Shown here: piece by piece, positions 1-64,000 of the stretch
Layout: each line of letters starts with the position of its first letter
Position numbering within the stretch: the stretch's first letter is position 1
Source: Endomicrobiales bacterium
Lineage (GTDB): Bacteria > Elusimicrobiota > Endomicrobiia > Endomicrobiales > CAWCFT01
DNA length: 64,000 nt
Reading direction: 5' to 3'
NCBI GenBank assembly: GCA_963794945.1
Contig: CAWCFT010000016.1
Coordinates: 1 to 64,000 of the forward strand
Notes under the pieces: generated by a model
The model's database searches: none
What the model was told of the DNA's origin: nothing
Seen by the model: the letters and a program-made list of their open reading frames with translations, nothing else
Made by a program: the position numbers and the translations under genes

Positions 1-735
1 GCCATAAAGTTCGCTCGTAATTCCGCGGTGTACTGGAATGTTCGCGGGATCGTTGCTGTCTAACAGATAAAGTTTGACTCTCCCCACCTGGGCCTGCCAA
101 GCGCGCAACCATACAGAGTAACCGGGCAAAGTGACCTCCAATCGCAGCCACTCACCGTTCGCCTGCCGCAAAGGAGTGATCGGCAGTTGCCCGGGATCGT
201 TATAAGGATAAATTGCCTCTTGTTCCCCATCCTTGTTTATCACCTGGCGAAAATAACCTTGCTGGTATAACAGACCTATCCCGACAACTGGCACACCAAG
301 ATCGCTGTAAGCTTTGAGCTGGTCGCCGGCTACGTTGCCAAGGCCGCCGGAGTATATGGGCAGGGCTTCGCTAAGCATAAATTCCATGCTGAAATATGCA
401 ACGTTGGTCAGCGAGCTCTGCAGATGATTCTTCTGGAACCATGCGGGCGCTTCAAGCGCCGCTCGCCTGGCCTGCACCAGGTCATTAACGTTCTTGCGAA
501 AACCGTGGTCGGACAATACGTGCTCTATCTGGCTTCGAGAAACGGTTTGAAGAACGACCCAGGGATTGTGCGTGAGTTCCCACAGCACGGGATCGAGCTG
601 CTGCCAGACATTGTCTGTAGCGTGGTTCCACGACCATCGTATATTAAGGGCAAGCTCGGACAAGGCATCAAACCCTTCGACATCTTCGGACAGGAGCTTG
701 TTGACAGGCTTGCTGACGGGCCTTTGTTCGCTCAT
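1..735 (-). CDS. glgP: Alpha-glucan (glycogen) phosphorylase, N-terminal part; runs off the left edge
   Basis: Not in the ORF track. Manual minus-strand translation from ATG 735 (AAGGAG RBS) gives MSEQRPVSK...LSELALNIRWSWNHA...VAYFSMEFMLSEALPIYSGGLGNVAGDQLK, the classic phosphorylase motifs. Confidence 0.92.
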   Translation of the reverse strand, partial: MSEQRPVSKPVNKLLSEDVEGFDALSELALNIRWSWNHATDNVWQQLDPVLWELTHNPWVVLQTVSRSQIEHVLSDHGFRKNVNDLVQARRAALEAPAWFQKNHLQSSLTNVAYFSMEFMLSEALPIYSGGLGNVAGDQLKAYSDLGVPVVGIGLLYQQGYFRQVINKDGEQEAIYPYNDPGQLPITPLRQANGEWLRLEVTLPGYSVWLRAWQAQVGRVKLYLLDSNDPANIPVHRGITSELYG

Positions 736-745
736 AGTTTCTCCT

Positions 746-2419
746 TCATTTTTGACTCATCACTGATTCCGGCGGGGATGCCGCTAAAGCATCGTTGACG
801 ATCGTCTGCGCTTCCGCGAGGATCTTTTTCAGATGATCCGCTCCCTTGAAACTCTCCGCGTAGATCTTGTATATAGCTTCCGTCCCTGACGGACGCGCCG
901 CGAACCATCCGCTTTCGGCAGTTACTTTCAAACCGCCGATAGGAGCTCCGTTACCCGGCGCTTTATTTATGACATTTTGGATTTTCTCACCCGCAAGCTC
1001 CGTGAGCTTAACCTGTTGGGGCGAAAGTTTAGACAACCGTTCTTTTTGCACAGGAGTGGCCGGCGCTTCCACGCGGTCATAAACAGGTTCACCGAACTCG
1101 CGCGTTAGTTCTCGGTATATCTCTCCGGGGTCGCGGCCCATTTTTGCCGTTATCTCAGCGGCCAGCAGAGCCGGAACTATACCGTCTTTATCCGTTGTCC
1201 AAACCGTGCCGTCCAAACGAACGAAAGACGCACCTGCGCTCTCTTCCCCGCCGAAACCGAGCGAACCGTCAAGCAGCCCGTCAGCGAACCACTTGAAACC
1301 GACCGGTACCTCGTAAAGTTTGCGTCCCAGCTTCGCTGTGACAAGATCTATCATCCGGCTGCTCACCACGGTCTTGCCGACCGCAGCTTCCTTGAGCCAT
1401 TTGGGCCGGTGCTGAAAAAGGTAGAAGATAGCAACTGAAAGATAGTGATTGGGTGCAAGCAGTCCAGTACTTTTAGTAACAATGCCATGCCGGTCGTGGT
1501 CAGTATCGCAGGCAAAGGCGATATCGAAGCGGTCTTTTAAACCTATCAACTTTTGCATAGCGTAAGGCGAGGACGGGTCCATCCGTATCTGTCCGTCCCA
1601 ATCCACCGTCATAAAACGAAAAGTCGGATCGACAACATCGTTTACGACCGTCAGGTTCAACCCGTAACGTTCGGCGATCGGCTTCCAGTAGTGAACGCCA
1701 GCGCCGCCGAGAGGATCCGCACCTATGCTTATCTTAGAGCCGCGGATTATGTTCATATCAATAACGTTGCCGAGATCGCTTATATATTCATTGAGGAAAT
1801 TATGCCGGTGCGTTGTACCAGAATGCATTGCCTTCTCGAAAGATATTCTTTTTACATCTTTAAGACCTCTCTCAAGCAATTCATTGGCAGTAGCCTCTAT
1901 CCAATCGGTAACATCGGTTTCGGCCGGCCCGCCGTTGGGAGGGTTGTACTTGAAACCTCCGTCATGGGGCGGATTATGCGAAGGAGTGATAACTATGCCG
2001 TCGGCAAGGCCTGTCTTGCGCCCGCGGTTGTAGGTGATAATGGCGTGAGAAATTACGGGGGTTGGAGTGTATTCTTCTTTATCCGCCATCATCACTTCCA
2101 CCCCGTTGGCCGCGAGCACTTCAAGCGCGCTGGCAAAAGCCGGCACGGACAGAGCGTGCGTATCCATTCCTATGAACAGGGGGCCGTCAATTTTCTGCTG
2201 ATTGCGGTACAGGCAAATGGCCTGAGTGATGGCGAGAATATGCCTTTCGTTAAACGATTTAATGAAGGATGAGCCGCGATGCCCTGAGGTGCCGAAGACA
2301 ACCCGTTGCGCCGGTACCGAAGGGTCGGGCAGTTCGGTATAATAGGCGGTAACAAGTTTTGACACGTCAACCAGCATTGAAAGTTCGGCAGGCTTTCCTG
2401 CAAAGGGGCTCACTTGCAT
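746..2419 (-). CDS. pgm: Phosphoglucomutase (alpha-D-glucose-1,6-bisphosphate dependent)
   Basis: [15 protein letters not shown] phosphoserine motif, DTDHDRHG metal loop, GEESAG. Start moved to MQVSPFAG (ATG 2419, GAGGT RBS). Confidence 0.95.
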
Positions 2420-2444
2420 GTCACTTACCTCATTGAAACCGGCT

Positions 2445-2837
2445 TCAGCGAAACATGGGGTACCGGGCATAGTGGCTGATACCGAAAAACAGTAATATAA
2501 TTATTAATATCCATAATATGCCGTTTTCTATCGCTTTGTTAGCCTCTGTAACAAGCTTTTCGTGTTCCGTTGCGCGCTTGCGGGAAATCCTTGGGCTTGC
2601 CGCCACGAGCAGCAAAGCGATCAAAATTCCCATAAATATAATAGGCAACCAGTTCGATCCGTGCCACAGAGGCCCGAAAGGCACTAGCCATACGCCGCCC
2701 GCCCACGAGAAAAGCGAGACCACCAAAAAAAACCACAAGAAGCTGTTCCATGGGCCCCTTGTGCTAAAAATAAGAGAAACCAACCAAACAATAAAGAACC
2801 CAAATGCCAGAGCAACAAATAGATCAGCTACAAACAT
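2445..2837 (-). CDS. Small integral membrane protein (about 4 TM helices), unknown function
   Basis: 130-aa hydrophobic ORF with AGGAG RBS, tightly packed between tal and pgm. Confidence 0.75.
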
Positions 2838-2850
2838 GAGTTTCTCCTTT

Positions 2851-3975
2851 CTATTTTAAGCCTAGTGACTTTTTTGTTAATGTCTCCATAAGCTTATCGA
2901 ATGGCTCGTCAAATTTTTTGATGCCCTCATCTTCAAGCTGCCGGGTCACATTGTCAATACTGATTCCGAGTTCCGGTAAATGCGATATTATCCAGTCTGC
3001 TTGTTTGATATTTTGGTCAAGGCTTGACTTGGGGTTGCCGTGGTCACGATAGGCGTCGATGGTTTTAAGAGGGACTGTATTTACGGTATCCGGGCCGATT
3101 ATTGGTTCAATGTATTTTACATCGCTGTAGTCTGGATTCTTTGTGCCTGTGCTGGCCCAGAGCAGGCGCTGCGTGTGGGCGCCCTTATCAGCCAGTTTCT
3201 TGAACCTGTCACTACTGAATATTTCTTTATATATCTGGTAAGCCGCCTTAGCGCTAGCTATAGCCACTTGTCCACATACCTTCTTCGCGATTTCCGACTT
3301 TTCGTTTTCCGGAACTATAAATTTTTCCACGAGCGGGTCCACCAGTGTGTCAATACGGCTTAAAAAGAAACTGGCTACGGAAGCTATATGACTCACCGGT
3401 TTGCCTTGGGCCGCGCGCGCTTCAAGGCCCGCGATATAGGCCTCAGCAACCTCGCCATAACGAGGCAGCCCAAAGAGCAGTGTAACATTGATGTTGATCC
3501 CTTCGCTGATGAGCTGCTTTATGGCTGGCAGGCCTTCCACCGTAGCAGGGACTTTGATGAATACGTTTGGTCTGTCGAGCGCCGCCCATAACCGGCGGGC
3601 TTCTTCAATAGTGCCTTTGGTGTCTCGCGCCAGATGCGGGTTGACTTCCAGGCTGACATAACCATCAGCGCCGTCAGTCTTATCGTATACGGTCTTGAAC
3701 TCGTCAGCCGCGTTCTGCACATCGCGCTGACTGAGAGCTTCATAGATCGTTTTAACATTCTTTTTCTTGAGGGCCATATCGTGAATGTCCTGGTCGTACA
3801 GGCTGCTTTCCGCTATCGCTTTCTCAAAGATGGACGGGTTCGATGTCATCCCGCTCAGGCCATCCTCTTCTATCAAACGCCGGAGTTCACCGCTTGAAAT
3901 CAGGTCGCGACGTATGTAATCGAGCCAGATCGACTGCCCGAAGACTTCCAATTTTTTTAAAGGGTTCTCATTCAT
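2851..3975 (-). CDS. tal: Transaldolase (long type)
   Basis: GQSIWLDYI, GMTSNPSIF, VSLEVNP, FIKVPAT, NVTLLF, SFFLSRID, RLLWASTGTKNP. Confidence 0.95.
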   Translation of the reverse strand: MNENPLKKLEVFGQSIWLDYIRRDLISSGELRRLIEEDGLSGMTSNPSIFEKAIAESSLYDQDIHDMALKKKNVKTIYEALSQRDVQNAADEFKTVYDKTDGADGYVSLEVNPHLARDTKGTIEEARRLWAALDRPNVFIKVPATVEGLPAIKQLISEGININVTLLFGLPRYGEVAEAYIAGLEARAAQGKPVSHIASVASFFLSRIDTLVDPLVEKFIVPENEKSEIAKKVCGQVAIASAKAAYQIYKEIFSSDRFKKLADKGAHTQRLLWASTGTKNPDYSDVKYIEPIIGPDTVNTVPLKTIDAYRDHGNPKSSLDQNIKQADWIISHLPELGISIDNVTRQLEDEGIKKFDEPFDKLMETLTKKSLGLK

Positions 3976-4238
3976 TATTTTGCTCCATTTTCCCGGGAAC
4001 AGAGTTTATTATATAACCAGGCGAAAATTGCGCCGCAAATTAAACCATCGAAAAAACCCCAGACCAGGCCTACCAGACTGCCTATAGGAGTAATGCTGTA
4101 CCCTATGTAAGCGCTGCTTATAAGCGTCGGCGCTCCCGACGCTTTCCCGATGAGTATCATCCACCAGGTACCGAAAAACAAACCGAAACCCCAGAGAATC
4201 CCAAATGTCAGCTCGAAAGCCTTTGCGTTAAGTTTCAT
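3975..4238 (-). CDS. Small two-TM membrane protein
   Basis: 87 aa, Gly-rich helices (GSLVGLVWGFFDG), AGGAGG RBS, overlaps the tal start. Confidence 0.75.
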   Translation of the reverse strand: MKLNAKAFELTFGILWGFGLFFGTWWMILIGKASGAPTLISSAYIGYSITPIGSLVGLVWGFFDGLICGAIFAWLYNKLCSRENGAK

Positions 4239-4256
4239 ACCATATCCTCCTTTTTT

Positions 4257-4700
4257 TTATTCAAGTGCCGCTACTTTCCTTAGGCGTCGTTGGAAACGTT
4301 TGGCGCTGTGGTATTTTGCTTTAAGAAATGTTTCGACTAATTCCCAGGCAAGAGAAAAGCCGACCACGCGGCCGCCAAGGCAGATCATGTTCATGTCGTC
4401 GTCTTCGACTCCCTGGTGCGCTGAAAATGTTTCATGGATCAGGCACGCCCGCACACCCGGAATTTTATTGGCCGCGACACAAGCCCCGACCCCGCTTCCG
4501 CAAATGGCCAGGCCCCGGGTAACCTCACCCTTCGCCACAGCCCTTGCCAGAGGCGCCACAAAATCAGGGTAGTCATCTCCCGTAACCAACTTTTTGGCGC
4601 CGAAGTCTACCACTTTATAACCGGCGGCCTTGAGCGCCGCGCTCAGCTGCACTTTCAACTCAAATCCGCCATGGTCTGCTGCTATGCCAACGCGCATCAT
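4257..4700 (-). CDS. rpiB: Ribose-5-phosphate isomerase B (RpiB/LacA/LacB family), copy 1
   Basis: IAADHGG, DDYPD, ICGSGVG, ANKIPGVRA. Start at MMRVG (ATG 4700). Confidence 0.92.
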   Translation of the reverse strand: MMRVGIAADHGGFELKVQLSAALKAAGYKVVDFGAKKLVTGDDYPDFVAPLARAVAKGEVTRGLAICGSGVGACVAANKIPGVRACLIHETFSAHQGVEDDDMNMICLGGRVVGFSLAWELVETFLKAKYHSAKRFQRRLRKVAALE

Positions 4701-4758
4701 TTCACATACCCTCCACAACACAATGTTTGCACTATATGGAAAATTCATTAGGCGTATA

Positions 4759-5343
4759 TTAGAAACCTATGCCAACCCCTATGTTAAGCATTGAAATATT
4801 ATCACCGGCGTTAAATATAATGTTGTACCTTACATTTGGTTCAATTTCGATCCTGGTGCTTGTTTTAATAATCATGCCGACGCCAAATCCTATGCCAAAA
4901 CGCATATTACTTTCAGTTGAAGAAACTCCAAACGTTTCAACAGTTGAACCAAGGAAATTCAAGCCCGCGGCGCCTTTTAAAAATATTGCGTGGTTCGCTT
5001 TTTTGTCTGATATGTAGTACCTGACAACACCCTGCAAAGGAATGTTTCTAACTGTTGCCTTAGCCTTACCGAAAACAGCATCATAATCGTAACTGTATAT
5101 GGGTTCATACCCCGCTTCAGCTCCGTACTCTATATTGTCTTTCGAAGGAATGAACGCTTGCGCAATTATTCCGATCCCGCCCTTTACTGTCCCTGGCTGA
5201 TCGTTAAGGGTTGGATTCATCAATATTCCATAGCTGACCTGGGCTTTCCACATCAATTTTCCTAACGGATTCGCGGGTGCATCAGAAGCGTATGCTATGT
5301 TTGCGACACAAAGCATTACTGCTAATAGCAATAGTTTCTTCAT
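4759..5343 (-). CDS. Outer-membrane beta-barrel protein (8-stranded OMP-like)
   Basis: Signal peptide MKKLLLLAVMLCVANIAYA, amphipathic strands, C-terminal NIGVGIGF beta-signal. Confidence 0.8.
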   Translation of the reverse strand: MKKLLLLAVMLCVANIAYASDAPANPLGKLMWKAQVSYGILMNPTLNDQPGTVKGGIGIIAQAFIPSKDNIEYGAEAGYEPIYSYDYDAVFGKAKATVRNIPLQGVVRYYISDKKANHAIFLKGAAGLNFLGSTVETFGVSSTESNMRFGIGFGVGMIIKTSTRIEIEPNVRYNIIFNAGDNISMLNIGVGIGF

Positions 5344-5623
5344 TGTTGTCCCCTTTTCCTGACTGCACCAGTTCAACTCCATCAAGATGCTCCATGCCGT
5401 CATTTCAACACACTCCTGGTGCAGGGCAAACTCTGGCTTTATATTGCATTATATGGAAAACTCAGAAAATGGACAATTATACCTGGGTATAATAACCGTC
5501 TAATCCTTCAAAAAGGCTGGTATTTTCCACACAATATTTACATTGTAGCTTGTTTATCATAAACAAACGGTAGTTCATTTCATATTTTCACTGACTAAAG
5601 GTATGCTCCTTTTTTTAAAGTTA

Positions 5624-5663
5624 AAACAGGCCCTTCAGCTGTGCAATGCTGAAAGGCCTGTTT
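5624..5663 (-). terminator. Intrinsic terminator-like hairpin
   Basis: AAACAGGCCCTTCAGC...GCTGAAAGGCCTGTTT stem followed by T's on the minus strand, downstream of the 5801..6508 gene. Confidence 0.55.
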
Positions 5664-5800
5664 AATACCTTAGTGTTACAATTCCGGCTCTTTTATCTTC
5701 CCTTCCTTCCGGAACGAATAAATGAATCAAGATAATTACGAGATTATTGCCCACACAATTATTGTGTGGCAATAATCACAATAATCTTAAGAAATGCGTC

Positions 5801-6508
5801 TTACGGCATCGCTTTTAATAGCTCTATATCCTTTGGCATCTGGCTGTGAAACTCAAACAGATATTCGAGAATCACGTTGCCATTCCATTTACTGTCAATC
5901 AGATACCGCACGATATCTTTACAAAAATCGTCTATTGGCATATGCTGTTTTGCGCCTTCCCTGGACGACAGATGAATATTCAAAATACGATCTTTATAAC
6001 CTTTGAGCAAACTCCAGACTTTTTCATCCTCATGTATATGCGATATATCCAAAGTCATCGGCAGATTCAATGATACCGTTTCGTCTGGGGTAAATATCCT
6101 TCTCTTACCTTCAAATGTCTCAATACAAAAAACTATTTCATCCTTAAATAACCCAGCGAGGTATTCCAAATTGCTCAGAGCCTTTTTCTGAACGATATCA
6201 CTTTTGTTGGCATTGTTTGGATGAACCGTGATAGTCGTTGCTCCTAATCCTTTCGCAAACTCGGCAATCTCCTTGCCCCAAACCCTGAAGCCCTCATCCG
6301 AAATAGGTGCTTGTACAGCATGAACGCTTAATACGTCCGTGCCAAATGCTCTTATCTTTTCCGAAATCTCGCCTAAATGCACTCTAACCGGCTCATAAAT
6401 ATCCCAGTAGTACGGCAAGGCCACTTCCACTGGAGTGGCTGTGTTCGCATACCTTTCCTCAATCTGCTCAATCTTGTCAAATGACTGTCTTAGTCCGAAT
6501 CTTATCAT
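5801..6508 (-). CDS. Sugar phosphate isomerase/epimerase-like TIM barrel (xylose isomerase/AP-endonuclease-2 fold)
   Basis: SVHA, TVHP, CIET, TLDISH, NIHLS, HMP, ILEY match the metal-ligand pattern of this family. Confidence 0.75.
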   Translation of the reverse strand: MIRFGLRQSFDKIEQIEERYANTATPVEVALPYYWDIYEPVRVHLGEISEKIRAFGTDVLSVHAVQAPISDEGFRVWGKEIAEFAKGLGATTITVHPNNANKSDIVQKKALSNLEYLAGLFKDEIVFCIETFEGKRRIFTPDETVSLNLPMTLDISHIHEDEKVWSLLKGYKDRILNIHLSSREGAKQHMPIDDFCKDIVRYLIDSKWNGNVILEYLFEFHSQMPKDIELLKAMP

Positions 6509-6574
6509 TCTGTATCCTTTGAATGTCCATGCTCTATATTTGCAGAGACAAGTAATTCTTTCTCTTTAGAAAAA

Positions 6575-7706
6575 CTACCAAACTATTTCATACTTTACAC
6601 TTCTGCCTTTCCCTGCAACATGACGGATGACTCCCTTTTCCAGCATATCGTTGATCTCTCGGAATGCCGTAGCCCTGCTGGTTTTTGTCATACCAACATA
6701 CTTTCTGGTTGTCAGGTCGCCGGCAAAACCTCCGGGGCCAGCTTCGAGCAGTTTAGTCAGCGCCTTTCTTTGTCTTTCATTCAGCTGTGTATGGGTATGT
6801 TTTTTCCAGAATTCGGCCCTCTTGAAGACCTGAGAGATTATACTCTGCGAGTTCTCTATGGCGTCCCTGACGCATTGCAGGTACCATAGAAACCATTCAG
6901 TTACATCCGCCTTGCCGTTCTGCACGTTTTCGAGGACTTTATAGTAATCCTCCCTCGTCTTCATTATCTGCGAAGAAATGCTGTAAAACCTAACCTTAAG
7001 GCGCTCATCCTGGGCAAGAGCCATGTCAGCCAAGGCCCTGGCTATTCTTCCATTGCCGTCTTCATAAGGGTGTATCGTTATAAAACGCAGGTGTGCCGCC
7101 GAGGAACGCAATATGCCGTCCATTTTTCCAAGCGAGCCGTTCCACCACTCTATGAAAAGCTGGAGTTCTTTCTTTGCCTGTTCTTTTGGCGGCGCCTCAA
7201 AATGCACTTTTTCCCTGCCCATAGGCCCGGAAACCACCTGCATAGGCTCGTTTCCGCGCATTTGGCCGGCTTTTATCTTTTTTAGGCCCGAATACCCTGT
7301 AGGAAACAATGCCGCCAGCCAACCGTTAAGCCGGGCTATTGTCAGAGCTTTTTCATTATTACGTATCGCATCCAGCAGAGACCTCAACCAAACCATCCGC
7401 ATTCCTGTCCTTTACAACAACCCCGTGGGGCAGGCCGAGCCGGACTGCAACCGATGAACGAACCGCATCCCTGTTTAAGGCCATCCCTTCTATTTCCGCT
7501 GTCCTGACCGCCTCTTCAACAAGCACTTCGGCCTGCGCCTGGACTTCCTGCTTTATGTCCAGCAGAGATATTTTACCAAGCAGATTGCCCTGAGCCTTTC
7601 TTACATCGGCTAATGGGCCGATTAAAGCCCCTGAATCGGGACTGAAATCAAACCAGCCTGGTTTTTCCCAGATATATTTAGGCACTATAGACCTCCCGCT
7701 TTTCAT
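6575..7706 (-). CDS. Fic family protein with N-terminal DUF4172-like region and C-terminal wHTH; one frameshift near 7380
   Basis: Joins ORFs 7359..7706 (YIWEKPGW...TAEIEG) and 6575..7402. The Fic motif HPYEDGNGRIAR is intact. Confidence 0.88.
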
Positions 7707-7955
7707 GAAGCGTTAATCGCTTCATATTATGACACAATTATATAACATAATCGCTTCAATTACAAGCCCCCCAAATAAAAAATAATGGACAATAAATGCG
7801 GCTGTCCATTATTATTCCAACATATTGCCTATTATTTTAAACCAACACTTTTAGGGGTTTTTTGTCAAAGCAAGTGGGCATTATTTGTTTACAGCAGATA
7901 CTTAGCAGAAATTTATCCGTCGAAGTGTCTATTATTCCGTCAATGTGCCTGTCCT

Positions 7956-7993
7956 TTAAGAGTCGCCTGCTCTACCAATTGAGCTAGCGGTGC
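7956..7993 (-). tRNA. 5' half only of tRNA-Lys(CTT) (acceptor 5' strand, D arm, anticodon loop)
   Basis: Minus strand reads GCACCGC TA GCTC AATTGGTA GAGC A GGCGA CT CTT AA, then AGGAC instead of the required TCGCC. No T arm follows. Confidence 0.8.
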
Positions 7994-8056
7994 ATGAATA
8001 CTATAATAAATGACCTATAATCTGTATGAAATCCTAAACACCTATTCGCATTAGGA

Positions 8057-8104
8057 CAATTGTCCGCCGGAGGCGGATCCGCCTTGGGCGGAAGCTAGCG
8101 GTGC
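8057..8104 (-). repeat. Second tRNA-Lys 5' fragment split by two tandem 15-bp hairpins
   Basis: CAATTG + TCCGCCGGAGGCGGA + TCCGCCTTGGGCGGA + AGCTAGCGGTGC. Removing 8063..8092 restores CAATTGAGCTAGCGGTGC, identical to 7976..7993. Confidence 0.75.
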
Positions 8105-8372
8105 TTTGTTGTTACAAATATAGCTGTCTGCGATAGACTAAAAAAGCAAGCCGTTTTGTCATCTCATTTAGATGGCCAAATAGCTGCTGAAAACGTATTA
8201 TACAAAACTAATTGCTAATATTCAAATCCTAAAAGCAATTTTTAATAGGCGTGATAATCCTGCTGGCGCTATTCAATGGCAATCTATTGTCAACTGGGCT
8301 TTGTGCCGGTGAGCTGAAAAGGTTGTCTACTTGGCAGGTTTGCTCTTTGAAATTAAAGATCATGCCCACAGA

Positions 8373-9925
8373 TCAAACTATATAGGCGTCGACCTTTGTA
8401 GGTTTCTTATGGGTTATTACCCCGTCTTTTATCATCTGACGGGCCAATTTTATTATAGCCTGGCGCGAATCCTGTATCTGTTTTTCAGGGAATTTTGGCG
8501 ACAACTCTATCTTTTCTTTTAGCATCTTCCGCCCGTCTTCGGTACGTGTTTGAAGTATCTTGTCCATAAACTGGCCGGGCATACCCTGCGCCGCGATCAC
8601 CAGCTGGTCGTTCGATACTTCGCGCAGCAAGTGCCGCAAGTCCTTGTCCTCAAGATACCCTATATGCTCGAACAGGAACATACTGTCTTTTAGCTCTTTG
8701 GCAAGGTCCTGGTTCCTTTCTCCTATCTCATCAAGCAGTTTTTCCCGCGCCGCGTCATCAACAATGTCCAGCATGCCCATCAGCATCTCCGGGCCAAACA
8801 ATACGTAATCTATTTTTTTCTTGACGACATTTTCCCATTCGATAACTTTTTCCGGTTCCATATCGAACGTCTTGGTCAGCAGGTGGAGCACTTCATCCTT
8901 TTTCTCCGGGACCAGCGCTGAAAGGATAAGATGCGACTCCAATGGATCGAGATACGATATCGTAATAGCTATCTTCTCAGCGTCTTCGTTCCGTATCAGC
9001 CAGGCGAGCCGCGCCATGTTGTTCTCGTTAACAAACCCAAAATGCCGCGCCTCGATCTGTTCCTGTGTCTTTCCACCAGCCAGCAAACCCTCGTTAGCCT
9101 GCGGCAACCCCTTGCCGCCACCGCCAGTCTGCCCGTCTCCCAGCTCCGGCTTAATGGTCAGCTTGCCGTCAATCACGCTGCGGTTGACCTCTTCTTTAAT
9201 ATTAATTTTTCTGGCAGACACCATAGCGGCGAAATCTCCGGCCATCATCCTCAAAACATTGTAAAGAAGCAGCACTCCCAGCAGTACAACTGTCGTGTGG
9301 ACCACGAATTTCGCCGCGTCCATTATAAGTTCAGGCTTATGGAACTGCTCCATAAAGCCAGGTGGAGGAGGGAACGGTATCTTTCGTATCTCTATGCTGT
9401 CGCCTCTTCCCTTATCCATGCTCAAAACGCTCGCTACCAGGCTTGGCAGTTCGCCTATATGTTCGTCCTTTACCCGGTTGTCAACGAACATCTGTACGTC
9501 TATTTTTTTTATAACGGTCTGGGGCAGCTCAAAACTCTGTTCGGATGTGTGTTCATATTTGCCCGGCATTTGCCCGGCGCGCCGCTGCCCTCATTAACCG
9601 GAAATCCGGGCAGCATGTACTGCTGATTCTTTTTATCTTCCTGCCAAACCACAGCCGAGTTTGTAGTTGTTTGCTTGCCGCCGTCTATGCTGTACACATC
9701 CTTGGCCTTCTGTGACTGCACTGTATCAAGGTAAACATGCACGAACGAAACCACAGCTCCTTTGCCGATAATATTCTCGACAACGCTTGTCGCTTGCGAA
9801 GCGTACCACTGTTCCAGTTTCATCTTGTCATCAACGCTGTACCCACAGCCCACCCTGACAAAAACAGACAGAATAGCGGCGCTTAACGCGGTTGATGACA
9901 AAATATTTCTTTTTTTTATTTCCAA
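8373..9925 (-). CDS. FliF-like ring domain / TM / FliG middle and C-terminal domain fusion protein (about 517 aa); one frameshift near 9575
   Basis: Joins 9509..9925 and 8373..9569. Hydrophobic leader; VENIIGKGAVVSFVHVYLD...IKKIDVQMFVD...LVASVLSMDKGRGDSIEIRKIPF (FliF C-terminal ring motif); TM helix; LIRNEDAEKIAITISYL (FliG-M); MFLFEHI...LLREV...QAIIKLARQMIKDG (FliG-C). Confidence 0.8.
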
Positions 9926-10016
9926 CTGTTCCTCTTTAAAATCCTTATTATTGTCAATTTTGTTCCGGTATCATTTTAGCATTTATTTACGCTTATGCTC
10001 CTTGTCAGCGAATATT

Positions 10017-11883
10017 CTACCATTTTACGGCCGTACTGTTGTTCCCCCACTGGCCGACTGCGGGCGCGGGCGGCGGCGGATTTGCGCTGCTCTGTGCCTT
10101 AGCGGATGGTTCGGGAGCTTTTACATTGGCCGTTTCTGCGGCCCTTTCCTTCTTCACTTCCGGTTCAGCACCGCTTTCTTTGTAATGGCAGACTTGCTCC
10201 TTCCGACCTCACGCTCTCAAATCCCGTCTCATCTAAGGAGCATATTTTGAAAACATAATCTTCCCTGTTCCTCAAATATCCTTCTCCAATAGTATATTCT
10301 TTCGCCTTTACAGGCGACTCGTTCATTTTCCACCACACCTTTCCGAAATCCGGTTTCATATAGACATTATACCCGACAGCTGTCTGAACGGTCTTCCAGT
10401 ATAATCCTATCCCATTACCGTCAGATTTCAACTTAGCTGTTAAACCCTCCGGTGGTTTTATGTTTGGGGTAATGCACAGTACGGCAGCTGAATCTCCGCT
10501 CTCAACGCCGTTTGGCCCCGTTGCGGTTACCTTGAACCGGTATGCAGCGCTTGGCTTTAACCCTGTTACTGTATAGGACGCTTCACTTACCGGCTGCTTG
10601 TTCGCTTTCTGCCACACGGCTTGGCCAGCTCCAGTATAGTACACCGCGTACATAATACCTTTTCCTTCTATAGATTTCCAATTAACCTTCACTCCGCCGT
10701 TGTCTATCGAGGCTTTTACTTCGACTGGGGCGGCTAACCTTAACTTCTCATCCAAGTTCAACCGCCATATGTTCCACTTCATCCCGCGGTTGGAACAAAA
10801 ATATATGTAACGCCCGTCTTTTGACCATACAGGGCTGACATCCGCGGCGCTGTTCGTTGTCATTTGTTTCTGTGTTCCATCCTGCATGTCGGCTATCCAG
10901 ATATTAAAATCCCTCTTTCCAGAAGCTTCTTCCCCAAGCGCATCGCAGGAGAACACGATCGCTTTCCCATCCGGCGAAAAAGATGCGTCCCGGCATTCCC
11001 CATCAAGATTCGTTATCTGGCGCATAGGCTTGCCGTGCACATCCATGACCCAAACCTGGTTGTACTTACCGGACTCTTCTCCCGGCGACAGGAACACTAT
11101 CTGCTTACCATCTCCGGACACGCGCGGACAGCCGCCCTTCCGTAAATATGTGATGCCTCCGCTGTCATCGGCCACGCAGATGGCTTCTTCTTTTGATCCA
11201 GGCAGAAAGCTCGTAAATACAGTTGTCCGGCCGTCATCCGACACGCTCGGCTCAAATTGAGCCCCCTCGCCACCGGTCTGGTCTTTCAAGTTGCCCCTAA
11301 TGTCATCAAGGCGCATCGCCCATATCCTCGGTACGCCCGTAATATTCGAACAGAAATATATATCTTTGCCGTCATTTCCTATCCAGGGCGACTCTTGAAT
11401 GCATCCCTTTTTCGCGAAAACCACGTTCCCCATTTCTGTCCCATCAATGCTTACAGTCATAATGCTCGTTTCGCCATTAGCTTTCGCCGCCTGAAAACCC
11501 AGTGTTTTACCGTCGCCAGTTATTGACAGGTTTCCGATCATTGTCCCGTTAAAACTCGTTACTTTAGTCACCCCGCGCTGGTCATCGTTTTTCTCCACTA
11601 CCGACGCATTGCCTTTGCAGCTAAGTAGCTTGGTCTTATATATGTTTTTTGTGTCTCCCTTCCAGTAAAACTCATGCTCGTACATTTTACTGTACGGTTT
11701 TATCCCCGCGCAACCGGTTAATACGGCTGGCAACGCTACAACGGCCAACAACAGCAAAACAAAAGTAGCGGCGAAGCTTGCTTCGCCGCCGTTTGGCTTT
11801 AAGGCAACACCAGCAGAGCAAGCTCTGCAGCTACGTACATCATATTTATTGGCAGAGGAAACTCCGGGTCTACAAACTCTCAT
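10017..11883 (-). CDS. TolB-like PD40 beta-propeller lipoprotein with two FN3 domains and a Pro-rich tail; frameshift near 10200
   Basis: Lipobox LTGC; repeats SFSPDGKAIVF, PVWSKDGRYIYF; FN3 YTVTGLKPSAAYRFKVTA. A shifted frame continues EQVCHYKE...PPPPAPAVGQWGNNSTAVKW to TAG at 10017. Confidence 0.8.
11765..11834. repeat. GTAG-family REP doublet (REPIN-like) inside the 5' end of the TolB-like gene
   Basis: GTAGCGGCGAAGCTTGCTTCGCC on + and GTAGCTGCAGAGCTTGCTCTGC on - in inverted orientation, with compensatory stem changes. Confidence 0.7.
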
Positions 11884-13394
11884 TCTTTTATCTCCCTCAA
11901 GAACTCCTGAAGTTCAGGTATATTCGGATTTATCGCTAAAGCCTTTCTCCAAGCGTCTAATGCCTTCTCCTTTAAGCCTAACGCGTAATATGCCGACCCC
12001 AAGCGGGTATAAGCCAGTGCGTTATTAGGGTCAACCGTCACTACATCCATGCAGTCCTTGACCACAAGGTCATACTTTTTATCGTTGAAATTCTGTGTCG
12101 TGCGCTGGAGCTTCATTGCCACCTGCGTATCGGGCGATAAGGTTTCTTCAGCTAAAGTTGCCCCGTCTTTTTTCAGCATGGTCTCAAATGTTTTTAACAC
12201 CTGATTATCGGAATGCGCGCTTAATCCCTGCTGCACATTCAACAGCGCGCTGGAAGGCATATTGTTCAGGTAATCTGATACAGCTTTGCAGGTGTAATCG
12301 GCTACTTTCTTTTCGGCCTCGCTCAGCTTCGACGGGATATCGCTTAGCTCGGCCTGGTCCATCAGGCCCTTTAACTTTTGGAATTTCTTTTCGGCATCGG
12401 GCCTATCTTCAAGGTTCGTGGCGCTGCCGTACAGGTTCAGCGCCTTATTGAACCTGCCCTTTATTACCTGGGTATCACCCTGTTTGATGTAGTCTGCGAC
12501 TATTTTATTCCTCTGCTTCAGATAGATCCGAGCCAAATTTAACGCTGAACGATATCCTGTTAGATATGCCAAGCTCTGTGTTCTGCGCGAGCGCGTAATC
12601 AATCCGGTAATCTTTGAACGAATAACCTATGCCGGTGCTCATTTCTTCATAATTCAGCCCTATCCTCAGGAACAGAGGGGCCAAAGATATTTCAAAACCG
12701 GCATACCATTGATCCGGCATCTCATAATCTAACGCCATGGTCAGTTTATCATTGAACATTTTATGGCTGTAGCCTAAACGCAATATTAAAGGCATTGTAT
12801 CATCAGTGTTGTCCGCAAAACTAAAAATGTTGCCCGCCTTGACCGCGAACGCGGTTTTTTCGCTAAACCAGTAAGTACCTGCAAGGTCAAGGCTCATCAA
12901 AGTGCTGGAGTACGGCCCTACGGCCCTGGTCAAATAATTCACCGCTGTACCGATCGAAAACGCCTTAGTAAGCGCCTGGCCATAGCCAAACTTAAACCCC
13001 GTATCCGTTGCCCGCGAAATTGCCGGTCGGGATATTGTTGTCATCCCTGCCGTCAAACCCGGCGCTCGCCTGCCTGTACCACAGTAAGCCCAAAAGCCTT
13101 TCTCTGGGCGGTGGGAAACACGTAGCTTATCGCGTCGTAATTGGTTCCTTCCCATAACGTACTGTGCAGGAACGACGCTTCCTGGCTGTTCAACAGCTGC
13201 ATATTCGCGGGGTTCCAGTACGCGCTTGACGCGTCATCCGCAACCGCTGTAAAAGCTTTTCCCATGCCAAGCGACCTGGCGCCCATTCCCCAGTCAAATA
13301 TCTCCCCGGGCTGTCCGCCCACTGCGCAGTACGCAGAAAGTTTTAGGGCCAGCACCAGAGTCATGGTTAATGGAAACACCCTTTTTGTTTTCAT
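11880..13394 (-). CDS. PorV/PorQ (UPF0164-like) family beta-barrel fused to a C-terminal TPR domain; two frameshifts
   Basis: Joins 13053..13394 (GMGARSLGMGKAFTAVADDASSAYWNPA), 12505..13155 (barrel strands ending YRIDYA...SNRISFSVKF) and 11880..12602 (TPR: AYTRLGSAYYALG...WRKALAINP). Confidence 0.85.
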
Positions 13395-13448
13395 TGTATA
13401 ATTCTTGTTTAACTCTTTGATAGAATAACCAGATATCTGCCGCTATCG

Positions 13449-13615
13449 TGCATGGCGGAAGGTGCATAGTTCAGTGGGCAAGGTAAAGACTTTGAGTTTA
13501 ACCCTGCACCATGCGCCTAGCACCTTGCACAGTATTCCCAGCACCAAGTTACTTTCACCTTCAAATTCCAATGCACTGCTTTTTCTTACCGCTTACCACT
13601 TATGGCTTACCACTG
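13449..13615. repeat. Intergenic degenerate 7-mer repeat / hairpin tract
   Basis: GTGCATGG/GGTGCATAG units pair with CCTGCACCATGCGCC/GCACCTTGCAC; followed by CTTACCG CTTACCA CTTATGG CTTACCA heptads. Confidence 0.5.
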
Positions 13616-13620
13616 AAGTA

Positions 13621-16600
13621 TCAATGTACAACTCCTATTTTAATGACCACCGCGTTATCAGGTCCATCGGCGTCTGATGTTATTTTCACTATATAGCCGC
13701 CCATGCTTACTTTGCTGCCATTTTTATCTGTGCCGTCCCACATTACATCGTTACTGCCCAGAATACCTCCGTTGGATCCGCTGTTGCAGTCTATTTCATT
13801 GACAAAATGGCCGTATAGATCGTATATCTTTATTGTTATGTTGGAATTCTGGTTAAGTGTATAGTTTATGTCCACTTTGGCGTTCTTTGAATGGAAAGGA
13901 TTGGGGTATGCGGAAACCAGGGACAAAACTTCGCTGGACACTGCCCCAACCACCACTCTGGCTGCCGGTGTGAAATTTGACCATACACCTGCGCCGTTGA
14001 GAGCGCTCACGCGGAAGAAATAGGTACCATCCGGCAGATTGTTGAAAACGTAACTTGTCAGCAGGCTGTTTTCATCGCCCGGCGCTTTCTTTGCCGCCAG
14101 CAGCGCCGGCGCGGCGCTTAAGGTGAACGAAGAAACAGTTACCCACACTGGAGAAGTTCCGATACGCTGCTGCAGTTCATATGCCGCCACTCCCGAAACA
14201 CCTGTCTGCGCGGCGGGCCATGTCACCATGTAGGTAGAGCCGTCCTGGCTTACCGAAGGGACGCCGTTGACTGCGGGCGGAATAAGGTCAACGGTTATCC
14301 CGGCGCTTACGCCCGTACTGCTCCAGAGATTGAAGTTGCTTTTTGTTATTACAGATACATAATAAGTCTGCGCGTTTTGTAATGATAATCCCTGGGCCAG
14401 AATAGTCTGGTTTACACCGTTGTCAGTCCAGTTCTTGGCATCCACGCCGCCTGTTGTAGTTCCGATAGCATACCGGCAGTCAACGACCGTCCGCCAAGCA
14501 CCTGTGATTGCCAGGTTGCGTTCAACTCCTGGAAATGGCTGGTGTATATGCCGCTCGTAATAACGACAGGCATTGTTGGCGTCCTTACATCGCGGACTGT
14601 TGGTATTGCCGACATCAGCGGCAGGTTTTGGGGAGACACGCTGTCAGGGGCCGCTATATTGAAACAGGTTGTTGTTGATAACTGCACTCCCAGTGTTGCG
14701 TAAACAGTTGCATTTGGGTCAATATCACAGCTGATAATGTAATACTGATTTGTAGTGGTCAATACCTGTGGTGCTATGCTTATTGAAGCGACTCCTCCCA
14801 CAAATACCCCGGAGCCTATCAGCGGGTCAGCCTGGATATTAATAACGCCTGTGTCGTTTGTGTCGGAATATATCTTTACCGCTGTTACAAGCGAATCGCT
14901 CAGTGTCCCAAGTTTTGTGATCGTAATATTGCTTAAGGTCTCTTTATAGCTGTTTACGTGCAATCCCAACTGGAGAATCGGCGCGTTAAGCTGTCCCTGG
15001 TCCAATGTGCCGCCGGCGAGGTTCTTGCCTGAAACCAGAAGGGTATGTCCCATGTCGGTTATTCCAAACATCGTGCACGACCAAGGAAAGACGACGGGCG
15101 TATTGGATATAATGTTCGGTGAGTTTACGACAATACTTGTAGTATCAACGCTGATATAGTCTGCCGCGCCGACGGTGGCAGTTGGGCTGATATCTGCCAC
15201 AATAAGATACTGATACGTTTGCAGGCCAGGATTGTATATTGGCTCAGGGCTGATCATCTGGATCGTCGCCTTGCCGTTCGTGAACGAAACTGGGGCGCCT
15301 ATAAGAGTGCCGCTGGACACGATAGCGTTTCCTATTGCGTTCCGGTATATTTTAATGTCTGAAATATCCGTGTCGCTCCCGCCAAGGGACTTTGTAAGCG
15401 ACAAGTTCAGCTTAGACCATATCACCTGCAGGTTATTTGAACTCATGTTTAATATTCCAAGCACTCTATTAGTGTCGCCCTGCGTAACAGAGGAAAGTGT
15501 AGGCGTAGGAAGGGAAGGGACCACTGACACAGTATTGATCACGGCATTGATAGTGGTTAAGCCTGAATTAATAGGGAACCCTGAAGAGCTTACAGTATTC
15601 AGGCCATTGAGGCTGATATACCCCGCAGTTTGAAGGTTGATCCCGATCGTGTCGTTTGGCGCTGCCGTGTCGGAAACATCCAGCAGCACATAGAATGTTG
15701 TAAGCGCCGTTGTCAATGTTTGCGTTGACGATGTCAGGTCAATAAACACATATTGCGAGGACATAAATGGATTGGCCGTAAAGTTTATCTGCTGGTTATT
15801 TGAATTGTTAATACGTATCATGCTGATATCGCTGCCGGACGCCGTGCCGAACAGGGATAACCCTATGCCCTTCAATTGCGCGCTGTAATTGCTCGTATTC
15901 ATAACAAGTTTCAACATTTGCACAGAGTGTGTCCCCTGGTTTACTGAGCCAGTTGACAGGCTTACACCGCTCACGTTTACTGTCACCGGCGGCTGGTTAA
16001 TGGCCGTGGATTGAGAGGTAAAAACCCCTCCATTCGCGATGGCAACATTATACGGCGGCATCGGGACAGTGAAATAACTTGCATTCGGGAAATTCATCTG
16101 GAACGTCCCGTTCACCGTGGCGCTGCTGCTTATAGAAACTACCGCGAAATACGTCTGCGTGCTCGGGGTGATGGACTGCGGCGACGGGCTGCCGCCCTGC
16201 GAATTGGTCAGTATTATATTTGCCGTGTCCGATTTGAAAGTGTCGGTGCCATAACTTATCTGCGAAAGGCTCGAATCTGCGTTTTGTTTAAATACATTCA
16301 CGGTTGTTATATCGCTGTCCTGCAGGGACGGGGATCCGCCGCGTATCAGGTTTATCTGCAAAGCGTCCCAGGGTACTGTGGTCAATGTGGTCCATGCGTT
16401 GATCTTGACAATGCTTACATTTTGCGCGCCCTGGTTTACCGTGGTGGGGCCCGCGGATACCATTTGAACTGTCATAATGTCGGGATACGGATGGATAGAT
16501 GTTTGAACTGCCTGAATGACAGGGAAGTTCGCGGATGAGATATTGTTCGGGCTGTTAACAGTTATATAAGAGGTGTTTGCCAAACTCAACTGCACATAAT

Positions 16601-19600
16601 CGTAGGCTGCCGCGTTGGGGTTGATGTTTCGCCGCAATGTAATACGTTGCCGGCGTTCCGACGACTATTGTCTGTGGGCTCTGCTGAAGGGATATTGTTG
16701 CTGTTCCTGTGCTCGTTCCGCTGGCTGAAAATGTGGCTTGCGCGCCCGTAATTGGATTTCCGGAGCTGTCCAGTATCCTGACAGCTGAAATATCGCTGTT
16801 AGCGGCTGTGCCTATCTGGTCAATATTTATGCCTTTCCATATTACTGAGGTTTGATCGGCTGACATAACAAACTGCGCCAGCTTCACATTAGTTGCCCCC
16901 TGGTACACCGTTGACGGCGCCACAAACCCTGCGACAGGCGTAACAGTAAGCATATTGACAGCCGGGTTAATAGCCGCGGGGCTTGTAGTAAAATAGGGCG
17001 GGCTGCCTGCCACAATGTTGGAACCGTTTACAGTAACCGCGGGGCACGTTAACCCAAACTTTATGCCTGTCTCAGAAATTAGAGATACATCCGCGGTAAC
17101 GAAATAAAGCCGGCGCGTTGTGGTCACAGTTTCATTCGGTGTCAGTGTCATGGAACCGCCGCTTGAGAAAACACCGGAGGACACAAGCACATCTCCCCCT
17201 GATTTACCAACAAACACACCGGCGCCGTTATCGCGCCATATAGATATATCTTTAATGTCAAGGTCGGGTGAGTTCCAGTTTGAAGCCGCCGACGCGTTTA
17301 TGGTCATGGTTTTCAGTACTGCAGAAGTGATGTCTGTCTGCATGTAGAAAGTTGCCATTACTATATTGAGCTGCCCCTGGATCACGGTTTGGGGCGCTAC
17401 GTCTGATGACGTTATGGTCAGTGTGCTGGGCGGGCTGACGATAGCCGCGGTGGAACTTAAAACAGGCAAATTGTTCGCTCCCATAGGCAGGCCGGACGTC
17501 AGGTTAATATAGCTGATGTCCGCTATCTGCGCTCCCGCGGTGTCGCCAATAGTGGCGCCTGGGGCAACGTCATAAGTCACGTAATACGTCTTTACGGTTG
17601 TACTGCTCACGGTTTGCGGCGCAACGCTTATAAAAGCGCGGGCCGGGCTGTAGCTGCTGAACGTTGCCGAACCCAGCAATACGTCCGTTGGCGGGCCGGC
17701 ATATATACCGCTCCCGTTATCAAGGTATATCTTGGCATAGCTTATATCGCCGTTCAAAACTGCCGACGGGAGCCGGTCAACCCGTACCTGGTTCCAGGTG
17801 GAAACGCCGGAAGAGGCCGTAACGCTGAACCTTAGCATAGCCACATTGCTCTGCCCCTGAACAAGGCTCGCGCCAGCGCCAAGGTCAACAAAACCGGACA
17901 CATACGTCCCGTTAAACAGGAGGGCGGGGCTAATGCCGGTTATTGTGGGTGTTGAAATATCTGTCGCTGTAATATATAAATTTTCCACATTATAATCATT
18001 TACCTGGAACGTATAAACGCCGTTATCCGATGATATGAACGTGTGCGAGTTAGGCGTTATTGTTTGGCTTCCGGCTGAGGTAAAAACCGCTGTTCCAGTA
18101 TAGGCATTTGCTATATTGCCGTACTGGTCGTATGCCGTAGCCGTAACAGACATGCTGTTGCCCACTGTTGCCGCGCCGCTGTATGTGAGGCCGAAATAGC
18201 TGGCAGGGCCGGCAGTGATCTGTTCTGTCTGCTGGGCCGGTGTATAACCGCCTCCGCTTGCAGTAAGCGTAGGAGAGCCAACAAGCGAATCGCGGTAATA
18301 AAAACTGACGCTCTTACTGCCCGACGGGAGCGTTACAAATGTGATCCCCCATGGGCCCGAGGCTGAACTGCCGAATTGCCCCTGCCCGGAACTGCTTTGA
18401 AGGTTGACGGTTATTGTCTGGGTTGATGCCACGGCGTCACCCATATTGTCCTGGGTCTGAACGGTTAGTATTGAAGAAGCGCTGTTTTCCGACAGTGTCT
18501 GGGAAGATGTCGCGAACATCAGCTTTGTTATTACACCGGTAATAGTGCTTGTTGAACTTGTAATTGGAAGGTTGTTTTGCCCCATAGGCAGGCCGGAAGT
18601 AATGTTAAAATAGCCGAGGCCCGCTATCTGCGCTCCCGCGGTTTTGCCTATCGTTGCGTTAGATGGGACGTCATAAGTGACAAAATATGTATTCACTGTG
18701 GAACTGCTCGCGGTTTGCGGCGTTATATTGATAACCGCGTAGCCCGGGCCGGTCCCGCTGAATGTCGCTGAACCCAGCAATACATCCGCCGGAGTATAGG
18801 TTCCGCTGCCGTTATCAAGGTATAGTTTCGCGTAGCCTATGTCGCTGTTTGAGCTTGTCCCCAGCCTGTCAACCCGCACGCTGTTCCACGTTGATGTGCC
18901 GGATGATGCCATAACGCTGAACCTCAGCATAGGCACATTGCTTTGGCCCTGCACAAGGCTCGCGCTCGCGCCCAGGTCAAGCGCGCCGGACACATACGTC
19001 CCGTTAAATTGGAGGGCTGGGCTTACACCGGTTATTGTGGCTGTTGAAACGTTTGTCGCGACAATATAAATCTTTTCCACAGTGTAATCATTGACCTGGA
19101 ACGTGTAAGAACCGTTATCCGCTGATACAAACGCGTGCGAGTTGGGCGTTATTGTCTGGCTTCCGGCTGAAGTAAAAACAGCTGTCCCTGTATAGGAACT
19201 GGCTGTATTGCCGTATTGGTCGCACGCCGAGGCCGTGACCGGCATGCTGTTGCCTATGGTTGCCGAACCGCTGTAAGCCAGGCTGAAATAGCTGGCGGGG
19301 CCGGCCTGGATAGTTTCTATTTGCTGGGCCTGAGTATACCCGCCCCCGCTTGCTGTCAGCGTCGGGGTGCCGGAAAGCGAGTCGCGGTAATAAAAACTGA
19401 CGCTGTTGCTGTATGCCGGGAGCGTTACAGATGTGATCCCCCACGGGCCTGATGTTGAAGTCGCGAACTGGCCATGGCTGGAGGTGGTTTGAAGATTAAC
19501 CGTTATTGTATTGGTTGATGCCTCAACATTGCCTGAACTGTCCTGCGTCTGAACTGTAATAACCTGGGAAACGCTGTTCGCGGACAGTGTCTGGGCGGAC

Positions 19601-22600
19601 GTGCTGAACCCCAGTTTCGTGATCACGCCGGCCACCGTGCACAAGGAACTCGCCGCTGGCAGGTTGTTTGAGCCCATGGGCAGGCCGGTTACGCCAAAAT
19701 AGCCTGTGTTTAATATCTGCACGCCTGCTGTGCCCTGCGCCGGGCCCAGGGCGATGTCGAAGGTTACAAAATAAGTATTCGTTGAGCCGACGCTCAGCGT
19801 TTGCGGCGCCACGCTGATAGTAGCGCTGGTGCCCGGGCTGAAAGTCCCGGAACCGATGCAGGTATCCTGCGCGATGTTAAACGACGAACTGCCCGAGGGC
19901 GCGAGGTATATCCTGACACAGCTTATATCGGTATTCGGAACTGTACCGGTAAGGTCCAGGCGCACGCTGTTCCACACGGCGGTACCGGACGACGCTGTCA
20001 TATTGAACAACAGCATAGGCATGTTTGTCTGGCCCTGCGACAGGGTAGCGCCGGCCTGGTTGGCAACGCTGGTAACATATATGCCGTTAAACTTCAGGGC
20101 CGGGCTCATGCCGGTTATTGTATGATTTGTGAAGTCGGTCGCGGTTATGTACAGCGTTTCAACTTTAGGATCGCTGATATTGATTATATGAGAGCCGTTA
20201 TCCGTTGCGGGCACAAAAGTGTAAGAGGCGGGCGTTATTGTCATACTGCCGGTTGAAGTAATGACCGCGGTTCCGGAATAAGATTTAGCGATATAGCTAT
20301 TCTGGTCGTAAGCAGTGACCGTTACCTGTTCATTGCTTCCAACAGTTGGCGTGGTCGTGTATGTAACCGTGAAATAGCTGGCGGGGCCGGCAGTGATATT
20401 TTCTGTCTGCGCTGTTGACACCACCACGCCGCTGATAGTAGCTGTAGCGGTCAATACCGGCGCGCCCATAACCGTATCTTTATAATACAAATTGACGCTG
20501 GCTGTGTAGGCGGGAAGAATTACCGATGTTATTCCCCACGTGCCCGCGGCGTTCGCGAACGTGCCGCCCGGGGAGTTGCTTGCCAGGTTGACCGTTATCG
20601 CCTGCCAGGTTGATATCGCCACATTGCCGCTGTTGTCCCGCCCCTGGATTGTTATTATTGAAGAACTGCTTTGAGCGACTATCGATTGGGGAAGCGTCGC
20701 GAAGCCCAGCTTTGTTATGGGATTTACATTTGTTATATTCGCCGTGCGTGTCAGCGCTCCGCCGTAAAAATTGTAAATTGTGTTTCCCGGGGAAGCGTTT
20801 ACGTCCGTAAAAGAGGAATAAGCCACGGTTTCGCCGGCTCCCGCGCCCTGATAATTCAGGTAACAGGGTTTGTTGATCGTCCCCGATTTTATCAGAGCCG
20901 AGTTTACGTTAAATGCTGTGGTTATTGTTGACGTTGAACCCGAGCCATTGATAAGAGAACCGCCTGAAGGAATGGTTAAAGAATTGCAATTAAGACCTGA
21001 ATCAGTCGTAATCGAGTACGCGCCATCCACAACGGCATCCCATGCCATGCCTCTGGACCCGTAAAGAGACAGCGGTGAACTTATAACTAAAGTTGAGCCC
21101 AGTGTTGACATTGAGCCTGACGTGTAGGTTATACTGTTCCCCCCAAAATAAACATTCCCTAATAATGTGATCGAGTTTGCGCCTCCGTTAAAAACGATAT
21201 TTGACGTTATCGTGCTTACGCCTTGCGACCAAACTGAACTCCCCGAAGCGGCGTTAAGTGTAATGGTTTGCCCGGAGAAATACCCCGTGTTAGATGCGAT
21301 CAGATTTCCCGTGACCGTAATATTGCTGTTGCTGCCGGCCAGAGCCAGCGCCGCTGTAGTATTCAGGCTCTGAACCAGGGTATTCGGCTGGCCCAGCGTA
21401 AGTGTTATGGGTGAAATACAGCTTATATTGGGCCAGGTATTCGTGCTATCGCTGATCCCGCAGTTGCCGACTAAATATAATGTTGAGCCTGCCAATGACA
21501 AGATCCCTGAGGTATAAGTTAACGTTGGGTTGTTTGTACCTCCAAAATAAATGCCGCCGCTGACTGTTATTGTGCTTGTGGCCGCGCCGTTAAAAGTTAA
21601 ACTGCCGTTAAGAACCCCGCCGGCCGAACTCAAAACCGCGTTCCCTGAAGCGCCTGTCATTATGATCGGATAAGCACTTGCTAGGTAGTATGCGCCTAAA
21701 GTTACACTACCGCCAACAGTGATACTGCTGCCTGCTATTACTAAAGGAGCACAGTCAGCAGGATAAGTGATATTATTAGTTGATAAACTTCCGTTTATTG
21801 TAGTGGGTTGAGTCAGCGTGAGCGAACATGCTACACCAGGATAATAACTAACTATATTATTCCACTGTTTAGTCGAGTCATTAAGAGTGACGCCGTAATA
21901 AACATTAAGGGTAGAACCTGTTGTGGTTAAATTAGCCCCGGACGAGGCAAGAGATGTAATGTTACTGAGATAGGCATAGACATTTCCTGAAACAGTCACA
22001 GGCCCGGTTATTACAAGATTAGTACCAGTATATAAGTAGCCGGAGCCGCTGAGACAGGACCAGACTGCTGATCCGGAAGACCCGTTCATTGTAATAGTCG
22101 TGGCGCCGGAGGCGCAGTATATATAACCCCCAAGTGTTAAACTGCCGCCAATAGTAATGTTATTGCCATAGATTTGAAGGTAAGCCGGACCACTCGACAG
22201 GCTTCCTGAAATTGTAGTGGGCTGTCCTAAAGTAAGGATACCACCGCTAGAATAAGCGCTAATATTATTCCAGGTATTTACTGTGTCATTTAACGTCATA
22301 CTGCCATTAACATTTAATGTTGAGCCTGTTGTAACCAAATGCCCTGACACATATGTTATGGCATTACCCCCGCCATAATACACGTTCCCGCTGACTGTTA
22401 TTGTGCTTGTGGCCGCGGCCTGAAAAGTCAGCTGATTTGACACATAATAGCCTACTGCTGTTGCCGACCATGTAGCGTTGCCTGTAGTGGCAGCTGTCAT
22501 GGTAATTGGAGTGCCTGTGATATACCCGTTTGCTGTCAAATTTCCACCGATAGTGATGGGGTTGGCAGCCAAAGCTATATAGCCGCTTAAACTTCCGCTT

Positions 22601-24720
22601 ATTGTTGTGGGTTGAGAAAGCGTAAGCGTGGGTACCACAGTAACTACCTGGCCGGTTATATTGTTCCATGTATTTACAGAGTCGGTTAATGTCGCTGGGT
22701 ACTGAAGAATTAATGTTGAGCCCGTTGTAACCAAATGCCCTGACACATATGTTATGGCGGGATTAAATGAAGAACCATAATACACATTCCCGCTGATTGT
22801 TATTGTGCTTGCGGCCGCGGCCTGAAAAGTCAGCGGGTTTGCCACATAATAACCTGTTGACGACCATGTCCCGCTGCCGGTAGTGGCCGCTGTCATTACA
22901 ATCTGGCTGCCTGTGATATAACCATAAGCCGACAAATTTCCTCCGACATAGAGGTTGCTGCCTGCTAAAGTTAAAGTGCCGCCGGGATAGGCGCTTAAAT
23001 TTCCGCATTTTGTGGGTTGAGAAAGCGTAACCACGCCGTAACCGGCTATATTGGGCCAGGTATTTGTGCTGTCGACTATCGTACAGTTGCCGACTAAATT
23101 TAATGTCGAGCCCGCTAAAGCCAAATTGCCTGACACATATGTCAAGGGAGAATTGTTCGCGCAGCCGTAATACACGTTCCCGCTGACTGTTATTGTGCTT
23201 GTGGCCGCGGCCTGAAACGTAAGCGGATTTCCAATATAATCAGCGGCGCCTGATGACGACCATGTCGCGTTGCCGGCAGTGCCTGTCATGATAATTGGAA
23301 CGGTGCCTGTGATCTCGCCGGAAGCCGTCAAACTTCCGCCTATAGTGAGGGAGTTCCCAGCCAAAGTTAAAACATAGCCGGGATAGCCGCTTAAACTTCC
23401 GCTTATTGTTGTGGGTTGAGAAAGCGTAAGCGTAGTGGTATAATAATTAGCTATATTATTCCAGGTGTTAGTGGCATCGGTCAAAGTAACGTTGCCATAG
23501 TAACCGTAGACATTTAAAGTCGAATTTGTGGTAGTTAAGTTAGCGCCGTTAGAATTAAGGGTTGTCCCACCGTAATAAACATTCCCTGAAATTGTCACAT
23601 TTCCGGTAATTGTAAGGTTATTATAGATAAAGCCGAGGCTGCCGGCGCTCCACGTTCCGCCTGTTAAACTTACACCAGCTGTTCCCATCAAATAACCGCC
23701 CGCCGCAACGCTTACGCCATTACCACAAACAAGGCTCGAGCCGTTGCCAGTATTCAAAGTAACAGGATAATTCGTTGTCACCAGCCCGCTTGCGGTAAGA
23801 TTTGAAAGCAAGGTGTCAGTTTGAGTTCCATAAAAAAATATATTGTTCCAGGTAATTCCATTTGTGTTTAAATTACTGCCGGCAAGATAGTTAAGGTAAA
23901 GCGTGGAGCCGGTTGTAACAACTCCATAAGTAGACGGCGTATAGGTTAAGGTTGGATAACTGGCTCCGCCAAAAACAAGATAGGAACCGTTTGAAATAGT
24001 GACTGTGCTTATACACGGGCAAATTGTCAATGGATTTGCAATTATAAATGTTGTGTTAACGCAGTTGAAAGCGCCGCCCTGCAGATAAATATTGGTGGTG
24101 CCTGCTGCTCCAGGGAGGGCTGAAACTGTCATGCCGTTGTTACAATACAGGTTTTTGTTCAACAAACTGGTTGCGGCTGAAAAAGTCGTTAATCCGGCAA
24201 CTGTAAAATTAGCGCCCAATGTAACGTTGCCGGCGCAAGCAAAATTAACGCTCCCGGGGAATACAGTGGTGTTATTGGGCGTAATAGTCACGGCGCCTGA
24301 TATAATCAGCTGTCCTGTTCCGACGCAGGCTCCTCCGGTTCCTGAAGGAAATTTGATAACGGCGCCGCTGTCGCCGTTTGTTACTGTAAGTATGGCGCCG
24401 CCGGAACCAAAATTAAGCGTGCCCGCGTAACCCGTGCAGTTCAATGAGCCGCAAATGCAGGAAGCGTCGGGTATGTAGCAGGTTGTTCCATTTGTCAGGG
24501 TTGTTGTTGAATTTTGGTCAAAATACACGGTATCGGCTGTTGTGGGCACCGCCGCGTTGTTCGGGCCGCCGCTCGTGGTTGACCAGTTGGTGGGCCCCGT
24601 AACGTCCCAGTTAGCGTTCAGGCCGCCGCCCACCCAATACCTGGCCGCGGCATGGGCATCCTTCGCCCAGCATGCGAGGCATAATAGGGCTGCTATTGTT
24701 AGTAAGAGTTTCCTGTTCAT
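13621..24720 (-). CDS. Giant (~3,700 aa) secreted surface protein/adhesin: beta-helix-like repeats, Ig-like repeats, FN3, C-terminal FlgD-Ig/T9SS-like sorting domain; frameshifts near 16630 and 14490
   Basis: Joins 16555..24780 (start MNRKLLL at 24720, signal peptide ending AHA), 14412..16637 and 13621..14445. Rejoined junctions read YYIAANINPN and GGTVVDCRYAIGTT. C-terminus is AYPNPF...IKIYDLYGHFV...WDGTDKNGSKVSMGGYIVKI. Confidence 0.88.
17500..20720 (-). repeat. Three tandem ~1,090-bp (~362-aa) Ig-like module repeats within the giant gene
   Basis: GAAATAGCTGGC(G/A)GGGCCGGC (AGPASYF) recurs near 20371, 19285 and 18193; each unit begins ITKL(G/M)F. Confidence 0.85.
21100..24100 (-). repeat. 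~390-bp (~130-aa) beta-helix-like repeats within the giant gene
   Basis: Near-identical DNA blocks (TGACACATATGT...CGCTGA(C/T)TGTTATTGTGCTTG(T/C)GGCCGCGGCCTGAAA) near 22315, 22711 and 23101, with more diverged copies near 21480, 21900 and 23510. Confidence 0.85.
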
Positions 24721-25068
24721 TTTACGTGCTCTAGTACAATAATTTCGAATACCTAATCTCGAATTTCGAAAGAAACTCAAATAACTAATCTCAAATCTCG
24801 AAAAACTTCAAAAACTAATCTCTTAATTTTAAGTTTTGCTGTTTTCTTTTTGCCTATTTGATATTTTTTCGGATTTCGATATTCGTGCCGACCAACTGCT
24901 AAATACTAATTGGAAGTACCCTTTAGGGTATTAGTGCTTCGAAATTGTCTATCTAAACATCGGCACAAACCCGCCTTTTGTGGGGCCTCTACAACATAAA
25001 TGTCAAATAGTAATTCGTTTTATCCCCATTTGCAACTACGAGGCCTGCTTCGCTAACAAACTTAATAC

Positions 25069-25269
25069 CTAATTTTCTCTTTTTTCGTAAGAAATAAACT
25101 TTCGCGCTACTATATTATCCGCTTTGACGCCCTTAATCATGTATACCCTTCTTCTTATTATATCTACCGCGTCAACACGGTCTGCGGGCTTCATGGCCAG
25201 CGCGCCGTCGAGCTGCCTTTTATCCGCTTCTTCAAAAGAATGAAATATCTCTGTAGGGACCTTTTTCAT
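25069..25269 (-). CDS. Small hypothetical protein paired with the nucleotidyltransferase
   Basis: 66 aa, CAGGAG RBS, SFEEAD...PADRV pattern, directly downstream of the NTase gene. Confidence 0.65.
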   Translation of the reverse strand: MKKVPTEIFHSFEEADKRQLDGALAMKPADRVDAVDIIRRRVYMIKGVKADNIVARKFISYEKREN

Positions 25270-25284
25270 AATGCAAATCTCCTG

Positions 25285-25782
25285 TTACTTCTTTTCTCTT
25301 GCTATTTTTAGCGTCTCATAGTCTCTCTGATCGGACGCCTTTTTGCGACCGCGGTGATCCATGTCTTTGACCAAACCCTTATTTTTAATAAGGTCGTTCA
25401 ATCCTATATAATAAGCAACTATACCGCCGTATTTCCCTTTTACCCTGTGCTGCATTATTTCACCGTCATCTAACCCCGTCAGCCCGTTGCAAAGCTCTAT
25501 CTGGTTAGGTTCATACCCTATGCGGACTATAACTGTTTTGTCTGTGTTAAAATAGTTGCTATCAATGCCTTCTCCATTAAATTCCCTTATTGCGGCTGCT
25601 ATTTTATTAGAATTATCTTTTGTATGCGCGATATAAAAATCTATATCTCCTGTAGAACGCGGCTCGGAATGGAACGAAACAGCGTATGCTCCGGTTATGC
25701 AATAATCCACCTTGTGTTTATTGAGGAGTTCTATAAATTCTTTAAAATCATTTTTTATTTCTATTTTATCTTTCATGACCAA
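25285..25782 (-). CDS. Pol-beta superfamily nucleotidyltransferase (DUF6036-like)
   Basis: DFKEFIELLNKH.V.Y...GAYAV..H..PRSTGDIDF...LIKNK...R...D..D. Confidence 0.8.
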   Translation of the reverse strand: MVMKDKIEIKNDFKEFIELLNKHKVDYCITGAYAVSFHSEPRSTGDIDFYIAHTKDNSNKIAAAIREFNGEGIDSNYFNTDKTVIVRIGYEPNQIELCNGLTGLDDGEIMQHRVKGKYGGIVAYYIGLNDLIKNKGLVKDMDHRGRKKASDQRDYETLKIAREKK

Positions 25783-26459
25783 CCGCCCTAAAACACTTTT
25801 TACGGGAACACCCGCGAAAAAAGCTTCGCGACATTTTCAATGTCAACAACACCTACAAAATCAATATCAACGACAACTTCCGCTGAGCCCCGACTTACTG
25901 GGCAGCTACAACATCAATATCAACTACTGCCGCAATTTGCGGCGCTTATAGAACATGAACAGCCGGCCGCGATCCTGCGCCTGTTCTGTACCGCAGACAG
26001 TTGGGAAGGTATAAAAGTTTTGTCCCGGGAAACTGAAAATGTGACGTCAAGCGCGCTAGCGCCCTGGTTGTCAGTTGAAACCGCGCCGATAGTAAGATTA
26101 TTTACAAATGAAGGAAGGAAAAAAATGAACGTAAAAAGTGTTGCAGTAAAGAAACGTTCTGATGTACTGTTGCATAAGATCTTCAGTACTAACTTTAGGC
26201 CGCGCTCTCTATGCAATAAGGCGCGTAACACAGGCCGGTTTAGCCGATTTTAACGCCTTGAATTGATGATTTTTGAAGATATTCTTATGTACTATATTTT
26301 AATAAATACTCGCTAAATAATCCAGATTTATTTTGTACCTCAAACAAATACAGCACGATAATGGCAAAATTATATCACTTTTGCATACATTAATCAATTA
26401 TTTTGATAGATTTTTTCAACCAGCGGGATATAAGGAAAGATTGTTTCAGGCAGCCTGGG

Positions 26460-27836
26460 TTAGTACTTGTAACTGCTGCCGCCTATGAACTCCCTTATTA
26501 GCGAGTTTGCGGGTACGGTGTCAACATCCTTGAACTCCTCGAATTCGCTCAGGAGGTCATAAACCCGCTTGGCCCTCATATAAGCGTCAAGCTTTCCGGC
26601 ATCGCTCTTGAACTTGGCAGCTATGGCTTTGAGGTACTTGAACAGGAAGGTCTTGTGGACCGGCAGTTCGTAAGGCAGGGCGCCGTTAAAAACATAATCC
26701 GCTTTGTTTATATACGGTACGATATATTTCTTTTCGCTTCTCCGTACATAGTGCCAGTGGCCCACAGTCTGCTCCGGGTTGTATGCCCTATGCCACGAAT
26801 CCCTCACCATGCGCCTGAGCATCCGCAGGTCCGCCCACCGGACAAACTCGCCTTTGCCGTCTTTTGTCTGGCACAAAGCCTCAATATAGAATTTGAATTT
26901 TCTTTCGTGAGGTACGCTCGAGGTCATCTGCGGAGAAAGACCGTGCAAACTGTCAATTAGCAGTATCTTGCCCGGCTCAAGTTTCATATCGAAAGCATCC
27001 AGCCTGCGTTTTCCAGTCTTGAAATCGTACTCAGGGGTTTTTACGGCTTTTCCCGCTATAAGTTTGCTTATGTGCTCGTTAATAAGCGGCATGTCCAGCG
27101 CTTCGGGCGTTTCAAAATCGTGGTCGCCGTATTCGTCTTTGGGGTGTTCTTCTAAGTTCCTGAAATAGTTATCTATGTTGAGCATAACAAAATCGAGGCC
27201 TTTGGCCTTTAGCTGTTCAGCTATCTTGGCCGTTGTGGTAGTCTTTCCGCTGGAAGACGGCCCCGCAACTATCACCAGCCTTATATCTCCCGCGGACTTG
27301 ATAATCTTTGCCGAAACCTTTTTAACCTCATCATGATACGCCTTTTCCGAATCTTCAACAAGCTTATGGAAACTCCCGTCCGTTATCCTGCGGTTAATCT
27401 TCTCTATGCTCTCGCAGCCGTGGTCAACGTTCCATGTGAACACTTTCCACAGAACCTTGTACGGAACGTTATCTTCCGCTATTATCCGCGAATCCTTTTC
27501 TTCCCGCAGGCGGGCGTGCTCGGCCCGGTAAAGTATATATGCCTTGGCTGTCTTGTAGTGCCTGTTCTCAACAAGGACCTTTTCTATAACGTCCTGTATC
27601 TCTTCTACGCTTGGGATCGATTCCACCGGGAACACCGCGTTTAGCATCCTTATCGTTTCTCCGGTCAGCGTTTCCGCGAGCGCTCGGTCCGTCCCCCCGA
27701 CGTCAACCGCGGCCCTGAAGATCGAATCGACTATTTTGCTCCTGTCGAACGCTACTATGCGCCCGTCGCGCTTGATGACCTGCTTTATTTTAATTCCTGA
27801 TATTTCACTCTCGGGGAAAAGCATTTCGGTGTTCAT
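26460..27836 (-). CDS. ATP-cone domain fused to a uridine kinase/phosphoribulokinase-family P-loop domain
   Basis: VIKRDGRIVAFDRSKI...VEEIQDVIEKVL...AKAYILYR (ATP cone); AGPSSSGKTT, IDNYF, DFETPEALD, DLRMLRRMVRD (udk-like). Confidence 0.88.
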   Translation of the reverse strand: MNTEMLFPESEISGIKIKQVIKRDGRIVAFDRSKIVDSIFRAAVDVGGTDRALAETLTGETIRMLNAVFPVESIPSVEEIQDVIEKVLVENRHYKTAKAYILYRAEHARLREEKDSRIIAEDNVPYKVLWKVFTWNVDHGCESIEKINRRITDGSFHKLVEDSEKAYHDEVKKVSAKIIKSAGDIRLVIVAGPSSSGKTTTTAKIAEQLKAKGLDFVMLNIDNYFRNLEEHPKDEYGDHDFETPEALDMPLINEHISKLIAGKAVKTPEYDFKTGKRRLDAFDMKLEPGKILLIDSLHGLSPQMTSSVPHERKFKFYIEALCQTKDGKGEFVRWADLRMLRRMVRDSWHRAYNPEQTVGHWHYVRRSEKKYIVPYINKADYVFNGALPYELPVHKTFLFKYLKAIAAKFKSDAGKLDAYMRAKRVYDLLSEFEEFKDVDTVPANSLIREFIGGSSYKY

Positions 27837-27837
27837 A

Positions 27838-29622
27838 TTATTTCACATACATCTTCGGGAGGCGTTTGAAAGTCACCCTTTTATGCTGCCTGCTAAATTT
27901 TTGTTCCTGCTGAATGCCCCTGGCGGTATTCTCGAGTTTTTCTATAGCTCTTTCATCTTTCCTGAGTTTCCCGGACATCCATTCAAAATCCTTTGTGACC
28001 TGCGTAATATCAATTCCCGTGGGAGTATACTTTTTTATCAATTGCCAGAGGAATTCAACGTCTTCTTTTGAGGCCAGCGTTCTAAGGCCGTACGGAAAAT
28101 AAGCGTTGTATTCCTGGCGCATCTGTTTTGCGTCCATGTACCGCGCCGGATTTATATCCAGACCGGCAAAAGTGCAAATAGCAAGCATTGATATCAGCAT
28201 CGGTATAAGCGCCGCGCTGCCAGTCTTTTTCTTGCGGTATTGAGGAATAACAACCCCGCGGCATTAAGTAATGGCACGATTGCCGATGAAAACACTAACA
28301 TCAATACCAGCGACAACGCCACAGCTGTCCTTAGGTTGAGGCTCGCCTGCCACGCGTGGAGCTCGTATGCCATAAGCACTGACGAAGATATAATAAAGCC
28401 CGCCAGCCCCGCCTTTTATATATGAAGGCAATATGCCTTTCGCCAGCCTCTTTTGAAAATTTTCGGCTTCGCTTTTAAGCGCCGGGATATTCTCTATTTT
28501 TTTGATAGCCTGCTGCACCGCAGCGGTTTCACCGCGGTTAAGCGTCTCCAGCCCGCTCATCAGGCGTGAATAAATTTCTTTAAGGAATTTTGATTCTATC
28601 TGTACTTTTTCTCCGGTTATCAGGAACCACGCCGAACCTTCAACGGCTCCGCTCTTGTACTTCATGTTGAAATAACTCTTCTTTTCAACCGCGAACGCTG
28701 TTTTGATGACCCTGCCGCCTGGAGGAACCTCCACCTGGTTGAGAAGTATATCAGCCTGGCCTTTAATTTCAACAGGCACGGCAGGCGTGCCCTGGCCCCC
28801 CGTGAATACCTTTTCGGTTTCATAGGAAACCGCGGGGAATTCCCCGTTAATAATAGTTTCTGGTATATCGGCGTTAGGAATGATCGTCTTTTCTTCTAAC
28901 TGCTTTGATATTATCTCTATACCTGAGCCCGAAACAAAATTCCCTTTTCCGGAGCACTCCAGGCAATCCTTACTGCCGGCTTCCGCGCAGTTAGGGCAGG
29001 GGATCCTTCCTTTGCCTCCGCACTCGCCGCACTGGTTGTATCCGTTCTTACAATCTTTGCACGGGGCGCTGCCTTTCCCATCGCACACCGTGCATTCCAC
29101 ATAAGCCTGCTGGGCGTTGGAATATACTTTTCCCCTGCCTTCACAGGCCTGACAGTTTATTTTCAGTGTTTTCCTGCATTTCGGGCACACTATCTTCCCG
29201 TCGCCGTGGCAGCTTTGGCAATAAACCGATTTCTGTCCCTGACACTCGGGGCATGTGAATTTTCCCGTGCCACCGCACTTAGCGCACGGCATCGATACCG
29301 TTGAATAGGGTATCTCCACGATGTTTTTACCGTCAACAAGATCGTTCGCCGCCCCGATTTCTATTGACCGAACATCGATCTCGCCCGCGGGCGGCACCGG
29401 CTGAGCGGCGGCAGGCGCCGTCTTGGCTCCCGGCCTTTTAAACTGTTTCAACGTTCTTGTCTGCACTTCAGCTTTGACCACCAGCCTGCGGAGGGGATAC
29501 TCTGATATTTCAATGATATCGATCGGCGCGGTGTCTAACCCTTTAAGATGGCTGCCCAGCCATCCGGAAAGTTTTTCCTTTATGCCTTTTATCTGGATAG
29601 GGTCGCTAATAATGTTCTTCAT
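27838..29622 (-). CDS. DnaJ-type CxxCxGxG repeat Zn-finger protein with C-terminal membrane segments and no J domain; probably one gene with two frameshifts
   Basis: Ten CxxC motifs in 28264..29622. Overlapping ORFs 28194..28379 and 27838..28200 supply hydrophobic helices and the C-terminus. Confidence 0.65.
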
Positions 29623-29659
29623 CTTGAGGTTGTGCGGGTGTGCTGTTAAGCCTGTACTG

Positions 29660-30132
29660 TCATTCCAGCATGTAATCTTCGAAAGGGATATTTTTCGCTT
29701 TCAGCTCCTGCTTCCAGAGCTCCTTGGCTTCAGGCATTTTTTTGCGAGCGAGCTTGACCCATTTTGATTCGGGAGGAGAGAAGAGCTCTACAACGGTCTG
29801 ATACCAGAACATACGCGTACTTTATGGAGCTCTCCCTGAGCTTCTGCCCTTTGGTAAATTCCAGTATCTCCATCCTCTTGTCGTATTCGTCTTTGTCAAT
29901 CTTGCCCTTTGATAAGTTGTTGTCGTATTTCTGCTTTTCTTTAGCGTACCAATCCGCTACATCTGCCTCTTTAAGTTTCGGGTTCTGGTACCAGGACATA
30001 TATTTTTCGCCTTCTAGATAGGCCGTCCTGGCGCGCAGCACAACATCCACATAAACAAGTACGTAAACCGCGACGACACACGCCAGCAGCGGCAACAATT
30101 TTGAACCATTTTTTGGAAAACAACTCTTTCAT
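29660..30132 (-). CDS. Single-TM hypothetical protein; frameshifted
   Basis: ATG 30132 (MKELFSKKWFK), core ORF 29730..30098, shifted tail ...KIPFEDYMLE ending at TGA 29660. Confidence 0.6.
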
Positions 30133-30171
30133 TTTTTTGCTCCGTTCAAGTTATTCAGGCCACTTGAGAGC

Positions 30172-31263
30172 TCACCGGCCCCCGTCCCGAACATTATCTG
30201 ACAGAACAGTTTCCAAAGCAGAAAAGTGTCGATTATAGACCACACGAGAGAGAAAGAATGTAATGTCCAAAAGGATGAAAAAATTAGTTGAAAGGAAGTC
30301 GCGAGCCGAATTATATGATTCGGCTATCCTCTCTATCTTGGTCTCGACCGTTTTATAAAGGTCGTCTATATTGAAAACCTTGTTAACGTTCTGGTGAAGA
30401 ATGCTAAGGTGCCAGTCGGATTCTACCTTTGGCACGTTGGATACAACGTTGTACAAAGAATCGACTATGCTTATCTTGTCCCTGTCGAAATCGAGCGCCT
30501 CGGTGGAAAAGTGCTGGTACGCGCCGGGTATTTTCCAGAACTCGTAATAGGGCGGAAGTTTGCCCAAAAGTTTCTGGCTCTCCTCGAGCTCGTGGTCAAG
30601 TATGAAATTGTAAGACCTCAGCGACCAGTACTGGGCGAAAGCGAGCTTGATCATCTCCATAATAGTCGATGACTCTTCCGAGTACACTACAGCACCGAAA
30701 CGTTTTATCAGTATCATCTCGTTCTCGTAGTAACCCAGGTTGACAAGTTTTTCCTGTTCCAGTACAAAGTCGGAAAGTGAATCGTAACGTTCTTCCGCGG
30801 CGAGAAGCCCGAAGAGGGCCTTCTGGTGTTTTTTTATAAACCCGTCAGCGTTCTCTGAGGGCGGCTCGGAAAATACGAAGATCGGCAGTATCTCGCCTTC
30901 AGCGAGCCTTCTTTCGTAACGGTAGGTAGCGTATTTGCTCGCGCGGGCTATCAAACCGTCAACCAGCGACTGGCAGTATGTTTTGATACTTGTCTTTCCG
31001 GCTCGGACCGTATCGATCCTGGTGCTGAGCTTGGCAAGGTATTCAATGTCTTCGTCCACCTCGAACGATACTTGAATGATGCCAACGCCGAATTTGTAAA
31101 CCTGCGTTGAGAATTCGGTCTGCGAAAATATCTTGCCGTCCGCGGAGACTACGCCCATGCGGCGCGCGGAGATCTCCTTGAAGAAATTCATGGCGTCTTT
31201 GCCGGTGAAATCGAGCTCAAGGCCCATGTCGAACGGGAACAGAAGGTTGACTTTTGAGCGCAT
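30172..31263 (-). CDS. Hypothetical protein, helical with a C-terminal TM (weak CorA/DUF155-like layout)
   Basis: Start MRSKVNLLFPFD (ATG 31263, GAGGA RBS); hydrophobic end NFFILLDITFFLS is probably frameshifted. Confidence 0.65.
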   Translation of the reverse strand: MRSKVNLLFPFDMGLELDFTGKDAMNFFKEISARRMGVVSADGKIFSQTEFSTQVYKFGVGIIQVSFEVDEDIEYLAKLSTRIDTVRAGKTSIKTYCQSLVDGLIARASKYATYRYERRLAEGEILPIFVFSEPPSENADGFIKKHQKALFGLLAAEERYDSLSDFVLEQEKLVNLGYYENEMILIKRFGAVVYSEESSTIMEMIKLAFAQYWSLRSYNFILDHELEESQKLLGKLPPYYEFWKIPGAYQHFSTEALDFDRDKISIVDSLYNVVSNVPKVESDWHLSILHQNVNKVFNIDDLYKTVETKIERIAESYNSARDFLSTNFFILLDITFFLSRVVYNRHFSALETVLSDNVRDGGR

Positions 31264-31287
31264 ATGTTTGTCCTCAAAGGATATATT

Positions 31288-31426
31288 GAGATTATTAAAA
31301 AACCCTAATAATCTTCGATTACAGTGATAAAAATACAAGATTACGGAGATTCCAAGCCTCTAATCACTGTAATCGTTGTTAATAATCACCGTAATCAGGA
31401 TAGTTGATTGCTATTTCAACTATCTT
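31288..31426 (+). mobile_element. ~140-bp MITE-like intergenic repeat, copy 1
   Basis: Aligns end to end with the reverse complement of 35261..35399. Internal GATTAC..GAT / AATC..GTAATC palindromic units; imperfect terminal inverted repeats. Confidence 0.7.
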
Positions 31427-31429
31427 ATA

Positions 31430-32720
31430 TTACTTTTTTATTTCCTTGTTTTCAATCGTGAAGAACGTAAGCCTGAACGTGTTGCGGCCCTCGGCTGGCT
31501 CGTACACGGCATCGCCCCCGAGCGTCCTCATGATCCTTCTGCAGTTGACCAGCCCCAGGCCGTAGTGCGATGCCTTTGTAGTAAATAACGGTTCGAACAG
31601 CATATCCAGGTGCTCGGGCTTGATCACTTTGCCGTTATCCGTTATTACTGCCTGCGCGCTGTTCTTTGAGAACGCCAGGTTTACGTCTATTGTCCCCTCG
31701 ATAGGCAGGGATTCGACAGCATTCTGTATCACTACGGAGAAAGCTTTTAGCAATAAGCCCTGGTCGCATATGAAATCGCCCGGCATCTTTTCCGCCGGCC
31801 AGGTTATCTTTATCTTTTTTTCGGACGCCTGCGGTACATGCTTCTTTTTGAGGTCTTCAATTAGCTTGTTCCAATTGACTCTGGCGGGATTGACCTCCGG
31901 GTTAGTGAAGGTCTCCATGTACCTCTTAAGGATGTTCGCCCCCTCGTCAACTTTATCATTGAGGAGGTTATAGCTTGGAAGCAGGGGGGCGAAAAGATTA
32001 ACGGGCTTCTTTTTTTCTGCGAAGAAAGATTTTTTTTTCTTTTTATCATCCTGCTGAGCGGCCTTAAGCTTTTCCATCTCTTCTTTAAATATTACAGAAC
32101 CCTTCTTCTATGTCCCTGCAAATATTATTGAGCCTTACCACTGCCCTCTTTACCGCATCTTCACTTTCCTTTTCAATTTCTATAGCAACGTTTGAAATCT
32201 TGCGGTCAAGCTCCGATTTTTTTAGTTCGGCCTCGCTCTGGACTATTTTTACCTTGTCGTCATAACCCTTAAGGACAGCGTTGAGCTCTTCAATTTTCTT
32301 GTCAAAAGCCTGCTGGTCGTTTCCCCTCGCCTTGAAACTTATGGCGAGTTCGTTCTTAAGCCTTTCAAATTCCTGGGTCAGCATTCCATTTTTCTCTTCC
32401 ACTTCTTTTTTATTCTTTCTGAGGTCAAGGACTTCCTGGCGCAGGAACCTTATCTCCGAGGCCTGGGCAGTAAGCTTTGCGCGCACTTCTGTATCATTTA
32501 AACCTATCAGGCTTTGCAGCAGAACATTTTCGTCTTTGACAGCGAAGACCGCCTTGTCGCAAGCATCAAGCGACCTGAGAAGTTCTTCCTGGTACCCGTC
32601 AAGCATGGCCAAAAACAGCTTTAGCCCAAACTCGCCCAGGGAAGCCGAAGCCTTGTGCACAAGCATTTTCTTTAGCTCTTCGAACTTGATAGCGAGTTCG
32701 CTCATTTTTATATCAGCCAT
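31430..32720 (-). CDS. Coiled-coil protein with a C-terminal histidine-kinase-like ATPase (HATPase_c) domain; frameshift near 32100
   Basis: Joins 32085..32720 (coiled coil) and 31430..32077 (IQNAVES, ITDNG, LFEPLFTTK, GLGL). Confidence 0.7.
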
Positions 32721-32748
32721 AGTTAATACCTTTCCGCCATATAGAATA

Positions 32749-34817
32749 TCATATCTTTCCGATAATGGCATTCGCCACCGAAACAATAAGAGAGTTAATG
32801 CGTTTGAACTGTTCTATAAGGTCCAGATGGACGCTAGACGTTTCAAGCGACTCCTGCAGGCCTGCGTTGATCCGTCCTATATGCCTCTTGCGCAGCTCTG
32901 CTTCATAATCGTTTATATCTGACTTTGTAGATGCCACAGATTTTGCAAGCTCCTGGTTGTTATTATCCAGAGCGGCCGTTACCCGCCTGAGGTTCTCTGC
33001 CACCCTGGAATGCATGTCAACTATATCCTTCCAGCCGTCGTCCGAGAACCACAGTTTATTCTCAAGTTTTTTACGCGCCAGCGGCATAATATTCTTGTCT
33101 ATGATGTCTCCGACCAACTCTATGTCGGCCGCGATATAAAGAAGCTTTATTTCCTGGGAGGACTGCTCCTCGTTCAAAGCGGAATTCTGCGCGAGCTTTG
33201 TAAGGTACGGCACGACTGCGTTCCGCAGGACGTCCGCGCGGAAATCCTTCAGTGACACGGTCTCTGAAAGTTTGAGGTCCTGCGATTCAAATACCCTGAG
33301 GGTGTCGTCCATCATCTCCTGAACTATCCGGCCTTCCCTTACTATTTCCTTGCGCGCCTGGTCGAGCGCCAGCGAAGGCGTGTTAATAAGGCCTTCATCT
33401 ATGAACATGGGCCCGAAAGGCTTTTCCTCTTCAATTTGGGGGTAAACCGCACACAGCAGACTTCTTCATATAGGGAAGGAGCGGAAAAAATATCATTACG
33501 TTTAACGCAAACGCCAGTGTGTGAGCCATCGCTATCTGACGGGCGGGGTCATCGGTTCGGATAAAGTGAAGTGTGAACCACTTTATAAAATATATCCATG
33601 ACGCTTCGCCATGATAACGGACGATAGTTAAGAACGGGAAAATAAGCAGTACCCCGGCCGACTGGTGAAAGACGTGCCACAGCGCGACCCTCTTTCCTTC
33701 CCTGCCACGGCCTATGGAACCGAGCGCCGCAGTAACGCAGGTGCCTATCTGCGCGCCGAGATTTAGGGGTATGGCCTGTGATATACTGACCCCTCCAGCC
33801 AGCGCGAGGGCGATGACTATGCCGGAGGTGGCGCCGCTGGAATGCACAAGCATCGTAAACACCATGCCGGCAAGAATGCCGAGAATGGGGTTTTCCGCGC
33901 TTTTCATAAGCTCAAGGAACGGGCCGTAATTGCGTAGCGGCGCGAGCAGGTCAGTCATTATCTGCATCCCAAGGAACAACAGGCCGAAGCCGAGCAGAAT
34001 GTTCCCTATATTTTTTATCTTGTTGCTTTTACCGAAAAATGAAACATAAAAACCGGCGCCGGCAATGACAACTGAATACTCGCTTAAACGGAAAGCTACC
34101 AGCTGGGCCGTTACCGTTGAACCGAGCTCCGCCCCCATTGTAACCGCCATTGTTCTGGTAAAATGTCAGAAGCCCGGCGCTTACAAGGCTTACTTCAAGA
34201 AGTGTCGTTGCCGAGCTTGACTGGTTGAAAAGCGTGACAAAGAGGCCGGTTGTCATCCCCCTGATAGGCGAACCTGTAAGCTTTACAAGCAGGTCGCGCA
34301 GCCTGTGGCCCGTCATTTTCCCTATGGTATCGTTAAGGAAGAACATCCCGAAAAGGAATATGCCGAGCCCGCCGGTTATTTCAAATAACAAGACAACGCC
34401 CCAGTTCTTGGCCTTTGAACCGGCCGTAAAAACAGCCGGCGCGCCCATGGATTTAGGCGTGGACGCCGAAACGATCACATCTCCGGTATAGGGGTATCCG
34501 AGGTTAAGCCTCGTACGTGCGAAACCCGCTGTGTCAGTGATTGATATCGGGCTCGAGAGGGACGGCAGAATTTTCGGCGGTTTTGAACTATTTTTACCGC
34601 ACTGTGAAACTATAGTAAATCCTACCGGTATGCCCGTTAAAGGTTTGTCTCCCTCATCGTTTACCACCCTGACCACAAAATCTTCCCCAAGTGGATAGCC
34701 TTCGATGCCGGACTGGTTATCTCCGGAAACCTTGATGAGCTGTTCAGCAGCGCAAACTATGCCGCTCGAAATGAGCGAAGCCATGGCCACCGCGATAATT
34801 AATTTCCGTGCTTTCAA
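32749..34817 (-). CDS. Na+/Pi cotransporter family protein (NptA/YjbB-like) with N-terminal Ig-like domain and C-terminal PhoU-like domains; two frameshifts
   Basis: GGLGIFLFGM, QSSSAT, MGAELGSTVTAQL, HSSGAT, GAQIGTCVTA, ETSSVHLDLI. Confidence 0.88.
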
Positions 34818-35221
34818 CGCAGGTCCTTTCTGCCGAATGCTGCCGGCAGAAGTTTTGATATCTTGACAGTTCTCTTCCTGCTTTTACCCGACAATATAAC
34901 ATCAGCGTTCTTTCCAAACTCGTATATCACCTGCCTGCACGCGCCGCAGGGCGCAATAGCCGCTGCACCAGGCCCGGCGACCGCGACCGCTTTTACTTCT
35001 CTCTGCCCGTCAGCGGCGGCCTTAAAAACTGCAACCCTCTCGGCACAGCAGGATAAACCGTATGAAGCGTTCTCAACGTTCGTTCCGGTATAGATTTTGT
35101 TGTCTCCGACCAGCACGGCTGCCCCTACTTTGAACTTTGAATATGGGCAATAAGCATTCAAACGGGCCTTTTTTGCCGCTTCGATAAGTTCAATGTATTG
35201 TTTTTTCAATTCAGCCTCCAT
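34814..35221 (-). CDS. cdd: Cytidine deaminase (homotetrameric type)
   Basis: AYCPYSKFKVGAA, NVENASYGLSCCAER, PCGACRQ. Confidence 0.95.
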   Translation of the reverse strand: MEAELKKQYIELIEAAKKARLNAYCPYSKFKVGAAVLVGDNKIYTGTNVENASYGLSCCAERVAVFKAAADGQREVKAVAVAGPGAAAIAPCGACRQVIYEFGKNADVILSGKSRKRTVKISKLLPAAFGRKDLR

Positions 35222-35260
35222 AAAGCATATTTCGAATACCCTAAAGGGTGCTTTCAATTT

Positions 35261-35399
35261 GAGAGCTTTAGAAAAGCCATCAACTGTCTTGATTACGATG
35301 ATTATTAACTGCTATTACAGCGATTAAAGGCTTTAAATCACCGTAATCTTAGTTTTTTAATCGCTGTAATCAGAGATTGTTGAGGTTTTTCAACAATTT
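35261..35399 (-). mobile_element. ~140-bp MITE-like intergenic repeat, copy 2 (inverted relative to copy 1)
   Basis: The reverse complement reads ATTGTTGAAAAACCTCAACAATCTCTGATTACAGCGATT...AATCATCGTAATCAAGACAGTTGATGGC, matching 31288..31426. Confidence 0.7.
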
Positions 35400-35456
35400 T
35401 AATTTATACTTTATCATTAAATATATTTAATCTTGAAATGCAAATAAACTACAATG

Positions 35457-37593
35457 CTAAATATTCAGATCTATACTTGAAATGTATTTTATTTCGGGCA
35501 GCTCAAGCGATACTTTTGTGCCCTTCATGTACTCAGACTCTACCCTCACTTTACCCTTATGGTTCTCTTCTATCATACGTTTGACAACGTACATTCCAAC
35601 GCCGGAACCGTTCTTGAACGATGATTTTGTGGTGAAGAACGGAGCAAATATTTTGTTTAAGTTCTCTGCTTTTATACCTACGCCGTTATCGGACACTTCA
35701 ATTATGCTTGACCTGTCTCTTTTGATCACGCTAAGGAGTATCTCTGGCTTGAAATCTTCGCCATCTTTGAGATTGTAATCAGTCTTTTCTTTTATGGCTT
35801 CGTACGCGTTATCGAGGATATTGTAAAGGCACTCCATCACCTGAGATTTCATCCCGTAGACCGGCCGTGTCCCCGAGTGCAACCGCAAGCGGGAACACAG
35901 GTATCTGATGTTTGACGCACAGAAGGTCGAGTGTCGGGCTGATCACTTCCTTGATCTGGAACTCGGAAAACGACGCCCCGGATTCTTCCACACGCGCAAA
36001 GCTCAGGACGCCCTGTATGACGTTGGAAGTTTTCTTTACATTCTCAAGCATTGAATTGGATATTTCTTCGAGGTATTCGAAAGTCTTTTTGAGGTCCGGC
36101 GACTTGTTGACAAGCTGCTCGTTATTTTTCATGAACTCCCTTATCTCGTACTGCTGTTCACCGGCCGCGATCGAGAACTGGTTAAGCCGGTTCTTGATCT
36201 GGTGGGCCACGCCGTCCGCCATGCCGCCAAGGGATGATAGCTTGTCCGCGTTGAATATCTTCTCCTGCGCTTTCTCGAATTCTTTGAGGTACATACAGTT
36301 CTCTATCGCGACCGCCGCCTGGCCGGAGAGGGTCAAAAAGATATTTATATCTTCTTCGGAATAGTTTGTCTTATCGAGTTTGTCTCCGAGAAGCAGGAAA
36401 CACACGAGCCTCTCATCAATAAAGCTCGGTACTATCAGCCTTATGCCCAAGTCTATTTCCTTAAAACCATCGAGTGACGAAGGGAGTTCGTCTATCGTTA
36501 CCGGGCGCTTGTGCTCTTTTAAGAATATGACCAGCGGATGAGTGTAAGAAAAATAAAATTTCGGGTGGAGCCTGCCGGGGTCTTTTACCGCTTTTAGCAC
36601 AAAAGCCTTGTCTTCTGCGCTGTTGACGAATATCGCCGCGAACTCGATGTGCACAGCCCTTTTTACAGCGTAGACTATAAATTTGACCAGTTTGCCCAGG
36701 TCATGTTCCTTGGTCATGCTCTGGGATATATCTAGCAGGATCCTCTGGTAGCGTTTTTGCTGGAAGAGAAGTATATCTTTGACCTTTCTGCCGATCAAGT
36801 TATAGACGAATGGCCCTATGCTCGCGAGTACCCCCATCATCACTACAGCCAGGTTCCACCTTAAAGTGGAATTGCCGAACCAGAATGGGACACCGAGTAT
36901 AACCGCGTACAATACGGTGAATATTCCGGCTCTTGTTACAGTCATGCCTATTTCAGCGATGCTGTATTTCGCGAAAGCGAATCCCATAGCTATTCCTACA
37001 GTGACAAGAATGTTGCCGAATGAGGCTGTTTTTATGCCGTACCAGTAAAAATAATTAGAGCATACGCCGGCTAGCAATCCTATTAAAGAAACAAACAGAT
37101 ATTCGATCTCTTTCGTGCCAAGCCCGATAATACCGCTATAGTGTTCTTCAAAGAGCTTAAGACCCGGGATCGATGCCGCCACAAAGTAAAGGACGAACAA
37201 TACGAACAAAACCCCCGGCAGAGGTCCGTTCGCTTGTGTTCCTTTTATAAAAAACGGTGTCATATCTATTGCCGCAGCGAGAGCTGCGCAGGTAGTCAAT
37301 ATCTTGAAAGCTGAAGTGCGGCTTTTTCTATTTCCGGCTACGCTTACTGCGAAACCGTATAAAGCCGGTGGGATAGCGATCACTCCCAGTAAAGATATCC
37401 GCCACAACCAAACATTATACCAGCCGCCAAAAAGCCATTGAAAGGCCGCGCAAGCCGACCAGAAGGCTACGCATATCGACAAATAGGCGAACCCTTTGTC
37501 AATCTTTGACAGCGGCCTGTTCGCGAGACATAGCGCCGCGATCACGCAGGCCGTGAAACAATTAATAGCTATGCTTAGCTGGTAGAACTGCAT
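35457..37593 (-). CDS. Sensor histidine kinase with N-terminal multi-TM (HisKA_7TM-like) region and GAF domain; frameshift near 35865
   Basis: Many TM helices, GAF ending AAVAIEN, H-box AHQIKNRL; ORF 35457..35888 supplies NILDNA, DNGVGI, FFTTK, GSGVG. Confidence 0.88.
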
Positions 37594-37653
37594 TCTTTTT
37601 CCCTGTTGATTACAATTTTGAAGACATTGTATTTAATTTTCTAATTTGAATTA

Positions 37654-37776
37654 ATTGAAAAACCCCTCAATCCTGTCATTCCGAACCCCGTTTCATGTGG
37701 TGAGGAATCTTTATTTCGACGGAAGTAAGATTTCTCCGTTCGGTCGAAATGACAGCAAAATAGGTTTTTCAGCAAT
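37654..37776. repeat. Nested palindromic element (CTGTCATTCCGA...TCGAAATGACAG inside ATTGAAAAACC...GGTTTTTCAGCAAT)
   Basis: Inner inverted repeat 37673..37755 with GAGGAATCT/AGATTTCTC stem; outer termini resemble those of the 31288 and 35261 elements. Confidence 0.7.
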
Positions 37777-37803
37777 CTCAATTTTCAATTTTTATTTGAT
37801 TAG

Positions 37804-38712
37804 TTATAGTACATCAAAATGGGTCAATGTCTTGAAAGACCTGAAACGGCTGACTATTTCAGGCTTTGTTAGCCTTACAAGCCTGTTTAGACTGAAATCT
37901 TCAACGTTGAACGATGCCATGACGCTTCCCATGATTATAGCGCGCCTTATATCGGCTTCGGCAACCGAGCCTGACTTCGCGAGATAACCCATGAAACCGC
38001 CGGCGAACGTGTCTCCGGCTCCGGTTGGGTCGAATATTTTTTCAAGCGGGTAAGCGGGCGCTCCGAAAGTCTGCCCTTTGCCGAACAAGAGCACGCCGTA
38101 TTCTCCTCTTTTAACTACCAGCGATTTTGGGCCCCAGGACATTATGCACCTTGCGGCCTTTACAAGATTTGTCTCGTCGGCTAGCTGGCGTACCTCAGCT
38201 TCATTTATGACAAGTATATCAACATGCTTAAGGGTTTTTTTGAGGGCTGCCTTTTTGGAACTGATCCAGAAATTCATCGTATCACAGGCTACAAGCTTTG
38301 GCCGTTTGACCTGTTTTAACACATCCAGCTGGAGCTCCGGGTCGATGTTCGCCAGGAACACATACTCAGAATCAGCGTATATTTTTGGTATCTCCGGTTT
38401 GAACTGCGCGAAAACGTTAAGCTGAGTGTCCAGTGTTTTAGCGTTATTTAGATCAAAACCATACTCGCCTTTCCACTTGAAGGTCTTGCCCTGGACTTTT
38501 TTCAACCCTTCAATGTCTATCTTTTTTTTCTCCAGGAGTTTAATGTGCTTCTGTGGAAAATCACTTCCCACCACAGCGACAAGCCTTACTTTAGTAAAAA
38601 AGGAAGCTGATACGGAAAAATATGTCCCGGACCCACCCAGGGCGTTTGGAACATTACCAAAAGGCGTTTTGACCGAGTCCAGCGCAACAGAACCGACAAC
38701 AAGTATGCTCAT
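37804..38712 (-). CDS. PfkB family sugar/nucleoside kinase
   Basis: VVGSVALD, LGGSG, DPTGAGDTFAGG. Confidence 0.92.
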   Translation of the reverse strand: MSILVVGSVALDSVKTPFGNVPNALGGSGTYFSVSASFFTKVRLVAVVGSDFPQKHIKLLEKKKIDIEGLKKVQGKTFKWKGEYGFDLNNAKTLDTQLNVFAQFKPEIPKIYADSEYVFLANIDPELQLDVLKQVKRPKLVACDTMNFWISSKKAALKKTLKHVDILVINEAEVRQLADETNLVKAARCIMSWGPKSLVVKRGEYGVLLFGKGQTFGAPAYPLEKIFDPTGAGDTFAGGFMGYLAKSGSVAEADIRRAIIMGSVMASFNVEDFSLNRLVRLTKPEIVSRFRSFKTLTHFDVL

Positions 38713-38730
38713 TTTGACTCCTTAAAATCA

Positions 38731-38820
38731 GGGATAAGGGGTAAGTGCTAAGTTGTAAGTGCAAAATCACTACAAGCGATTTTGACTTTACTTACCCCTT
38801 ACCGCTTATCCCTTACCACT
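38731..38820. repeat. Intergenic 7-mer repeat hairpin
   Basis: GGGATAAG GGGTAAG TGCTAAG TTGTAAG pairs with CTTACCC CTTACCG CTTATCC CTTACCA. Confidence 0.6.
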
Positions 38821-39698
38821 TAGAAATATTTTCCAACAATTGGCTTGAGCTTTTCGAGCGTCTTCTGGTTAATACTTTCTTTTGCCGTCATTACGGCATA
38901 TTTCAGCGACTGCCTGCAGGGGCAGTCAGCGCCAAGCTTTGCCAGATGGGGCAAGGCGTACTTAATGAGCTTTTTACTGTTGGCGACATTAGCCTTGATG
39001 TTCCCAACCACCTGATCAACACTCACCTCTTCGCCTTCTTTCCATACATCATAATCGGTCACAAGCCCTACCGTGACATAACATATCTCAGCTTCACGGG
39101 CAAGCTTTGCTTCCGGCAGAGCTGTCATTCCGATTATACTGAATCCGTGTTTCCTGTTGGCCTCGGATTCCGCTTTCGTTGAGAATGCCGGGCCTTCCAT
39201 GCAAACGTACGTGCCGCCGAAATGGTGCGAAATCCCGAGTTCTTTGACCCCCTGATGAATCACGCCGCGCATCGCTTCGCAAAAAGGCGAGGCGAATCCC
39301 ACGTGGGCCACTATACCCTCTCCAAAAAATGTGGAAGGCCTGGATTTTGTGCGGTCAAATATCTGGTCAGGTATCAAAAATTCTTTTGGTTTTACATCTT
39401 CCCTGAGCGACCCGCAGGCCGAAACTGAGATTATCTGTTCAACCCCGAGGGTTTTCAACGCGTATATATTTGCCCGTGAATTTACTTCTGTGGGAAGGAT
39501 CTTGTGCCCTCTAGCATGCCTTGGCAGGAAAGCGCATCTTATCCCGCTGAGATTTCCTACTACTATTGAATCCGAGGGGTCTCCGAAAGGCGTCTTGATA
39601 TCAACTTCCTCCAGCCCTTCTATCCCTTCTATTTCATAGACCCCGCTGCCGCCTATAACAGCGATTCTCACCGGTTCGATCTCTTTTCCATTTGGCAT
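38820..39698 (-). CDS. mtnP: S-methyl-5'-thioadenosine phosphorylase
   Basis: IGGSGVY, TPFGDPSD, FLPRH, EGPAFSTKAES, GMTALPEAKLAREAEICY, VTDYD. Confidence 0.93.
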   Translation of the reverse strand: MPNGKEIEPVRIAVIGGSGVYEIEGIEGLEEVDIKTPFGDPSDSIVVGNLSGIRCAFLPRHARGHKILPTEVNSRANIYALKTLGVEQIISVSACGSLREDVKPKEFLIPDQIFDRTKSRPSTFFGEGIVAHVGFASPFCEAMRGVIHQGVKELGISHHFGGTYVCMEGPAFSTKAESEANRKHGFSIIGMTALPEAKLAREAEICYVTVGLVTDYDVWKEGEEVSVDQVVGNIKANVANSKKLIKYALPHLAKLGADCPCRQSLKYAVMTAKESINQKTLEKLKPIVGKYF

Positions 39699-39711
39699 GC
39701 TTCCTCCTTTT

Positions 39712-41874
39712 TTAGCTGATGCTTTCACTCGATTTCAAGTCGACTATCAAAAGCTGCACGCTGGACCTATCCTGCCAGGTGTTTACTTCAAGCTGTACCG
39801 CAAGGTCAACAAACCCATCAGGCGCGATATCCTCTTCCATGGCGCCCATTCCCCAGCCCACGGCTCCAAGCGCGGCGTCGCCGTTTCTGGATATCTTAAG
39901 CTTCAAGTGGTCATTATTCGCGCCCATGCGCGTGAGTTCGCGTATCTTCATATTCTTAAGCGCGAAAAGCGGGTGGGGGTTACCCATCCCAAACGGTTCT
40001 AGGCGCGAGAGATCGTTTATCAGCTCCAAGGTAACCTCCGCCGGTTCAAGCTCGGCGTCGATGTCCACAGTTGGTACGAGGGCCTCTGGCGATATCTCGG
40101 TATCGGCTATCTTTTTGAGACGAGCCCTGAACTCGTCGATCTTGTCCACGGGCACCGTAAGGCCAGCCGCCTGGCTGTGGCCGCCGAATTTGACCAGTAT
40201 ATCTGAAACTTTCGATATGGCCGAGAGTATGTCGAAACCTTCGAACGAGCGCGCGGCCCCCATGGCCTCATTGCCTTCTATTATGAGAAGGATCGTAGGC
40301 CTGCGGTACTGCCTCATTATTTGAGAAGCTATTATACCGGTCACGCCGTGTTCGATACCGCTTGCCGTGACTATGAATATTTTGTCTTTATCCAGGTCGC
40401 ACTGGCTCTTTAGCACCGGGATGAATTTTTCAAGATTTTCTGCCTGGAGCTCCTTTCGTTCTGTGTTGAGCTGGAGTATTTCGGTTATCAGTTTTTCGGC
40501 CAGCCTCGGGTCGTCTGTCAGTAGGAGCTCACAGGAAAGGCCAGCTTTCCCTCGTTTGCCCGCGGCGTTCAAGACCGGCGTTATGCCCCATGAGACGGAC
40601 TTGGCCGACAGCGCTCCGGGCTTGCCGTTCCTCGCGCACTTTTCTATCAGCATCTTCAGGCCTACTTTCTGGGTGTGCGCGAGCTGTTTTAGCCCGCGTT
40701 TTACGAAAACCCTGTTCTCTTTGACTAGAGGCATTATGTCGGCGATCGTGCCAAGAGCTACGGCATCTAGGTTCGTCTCGCGGAAAAATATCATTCTCAG
40801 GTCGCTTAGCGCCTCTAGGTATTGGAAGTTCCTGGTTAGCGAAAAAGCTTTTTCTTCCGGCGTCCAGCCAGAGTCAATCTTTTCCGGGTTGTAGTTTTCT
40901 CCCGGGCCGCGCGCGAACAGCCTGCTTGAGTATTCTTCTAGATCAATCAATTTACCGGATATTTCTTCAATATTGTGACCGATCAAAATAGCATTCAGCT
41001 CATTTATCATGTTCTCTATGTTTTGCGAGATTGTGACCGAATCTTTGCAGAAAGCGCTAAACCGGCTAAGATTATCTTTTTCTATATTCGTGATATTTCC
41101 GCTTTGTCCCGGGTTAAATTCAAGCTTCTGTTTGCCGGCAGTTATGCCGTTCCTGGTCTTTACCGCGCAGAGGCTGTAACCGCCGTCTTTGCCGCCACTC
41201 ACTCCTAGAGCCACAAGATTTTTGTTAAAATATTTTCCGAAAGATTGCATGAGAGCTTCACAGACCTTAAAGGAGACAGCGCAGCCAGCCATATCGATGA
41301 ACGGGTATGTCGAGTCAACCCGTTTTGGGTCAACTACAGCGACAGCCTCGGGTATGCCGGTCACGGCAGGCTCGTGATGGTCCGTTACAACCACATCTAT
41401 ACCCAGCCCTTTCGCGAATTTCACGTTATCCGCAGCCGATATACCGCAGTCAACGGTTATAATAAGCGTCACACCCTGTTTAGCGTAGCGGTCTATCACT
41501 TCGTCATGAACACCGTAACCTTCGTCCGAAGGAATGTACCAGGAAGGTTCCGACCCTATGGACTTAAGGGTTCTTACCATTATGCATATGGACGTTATAC
41601 CGTCAACGTCCCTGTCGCCATAAACCAGGATCTTTTCTTTTTTATCTACCGCGCGGCGTATCCTTTCAACCGCAGCGCCCATGTCAGGCATAAGGAATGG
41701 GTTATACAGCAGACCTTTCTCAGGGTCCAGGAATAGTTCCGCTTCCTTAAGATTGGCCACACCGCGGCTTACAAGCACTTTTGCCGCTGGAGGTGATATC
41801 TTGAGCCCCTGGGCTATCTCCCGAATCATATTTTCGTCGTATAGTCTAAGGTTCCATTTTTTAGGAGGTATCAT
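39712..41874 (-). CDS. recJ: ssDNA-specific exonuclease RecJ with a ~150-aa internal insertion
   Basis: YGDRDVDG, ITVDCG, TDHH, ALGTIAD, FGGHSQAAG, LEPFGMGNP. Confidence 0.93.
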   Translation of the reverse strand: MIPPKKWNLRLYDENMIREIAQGLKISPPAAKVLVSRGVANLKEAELFLDPEKGLLYNPFLMPDMGAAVERIRRAVDKKEKILVYGDRDVDGITSICIMVRTLKSIGSEPSWYIPSDEGYGVHDEVIDRYAKQGVTLIITVDCGISAADNVKFAKGLGIDVVVTDHHEPAVTGIPEAVAVVDPKRVDSTYPFIDMAGCAVSFKVCEALMQSFGKYFNKNLVALGVSGGKDGGYSLCAVKTRNGITAGKQKLEFNPGQSGNITNIEKDNLSRFSAFCKDSVTISQNIENMINELNAILIGHNIEEISGKLIDLEEYSSRLFARGPGENYNPEKIDSGWTPEEKAFSLTRNFQYLEALSDLRMIFFRETNLDAVALGTIADIMPLVKENRVFVKRGLKQLAHTQKVGLKMLIEKCARNGKPGALSAKSVSWGITPVLNAAGKRGKAGLSCELLLTDDPRLAEKLITEILQLNTERKELQAENLEKFIPVLKSQCDLDKDKIFIVTASGIEHGVTGIIASQIMRQYRRPTILLIIEGNEAMGAARSFEGFDILSAISKVSDILVKFGGHSQAAGLTVPVDKIDEFRARLKKIADTEISPEALVPTVDIDAELEPAEVTLELINDLSRLEPFGMGNPHPLFALKNMKIRELTRMGANNDHLKLKISRNGDAALGAVGWGMGAMEEDIAPDGFVDLAVQLEVNTWQDRSSVQLLIVDLKSSESIS

Positions 41875-41923
41875 ATTTGCTCACTTCATTCGCTATTTCA
41901 AATCTCAAATTTCTTTAACTTAA

Positions 41924-43240
41924 TCAAAATTCCCATGCTATCTCTTCGTGAATAAGTTTTGTGGATGCGGGCTTTTTCGAAGAAATGCTCAAGGCTCCTG
42001 TAAATATCCTTTTTGCTTCCGCCGCGTTCCTCTCCCCGCTGTGATACATGGTCGCGAGCGGTTCGCCCTTTTCTACTTTATCACCCGTTTTTTTATGCAG
42101 GATAAAACCGGCCGAATGATCAACCCGCTCGTTCTTTGTTTTTCTTCCAGCGCCTATTTCTATAGCGGCCATTCCTATGGCCCTTGTATCAAAGGAGCTC
42201 ACGAATCCAGACTTCACGGCTTTAATGTTTTCCGAACGTTTAGCTTTGGGAAGCACTTTGTCCGGGTCGTCAACAACCTTCGGGTTGCCGCCCTGGTGGC
42301 GTATGATACTCTCAAATTTTCTCAGCGCGCTGCCGTCCGAAAGACGCCGCATGATCCTGAGCCTCGCAGAAGCCAGGGTTCTCTCGGCTTTTCCCATGAC
42401 GATCATCCTCGCAGAAAGCTCTACACATAGCTTTGTAAAATCTTCGGGACCCTGCCCTCTTAAAGTTTCGATGGCCTGTTTTATCTCAAGGGCGTTGCCC
42501 ACGGCGCGGCCGAGAGGCTGGTCCATATTAGTCACAACGGCGCTCATTTTTTTGTCGTAATCCCTGCCTATAGAGACCATGGCCCTGGCAAGCGCCCGGG
42601 CGCTTTTGATATCTTTCATAAAAGCCCCGTTGCCGGCCTTAACGTCTAAGACAATTCCGTCGGAACCCTCCGCGATTTTCTTAGACATTACGCTAGCGGC
42701 TATAAGGGGTATGGAGTCAACAGTTGCTGTGACATCCCTTAAGGCATAAAGCTTTTTATCTGCAGGCGCTACGTCCGCACTCTGGCCTATCATCGCGACG
42801 CCTATATTTTCAAGCTGTTTTTTGTAGCGGCTCTCGGTTAGATCTACGTTAAAGCCCGGTATTGACTCGAGTTTGTCGAGCGTTCCGCCGGTGTGCCCGA
42901 GCGAACGCCCGGACATCATGGGCACGGCTATACCACAGCATGCGCACAGCGGCGCTATAACCAGGGATGTGCCGTCGCCCACACCGCCCGTAGAATGCTT
43001 GTCAATTTTTGGGAGTTTTATCGCGGATAGGTCTATGATCTTGCCCGAAGCGGTCATTGAACCGCACAGCGCCGCTGTTTCCTTACTGTCCATACCGCGT
43101 ATAAAGATCGCCATAAGGAGCGCTGCCATCTGATAATCGGGAACCCTGGCATGCGTGAACTCTTTAATAGCAAACTCTATCTCATCCGCCGAGAGCTTCG
43201 CCCCGTCTCTTTTTTTGCTTATTATTCCGTATATGTTCAT
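41924..43240 (-). CDS. pdp: Pyrimidine-nucleoside/thymidine phosphorylase
   Basis: KKRDG, DKHSTGGVGD, SGRSLGHTGGTLDKLESIPG, LYALRDVT, SKKIAEG. Confidence 0.95.
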   Translation of the reverse strand: MNIYGIISKKRDGAKLSADEIEFAIKEFTHARVPDYQMAALLMAIFIRGMDSKETAALCGSMTASGKIIDLSAIKLPKIDKHSTGGVGDGTSLVIAPLCACCGIAVPMMSGRSLGHTGGTLDKLESIPGFNVDLTESRYKKQLENIGVAMIGQSADVAPADKKLYALRDVTATVDSIPLIAASVMSKKIAEGSDGIVLDVKAGNGAFMKDIKSARALARAMVSIGRDYDKKMSAVVTNMDQPLGRAVGNALEIKQAIETLRGQGPEDFTKLCVELSARMIVMGKAERTLASARLRIMRRLSDGSALRKFESIIRHQGGNPKVVDDPDKVLPKAKRSENIKAVKSGFVSSFDTRAIGMAAIEIGAGRKTKNERVDHSAGFILHKKTGDKVEKGEPLATMYHSGERNAAEAKRIFTGALSISSKKPASTKLIHEEIAWEF

Positions 43241-44057
43241 AGAGTTGAAATGACCCCCGCAATGATATTTCCTATTTTTTCACTTACCGCAGCGCCGGCC
43301 TTAATTACATCTTCATGAAGTAAAGTTTTTTCGCTGCGCGGCAAACAGGGTTTGAAACGTATGATATGCCGAGCACGCACATACCCATCTGCTTGGCTGC
43401 AACAGCTTCCGGAACTACTGACATTCCCACAAGGTCGCCACCCAGTTTCCTGTACGCCCTAATTTCGGCGGAAGTCTCATATGAAGGGCCGCTAACAGCG
43501 GTATACACACCTTCTTTTGTACGGAGCTTTAGTTTAAGAGCGGCGCGGGCTTTCTTTCTAAGTTCCGGGCTGTAGATCTGCCCCATATCCGGGAACCGCT
43601 CGCCGAACTGCGGGTGATGAGCGCCTCTGAGACAGTTCGCACCCATAAGATTTATGTGGTCTTTGAGGAAGACAATATCGTGCAGTTTAAACCCGGGGTT
43701 GAGCGCGCCGCAAGCTGATGTTATTATCAGGTATTTTACCCCAAGCGTTTTCAAGAACCTAACGGGATAAATGACTTCGTCCATGCCGTAGCCCTCGTAA
43801 TAGTGAAACCTTCCCTGCATTACGGCTACAGGCCTGTTCGAGAGGCTTCCCAGTATAAGCCGGCCGGCGTGGCCGGCGACAGTGGACGAGACAAAATTCG
43901 GCAGCTCGTTGTAATTGAACACGGCGTCCTCAACCGAGCTCTCGGCAAGGCCGCCCAACCCGGAACCAAGTATTATTCCGACCTCGGGCAGTATGGCTGT
44001 CCGTCCCCTGACGTAATTTTCAGTCTCTTTGAGTTTTAAAATTATATTAGTTTCCAT
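43237..44057 (-). CDS. punA: Purine nucleoside phosphorylase I (trimeric type); C-terminal frameshift
   Basis: ILGSGLG, STVAGHAG, QGRFHYYEG, GPSYET, VGMSVVPE. The shifted tail LHEDVIKAG... ends at a TGA overlapping the pdp ATG. Confidence 0.92.
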
Positions 44058-44086
44058 AAGATGACCTGCCAATTATTAGTGGCCGC

Positions 44087-45439
44087 CTACTGTGGCGGCT
44101 CCTGCGCTGGCTGAACCTGCTGACCCGGCTGCGGTTTGTCAGCAAAAGAAGTAGTGGCGGATGATTCAGCACCGGAACTATTTGGTGCGCCTGTTTGTAA
44201 GCCTTTCTTGAGCGCGTCTATTTCTGAATTCTTCTTTGCAATCTCAGAGTTTAGCCTGGACTTATCTTCTTCGCTTATGCCTTCCGCTTTAACAGACTGC
44301 TGTAGCTTGATTAATTCGGCTATTTTCTGCCCCATCTCAATTCCAGTCTTAGCCCCAGCCGGAATCTTAAACCCTGCCTGCTCTGCCTGATTAAGTTTAT
44401 CCATCATTTTGGCAGGATCAATAGGGGGTTGTATGTTACCAAGCGCGGCGGCCTTAGCTTTCAAGCCTGCCGCCTTCTTTAGCGCTCTTGCGGCATCTTT
44501 CTCAGCCTTGCTGACCGCATCTGCCAGCCTCTTAGCCTTGAGATTGGGTTTTGGCTTTGGCGTATTAGCCTTGGCCTGCTCTTCCTGCCACTTCAGGTAT
44601 GACTCCTTTGCGAACGCCAGAAAGTCATCAAGGTTGTTGATTTTCTTACTACAACCATTAAACTTCACCAACCCTTGGCCCGACTTGGAGAACTTTATGC
44701 CCTCAGCTATAGTTTTCTTGCCGAAAGAACCATCGCTGGCAGCAAATAGCTTCTTTATAGCTTCAGCTGGGTTAGGGTTTTTCAAGGCTTCTATAAGCTT
44801 ATCCCGCTTTTCAGGGTCTATTTGCAGTTTACTTGAGTCTCCGGCAGGGTGGGGGTCACCGGGTGACCCTACAGCCACATCATCCTTATCTTCTGAATCT
44901 TTATTAAGAAAATCTGCCGTTTTTTTAAGCGGCAATATTCCTTTCTTAGCCGCATCTTGAATTTCAGGCCCGCCAGCCTGTATCAATATATAACACCTGA
45001 CCATAACCCTGTTTACTTTAAGAGTGTCAGCTATTTCATATAAACTCATGCCCTCTTTATAATACTCTCCGCTGATTGAAAAGATTTCAAGCTCTTTAAG
45101 GCTGTTCTGCTCAACATTGTCCAAAACTGAAAGATGCCTACCCATCTTTATGGGGTCCGGCCCAAGGTCAGAAATGGGGATTACCTGCGCGTCAATTGTA
45201 TCTGCCCCCAGCCGCTTATTTGTCTCGCACCTGTGCGCCCCGCGCATAATAGCCAACTTTTTCCCGTTCTGCGGGTCTATCAGGGCAATCGCAGTTTGCT
45301 GGCCGAACTGCTTGAACGATTCCAACAGCCGCTTGACCACTTCCTCATTCAGCCCTGCCCTGCACTGGTATGTCTTATCATCCCAATCAATCGCGTCCAG
45401 CCGAACCTTCACAATCGGATACTTGCCCATGTCAAGCAT
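44087..45439 (-). CDS. ParB/Srx-like N-terminal domain plus HTH and a long Lys/Ala-rich C-terminal region
   Basis: LLESFKQFGQQTAI, MRGAHR (GxxR box), LDNVEQNSL, MSLYEIADTLKVNR (HTH); AGGAGG RBS before ATG 45439. Confidence 0.72.
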   Translation of the reverse strand: MLDMGKYPIVKVRLDAIDWDDKTYQCRAGLNEEVVKRLLESFKQFGQQTAIALIDPQNGKKLAIMRGAHRCETNKRLGADTIDAQVIPISDLGPDPIKMGRHLSVLDNVEQNSLKELEIFSISGEYYKEGMSLYEIADTLKVNRVMVRCYILIQAGGPEIQDAAKKGILPLKKTADFLNKDSEDKDDVAVGSPGDPHPAGDSSKLQIDPEKRDKLIEALKNPNPAEAIKKLFAASDGSFGKKTIAEGIKFSKSGQGLVKFNGCSKKINNLDDFLAFAKESYLKWQEEQAKANTPKPKPNLKAKRLADAVSKAEKDAARALKKAAGLKAKAAALGNIQPPIDPAKMMDKLNQAEQAGFKIPAGAKTGIEMGQKIAELIKLQQSVKAEGISEEDKSRLNSEIAKKNSEIDALKKGLQTGAPNSSGAESSATTSFADKPQPGQQVQPAQEPPQ

Positions 45440-45458
45440 AACACCCCTCCTGTTGCCT

Positions 45459-48185
45459 TTACTTATCAAACAATGGGAGTTCATCGTCACCAGTAAATTC
45501 TTCAAGCCCAAGTTCTTCATGCCTTAATTCATCAAAACTTTCAAAATCGTTTACACTCGAAATTTCTGTTGGACTAAAACCTTTCCTCTCCATTTCTTTA
45601 TCAACAAGAAAGAACGTTGTTATTCCACCTTCTTTTTCCAAAAGTTTTAGCGCTTTCTTTCGGTCATCAATTTGCTTTGACTCGGCAAGGTGCTTGCCTT
45701 TTACATCAACGATAAACCACTGGCCTTGAATGAAAGCAAGGAAATCAGGATAAAATGGTGCTTGCCTTACTTCCACAGGATATTCGATTCTCGGTTCATT
45801 TCGAATCCAAAAACTCTTTTTCTTTTTATCAATAACACATAAACGTTCCAACGCATCTGCAACTAATTTTTCTGGTGGACTATCAAATTTAACATATGGC
45901 TTAATAGCGTGTTGATATCCCTCAACAATAATACCTTTTTGTTGCTGATGCGGGACCATTTCTTGATATGATGGAATAAGATTTATTGCCTTTCCATCAC
46001 GTTTTCGGATGGTTACCTTGCCATCAAGAAAAATATCTTTAATATTCTTTTTCCTAATTGTAAATTTACTCTTAAACATCAAGTTAAAAGATTTTTTACT
46101 ATAAAAATCAATTATGCTCTTCTTCAATGCTTTAAGTGCTTTCTTGTAATCAAGCTTATAAGCCGTATCAACTTGAATGCCAGAATCAATGATTTTCTCA
46201 ATTATATTTTTTGCAGTTCCTATAGAATTATTTCCAATAAAATGGCCCGTATCTTCTATAAAATCCCACGCCCATCTTGATATTTCATCTTTTGTTAATG
46301 TTATTGTTCGACGAGTGGTAATTGGCCTTTCTTTTTGCAATTCAATTTCATCCGTTGTGATCTCTACGTAGTCAACTGCGGCCATTACTTCAGGCTTTAA
46401 CACCTTGTCACCATTCAGCACATGGCATACCTCGTCTATAAACGCTGCAATACTTAATGTCTTGTCTTTCAAGGCATCCTCAAAACTCTCCCCCGTAGCA
46501 ACAGGCTTGATCTGTAAAATCGGTATTTCGTAATTATCTATAATATCTTTATTGACTTTATTTAAGCGGTCTTCTTCTTCGGTTGGAATTTCGATGCTTG
46601 CCTGCGATAGATCAAGCTTTTCTCTTATTTCTTGCACGATTTTATCGAAACGACGCCCCCGCTCGCAAACTATATTCAATATTTCACTCTGTTCCTTCAA
46701 GTCATGTTCCAGAATATCATACTCTCTTTTTTCTTTATAAAGACGCAATCCTCTGCCTATAAGCTGTGCAGCGGCAAGCCCGACTTTCTCGACAGTATCC
46801 CCCAAAACAACAATGGTATAAAAATTGTCGTAGTCCACACCTTCTGTGAATATACGGACCTGATTGACAATTTCCACTTTACTATCTTCAAGCGATTGGT
46901 ACTCCGACCACGTTTCTTCTTCGCTCTTATTTTCGCTGTGAATAGTGAAAACAGAATTAGCAACTCGTTTTAATTTTTTAATTAACTCCGTTTTATTTTT
47001 AGGAATATTTTGTCTAATTATTTTTGCAATATCTGTACCTTCTCTATTCACTTGTTCTAATACATCATCAAGCTCTCCAGTAATAGTATCGGGCCAATTT
47101 TTGAGATAGACATCAATAAAGTCGGCGTGTTTAATCGAGCGGGCCTTGGTAAGCAACATTGATTTTTTAACCGGCGCGTTAACCGCCGCAAGCGCCTCAT
47201 ATTTTAATAGGTGAATCAACATACCCCATATTAATTTCTGCTTATCGGCATCTGTTACCTCGTCGGTTACTTTTTCATCGCTAGTTCCACAACCAACAGC
47301 AAATATTCTCTTTCCATAACCTTCATTAATATATCGCTGCATCGGATATTTGTATAGATTGTTTTGCCCAAAATCCCCACTTTTGATTTTTTCTATCGAA
47401 GTTGCGGTAAATTCCAGCACAACACTAGGCATTAATTCATAAATCGCTTCAGCCGTTTTCTTTTGCTGGTAGTGATGTGCTTCGTCAGAAATTATAACCG
47501 GCCGGCGTTCTCGCAAAAACTCAACAAATGATATGGTATGATTTCCACTTTTATCTCGCCAAACTGATTCTTCAAGTGGTCGTTTTACATAAGGAACACC
47601 TTTCATCGTGTCTTCTTCATCTTTTTGACCAGAAGTACCTTTATCATAAAATTTCTGCATATTAAAAACATAGAATGAAATGTCTTTATCATCCTCATAA
47701 TTGCAGGTTTTATCACGGTATGAATTGCCTGTCACCAAGTTATATGACAAGTTCCAGCCATCACCAAAAATGCTTTTTACCGCACGAGGCGTGAAATTTT
47801 CTATCGTTTTATCAAACAAAATAGTGTTTGGAGTTAAAATCAGAAAATCCTTTTGCCCCTTATGCCACAAATCTAAAATTGCCGCCCCCATAAGCAAAGT
47901 TTTTCCGGAACCAGTCGCCATTTCAAAACCTATCTTGTGCCATTGTACGGATTTACCTTCTTCATTTTTGCTTTCTTGCAAAGTTTTTTGTTTCAGGCTT
48001 CTGCTATCAAAAGCATCTTTGTCAAATAGCTGAAAAACACTCAACGCTTCCATCTGATAAGGACGCAGTGAATACTTTAGTAATTTCTGAATTTTATTAA
48101 AATTCTCAATCGTTTTAGGCGAAGCCATACCTTTTATAATTTTGTATTGTTGATCTTGGCTGACTAAATCGTAAAATGTTTTCAT
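45459..48185 (-). CDS. res: Type III restriction enzyme Res subunit
   Basis: LRPYQ, MATGSGKT, DEAHH, FTAT, QLIGRGLR, C-terminal YPDF...VDVKG PD-(D/E)xK nuclease. Confidence 0.9.
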   Translation of the reverse strand: MKTFYDLVSQDQQYKIIKGMASPKTIENFNKIQKLLKYSLRPYQMEALSVFQLFDKDAFDSRSLKQKTLQESKNEEGKSVQWHKIGFEMATGSGKTLLMGAAILDLWHKGQKDFLILTPNTILFDKTIENFTPRAVKSIFGDGWNLSYNLVTGNSYRDKTCNYEDDKDISFYVFNMQKFYDKGTSGQKDEEDTMKGVPYVKRPLEESVWRDKSGNHTISFVEFLRERRPVIISDEAHHYQQKKTAEAIYELMPSVVLEFTATSIEKIKSGDFGQNNLYKYPMQRYINEGYGKRIFAVGCGTSDEKVTDEVTDADKQKLIWGMLIHLLKYEALAAVNAPVKKSMLLTKARSIKHADFIDVYLKNWPDTITGELDDVLEQVNREGTDIAKIIRQNIPKNKTELIKKLKRVANSVFTIHSENKSEEETWSEYQSLEDSKVEIVNQVRIFTEGVDYDNFYTIVVLGDTVEKVGLAAAQLIGRGLRLYKEKREYDILEHDLKEQSEILNIVCERGRRFDKIVQEIREKLDLSQASIEIPTEEEDRLNKVNKDIIDNYEIPILQIKPVATGESFEDALKDKTLSIAAFIDEVCHVLNGDKVLKPEVMAAVDYVEITTDEIELQKERPITTRRTITLTKDEISRWAWDFIEDTGHFIGNNSIGTAKNIIEKIIDSGIQVDTAYKLDYKKALKALKKSIIDFYSKKSFNLMFKSKFTIRKKNIKDIFLDGKVTIRKRDGKAINLIPSYQEMVPHQQQKGIIVEGYQHAIKPYVKFDSPPEKLVADALERLCVIDKKKKSFWIRNEPRIEYPVEVRQAPFYPDFLAFIQGQWFIVDVKGKHLAESKQIDDRKKALKLLEKEGGITTFFLVDKEMERKGFSPTEISSVNDFESFDELRHEELGLEEFTGDDELPLFDK

Positions 48186-49906
48186 AATAAATTGTATTCC
48201 TTTAGTATGGTGGATGGTATCTTCTTAATAAGCACCCGCTCATCAAGCACTTCCGATGGAACACCAACGGCGACGTTAGTAAAGATTGTTAAATGTTTAA
48301 ATTTCTCTCTTTCCAAGCCAGCAATAATTTTATCGTAGAGTTCTTCATTTAATGTAGCTATATCTCTCGAAGCAAAAGAGATCGCGAAATGATACCTTGC
48401 AGACTGATGTCTACCAAGATATACATTTTCTTTGTCGAGCCATTCGGATTTTTGTGGCCGGTATTGGAAATGCAAAAATATTGCCTCGGACATTTCCGCG
48501 GCTTTCAATTTCCAATTCATATCTTGACCGTTAATTAGACTCTCGCCGAGTTTGTAATATTTGAAACCACTACCACCTTCCCAATTAATATCTTTACTCA
48601 CCCCTGTTTGATCTTCTCCGTTTATCACTTTTTGCAAGCGGGGAACTATCAATTCTTCTGCTTGTCTACCCATTTCCACCATTAACCATTGTCGCCCCAT
48701 TTTATGAGCAACTGCACCAGTGGTTCCTGAACCAGCAAAAGAATCACAAACTATATCACCAACCTCTGTTGATAACTCTAGAACTCTTCTGATAAGTGGC
48801 TCTGGTTTCTTCCCATTTTTAAAAATGACTGCACCCTCTGAAGCAATACCTGTCCAAGAAATATTGGTCCAAACATCGGTAATCACCTCTCCAGGTACAG
48901 TATCGCCATTAATATTGATTAATCTTTTGTCATAAAAAAGTATTTGTTCGCCATTAAGTATGTAGAAGCCTTCAACGTCTTCATTAACATGAACAAACAC
49001 TTTTCCATTATTATTTTTAGATTTTTGAATAGTTGCCGCACGTTTTTTGGCAGCACCACCACCAATGGCGGCAGTACGAAATACTCGATCTGCATTTTTT
49101 ACAGCAAATTGAGATATTTCATAAAGAAAACTATTTCCTAATATTTGCTTTGCCTTTTTAGGATTCTCGTAACCTTGCAGCTTGGCGACAACATCAGCTA
49201 TGTTTTCCCACTGCCATTTTTTATAAGGCAAAGATTTGTCATTCAATACTTTGTTATAAGCAGAATCATAATCTTTCCGTATGTAAACCTTTTTTAACGG
49301 ATAACCTATTTTCTCTTTCGCATATACCAATAAGTAGTTGGCTGTAGAAAATATTTTTCCCCCTGTCGCTTTGAATCCTGATGGATCGTTAGTCGTAATA
49401 CAAATAGTATTGCAATAATTTTTTCTACCAAATATTTCGTCGAGTAAAATTTTAGCGTAGGCCATCTCTGCAGTATCAAGGTGCACAAATATCAAGCCAT
49501 CTGTTCTTAAAAGTTTCCTAAGTAAAAAAAGCCTATCTCTCATCATTGTCAACCATTCCGAGTGTTCAAGATTGTCATCGTATTTTTCAAATGCAGTGCC
49601 CGTGTTAAATGGCGGATCAATATAAATACATTTGACTTTATTTTTTTCTGGTTTTCCTTTAAACATTTCAACTAAACTTCTAAGAACCAAAAGATTATCC
49701 CCTTTTATGAGCATATTATTACTTGTTACATCACCATAGCTTTGTTCAAACCTTAAAATACGCGGCTCGGCAACTCGAATATCATTTTTTGGCACCCAAA
49801 CAGGACGGACGCCCTTTCCTTCTTTCTCATCTATTTCATAGAAGAGAGAAAGGTCTTTATTAATCCAGTCAAGCCTTAGTGAACCTTTGTAACTTTTATT
49901 TACCAC
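48182..49906 (-). CDS. mod: Type III R-M adenine methyltransferase Mod subunit
   Basis: IKGDNL, IYIDPPF (motif IV), KKPEPLI, DSFAGSGTT (motif I); overlaps res by 4 bp. Confidence 0.92.
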   Translation of the reverse strand: MVNKSYKGSLRLDWINKDLSLFYEIDEKEGKGVRPVWVPKNDIRVAEPRILRFEQSYGDVTSNNMLIKGDNLLVLRSLVEMFKGKPEKNKVKCIYIDPPFNTGTAFEKYDDNLEHSEWLTMMRDRLFLLRKLLRTDGLIFVHLDTAEMAYAKILLDEIFGRKNYCNTICITTNDPSGFKATGGKIFSTANYLLVYAKEKIGYPLKKVYIRKDYDSAYNKVLNDKSLPYKKWQWENIADVVAKLQGYENPKKAKQILGNSFLYEISQFAVKNADRVFRTAAIGGGAAKKRAATIQKSKNNNGKVFVHVNEDVEGFYILNGEQILFYDKRLININGDTVPGEVITDVWTNISWTGIASEGAVIFKNGKKPEPLIRRVLELSTEVGDIVCDSFAGSGTTGAVAHKMGRQWLMVEMGRQAEELIVPRLQKVINGEDQTGVSKDINWEGGSGFKYYKLGESLINGQDMNWKLKAAEMSEAIFLHFQYRPQKSEWLDKENVYLGRHQSARYHFAISFASRDIATLNEELYDKIIAGLEREKFKHLTIFTNVAVGVPSEVLDERVLIKKIPSTILKEYNLL

Positions 49907-49977
49907 TGATCTCTTTCCTTATTGAGATTTGTTAATCAGAAACCACACCCGGGATATAGCATCGCTGCGTTACTTAC

Positions 49978-51162
49978 TCACAACAAAACTTCTTTCAGGA
50001 AACTCTTGCCGTTGTTCATTGGTTTTAAATCAAAGGCATCGGCTATTGTTTGGGCGACGTCCGCGAAAGTTTGTCTTATGCCAAGGTCAACACCGCTCTT
50101 CACATTTTTGCCGTAAACAAGCAGCGGCACGTATTCTCTAGTATGGTCCGTGTGTTTTTTGAATGTCGGGTCGCAGCCATGGTCGGCCGTGATAATTAAT
50201 ACATCGTCATCCCGGAGTTTGTCAAGAAGCTCTGGAAGCAAATCATCAAAATCTTTTAACCCTTTCGCATAAGACTTTACATCTCTTCTATGACCCCAGA
50301 GCATGTCAAAATCCACAAGGTTTGTAAATATCAGAGACTTTTTTATGTTGTCTTCCTTAGAAACAAGCCGCAGTGTGGCGTCAAAACACTCGCTGTTACC
50401 ATGGGCGCGAACGCTCGCCGTAATCCCAGCCTTGTTGAAAATATCCTCTATCTTTCCGACCGCCGTAACACTTCCCCCGGCTTCCTTTATCCTGTTGAGT
50501 ATCGTAGGCTTCGGCGGCGTCAGCGCGAAATCGCGCCGGTTCCCGGTCCTTGTGTATTGCCCATTCCCGCCTGTAAAAGGCCTGGCTATGACCCGTCCCA
50601 CGGCGTTTGGGCCTTTTAGCATCCCTCGTGCGTCAACGCATATTTTATAAAGTTTTTCGAGCCCAAACGACCCTTCGTGAGCCGCTATCTGGAAGACTGA
50701 ATCCGCCGATGTGTACACTATCGGATAACCTGTCCGCACATGCTCGTCTCCAAGCCTGTTGATTATCTCAGTGCCGGAAGCCGTAACGTTGCCCAGCATT
50801 TTCGTGCCTATCAGTGTTTCGAATTCAGAGATGACTTCTTTGGGGAATCCATTTGGGTATACAGGGAAAGGTTTGCTTAGCACGGTTCCGGCCATTTCCC
50901 AGTGGCCGGCTGTCGTGTCTTTTGCCGGAGAGGCGCACATCATTTTGCCGTATGCGCCATTTATATCGCCAGTTGTCTCGCGTTTACTAGTTAGCAGATT
51001 ATAAAGGCCTAGCCGCGCGAGGTTGGGCAGATCAAAACCTTTCCCCATGGCGTCAAGAACGTGGCCCAGAGTATCGCTGCCGGCATCGCCGTATTTATCA
51101 GCGTTTGGCAAAGCGCCGATCCCCACACTGTCCAAAACGATGATTATAAAACGGTTTATCAA
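49978..51162 (-). CDS. deoB: Phosphopentomutase
   Basis: [59 protein letters not shown]. Confidence 0.95.
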
Positions 51163-51176
51163 TGAGAATCCTCATT

Positions 51177-52849
51177 CTACTTAACGAACAGATCTATGAT
51201 CTTGAATTCCTTAACATTAACAAGCCCCTTATCGGTGAGTTTGATCTCGGGTATGACCGGAAGAGCAAGGAACGATAGCTGCATGAACGGGTCGGGTATA
51301 TGCACCCCCAGCTGTGAGCTTAGCTTAATTAGCAGATCGAGCGACCTCGCGACATGTTCCAGCGTTCTGATCGGACATCAGGCCCGCGGTCGGAAGAGGC
51401 GGCTCTGCCCAGTACCCTTGATCCGTTAGAAACAGCGAGCCCTCCGCCCATCTTTATGACCTCAACAACCGCCGTGAATATACTTTCATCATCTGCGCCT
51501 ACGGCTATTATATTATGCGAATCGTGCGCTACGGACGAAGCGATGGCCCCTTTCTTGAGGCCGAATCCCCTGACGAAGCCCTTTCCTATCTGCCCTGACG
51601 CGAGATGCCGTTCCACTACCACGAGCTTTAGTACGTCTCTTGAGGTATCGGAAACCGCTTTACCGTTGAGAGTTTTCACCGGAGCGGTTGACATTCTTGT
51701 AACTATCTGACCGGGCACAAGGTCTATAACATTTATCTCGCGGCCCTTGGCAGGTATGGAAAGGTCTTTTTGCTCCAGCCACTTTACGTTGACCGAACTT
51801 CTTATAGGTATTTTATGCGGTTTAATAGGCCTTACCGAAGAACCTTCTTTGGCGACAAGCTCACCCTTCTTGAATACCATCTCGACGTTAAAATCTTTCA
51901 GGTTGTCAATGACAGCTATATCGGCCTCATAGCCCGGCGCCACCGCGCCAAGGTTCTTAAGGCCAAAACACTCGGCCGGATTTAGTGTTACGGCCCTTAC
52001 GGCATCGACTACAGGCACACCCCACCTGATAGCCTTTCTCACGAGGATATCGAGATGGCCCTTGAGCAGATCGTTAGGGTGCGTATCGTCAGTAACAAAT
52101 ATTATTCTGCGGTTATTGGCTGTACTGCAGAGCGGAAGGAGGTCGATGAGGTTCTTTGTCGCACTACCCTCCCTCATCATAATATACATGCCTTTGCGGA
52201 GTTTTTCCTTCGCCTCGGCCAGGTTGGTGCTCTCGTGTTCTGAGGCTATGCCGCTCGCGATATAAAAATCGAGGTCTTTGCCCTTTAGGCCCGGCGCATG
52301 GCCGTCCACATGTTTTGAGCTGGCCATACTTATCTTCTGCAATACATCTGGGTCAGAAGAGAGCACCCCCGGGAAATTCATCATCTCGCCAAGCCCCACG
52401 ACCCAGTGGCCGCTTAGGAACGGGTAGAGGTCGAAAGAAGAAAGCCGGGCTCCTGAAGTTTCAAGGATAGACGACGGTACGCAGGATGGAAGCGTAAGAA
52501 AAAGGTTTATCGGCTGGTACTTCGCGGACTCCAGCATCCACTTGATGCCATCCAGGCCCAGGACATTCGCGATCTCGTGCGGGTCGGCGACTACGGATGT
52601 GGTGCCCGATTTTGATACAGCTCTCGCGAATTCTGATACCCCCACGAGCGAGCTCTCTATGTGAATGTGCCCCTCGATGAACCCGGGAGTTATATACTTT
52701 CCGCTTATGTTGATCCGTTTCTTAGCCGGGTATTCTCCAAGGCCAACGATCTTTTCGCCCTGGATAGCCACGCTCTCAGGATATATCTCCCCGGAGAAAA
52801 CGTTTATTAGTTTTCCACCGGTAAGCAGGATATCAACGGTTTGTTTCAT
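51177..52849 (-). CDS. ade: Adenine deaminase; C-terminal frameshift near 51395
   Basis: GHIHIESS, DPHEIANV, EMMN, DGHAP, REGSA, SSVAHDSHN. The shifted tail contains SFLALPVIPEIKLTDKGL and ends at TAG 51177. Confidence 0.93.
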
Positions 52850-52850
52850 T

Positions 52851-53804
52851 TTATCTCTTTTTACGTTTAAGTACTTTTTCGGCTGCGGACACGATATCAA
52901 CATCCTTTAGGTGATAGAGTTTCATAAGGTCAGACGGTGATCCGGATTCGCCGAAGACATCATTTATTCCGACCATCTCAACCGGAACGGGGCACTTCTT
53001 GACCAGCACTTCGCTTACCGCGGAACCGAATCCGCCAAAAAGCTGGTGCTCTTCGGCCGTGACTATCGCGCCGCACTGCTCGGCCGCCTCGGTTATGGTT
53101 TTTTCATCTATGGGTTTGACCGTGTGAAGGTTAATTACCCTAGCTGAAACACCTGATTTTTCCAAAATTTCAGCCGCCATTAGAGCTTCGTAGACCATTG
53201 CTCCGCAGGCAATTATCGCAACGTCCTTGCCGCCCTTTAACACCTCGGCTCTTCCGATCTCGAAAGGAGAATCGGCTTTTGTATGCATAGGGACATTCTC
53301 TCTTCCGAACCTTATGAAAACTGGCCCATTTATCGCGGCGGAAGCTATAGTCGCTTTCTTGGTCTCTTCGTAGTCGCAAGGAACTATAACGGTCATGTTC
53401 GGCAGGCAGCGCATTATAGAGATCTCCTCAAGCGCCTGGTGCGTGGCCCCGTCCGGGCCTACCAGCACTCCGGCGTGAGATCCGCCTATCTTGACATTGA
53501 GGTTAGAGTAGCAGACGGTGTTCCGTATCTGTTCCCACGGGCGGCCTGCTGCGAACATGGAATATGTGGAAGCGTATGGTATCCAACCCGCGACGGCAAG
53601 CCCCGCGGCCATGCCTATGAGGTTTTGTTCAGCGACTCCTACATTAGCAAACCGCTCCGGGAATCTCTCTTGGAACATATTGATCGCGACCGACGAAGCC
53701 GTGTCTGCTCCCAGAACGAATATCTTAGAATTTTTCTCCCCTAGCGCCACAAGCCCTTCGCCGAAACCGTAGCGCGTAGCCTTCTTTCCAAAAACTTCTA
53801 CCAT
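52851..53804 (-). CDS. tkt: Transketolase, C-terminal subunit
   Basis: VGVAEQN, GPDGATHQ, HTVKPID, TAEEH. Confidence 0.93.
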   Translation of the reverse strand: MVEVFGKKATRYGFGEGLVALGEKNSKIFVLGADTASSVAINMFQERFPERFANVGVAEQNLIGMAAGLAVAGWIPYASTYSMFAAGRPWEQIRNTVCYSNLNVKIGGSHAGVLVGPDGATHQALEEISIMRCLPNMTVIVPCDYEETKKATIASAAINGPVFIRFGRENVPMHTKADSPFEIGRAEVLKGGKDVAIIACGAMVYEALMAAEILEKSGVSARVINLHTVKPIDEKTITEAAEQCGAIVTAEEHQLFGGFGSAVSEVLVKKCPVPVEMVGINDVFGESGSPSDLMKLYHLKDVDIVSAAEKVLKRKKR

Positions 53805-53878
53805 GATTTTATTCCTTTCAATCAAATATCAAATACCAAAGGTTAAAATTTTTGATTTTTGATTCTTGATTATTGAAT

Positions 53879-54700
53879 TTACCTGCTAACTGCCAACTCT
53901 TTTAGTGCTAATTCTAACTGCTCTTTATTTGGCGCCTTGCCGTGCCAGTCGGCGCTGTTTTCCATAAAAGATACGCCTTTGCCTTTTATTGTATGAGCGA
54001 TTATGGCCGTTGGCTTTCCTTTGGTATTGCGGGCTGTCTCAAACGCGCCTATGACCTCGTTCAAATCATGTCCGTTTATCTCGAGCGTGTTCCAGCCGAA
54101 CGAGCGGTATTTTTCGGAGATGGGTTCAATGTTCATTACTTCGCCGACTTTCCCATCGATCTGCAGTCCGTTCAAGTCTACTATGCCGCAGAGATTGTCG
54201 AGCTTGAAATGGCCAGCCGACATAGCTGCTTCCCATATAGAACCTTCCTGCTGCTCGCCATCCCCCATAAGAACGTATACGCGATTGGGCTTATTCTCTC
54301 TCTTATGCCCGAGCGCGGCCCCGACGCCTATAGATAATCCGTACCCGAGCGACCCTGTAGAAACCTCAATGCCCGGTACATTCTTGTCTTTTGACGGGTG
54401 GCCCTGCGGCCGGCTGCCGGTTTTACGCAGGGTGCATAGTTCGGACGACTCGATGCAATGCAACTGTGCCAGAACGGCGTAAAGTACTGGGCACGCGTGG
54501 CCTTTTGAAAGTATAAAATAATCTCTGCAGGGATCCTGCGGTTTATTTGAGGAAAAATTCATTTCCTTGAAATACAGCGCGACCACTATCTCTACCGCTG
54601 AAAGACTTCCGCCCGGGTGCCCTGAGCCTGCCTGAGCTATCATAGTGATAATGTCTTTTCTTACGTTTAATGCGATCTCCTTCAGTTGCTCTGTCTCCAC
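53879..54700 (-). CDS. tkt: Transketolase, N-terminal (TPP-binding) subunit
   Basis: SGHPGGSLS, LSKGHA, TGSLG, GDGEQQEG, NGLQIDG, WHGKAP. Confidence 0.93.
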   Translation of the reverse strand: METEQLKEIALNVRKDIITMIAQAGSGHPGGSLSAVEIVVALYFKEMNFSSNKPQDPCRDYFILSKGHACPVLYAVLAQLHCIESSELCTLRKTGSRPQGHPSKDKNVPGIEVSTGSLGYGLSIGVGAALGHKRENKPNRVYVLMGDGEQQEGSIWEAAMSAGHFKLDNLCGIVDLNGLQIDGKVGEVMNIEPISEKYRSFGWNTLEINGHDLNEVIGAFETARNTKGKPTAIIAHTIKGKGVSFMENSADWHGKAPNKEQLELALKELAVSR

Positions 54701-54749
54701 TTTTGTTCCTCCGCTTATTTTGGGGTATTTAATGCTTTAAATAAAAACC

Positions 54750-57700
54750 TTACTCCGTCTCGGTGCTTTCGCCGTGTTTTCTTTTGAAATCTTTTTCCGG
54801 CGACACCGGGGATACAGTGCTTGTTTCTTCTTTTTCCGACGTCTCGATTTCTTGCCTGAAATCCCTAAGCTCTGTCTTAGCTCTTGGAATAACAAACTGG
54901 AAGTTGGCCCCGCTATTGGGCTCACTCTCTACCCATATCTGCCCGCCGTGCATCTCTACAATGGACTTGACTATCGCAAGGCCGAGGCCCGTGCCCGAGC
55001 TCGCACGAGTTATGCCGGAATCCACCTGGTAAAATTTTTCGAATACCTTCTTCTGGTCTTTCTTGTCGATCCCGATGCCGGTATCAGCGACCGAAAAAAG
55101 CACGAAATCTCCCCTGTCCATAGCAGAAACAGTTATCATACCTCCGGCCGGTGTGAATTTTATGGAGTTGACCACGAGGTTATCGAAAACTTGAATGAGC
55201 CGCTGCCGATCTGCTTGTATCATAGGGAATGTCTCGGGTATGTGCGCGGTGAGCTTGAGTTTTTTGTTGGCAGCTTCCGCTGCCAGGTTAGTTATTACCG
55301 TAGAGACTATCTCTTTAGGATCGACAGGCCCCATTTGCAGTTTCAGCTGACCCGACTCGATGCTCGAAATATCCAGTAGGTCTGTTATAAGCACCGTCAG
55401 CCGGTCTATAGACTGGTCGGCTATTTGAAGGAACTTTTTCTGCTGGTTATTCAAATCGCCCGCCTCGCCGCCGAGCACGACCTTAACGAATCCCTTGACA
55501 GCCGTTAGAGGGGTCCTCAGCTCATGCGAGACCATAGAAATAAACTCGTTCTTTATCTGGTTAAGCTGTTCAAGCTCGTTCTTGGTTTCTCTTAATGAAT
55601 TATAAAGCTGGGCGTTGCCTATAATGATCGCCGCCTGGTGGGCTATGAGGATCGCAAGCTTTAAATGGTCGTTAGTGTAGCAGTTGGCCTTGTGCCTGCC
55701 TATCCTTAAGACGCCTATGACACGGTTTTCGGCGCGAAGAGGAACAAGTATAAGCGACCTCACATCCCAAAGCTTTGAAGTCTGGCTCTTTATACGCGGA
55801 TCGAGCGAAGCGTCCGGGCTGAGGAAAGGCTCGCCAGAGCGGAAGACCTGGGCAGAATGCGAATTGATGTCGTCGGTTTTAATGCGTAGCAGCACGGCCT
55901 CGTCCCCGCCAGTGAAATACGCTCCCTGCTGGGTCACAAGTTCGTTATTTTTTTCATCAAATATCAGCAATGCGCAGAGGTCGGCATCAAACGCACGGGT
56001 AGTGGTCGAGATCACCTTTTTAATTGTCTTATCCCAAACAGGTTCGCTGGATATCGCCGAAGATATCTCCTGCAGCACCGTCAGATCGGAAACCCTCCGC
56101 TCGAGCTCGTGGTAAAGCCTGACGTTGTCTATTATGCCGGAAGCCCTGTCGGCGATAAGTTCCAAAATCCTCAGGTCATCCTGCGTGAACGGCGAACCGA
56201 ACTTGTTGGCGACACCAAGCACCCCTATGTTCTTTTTCCCCGAGCGTAATGGCACTAGCACTAGCGAGTGCACACTAAAAAGGTTAGCAAGTATCGGTAT
56301 GGCCGCCGCTGCTTCAGTCGGATCGTTGAACATGTGGTTCTTTCCTTCCTGAAGAACCGACTCCAGCGCCTTCACTTCATTTAAATGAAAATGCAGGTGT
56401 GAAAAGTCTTTGTCTTTTATTCCGAAGAACGGCGCGCAGGGTATCATCTCGTTCGATTCCGGGACGTATAGGAACAGGCCCACTGACTGTGTGCTTAGCA
56501 GGTCCTTTATCTTGTCCACTATCATCTCGAGTATTTCTTGAAGGTTTATTTTTGTCGCCGCGTACGCTGCTATATCAGAAAGGGCCTTCATCTCCCTGAC
56601 CTTATGTATGAGGCGCGAGTTGGTCTGGATAAGCTCGCGGGTGGTTATTGAAACCTCGGTCTCCAGCCTGCGGTTGAGTTCCTGAACTCTCTCGTAAAGC
56701 TGAGAGTTGCGCAGCGCTATACCAAGATACTTGGCTAATGTAGAAATAGTATTGACCCTGTCTTCGTTGAAGAATTTCTTTTCCGGCGTCCCAACGCTGA
56801 GCACCCCGACGCATTTGGCTTCCACAAGCAGCGGTATATGCATGGAGGAATGCATACCTTCGTTTTCCAGCAGAAGCTTGTCCATGACCGAATCGGTATT
56901 CTCTAAGTCGTCATTGACTATTATAAGGCATTTCTGGTAAGCCTGACCTATCTGCCCTTCACCGGACCTTAGGTGAATGAGCTTGGCGTAATCCGGAGAG
57001 AGCCCTCTGTAGGATTTGACCCTCAAGAAACCGTCCTCTCCCGGCAGGGTTACAAAACATGCCGAATCGTGGAATTTTTTCCTTATCACATCGAGCACTA
57101 TACCGAATATCTCGTTGACCTCTATGTGCGACGTCAGGGTTTGTGACACAGAAAAAAGCATCTTGAGAGTCGCGTTAGTGTCGTAAGCTTTTTCATTGAG
57201 GCTGTTGAGCTTGAAGAACATCTCGCGCCACTCTCTGTGCTGGGCGCCGGCATCTAGGGTCGCGTTCTCATCTTTTTCAAAGCTTTCCGTGAATTTCTGC
57301 AGTTTCATTAGCGGCAGGTAAAGATGCTTACGCAGGTAGAAAGAGACTGAGGATAATACAAGCACGAGCCAAAAAACGATCGCGGCCTGCTATGATGAAC
57401 AGGTTCCTGTCCCTTGTCATCTCTTTGAAAATGAACTCCGGCGCAGGCCAGATCTTAAGCCATCCGGCTATTTTTCCGTTCTCAGCTATAGGGAGTTTTG
57501 TGAAAAGCTGCGAAATGATCTGCTCGCGTTTCTGGGGGCCCCGCGCGAAAATGATCTTGCCTTTTTCGTTCGCGACCGCCGACATTACTATTTCCTGCTG
57601 GCGTGATAATTTGTCAAGTACCGACTTGATCTGCTGGCGGTTTGGTTTTTCGGATATCATCCCGTATAGCACTTCGGTAGAGGAAGAACAGATTGGGGCA

Positions 57701-57816
57701 AAATATCTTGTGAGGAGCGATTGTATGTAAAGATAACCACAGCAGGCGAAAACCGCGTTTATAAGCACCAGGATGAGCGCCACGTAGGCAATATATTTAA
57801 ATATCAGCTTCTTCAT
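54750..57816 (-). CDS. Membrane sensor histidine kinase with three GAF domains; frameshift near 57380
   Basis: Joins 57328..57816 (TM plus periplasmic) and 54750..57365 (3 GAF, SHELRTPL, NLVVNSIKFT, DTGIGI, GTGLGL). Confidence 0.9.
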
Positions 57817-59669
57817 TATAATTTGTGTTTCAAAAGCGTTATATCGAGAGCGAGGTTAAGGTATCTGTAGTCCTTGTTGAGCTCGGCCCAAGGAACAAGC
57901 TGAAGCGAGACCTTTTCGTCGTCCATGACCGTGGATAACAGGTTCGCAAAATCCTCGGCGTCCATTGCTGATTCCAGAGGCGGACCAAGAACTATCGCTA
58001 TCCCAACGTTGTTCGTCTTGCAAAGTTCAGTAAAGAACTGGTAGTTTATCTTCCCAGTGAACGCGTAGGCGCGCTCGAATATGCCTTCCAGCCTGAATTT
58101 CAGTTTATGCTTTTTTATAACATCGCGGAAGCGGTCTTTGATCTTTACAAGTTCCTCGTCTTTGCCCTCCGGATAGAAGAAAGCAACATCAACACTCTTC
58201 AGATTTGCCTCTGACGGGTCCCTCACCTGAGGAGCGGTGGGTTTTGGCGCGGCGGGTTTGGACTGCTGTATAACGATCAATGGCTCTGGCTCGGATTTTG
58301 CTGCGATGCGGGCTGGTTCCTGGCGCAGTGGCTCTGCAATAACGGGCGCAACAGGAGGCGTAGGCTCTTGCGCCGGCTCAGCAACAGGTATATTCATTTC
58401 AACAACTGGAGGCTGGTATACGGCTTGGGCTTTCTGGGCCGGAAACTGAGGCATAGCCAACTCTTCGGATTCTTCCACCGGAAGCAGGTCCGCCATAAGA
58501 CTGTGGACCAGCTCCATGTCCACATCCTGGTGAGTTAGCGCAGCGTACGCATTTATCCTTTTTAGGAAGCCTTCCAGTTCCCTGATATTGGATTTGAGCT
58601 TTGAGGCGATGTAGAGCAGGATATTATCGTTAAGCCTTAGCTTTTCAACTTCTTCCTTTTTCTTGAGTATCGCGACCCTCGTCTCGAGATTCGGCGATTT
58701 TATATCGGCTATCAGGCCCCATTCGAAACGTGACCGGAGCCTGTCCTCGAGAGTTGTCAGGTGTTTTGGCGGCCTGTCGGAAGTTATTATTATCTGCTTT
58801 CCACTCTGATGAAGCACGTTGAATGTATGGAAGAATTCTTCCTGCGTGGATTCAGACTCAACTAGGAACTGTATGTCGTCAACAAGCAGGAGGTCAATGT
58901 TGCGGTAGTGGTCGCGCATACGCTGAAGCTGGCCCGAACGTATGGAGTCTATAACCTCGCCCATAAATTTCTCGGTAGTAACATAGAGCACTCTCGACGC
59001 AGGGTTTTTCTTTCTCACGTAATGGCCAACGGCATTCATCATGTGGGTCTCGCCGAGGCCCACTCCGCCGTAAATAAAGAAAGGATTGTATATCTTGCCT
59101 GGGTTGTCAGCTACCGCCTGTGTGGTGGCGGTAAAGCGGTTATTGGGCCCGATAACGAATTCTTCGAAAGTGTACCTTGGGTTGAGCTCGAGGTCCAGAA
59201 ACCCTTCGTGCCCGTCCGACCCGGAGTATACTATCCTTTCCTGAGCCGGGTTGGCTGCCAAGGGCTGCGCCGCCAGCGCCGCTTCCCTGATCTTTGGCTC
59301 TGCTGCGTTCTCATGAAGTTTCTTTATTTCGGCGGTTTCCTGGTCAGCGGTAACGCTGCTCATGCTTCTGGCGACTTTTTCCAGGGCCGAATCAAGCTCG
59401 TTGTCTTTTGACGGGCCTTCGATTATGCCGTCCGCGCATTTATTCTTGAGGTCGACCGCCAGTTTTTTAATGGATTCTTCATTAGCATCGTAGATATACA
59501 AGCCAAAATCGTAGTCGTCTTTTTCCAGCAGGAAAGGCCTGCCTACGGTGCCAGGGATTGTATTTATCAGCGACATCAGCTCGCGTTCATCTATCTTAAG
59601 TCTCAAGAGCCATCTGTTCTTATCTTTTTCAGTTGGCGTTAAAGAAAGTTTCCATCTAGTTAGGCTCAT
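57816..59669 (-). CDS. DnaA-family AAA+ protein with non-canonical N and C termini (no domain IV)
   Basis: LNPRYTFEEFV, YNPFFIYGGVGLGETH, LLVDDIQF, QEEFFHTFN, RLRSRFEWGL, NIRELEG; then a Pro-rich linker and an unrelated ~130-aa alpha/beta domain. Confidence 0.85.
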   Translation of the reverse strand: MSLTRWKLSLTPTEKDKNRWLLRLKIDERELMSLINTIPGTVGRPFLLEKDDYDFGLYIYDANEESIKKLAVDLKNKCADGIIEGPSKDNELDSALEKVARSMSSVTADQETAEIKKLHENAAEPKIREAALAAQPLAANPAQERIVYSGSDGHEGFLDLELNPRYTFEEFVIGPNNRFTATTQAVADNPGKIYNPFFIYGGVGLGETHMMNAVGHYVRKKNPASRVLYVTTEKFMGEVIDSIRSGQLQRMRDHYRNIDLLLVDDIQFLVESESTQEEFFHTFNVLHQSGKQIIITSDRPPKHLTTLEDRLRSRFEWGLIADIKSPNLETRVAILKKKEEVEKLRLNDNILLYIASKLKSNIRELEGFLKRINAYAALTHQDVDMELVHSLMADLLPVEESEELAMPQFPAQKAQAVYQPPVVEMNIPVAEPAQEPTPPVAPVIAEPLRQEPARIAAKSEPEPLIVIQQSKPAAPKPTAPQVRDPSEANLKSVDVAFFYPEGKDEELVKIKDRFRDVIKKHKLKFRLEGIFERAYAFTGKINYQFFTELCKTNNVGIAIVLGPPLESAMDAEDFANLLSTVMDDEKVSLQLVPWAELNKDYRYLNLALDITLLKHKL

Positions 59670-59734
59670 TATGCCCCTGTTTCCTTATCCGTGGGAACGG
59701 AATCGTAAATTTTAAAAACTTGCCTGGGTTCCTG

Positions 59735-60810
59735 TTATTCAGCTGAGTTTATGCCTTTTAAATTGAGTGTCATATCATCCGGGTTCGTCGCCTTATCCAG
59801 CGCTTCTTCGACGGTAATCGTACCATTTTTGAACATGTTCAGCAGGTCGGCATCAAAAGTATGCATGCCGTAATACCCGCCCTGGTCTATGGCCTTGTAA
59901 ACCTCACCGAACTTGCCTTCAGCTATAAGTTTTTTTACTAAAGATGTGCCCATAAGTATCTTGGTCGCGGGCAGACGGCCCTGTCCATCCTTCTGTGTGA
60001 CTAGCCTCTGGGCAACTATACCCTTTACAACATTTGCAAACTGCGAGCGCACGGATGCCTGCTGGTGCGGAGGGTAGGAATCCACTATCCTGTCTATCGT
60101 TTGCGACGCATCCATTGTGTGGATAGTAGAAAGCACAAGATGACCGGTCTCAGCGGCCGTTATAGCGGAGGATATAGCTTCAAAGTCCCGCATCTCGCCT
60201 ATAACAACTACGTCCGGGTCCTGTTCTGAGCGCGTATTTGAGCGCGCGCGCGTAGGATTTTGTGTCGAGCCCGACTTCCCTCTGCGAGATGGACGACTTT
60301 TTGTCCTTGTGATAGTATTCTATTTGGGTCTTCAACAGTAACTATGTTGTAGCAGAAATTTTCGTTAATGTAATCGAGTATTGAGTTCATTGTCGTAGTC
60401 TTGCCGGCCCCGGTAACGCCTGTGATAAGGATGAGCCCGCGCTGGTCAGAAGCGAGTTTCTTAAGCGGTTCAGCAGGAAGGTTGAGCTCTTCAAAAGTCT
60501 TTACCTTGAGCGGCACAACCCTTAACGTCAGAGCTGTTGTTCCTCTCTGCCTGTAAACGTTTATCCTGAACCTTGAGATCTCATCAATGGAATGTGCGAA
60601 ATCGAGTTCGAGATCCGAATCGAAGGCTTTTCTCTGTTCGGGGCTCATCAGCGAATCTGCAAGTTCTTCAATGTTTTTGGCACTGAACGCATCTAGCCCC
60701 GCTGTTGTGAGTTTGCCGTTAAGGCGCAGTAGCGGCGCTGACCCACTTTTGAAATGGATATCGGATATACCTTTCTTTACCATAAGTTGAAGCAGTTCAT
60801 TTACGTTCAT
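59735..60810 (-). CDS. pilT: PilT/PilU type IV pilus retraction ATPase; two frameshifts (near 60323 and 60224)
   Basis: [31 protein letters not shown]; rejoined IEY...QREVG...[26 protein letters not shown]. Confidence 0.9.
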
Positions 60811-61482
60811 TTTCTCTACCTCTGCATGCTTCCCTGGCTATCACTACCGAGTTCGATGTCCCGATCCTTGAGGCTCCGGCCTTGACCATACTCAAAAGAT
60901 CACGAAGGCTCTTGATGCCTCCGGCGGCTTTTACTCCCATCGAACTTCCCACCGTTTCGCGCATAAGCCTTACATCCGAGGCTTTCGCTCCTCCTCCAGA
61001 AAACCCCGTTGAGGTTTTAACAAAATCCGCTCCTGCACTTTTCGCTGCAAGGCACGCCTTCACTTTTTCTTTTCTAGAAAGAAGGCTGGCTTCAATTATT
61101 ACCTTGAGCGTTTTGCCGCCGACGGATGACCTCACCTTTCTTATTTCATCAAGAACAAGTTCATAGTTGCCTGACTTTAGGGCCCCGATGTTAACGACCA
61201 TGTCTATTTCATCGGCGCCGTTCGAGACCGCCTCTCCGGCTTCAAAAGCCTTTGCATCAGCGGTTGAGGCGCCCAGCGGAAAACCAGCCACGGAACATAT
61301 TTTGACACCGGAACCTTTTAACAGGCCGGCGCTATACTTGACGTTGGCGGGATTTACGCAGACCGAGTGGAACCCGTATCTCCTGGCCTCGCGTGAAAAG
61401 CTTCCGTAAGTTCTGCCCGGCCGGCGCCGGGCTTGAGCAACGTGTGGTCAATGAGCTTGGCGGCGCCAGATATGTTTTTCAT
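60797..61482 (-). CDS. deoC: Deoxyribose-phosphate aldolase; frameshift near 61410
   Basis: ATG 61482 gives LIDHTLLKP; downstream GFPLG, DEIDMV, KVIIE, FVKTSTG, KAAGGI, RIGTS. Confidence 0.93.
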
Positions 61483-61493
61483 TTCAAATTTAC

Positions 61494-61961
61494 TTATTTC
61501 TTTTGAGCCAGACCGCATATCCTGTTCTCTATCTCAGATATGTTCGATACCCGTTTCCTGTGCCTTTCTTCTGTGCTCGCGGGGGTCCTAAGCCAGGTGT
61601 CTATGAACCCGATGAGCCCGTCAGTAGTGGCGAACCTGCCGGGAAGACAGATTATGTTGGCGTCATTGTGCTGGGAAATAAGTTTTGCGATGTCATTATT
61701 CCAACACACCGCAGCCCGTACACCAGGGAATTTATTAGCGGTGATAGACATGCCTATTCCCGTCCCGCAGATGAGCACTCCTTTATCATACAGCCTTTTA
61801 GAAACACCCTCGGCTACAGCAGCGGCGAATTCGGTATAGTCACAGCTAGCGTTCCAGCACGATCCCATATCGGCAACTGTGTGACCGAGCCCGTGAAGAA
61901 AATCCAGCACTTTTTCCCTGTGCTCGAAACCGGCGTGGTCGCAGCCGAAAGCTATTTTCAT
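61494..61961 (-). CDS. rpiB: Ribose-5-phosphate isomerase B, copy 2
   Basis: GCDHAG, ICGTGIGMSITANK, HNDAN, RHRKRV. Confidence 0.93.
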   Translation of the reverse strand: MKIAFGCDHAGFEHREKVLDFLHGLGHTVADMGSCWNASCDYTEFAAAVAEGVSKRLYDKGVLICGTGIGMSITANKFPGVRAAVCWNNDIAKLISQHNDANIICLPGRFATTDGLIGFIDTWLRTPASTEERHRKRVSNISEIENRICGLAQKK

Positions 61962-62000
61962 TTCCTCTCTCCAAATCTTATCTTCCCGTAAGAAACGGGA

Positions 62001-62381
62001 TCAATTGTATTTTTTGTTAATGAAGCCGTCCTGCTCTGCCCTCAGCTTCATGATGAATTCGCCAAGCTCGGCGCGTTCGTTTGTGCCGAGGTCTACGAAC
62101 TGGGCTCCGTAGATCGATTCGTTCTGGTTATTTCCCTTGTTTTCCATGTGACAGATCTTTGCCACACATTTAAGCTTCATTCCATTAGGGAGCGTCACAT
62201 CTAGGCCTATATCATCGCCTATGCTGAATTCCGGGCTGCAGATGAACTTCACTCCGCCAAGTGATACATCAACGACTTTGCCCACCAGCACGAGCAGTAT
62301 GCCCGAGACCAGCCTAACCTGCCCGCCTGGAAGGAAAATACGGATGTGTTTACGCCGCTCCTCGCCTTTCAACATGGACAT
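62001..62381 (-). CDS. PilZ domain (c-di-GMP-binding) protein
   Basis: ERRKHIR (RxxxR) and DVSLGG (DxSxxG) motifs. Confidence 0.88.
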   Translation of the reverse strand: MSMLKGEERRKHIRIFLPGGQVRLVSGILLVLVGKVVDVSLGGVKFICSPEFSIGDDIGLDVTLPNGMKLKCVAKICHMENKGNNQNESIYGAQFVDLGTNERAELGEFIMKLRAEQDGFINKKYN

Positions 62382-62392
62382 TTCACCTCGGA

Positions 62393-62977
62393 TCAGAGAA
62401 TAATTGCCTTGTCACCGTTCTTTAGTCCTGCCGCATTCGCTTCGTCTATATCCACATGGCATTCCAGCGACATTTTTTCACTGACGCGCGCCACAACATT
62501 CTCAAATATAAGCCCGCGCTCGCCGGAACATTTTATGCTTAGGAGGTCGCCGTCTTTAATCTTGTAGAACGACGCGTCAACAGGGGTCATGTGTATGTGC
62601 CGCTTGGCCACGATACACCCTTCTTTGAGGTCTACCGACCCCGCGGGCCCGGTTATCTTTACAGGAGATGAACCGGAGATGTCGCCCGACCCTCTCACCG
62701 GCGCCTTAAGCCCTGTTTTTACGGCGTCACCGATAGATATCTCCACCTGCGTGAACTTGCGAAGCGGTCCGAGCACCCTTACCTTGTCTATCTCACCCTT
62801 AGGCCCTGATATTTTGACCGTTTCATTGCAGGCGTGCTCGCCCGGCTGCACGAGGTCTTTGATCTTTGTCAGTTTGTACCCTTTGCCAAAAAGGCTTTCC
62901 ATGTCCTTCTCACAAAGATGGATGTGCCGGTTGGACGAGTTGACCGTTACCGGCCTTTCTGCTCTTGAGTTTTCCAA
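62393..62977 (-). CDS. pduL: PduL-type phosphate acyltransferase (phosphotransacetylase/propanoyltransferase)
   Basis: SNRHIHL, VRVLGPLR, KRHIHM, HVDIDEANA. Confidence 0.93.
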   Translation of the reverse strand: MENSRAERPVTVNSSNRHIHLCEKDMESLFGKGYKLTKIKDLVQPGEHACNETVKISGPKGEIDKVRVLGPLRKFTQVEISIGDAVKTGLKAPVRGSGDISGSSPVKITGPAGSVDLKEGCIVAKRHIHMTPVDASFYKIKDGDLLSIKCSGERGLIFENVVARVSEKMSLECHVDIDEANAAGLKNGDKAIIL

Positions 62978-63035
62978 TTTATGTTCCTTTCACTCCGACT
63001 AATTATTTTTAATTGAACGTCATGAATTCAGGATA

Positions 63036-63791
63036 TCAATACTTGACCAGTTTTGTGAACGATTCTATCTCCAGGCTCGCACCGCCCACCAGCGCTCCGT
63101 CAACGTTTGGCTGTTTCATTATCTCGGCCACGTTGTCGGGTTTTACAGATCCGCCGTACAATATCCTTATGCTCTTGGCAGCCGTTTCGCCGTACATCTG
63201 AGAATAGAGTTTGCGTATATACGCGTGAACCTCTTCCGCCTGCTGAGGCGACGCGGTTTTGCCGGTCCCTATAGCCCATACCGGCTCGTAAGCTATGACC
63301 AGCGTCTTCGCCTGGTCCGGCGTTAGGCCAGCAATACCGTCCTTTATCTGTTTCTCCAGCACTGTAAAAGTAGTGCCGCCTTCTCTCTCGGCCAACATCT
63401 CTCCTACGCAGACTATCGGCACAAGCCCCGCCGCGAACGCGGCTTTCATGCGCTTGTTGACAGTCTGGTCGGTCTCGGAAAAATACTGGCGTCTTTCCGA
63501 GTGCCCGACAATGGCGTATTTGCATCCAGTGTCAACTATCATAGACGGGGCAACCTCTCCCGTAAATGCTCCCTTCGTTTCCCAAAAAATGTTCTGTGAC
63601 CCGACCGAAATATTAGAGCCTTTGAGCGCCTGCGCCACGGCATAAAGCGCCGTAAAAGGCGGGCACACGAGTATCTCCCTGTCGTTGATACCGGCAAGGT
63701 TCTTCTTGAGGCCCTCAACAAGTGTCAGTGCCTCCGGGATGGTTTTGAACAACTTCCAGTTTCCAGCGATGAGCGGTTTTCTGTCAGCCAA
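63036..63791 (-). CDS. tpiA: Triosephosphate isomerase
   Basis: AGNWK, GAFTGE, GHSERR, AYEPVWAIGTG, YGGSV, LVGGASL. Confidence 0.97.
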   Translation of the reverse strand: MADRKPLIAGNWKLFKTIPEALTLVEGLKKNLAGINDREILVCPPFTALYAVAQALKGSNISVGSQNIFWETKGAFTGEVAPSMIVDTGCKYAIVGHSERRQYFSETDQTVNKRMKAAFAAGLVPIVCVGEMLAEREGGTTFTVLEKQIKDGIAGLTPDQAKTLVIAYEPVWAIGTGKTASPQQAEEVHAYIRKLYSQMYGETAAKSIRILYGGSVKPDNVAEIMKQPNVDGALVGGASLEIESFTKLVKY

Positions 63792-64000
63792 AGTAGTACT
63801 CCTTTCGATAAAATATGATGTGTAAATACGCTAATAAATATAGCAGTTTTTGAATGATTAATCAAGTGAGATTTAGGCTGGGTTTCAGTAATTATTTATT
63901 GGTTAGAGGCCGGCATGAATATGGAGTTTTTAAATGAGTGTTTTCCAATAATTTGGTTTATCCCTAGATGAACTTTCTGTTGATCCCGGGGCGGGGAGAC

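Follow-up and report, generated by a model that had tools for sequence, protein, structure and literature searches.

The gene content of many free-living Elusimicrobiota suggests that these bacteria possess a flagellar rotor and stator without a flagellum, which together would form an undescribed ion-driven cell-surface machine. We consider it probable that a FliF-FliG fusion protein and the MotAB stator belong to one non-flagellar machine. The whole proposal, in which an ion-driven ring motor with no flagellum works on a surface adhesin and rotation, binding and motility are predicted from the genes, is more tentative, and we hold it with a little less than even confidence. It should be noted that our literature search found no account of this fusion or its operon; a 2022 preprint noted motAB and fliG as orphan genes in Elusimicrobiota that lack flagella, some of them magnetotactic, and left their role unclear (10.1101/2022.07.08.499144).

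The four-gene cassette and its fusion protein

The window analyzed here, 64,000 nucleotides from an Endomicrobiales bacterium (GenBank assembly GCA_963794945.1, contig CAWCFT010000016.1), holds a cassette of four co-oriented genes on the minus strand, in the order cargo, barrel-TPR, PD40/FN3 and fusion; the positions and close spacing given in the initial annotation (226 bp, then a 4-bp overlap at 11880-11883, then 91 bp) were verified. All four genes contain frameshifts. The gene for a giant secreted protein, the cargo (13621..24720), runs for 3,699 codons from the ATG at 24720 to the stop at 13621, in three pieces with breaks near 16650 and 14500. The barrel gene (11880..13394) is also in three pieces (breaks near 13060 and 12510), the PD40/FN3 gene (10017..11883) has one frameshift near 10200, and the fusion gene (8373..9925, ~517 codons) is broken near 9585. 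Because frame splits occur assembly-wide (by a rough count, they affect ~24 of 94 conserved genes in other parts of the assembly), assembly error is likelier than gene decay. The neighborhood is kept in relatives, including genome G049, which carries undamaged orthologues of the cargo, barrel and fusion in the same order. The window genome (G000) is 85.9% complete and has three such cassettes. An Rfam scan of the window and a single-protein scan of the genome contigs gave no match, a promoter/terminator scan of positions 7700-14000 only yielded nothing decisive, and no usable pattern emerged from a broad alignment.

The FliF-like/FliG fusion proposed in the initial annotation was confirmed by Pfam, a PDB profile search and a structure model. 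The protein comprises a signal peptide, a periplasmic RBM3-like domain, one TM helix (about 9243-9317), a Gly-rich linker, FliG_M (8808-9011) and FliG_C (8415-8729), all on the minus strand. Pfam matches were FliG_C (E 1.5e-21), FliG_M (1.1e-7) and, below the cut-off, YscJ_FliF_C (1e-4); the same profile check also recovered PD40 and FlgD_ig in the neighboring genes. The PDB profile search returned FliG (E 1e-67), residues 241-520 of FliF (2e-7) and SpoIIIAG (3.6e-4). Residues 40-195 of the model matched RBM3 of FliF (231-438) with Z 13.3 and an rmsd of 1.6 Å over 95 residues, and the model matched SpoIIIAG with Z 8.5. In the FliF of a relative, only residues 230-383 align with the fusion, at most 63 residues precede the RBM3-like domain in 95% of 141 fusion sequences, and the linker behind the membrane helix has a median length of 33 aa. 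Homology and models show FliF RBM3, one membrane helix and the M and C domains of FliG joined in one protein that has neither RBM1/2 nor FliG_N. The FliG part is not a separate protein with N, M and C domains (it is fused, and only M and C match), and a PF01514 search of G000 gave no match, i.e., no FliF with RBM1-RBM2-RBM3 was found.

Stators, torque residues and distribution in the phylum

The claim that flagellar genes are absent held only in part: the structural and export genes tested were not detected in G000, but motA and motB are present on other contigs. The initial annotation overlooked the MotA/MotB(/MotB) stators and a dedicated TPR domain, both of which track the fusion almost perfectly. 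In the 85.9% complete G000, FlhA and flagellin were searched for and not found, and PF01052 (FliM/N) gave no match while its positive controls did. A tblastn search of G000 with ORFs of a relative's flagellar cluster, which we take by position to be flhA, flhB, fliF and hook-type genes, also gave no match. G000 has two motA-motB loci, and its MotA is flagellar-type (E 3e-45 to MotA). No stator gene adjoins any of the three G000 cassettes, which counts against the preferred reading. Of 38 loci, 37 encode at least one MotB with the ion-binding Asp, giving a stator with both this residue and a wall-binding domain.

Among 201 genomes of the phylum, 68 have the fusion; MotA is found in all 68, the TPR domain in 67 and FlhA in only two, and from this co-occurrence we define the core as the fusion, MotA/MotB, the TPR linker and the barrel. 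Neither a FliG-like match nor MotA was detected in 126 of the 201. The figure of 68 derives from 72 initial matches minus four non-fusions, two checked directly (G062, G123) and two inferred from weak single matches together with FlhA (G104, G170). The module is missing from two small-genome families, which are probably gut symbionts. Two of 13 named fusion records are labelled outside the phylum, one being a 3.8-kb contig from a genome in which fliF and fliG also occur separately; as mis-binning or mislabelling is possible for both records, they were excluded from any range extension.

These data bear on the possibility that the genes are simply flagellar, or what is left of a flagellum in decay, with the other flagellar genes absent from an incomplete assembly. 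The incompleteness of G000 and the frameshifts in all four window genes would fit such a scenario, yet many of the 66 FlhA-less fusion genomes are at least 95% complete, flagellated relatives keep fliF and fliG as separate genes, and undamaged orthologues occur as 2-5 paralogues per genome, with frameshifts spread over the whole window assembly. This explanation is largely refuted, and we assign it a very low probability; the fusion does not represent the usual FliF/FliG of a flagellar motor.

In an analysis of 58 fusion genes at 57 chosen loci, PorV lies directly upstream of 26 and within three genes of 36, MotA is adjacent or near in 36, either PorV or MotA is present in 56, and a gene with a C-terminal sorting domain (CTD) lies within four genes upstream in 31. 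These counts omit the G000 loci, four duplicates, the flagellar-cluster loci L073 and L099-L103, and L105 (a separate fliF/fliG pair). PorV lies away from 22 of the 58 fusions, and this counts against the preferred reading. Tree distances of the fusions correlate with those of neighboring PorV (rho 0.96, 26 pairs) and neighboring MotA (rho 0.86, 35 pairs; L065, which has two fusions, was omitted), with 0 of 2000 permutations reaching either value, although neighbors may duplicate together without their products binding, and related genomes do not provide independent samples. This parallel, together with the TPR domain tracking the fusion in 67 of 68 genomes and in all three G000 cassettes, argues against a real motor with a different target, such as type IV pili or envelope remodelling, in which the barrel and cargo would be merely co-regulated neighbors. 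We regard that reading as quite improbable, even though Uzun et al. propose twitching or gliding links, one G000 motAB pair adjoins pil genes, and the barrel neighbor has been lost from several operons.

Conservation of the motor residues is mixed. The acidic torque pair (D288/D289) is kept in 53 of 58 fusions and Gly-Gly in 55, whereas the R281 position is R/K in only six, and R297 and the EHPQ site are found in none; the window fusion has Asp at the R281 position and FG in place of Gly-Gly. In FliG, R281 is important for torque and the acidic residue is linked to stator assembly (PMC6079164), and the loss of R281 in most fusions counts against the preferred reading. We also considered a compensatory change between MotA E98 and FliG R281; this was rejected: most linked MotAs have Gln at E98, yet so do the two genuinely flagellar MotAs of relatives, and the FliG of these relatives retains Arg. 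Loss of the torque arginines with retention of the stator-assembly residue could indicate a sensor of load or of surfaces, or else a static scaffold. Here, the FliG ring would be tethered to the adhesin and would not rotate, stators would dock on it, and ion flow or stator occupancy would signal surface contact to nearby signalling proteins. In line with this, 12 of 23 tandem MotB pairs have Asn instead of Asp in the second MotB, 29 loci contain kinase, receiver or GAF-type genes (cluster U0), and c-di-GMP-I riboswitches are present at 12 of 14 loci of one paralogue clade and at G000 C3. Conversely, the ion-binding Asp and Gly-Gly are retained, Vibrio FliG with single charge changes (R301A) still rotates (PMC6079164), and multiple paralogous rotor-stator sets per genome would appear costly for a sensor, so that we consider this alternative unlikely. 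The riboswitches also fit a surface-lifestyle role and thereby the preferred reading; their absence from the window's subclade counts against it. The CheA dimerization domain is found in only 12 of the 68 fusion genomes, with cheA at most about 11 kb from the fusion in three of them (G000, G151 and G054); chemotaxis was therefore rejected as an obligatory partner, and steering is not general, which also counts against the preferred reading.

Barrel, cargo and T9SS-like machinery

The barrel gene was described as a PorV-family barrel fused to TPRs, and the matches to TPR_1 (2e-11) and UPF0164 (1e-6) agree with this. Its undamaged G049 orthologue, 54-66% identical to the window pieces, scores 105 bits against the NF033709 cut-off of 90, which places it in the PorV family; the assignment is at family level only, the score against the true-PorV equivalog being 30 bits versus a cut-off of 250. 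The best Foldseek matches of the barrel model (pLDDT 88.8) were 8gl6_F and 6h3i_F, chain F of both being, we assume, PorV. The TPR domain (11883..12518) is specific to fusion-bearing genomes: its profile (A5) matches 68 of 201 genomes, of which 67 are among the 68 with the fusion, and G000 has exactly three copies, each adjoining a fusion. At loci with a different barrel, the domain is kept as a separate protein beside the fusion or motB, in most cases with a signal peptide. However, 14 of 58 fusions have no TPR gene within five genes, which counts against the preferred reading. A modelled complex of three RBM3 domains with the barrel TPR domain gave a score of 0.01 (mark, 0.32), which speaks neither for nor against coupling.

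The third gene, annotated initially as a PD40/FN3 lipoprotein and as a PorE-like part, has PD40 (4.2e-31) and fn3 domains and, in the window, a lipobox-like LTGC; its counterparts at two other loci have ordinary signal peptides, so that the lipoprotein assignment does not extend to them. These two are the only ones among the 58 other fusion genes that a PD40 gene adjoins, and Pfam detected no TPR or OmpA_C in the window protein. It was rejected as part of the motor core and as PorE; we class it as an accessory that is confined to the subclade of the window.

The cargo consists of a signal peptide, a Thr/Ser/Gly-rich N-terminal part, repeated modules, an FN3-like region and the CTD (13624..13908). 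The FlgD-Ig tail noted earlier was recovered: the C-terminus matches FlgD_ig (E 9.6e-11), Por_Secre_tail (27.2 bits, cut-off 27) and TIGR04183 (24.9 versus 23), which identifies a type A-like sorting domain, the latter two scores being just above their cut-offs. G000 has 25 CTD-like ORFs. The first 2,721 aa matched no Pfam or NCBIfam family, and an Atlas search with the first 1,300 aa returned only matches under 0.9; the protein is likely a surface adhesin.

At the whole-genome level, G000 has a SprA-like gene (TIGR04189, E 7e-41, but 139.5 bits versus a cut-off of 200) and 33 PorV-like ORF matches; the SprA-like match recurs in 178 of 201 genomes, in none above the cut-off. GldK, GldL, GldM and GldN, the T9SS ring and motor components (10.1101/031039), were not found in G000, and the phylum search detected GldM in 0 of 101 genomes, one weak GldL in 101, and GldK in 13 of 61, all below the cut-off; both searches were run without a T9SS-positive control genome. 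The initial annotation proposed a T9SS-like system in which a flagellum-derived ring replaces or complements PorLM. SprA-like and PorV-family genes are present, as this would require; the ring as a general stand-in was not supported. Families f2 and f20 have neither the fusion nor MotA, yet 99 of their 121 genomes have the SprA-like gene, without the TPR domain, and 58 of 60 sampled genomes have PorV-family genes; therefore, the ring is not a general secretion motor. In a narrower version, the motor would be an addition for very large substrates, driving giant CTD cargo through the SprA-like translocon or its release. This is consistent with the SprA-like gene and the PorV-like ORFs of G000, with the lack of detected GldK/L/M/N and with the size of many fusion-adjoining cargoes (2,000-3,800 aa). 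However, some cassettes hold just a ~140-aa CTD protein, and only three of the PorV-like loci in G000 bear the TPR domain. Together with the f2 and f20 genomes, this makes the narrower version unlikely.

Proposed machine and comparison with known systems

The preferred reading is a motor acting on an adhesin. After cleavage of its signal peptide, the fusion would oligomerize into an inner-membrane ring with FliG torque domains pre-attached. Flagellar-type MotA and one or two MotB paralogues, their genes being present and their OmpA-like domain presumably wall-anchored, would engage FliG_C and turn or load the ring; since the ring alone has no energy source, the stators would supply it. Turning would probably be unidirectional, because FliM/FliN and the EHPQ site are lost. 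The dedicated periplasmic TPR domain may couple the ring to the PorV-family barrel, which would retain the CTD-tagged giant protein once exported via the SprA-like translocon of the phylum. The output would be movement, tension or turnover of a surface adhesin, and hence surface motility or attachment control. The window holds one of three paralogous cassettes, its stators being encoded elsewhere in the genome. The operon has no obvious rod or bushing through peptidoglycan, which counts against this reading.

If correct, this would be a natural minimal rotor-stator, with one ring protein and MotAB and without export gate or switch, bearing on the origin or re-use of the flagellar motor and on the parts needed for torque. 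It would account for the orphan motAB and fliG of non-flagellated, including magnetotactic, Elusimicrobiota (10.1101/2022.07.08.499144). SprA/PorV/CTD machinery across a non-Bacteroidota phylum, apparently without GldKLMN, would reopen the question of how the translocon is energized, and with so few parts, reconstitution in a laboratory host appears feasible.

The fusion resembles the SpoIIIAG ring in its stand-alone RBM3-like domain, whereas SpoIIIAG, of a sporulation channel, has neither FliG nor stator. The Myxococcus AglRQS-Glt gliding motor similarly combines one A with two different B subunits and is connected, through TPR proteins in the periplasm, to an adhesin platform in the outer membrane; however, AglRQS is of the TolQR-like type and lacks a FliF/FliG ring. 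Non-flagellated Chlamydia also has a natural FliF-FliG fusion (PMC4768692), with the opposite domain set: RBM2 is kept, the SpoIIIAG-like domain is missing and only an M-like part of FliG is present, while the Elusimicrobiota fusion keeps RBM3 and FliG M and C and comes with stators. Artificial Salmonella fusions still rotate (PMC4768692). PorE is defined by TPR, propeller, CRD and OmpA_C (PMC9127263), whereas the PD40 protein lacks TPR, CRD and OmpA_C.

With Bacteroidota T9SS/gliding, the system shares a putative SprA-like translocon, PorV-family barrels, a type A-like CTD, giant putative adhesins and, as far as genes tell, an ion-driven motor tied to an adhesin; it differs in its flagellar-type inner-membrane motor with no GldK/L/M/N found, and in a barrel that is PorV-family only, with a TPR tail. 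The flagellar motor core (FliF MS-ring, FliG, MotA5B2/PomA5B2) is alike in the RBM3 fold, FliG M and C, the Gly-Gly linker, the acidic torque pair, flagellar-type MotA, and MotB with Asp and an OmpA-like domain. In contrast to it, we find one polypeptide with a probably cleaved signal and one TM helix, without RBM1/2, FliG_N, FliM/N, export gate, hook, filament, R281, R297 and EHPQ, often with two MotB, several paralogues, and linkage to barrel-TPR and CTD cargo. With confidence slightly lower than for the whole proposal above, we consider that free-living Elusimicrobiota, and perhaps other phyla, may have a counterpart of the flagellum reduced to its motor, just as the injectisome is its mirror image, in which a one-protein rotor ring, MotA/MotB1/MotB2, a TPR linker, a PorV barrel and a T9SS-like adhesin provide a new form of gliding or surface motility.

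The operon and its fusion protein

The four genes lie where the initial annotation placed them, all on the minus strand: the giant CTD-tagged cargo gene (13621..24720, 3,699 codons), the PorV-family barrel with its TPR tail (11880..13394), the PD40 gene (10017..11883) and the FliF-FliG fusion (8373..9925), spaced by 226 bp, a 4-bp overlap and 91 bp. Its domain assignments were borne out by Pfam: the giant gene ends in FlgD_ig and Por_Secre_tail, the barrel gene matches UPF0164 and TPR, the third gene matches PD40 and fn3, and the fusion matches FliG_C (E 1.5e-21) and FliG_M (1.1e-7), with a sub-threshold FliF C-terminal match. Frameshifts occur in all four genes; elsewhere in this assembly (2.9 Mb, 85.9% complete) about 24 of 94 conserved genes are split (an approximate figure that includes some duplicates), and the operon frameshifts are likely to be assembly errors. 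The gene order is kept in a relative, G049, which has an unbroken cargo-barrel-fusion run with 41-66% identity in the best segments. The 5' end of the PD40 gene is unusually long, and within it lies a strong hairpin with a T-rich tail (11767-11790). The operon is flanked directly downstream of the fusion by a Fic/DUF4172 gene split into two ORFs (6575-7706; Pfam) and upstream of the giant gene by a small nucleotidyltransferase-like gene (25285-25782; weak Pfam matches), and a low-GC (36%) pair at 45459-49906 resembles, by eye, the methylase and helicase of a type III restriction-modification system.

Searched against structures, a 28-homologue profile of the fusion matched FliG middle plus C (E 1e-67), Salmonella FliF 241-520 (E 2e-7) and SpoIIIAG (E 4e-4). 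In the predicted structure of the unbroken G049 fusion (mean pLDDT 74.7, pTM 0.35), residues 40-195 superpose on FliF RBM3 231-438 (Z 13.3, rmsd 1.6 A, 95 residues) and the C-terminal domain on FliG_C (Z 16.4, rmsd 1.0 A, 89 residues), and we regard the domain identities as established. Alignment to the FliF of a flagellated relative is restricted to residues 230-383 (probability 95.6), the protein is too short to hold RBM1/2 or FliG_N, and the hydrophobic segment at its N-terminus looks, on inspection, like a signal peptide that could be cleaved. The EHPQ motif, which we take to be the FliM site, was found in 0/58 fusions. Gly-Gly is conserved in 55/58 and the acidic torque pair in 53/58; the R281 position holds R/K in six of the 58 and R297 is kept in none, residue roles being taken from the portions of PMC6079164 and PMC12505986 consulted. 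The fusion encoded in the window is a divergent copy in which Asp occupies the R281 position and FG replaces GG.

Cassettes and stators

Gene linkage is established by a synteny set of 57 loci (58 fusions), picked non-randomly from best and spread matches. PorV lies directly upstream of the fusion in 26/58 and within three genes in 36/58, MotA is near in 36/58, PorV or MotA in 56/58, and PD40 is beside the fusion in 2/58; the window's fusion clusters with those of G049 and two G177 copies, and PD40 is present in three of these four. Distances in the fusion tree track those of the adjoining PorV (rho 0.96, 26 pairs) and MotA (rho 0.86, 35 pairs), and paralogues within one genome are more distant than average. 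The cassette has therefore been duplicated as one unit, which is no proof of binding. A CTD gene lies within four genes upstream in 31/58. In the window's own genome (G000), each of the three fusion loci (C16, C4 and C3) has a CTD gene and a barrel-TPR gene ahead of it, and ORFs with the barrel's TPR domain number exactly three, one per cassette. A motor serving some other job is a rather remote prospect.

Stator genes of flagellar type occur at two loci in this genome (motA-motB-motB on C12, motA-motB on C4), together with TolQR and ExbBD. The claim that flagellar genes are absent therefore stood in part: searches of this 85.9% complete genome for FlhA, flagellin, FliM/N and the FliF N-terminus gave no match (positive controls were detected), and the ORFs of a relative's flagellar cluster matched nothing beyond FliG, an ATPase and generic proteins, but flagellar-type motA/motB are present at two loci. 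Distinct tandem motB genes occur at L095:985-3157 and other loci; among 23 such pairs, 12 are Asp+Asn, the second copy having Asn for the ion-binding Asp, and 11 are Asp+Asp, and the substitution suggests an asymmetric stator.

c-di-GMP-I riboswitches precede 12/14 loci of the TPR-tailed clade and 0/8 other loci, the window's subclade among the latter. The C3 cassette follows a che cluster and two tandem riboswitches (G000:C3:44564-44910, i.e., L096:13565-13912); two further ones lie before a CTD cargo on C7 and before a large secreted-protein cluster on C4. The che cluster (G000:C3:32000-44400) encodes two CheC-like proteins, CheD, a CheB with an H-NOX-like tail and an FtsA/MreB-like protein. 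The FliM middle domain has the same fold as CheC-like proteins, and the two encoded here are a possible switch substitute. Very long coiled-coil genes (cluster U1; G000:C3:49052-58676) come after fusions of the TPR-tailed clade; the single example scanned matched no Pfam family. In another clade (L049, L052, L066, L111, L112), an unannotated barrel-like protein of 560-680 aa substitutes for the PorV barrel, and a stand-alone signal-peptide TPR protein follows motB. At L065:8800-9000 (G130), the fusion ends in TAG, followed in frame by motA; the ORF listing had one 865-aa frame, and translation shows the stop.

Distribution and the secretion core

The fusion query matched 72 of 201 Elusimicrobiota genomes; four were removed as ordinary FliG matches (two checked, two inferred), leaving 68 with true fusions. 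Since related genomes are non-independent, all phylum figures are descriptive counts. MotA is present in 68/68 fusion genomes (74/201 overall). The barrel TPR-tail profile matched 68/201 genomes, 67 of them fusion genomes, a count that is partly circular because the profile was made from 29 fusion-adjacent barrels; among the 29 fusions outside that set, this TPR domain lies within five genes in 15. FlhA is found in 2/68 fusion genomes (5/201 overall). A flagellar remnant is very improbable. G049 (99% complete) is a minimal system, with one fusion and one motA-motB-motB set, FlhA and CheA searches giving no match. Separate fliF and fliG occur on a 3.4-kb contig (L105, G123:C153:1-3381) of a genome in which neither MotA nor FlhA was matched, possibly a mis-binned contig. 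Related long FliG-containing clusters were seen in Cloacimonadota, Bdellovibrionota, Balneolota and others in the Atlas.

An SprA/Sov-like gene of >1,770 codons (G000:C5:38927-44457; E 7e-41, score below cut-off) has homologues in 178/201 genomes, including 43/63 in family f2 and 56/58 in f20; GldK, GldL, GldM and GldN were not found in the window's genome and seem to be missing from the phylum too (GldM 0/101 genomes, GldL one weak match in 101, GldK 13/61, all 13 below cut-off), in searches run without a positive control. PorV-family genes occur in 99/101 genomes (58/60 in f2 and f20), and neither the fusion, MotA nor the TPR domain was found in these two families (TPR-tail profile 0/63 in f2 and 0/58 in f20; also 0/4 in the flagellated f25), for which small genomes suggest a gut association. 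The proposal that the ring is the general secretion motor, replacing or complementing PorLM/GldLM, was not upheld: the secretion core exists without the motor, which is a module added to it. That the ring is an energiser for giant cargo in particular is unlikely.

A candidate surface motor and known systems

The reading we favour, tentatively and at a little short of an even chance, is a ring motor acting on an adhesin. The fusion would assemble an inner-membrane ring, wall-anchored MotAB stators would power it, the TPR domain would join it to the barrel carrying the CTD-tagged giant protein, and the output would be an adhesin moved or tensioned; assembly, rotation, binding and phenotype are all inferred. 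This reading has weak points: the torque arginines are lost, no path through the peptidoglycan is visible, and CheA is present in only 12/68 fusion genomes. A non-rotating sensor or scaffold we consider improbable.

In the portions consulted, Uzun et al. (10.1101/2022.07.08.499144) describe numerous motAB and fliG homologues in free-living Elusimicrobiota that lack flagella, and consider their role unclear; a fusion, a barrel or an operon is not mentioned there, and the supplements may bear on the point. A term search of 10.1101/765248 found no mention of FliG, PorV, MotA or motility, and PMC12505986 does not mention the phylum. No description of the fusion or operon system was found in the literature searched, which covered few subscription papers. 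The assembly, which joins a rotor-stator core of flagellar type to T9SS-like surface components, is real, phylum-wide and apparently undescribed. The natural FliF-FliG fusion of Chlamydia, as described in the part of PMC4768692 consulted, where artificial Salmonella fusions rotate, is different from that of Elusimicrobiota. The system lies outside the flagellum class and, on present evidence, outside the canonical T9SS as well.
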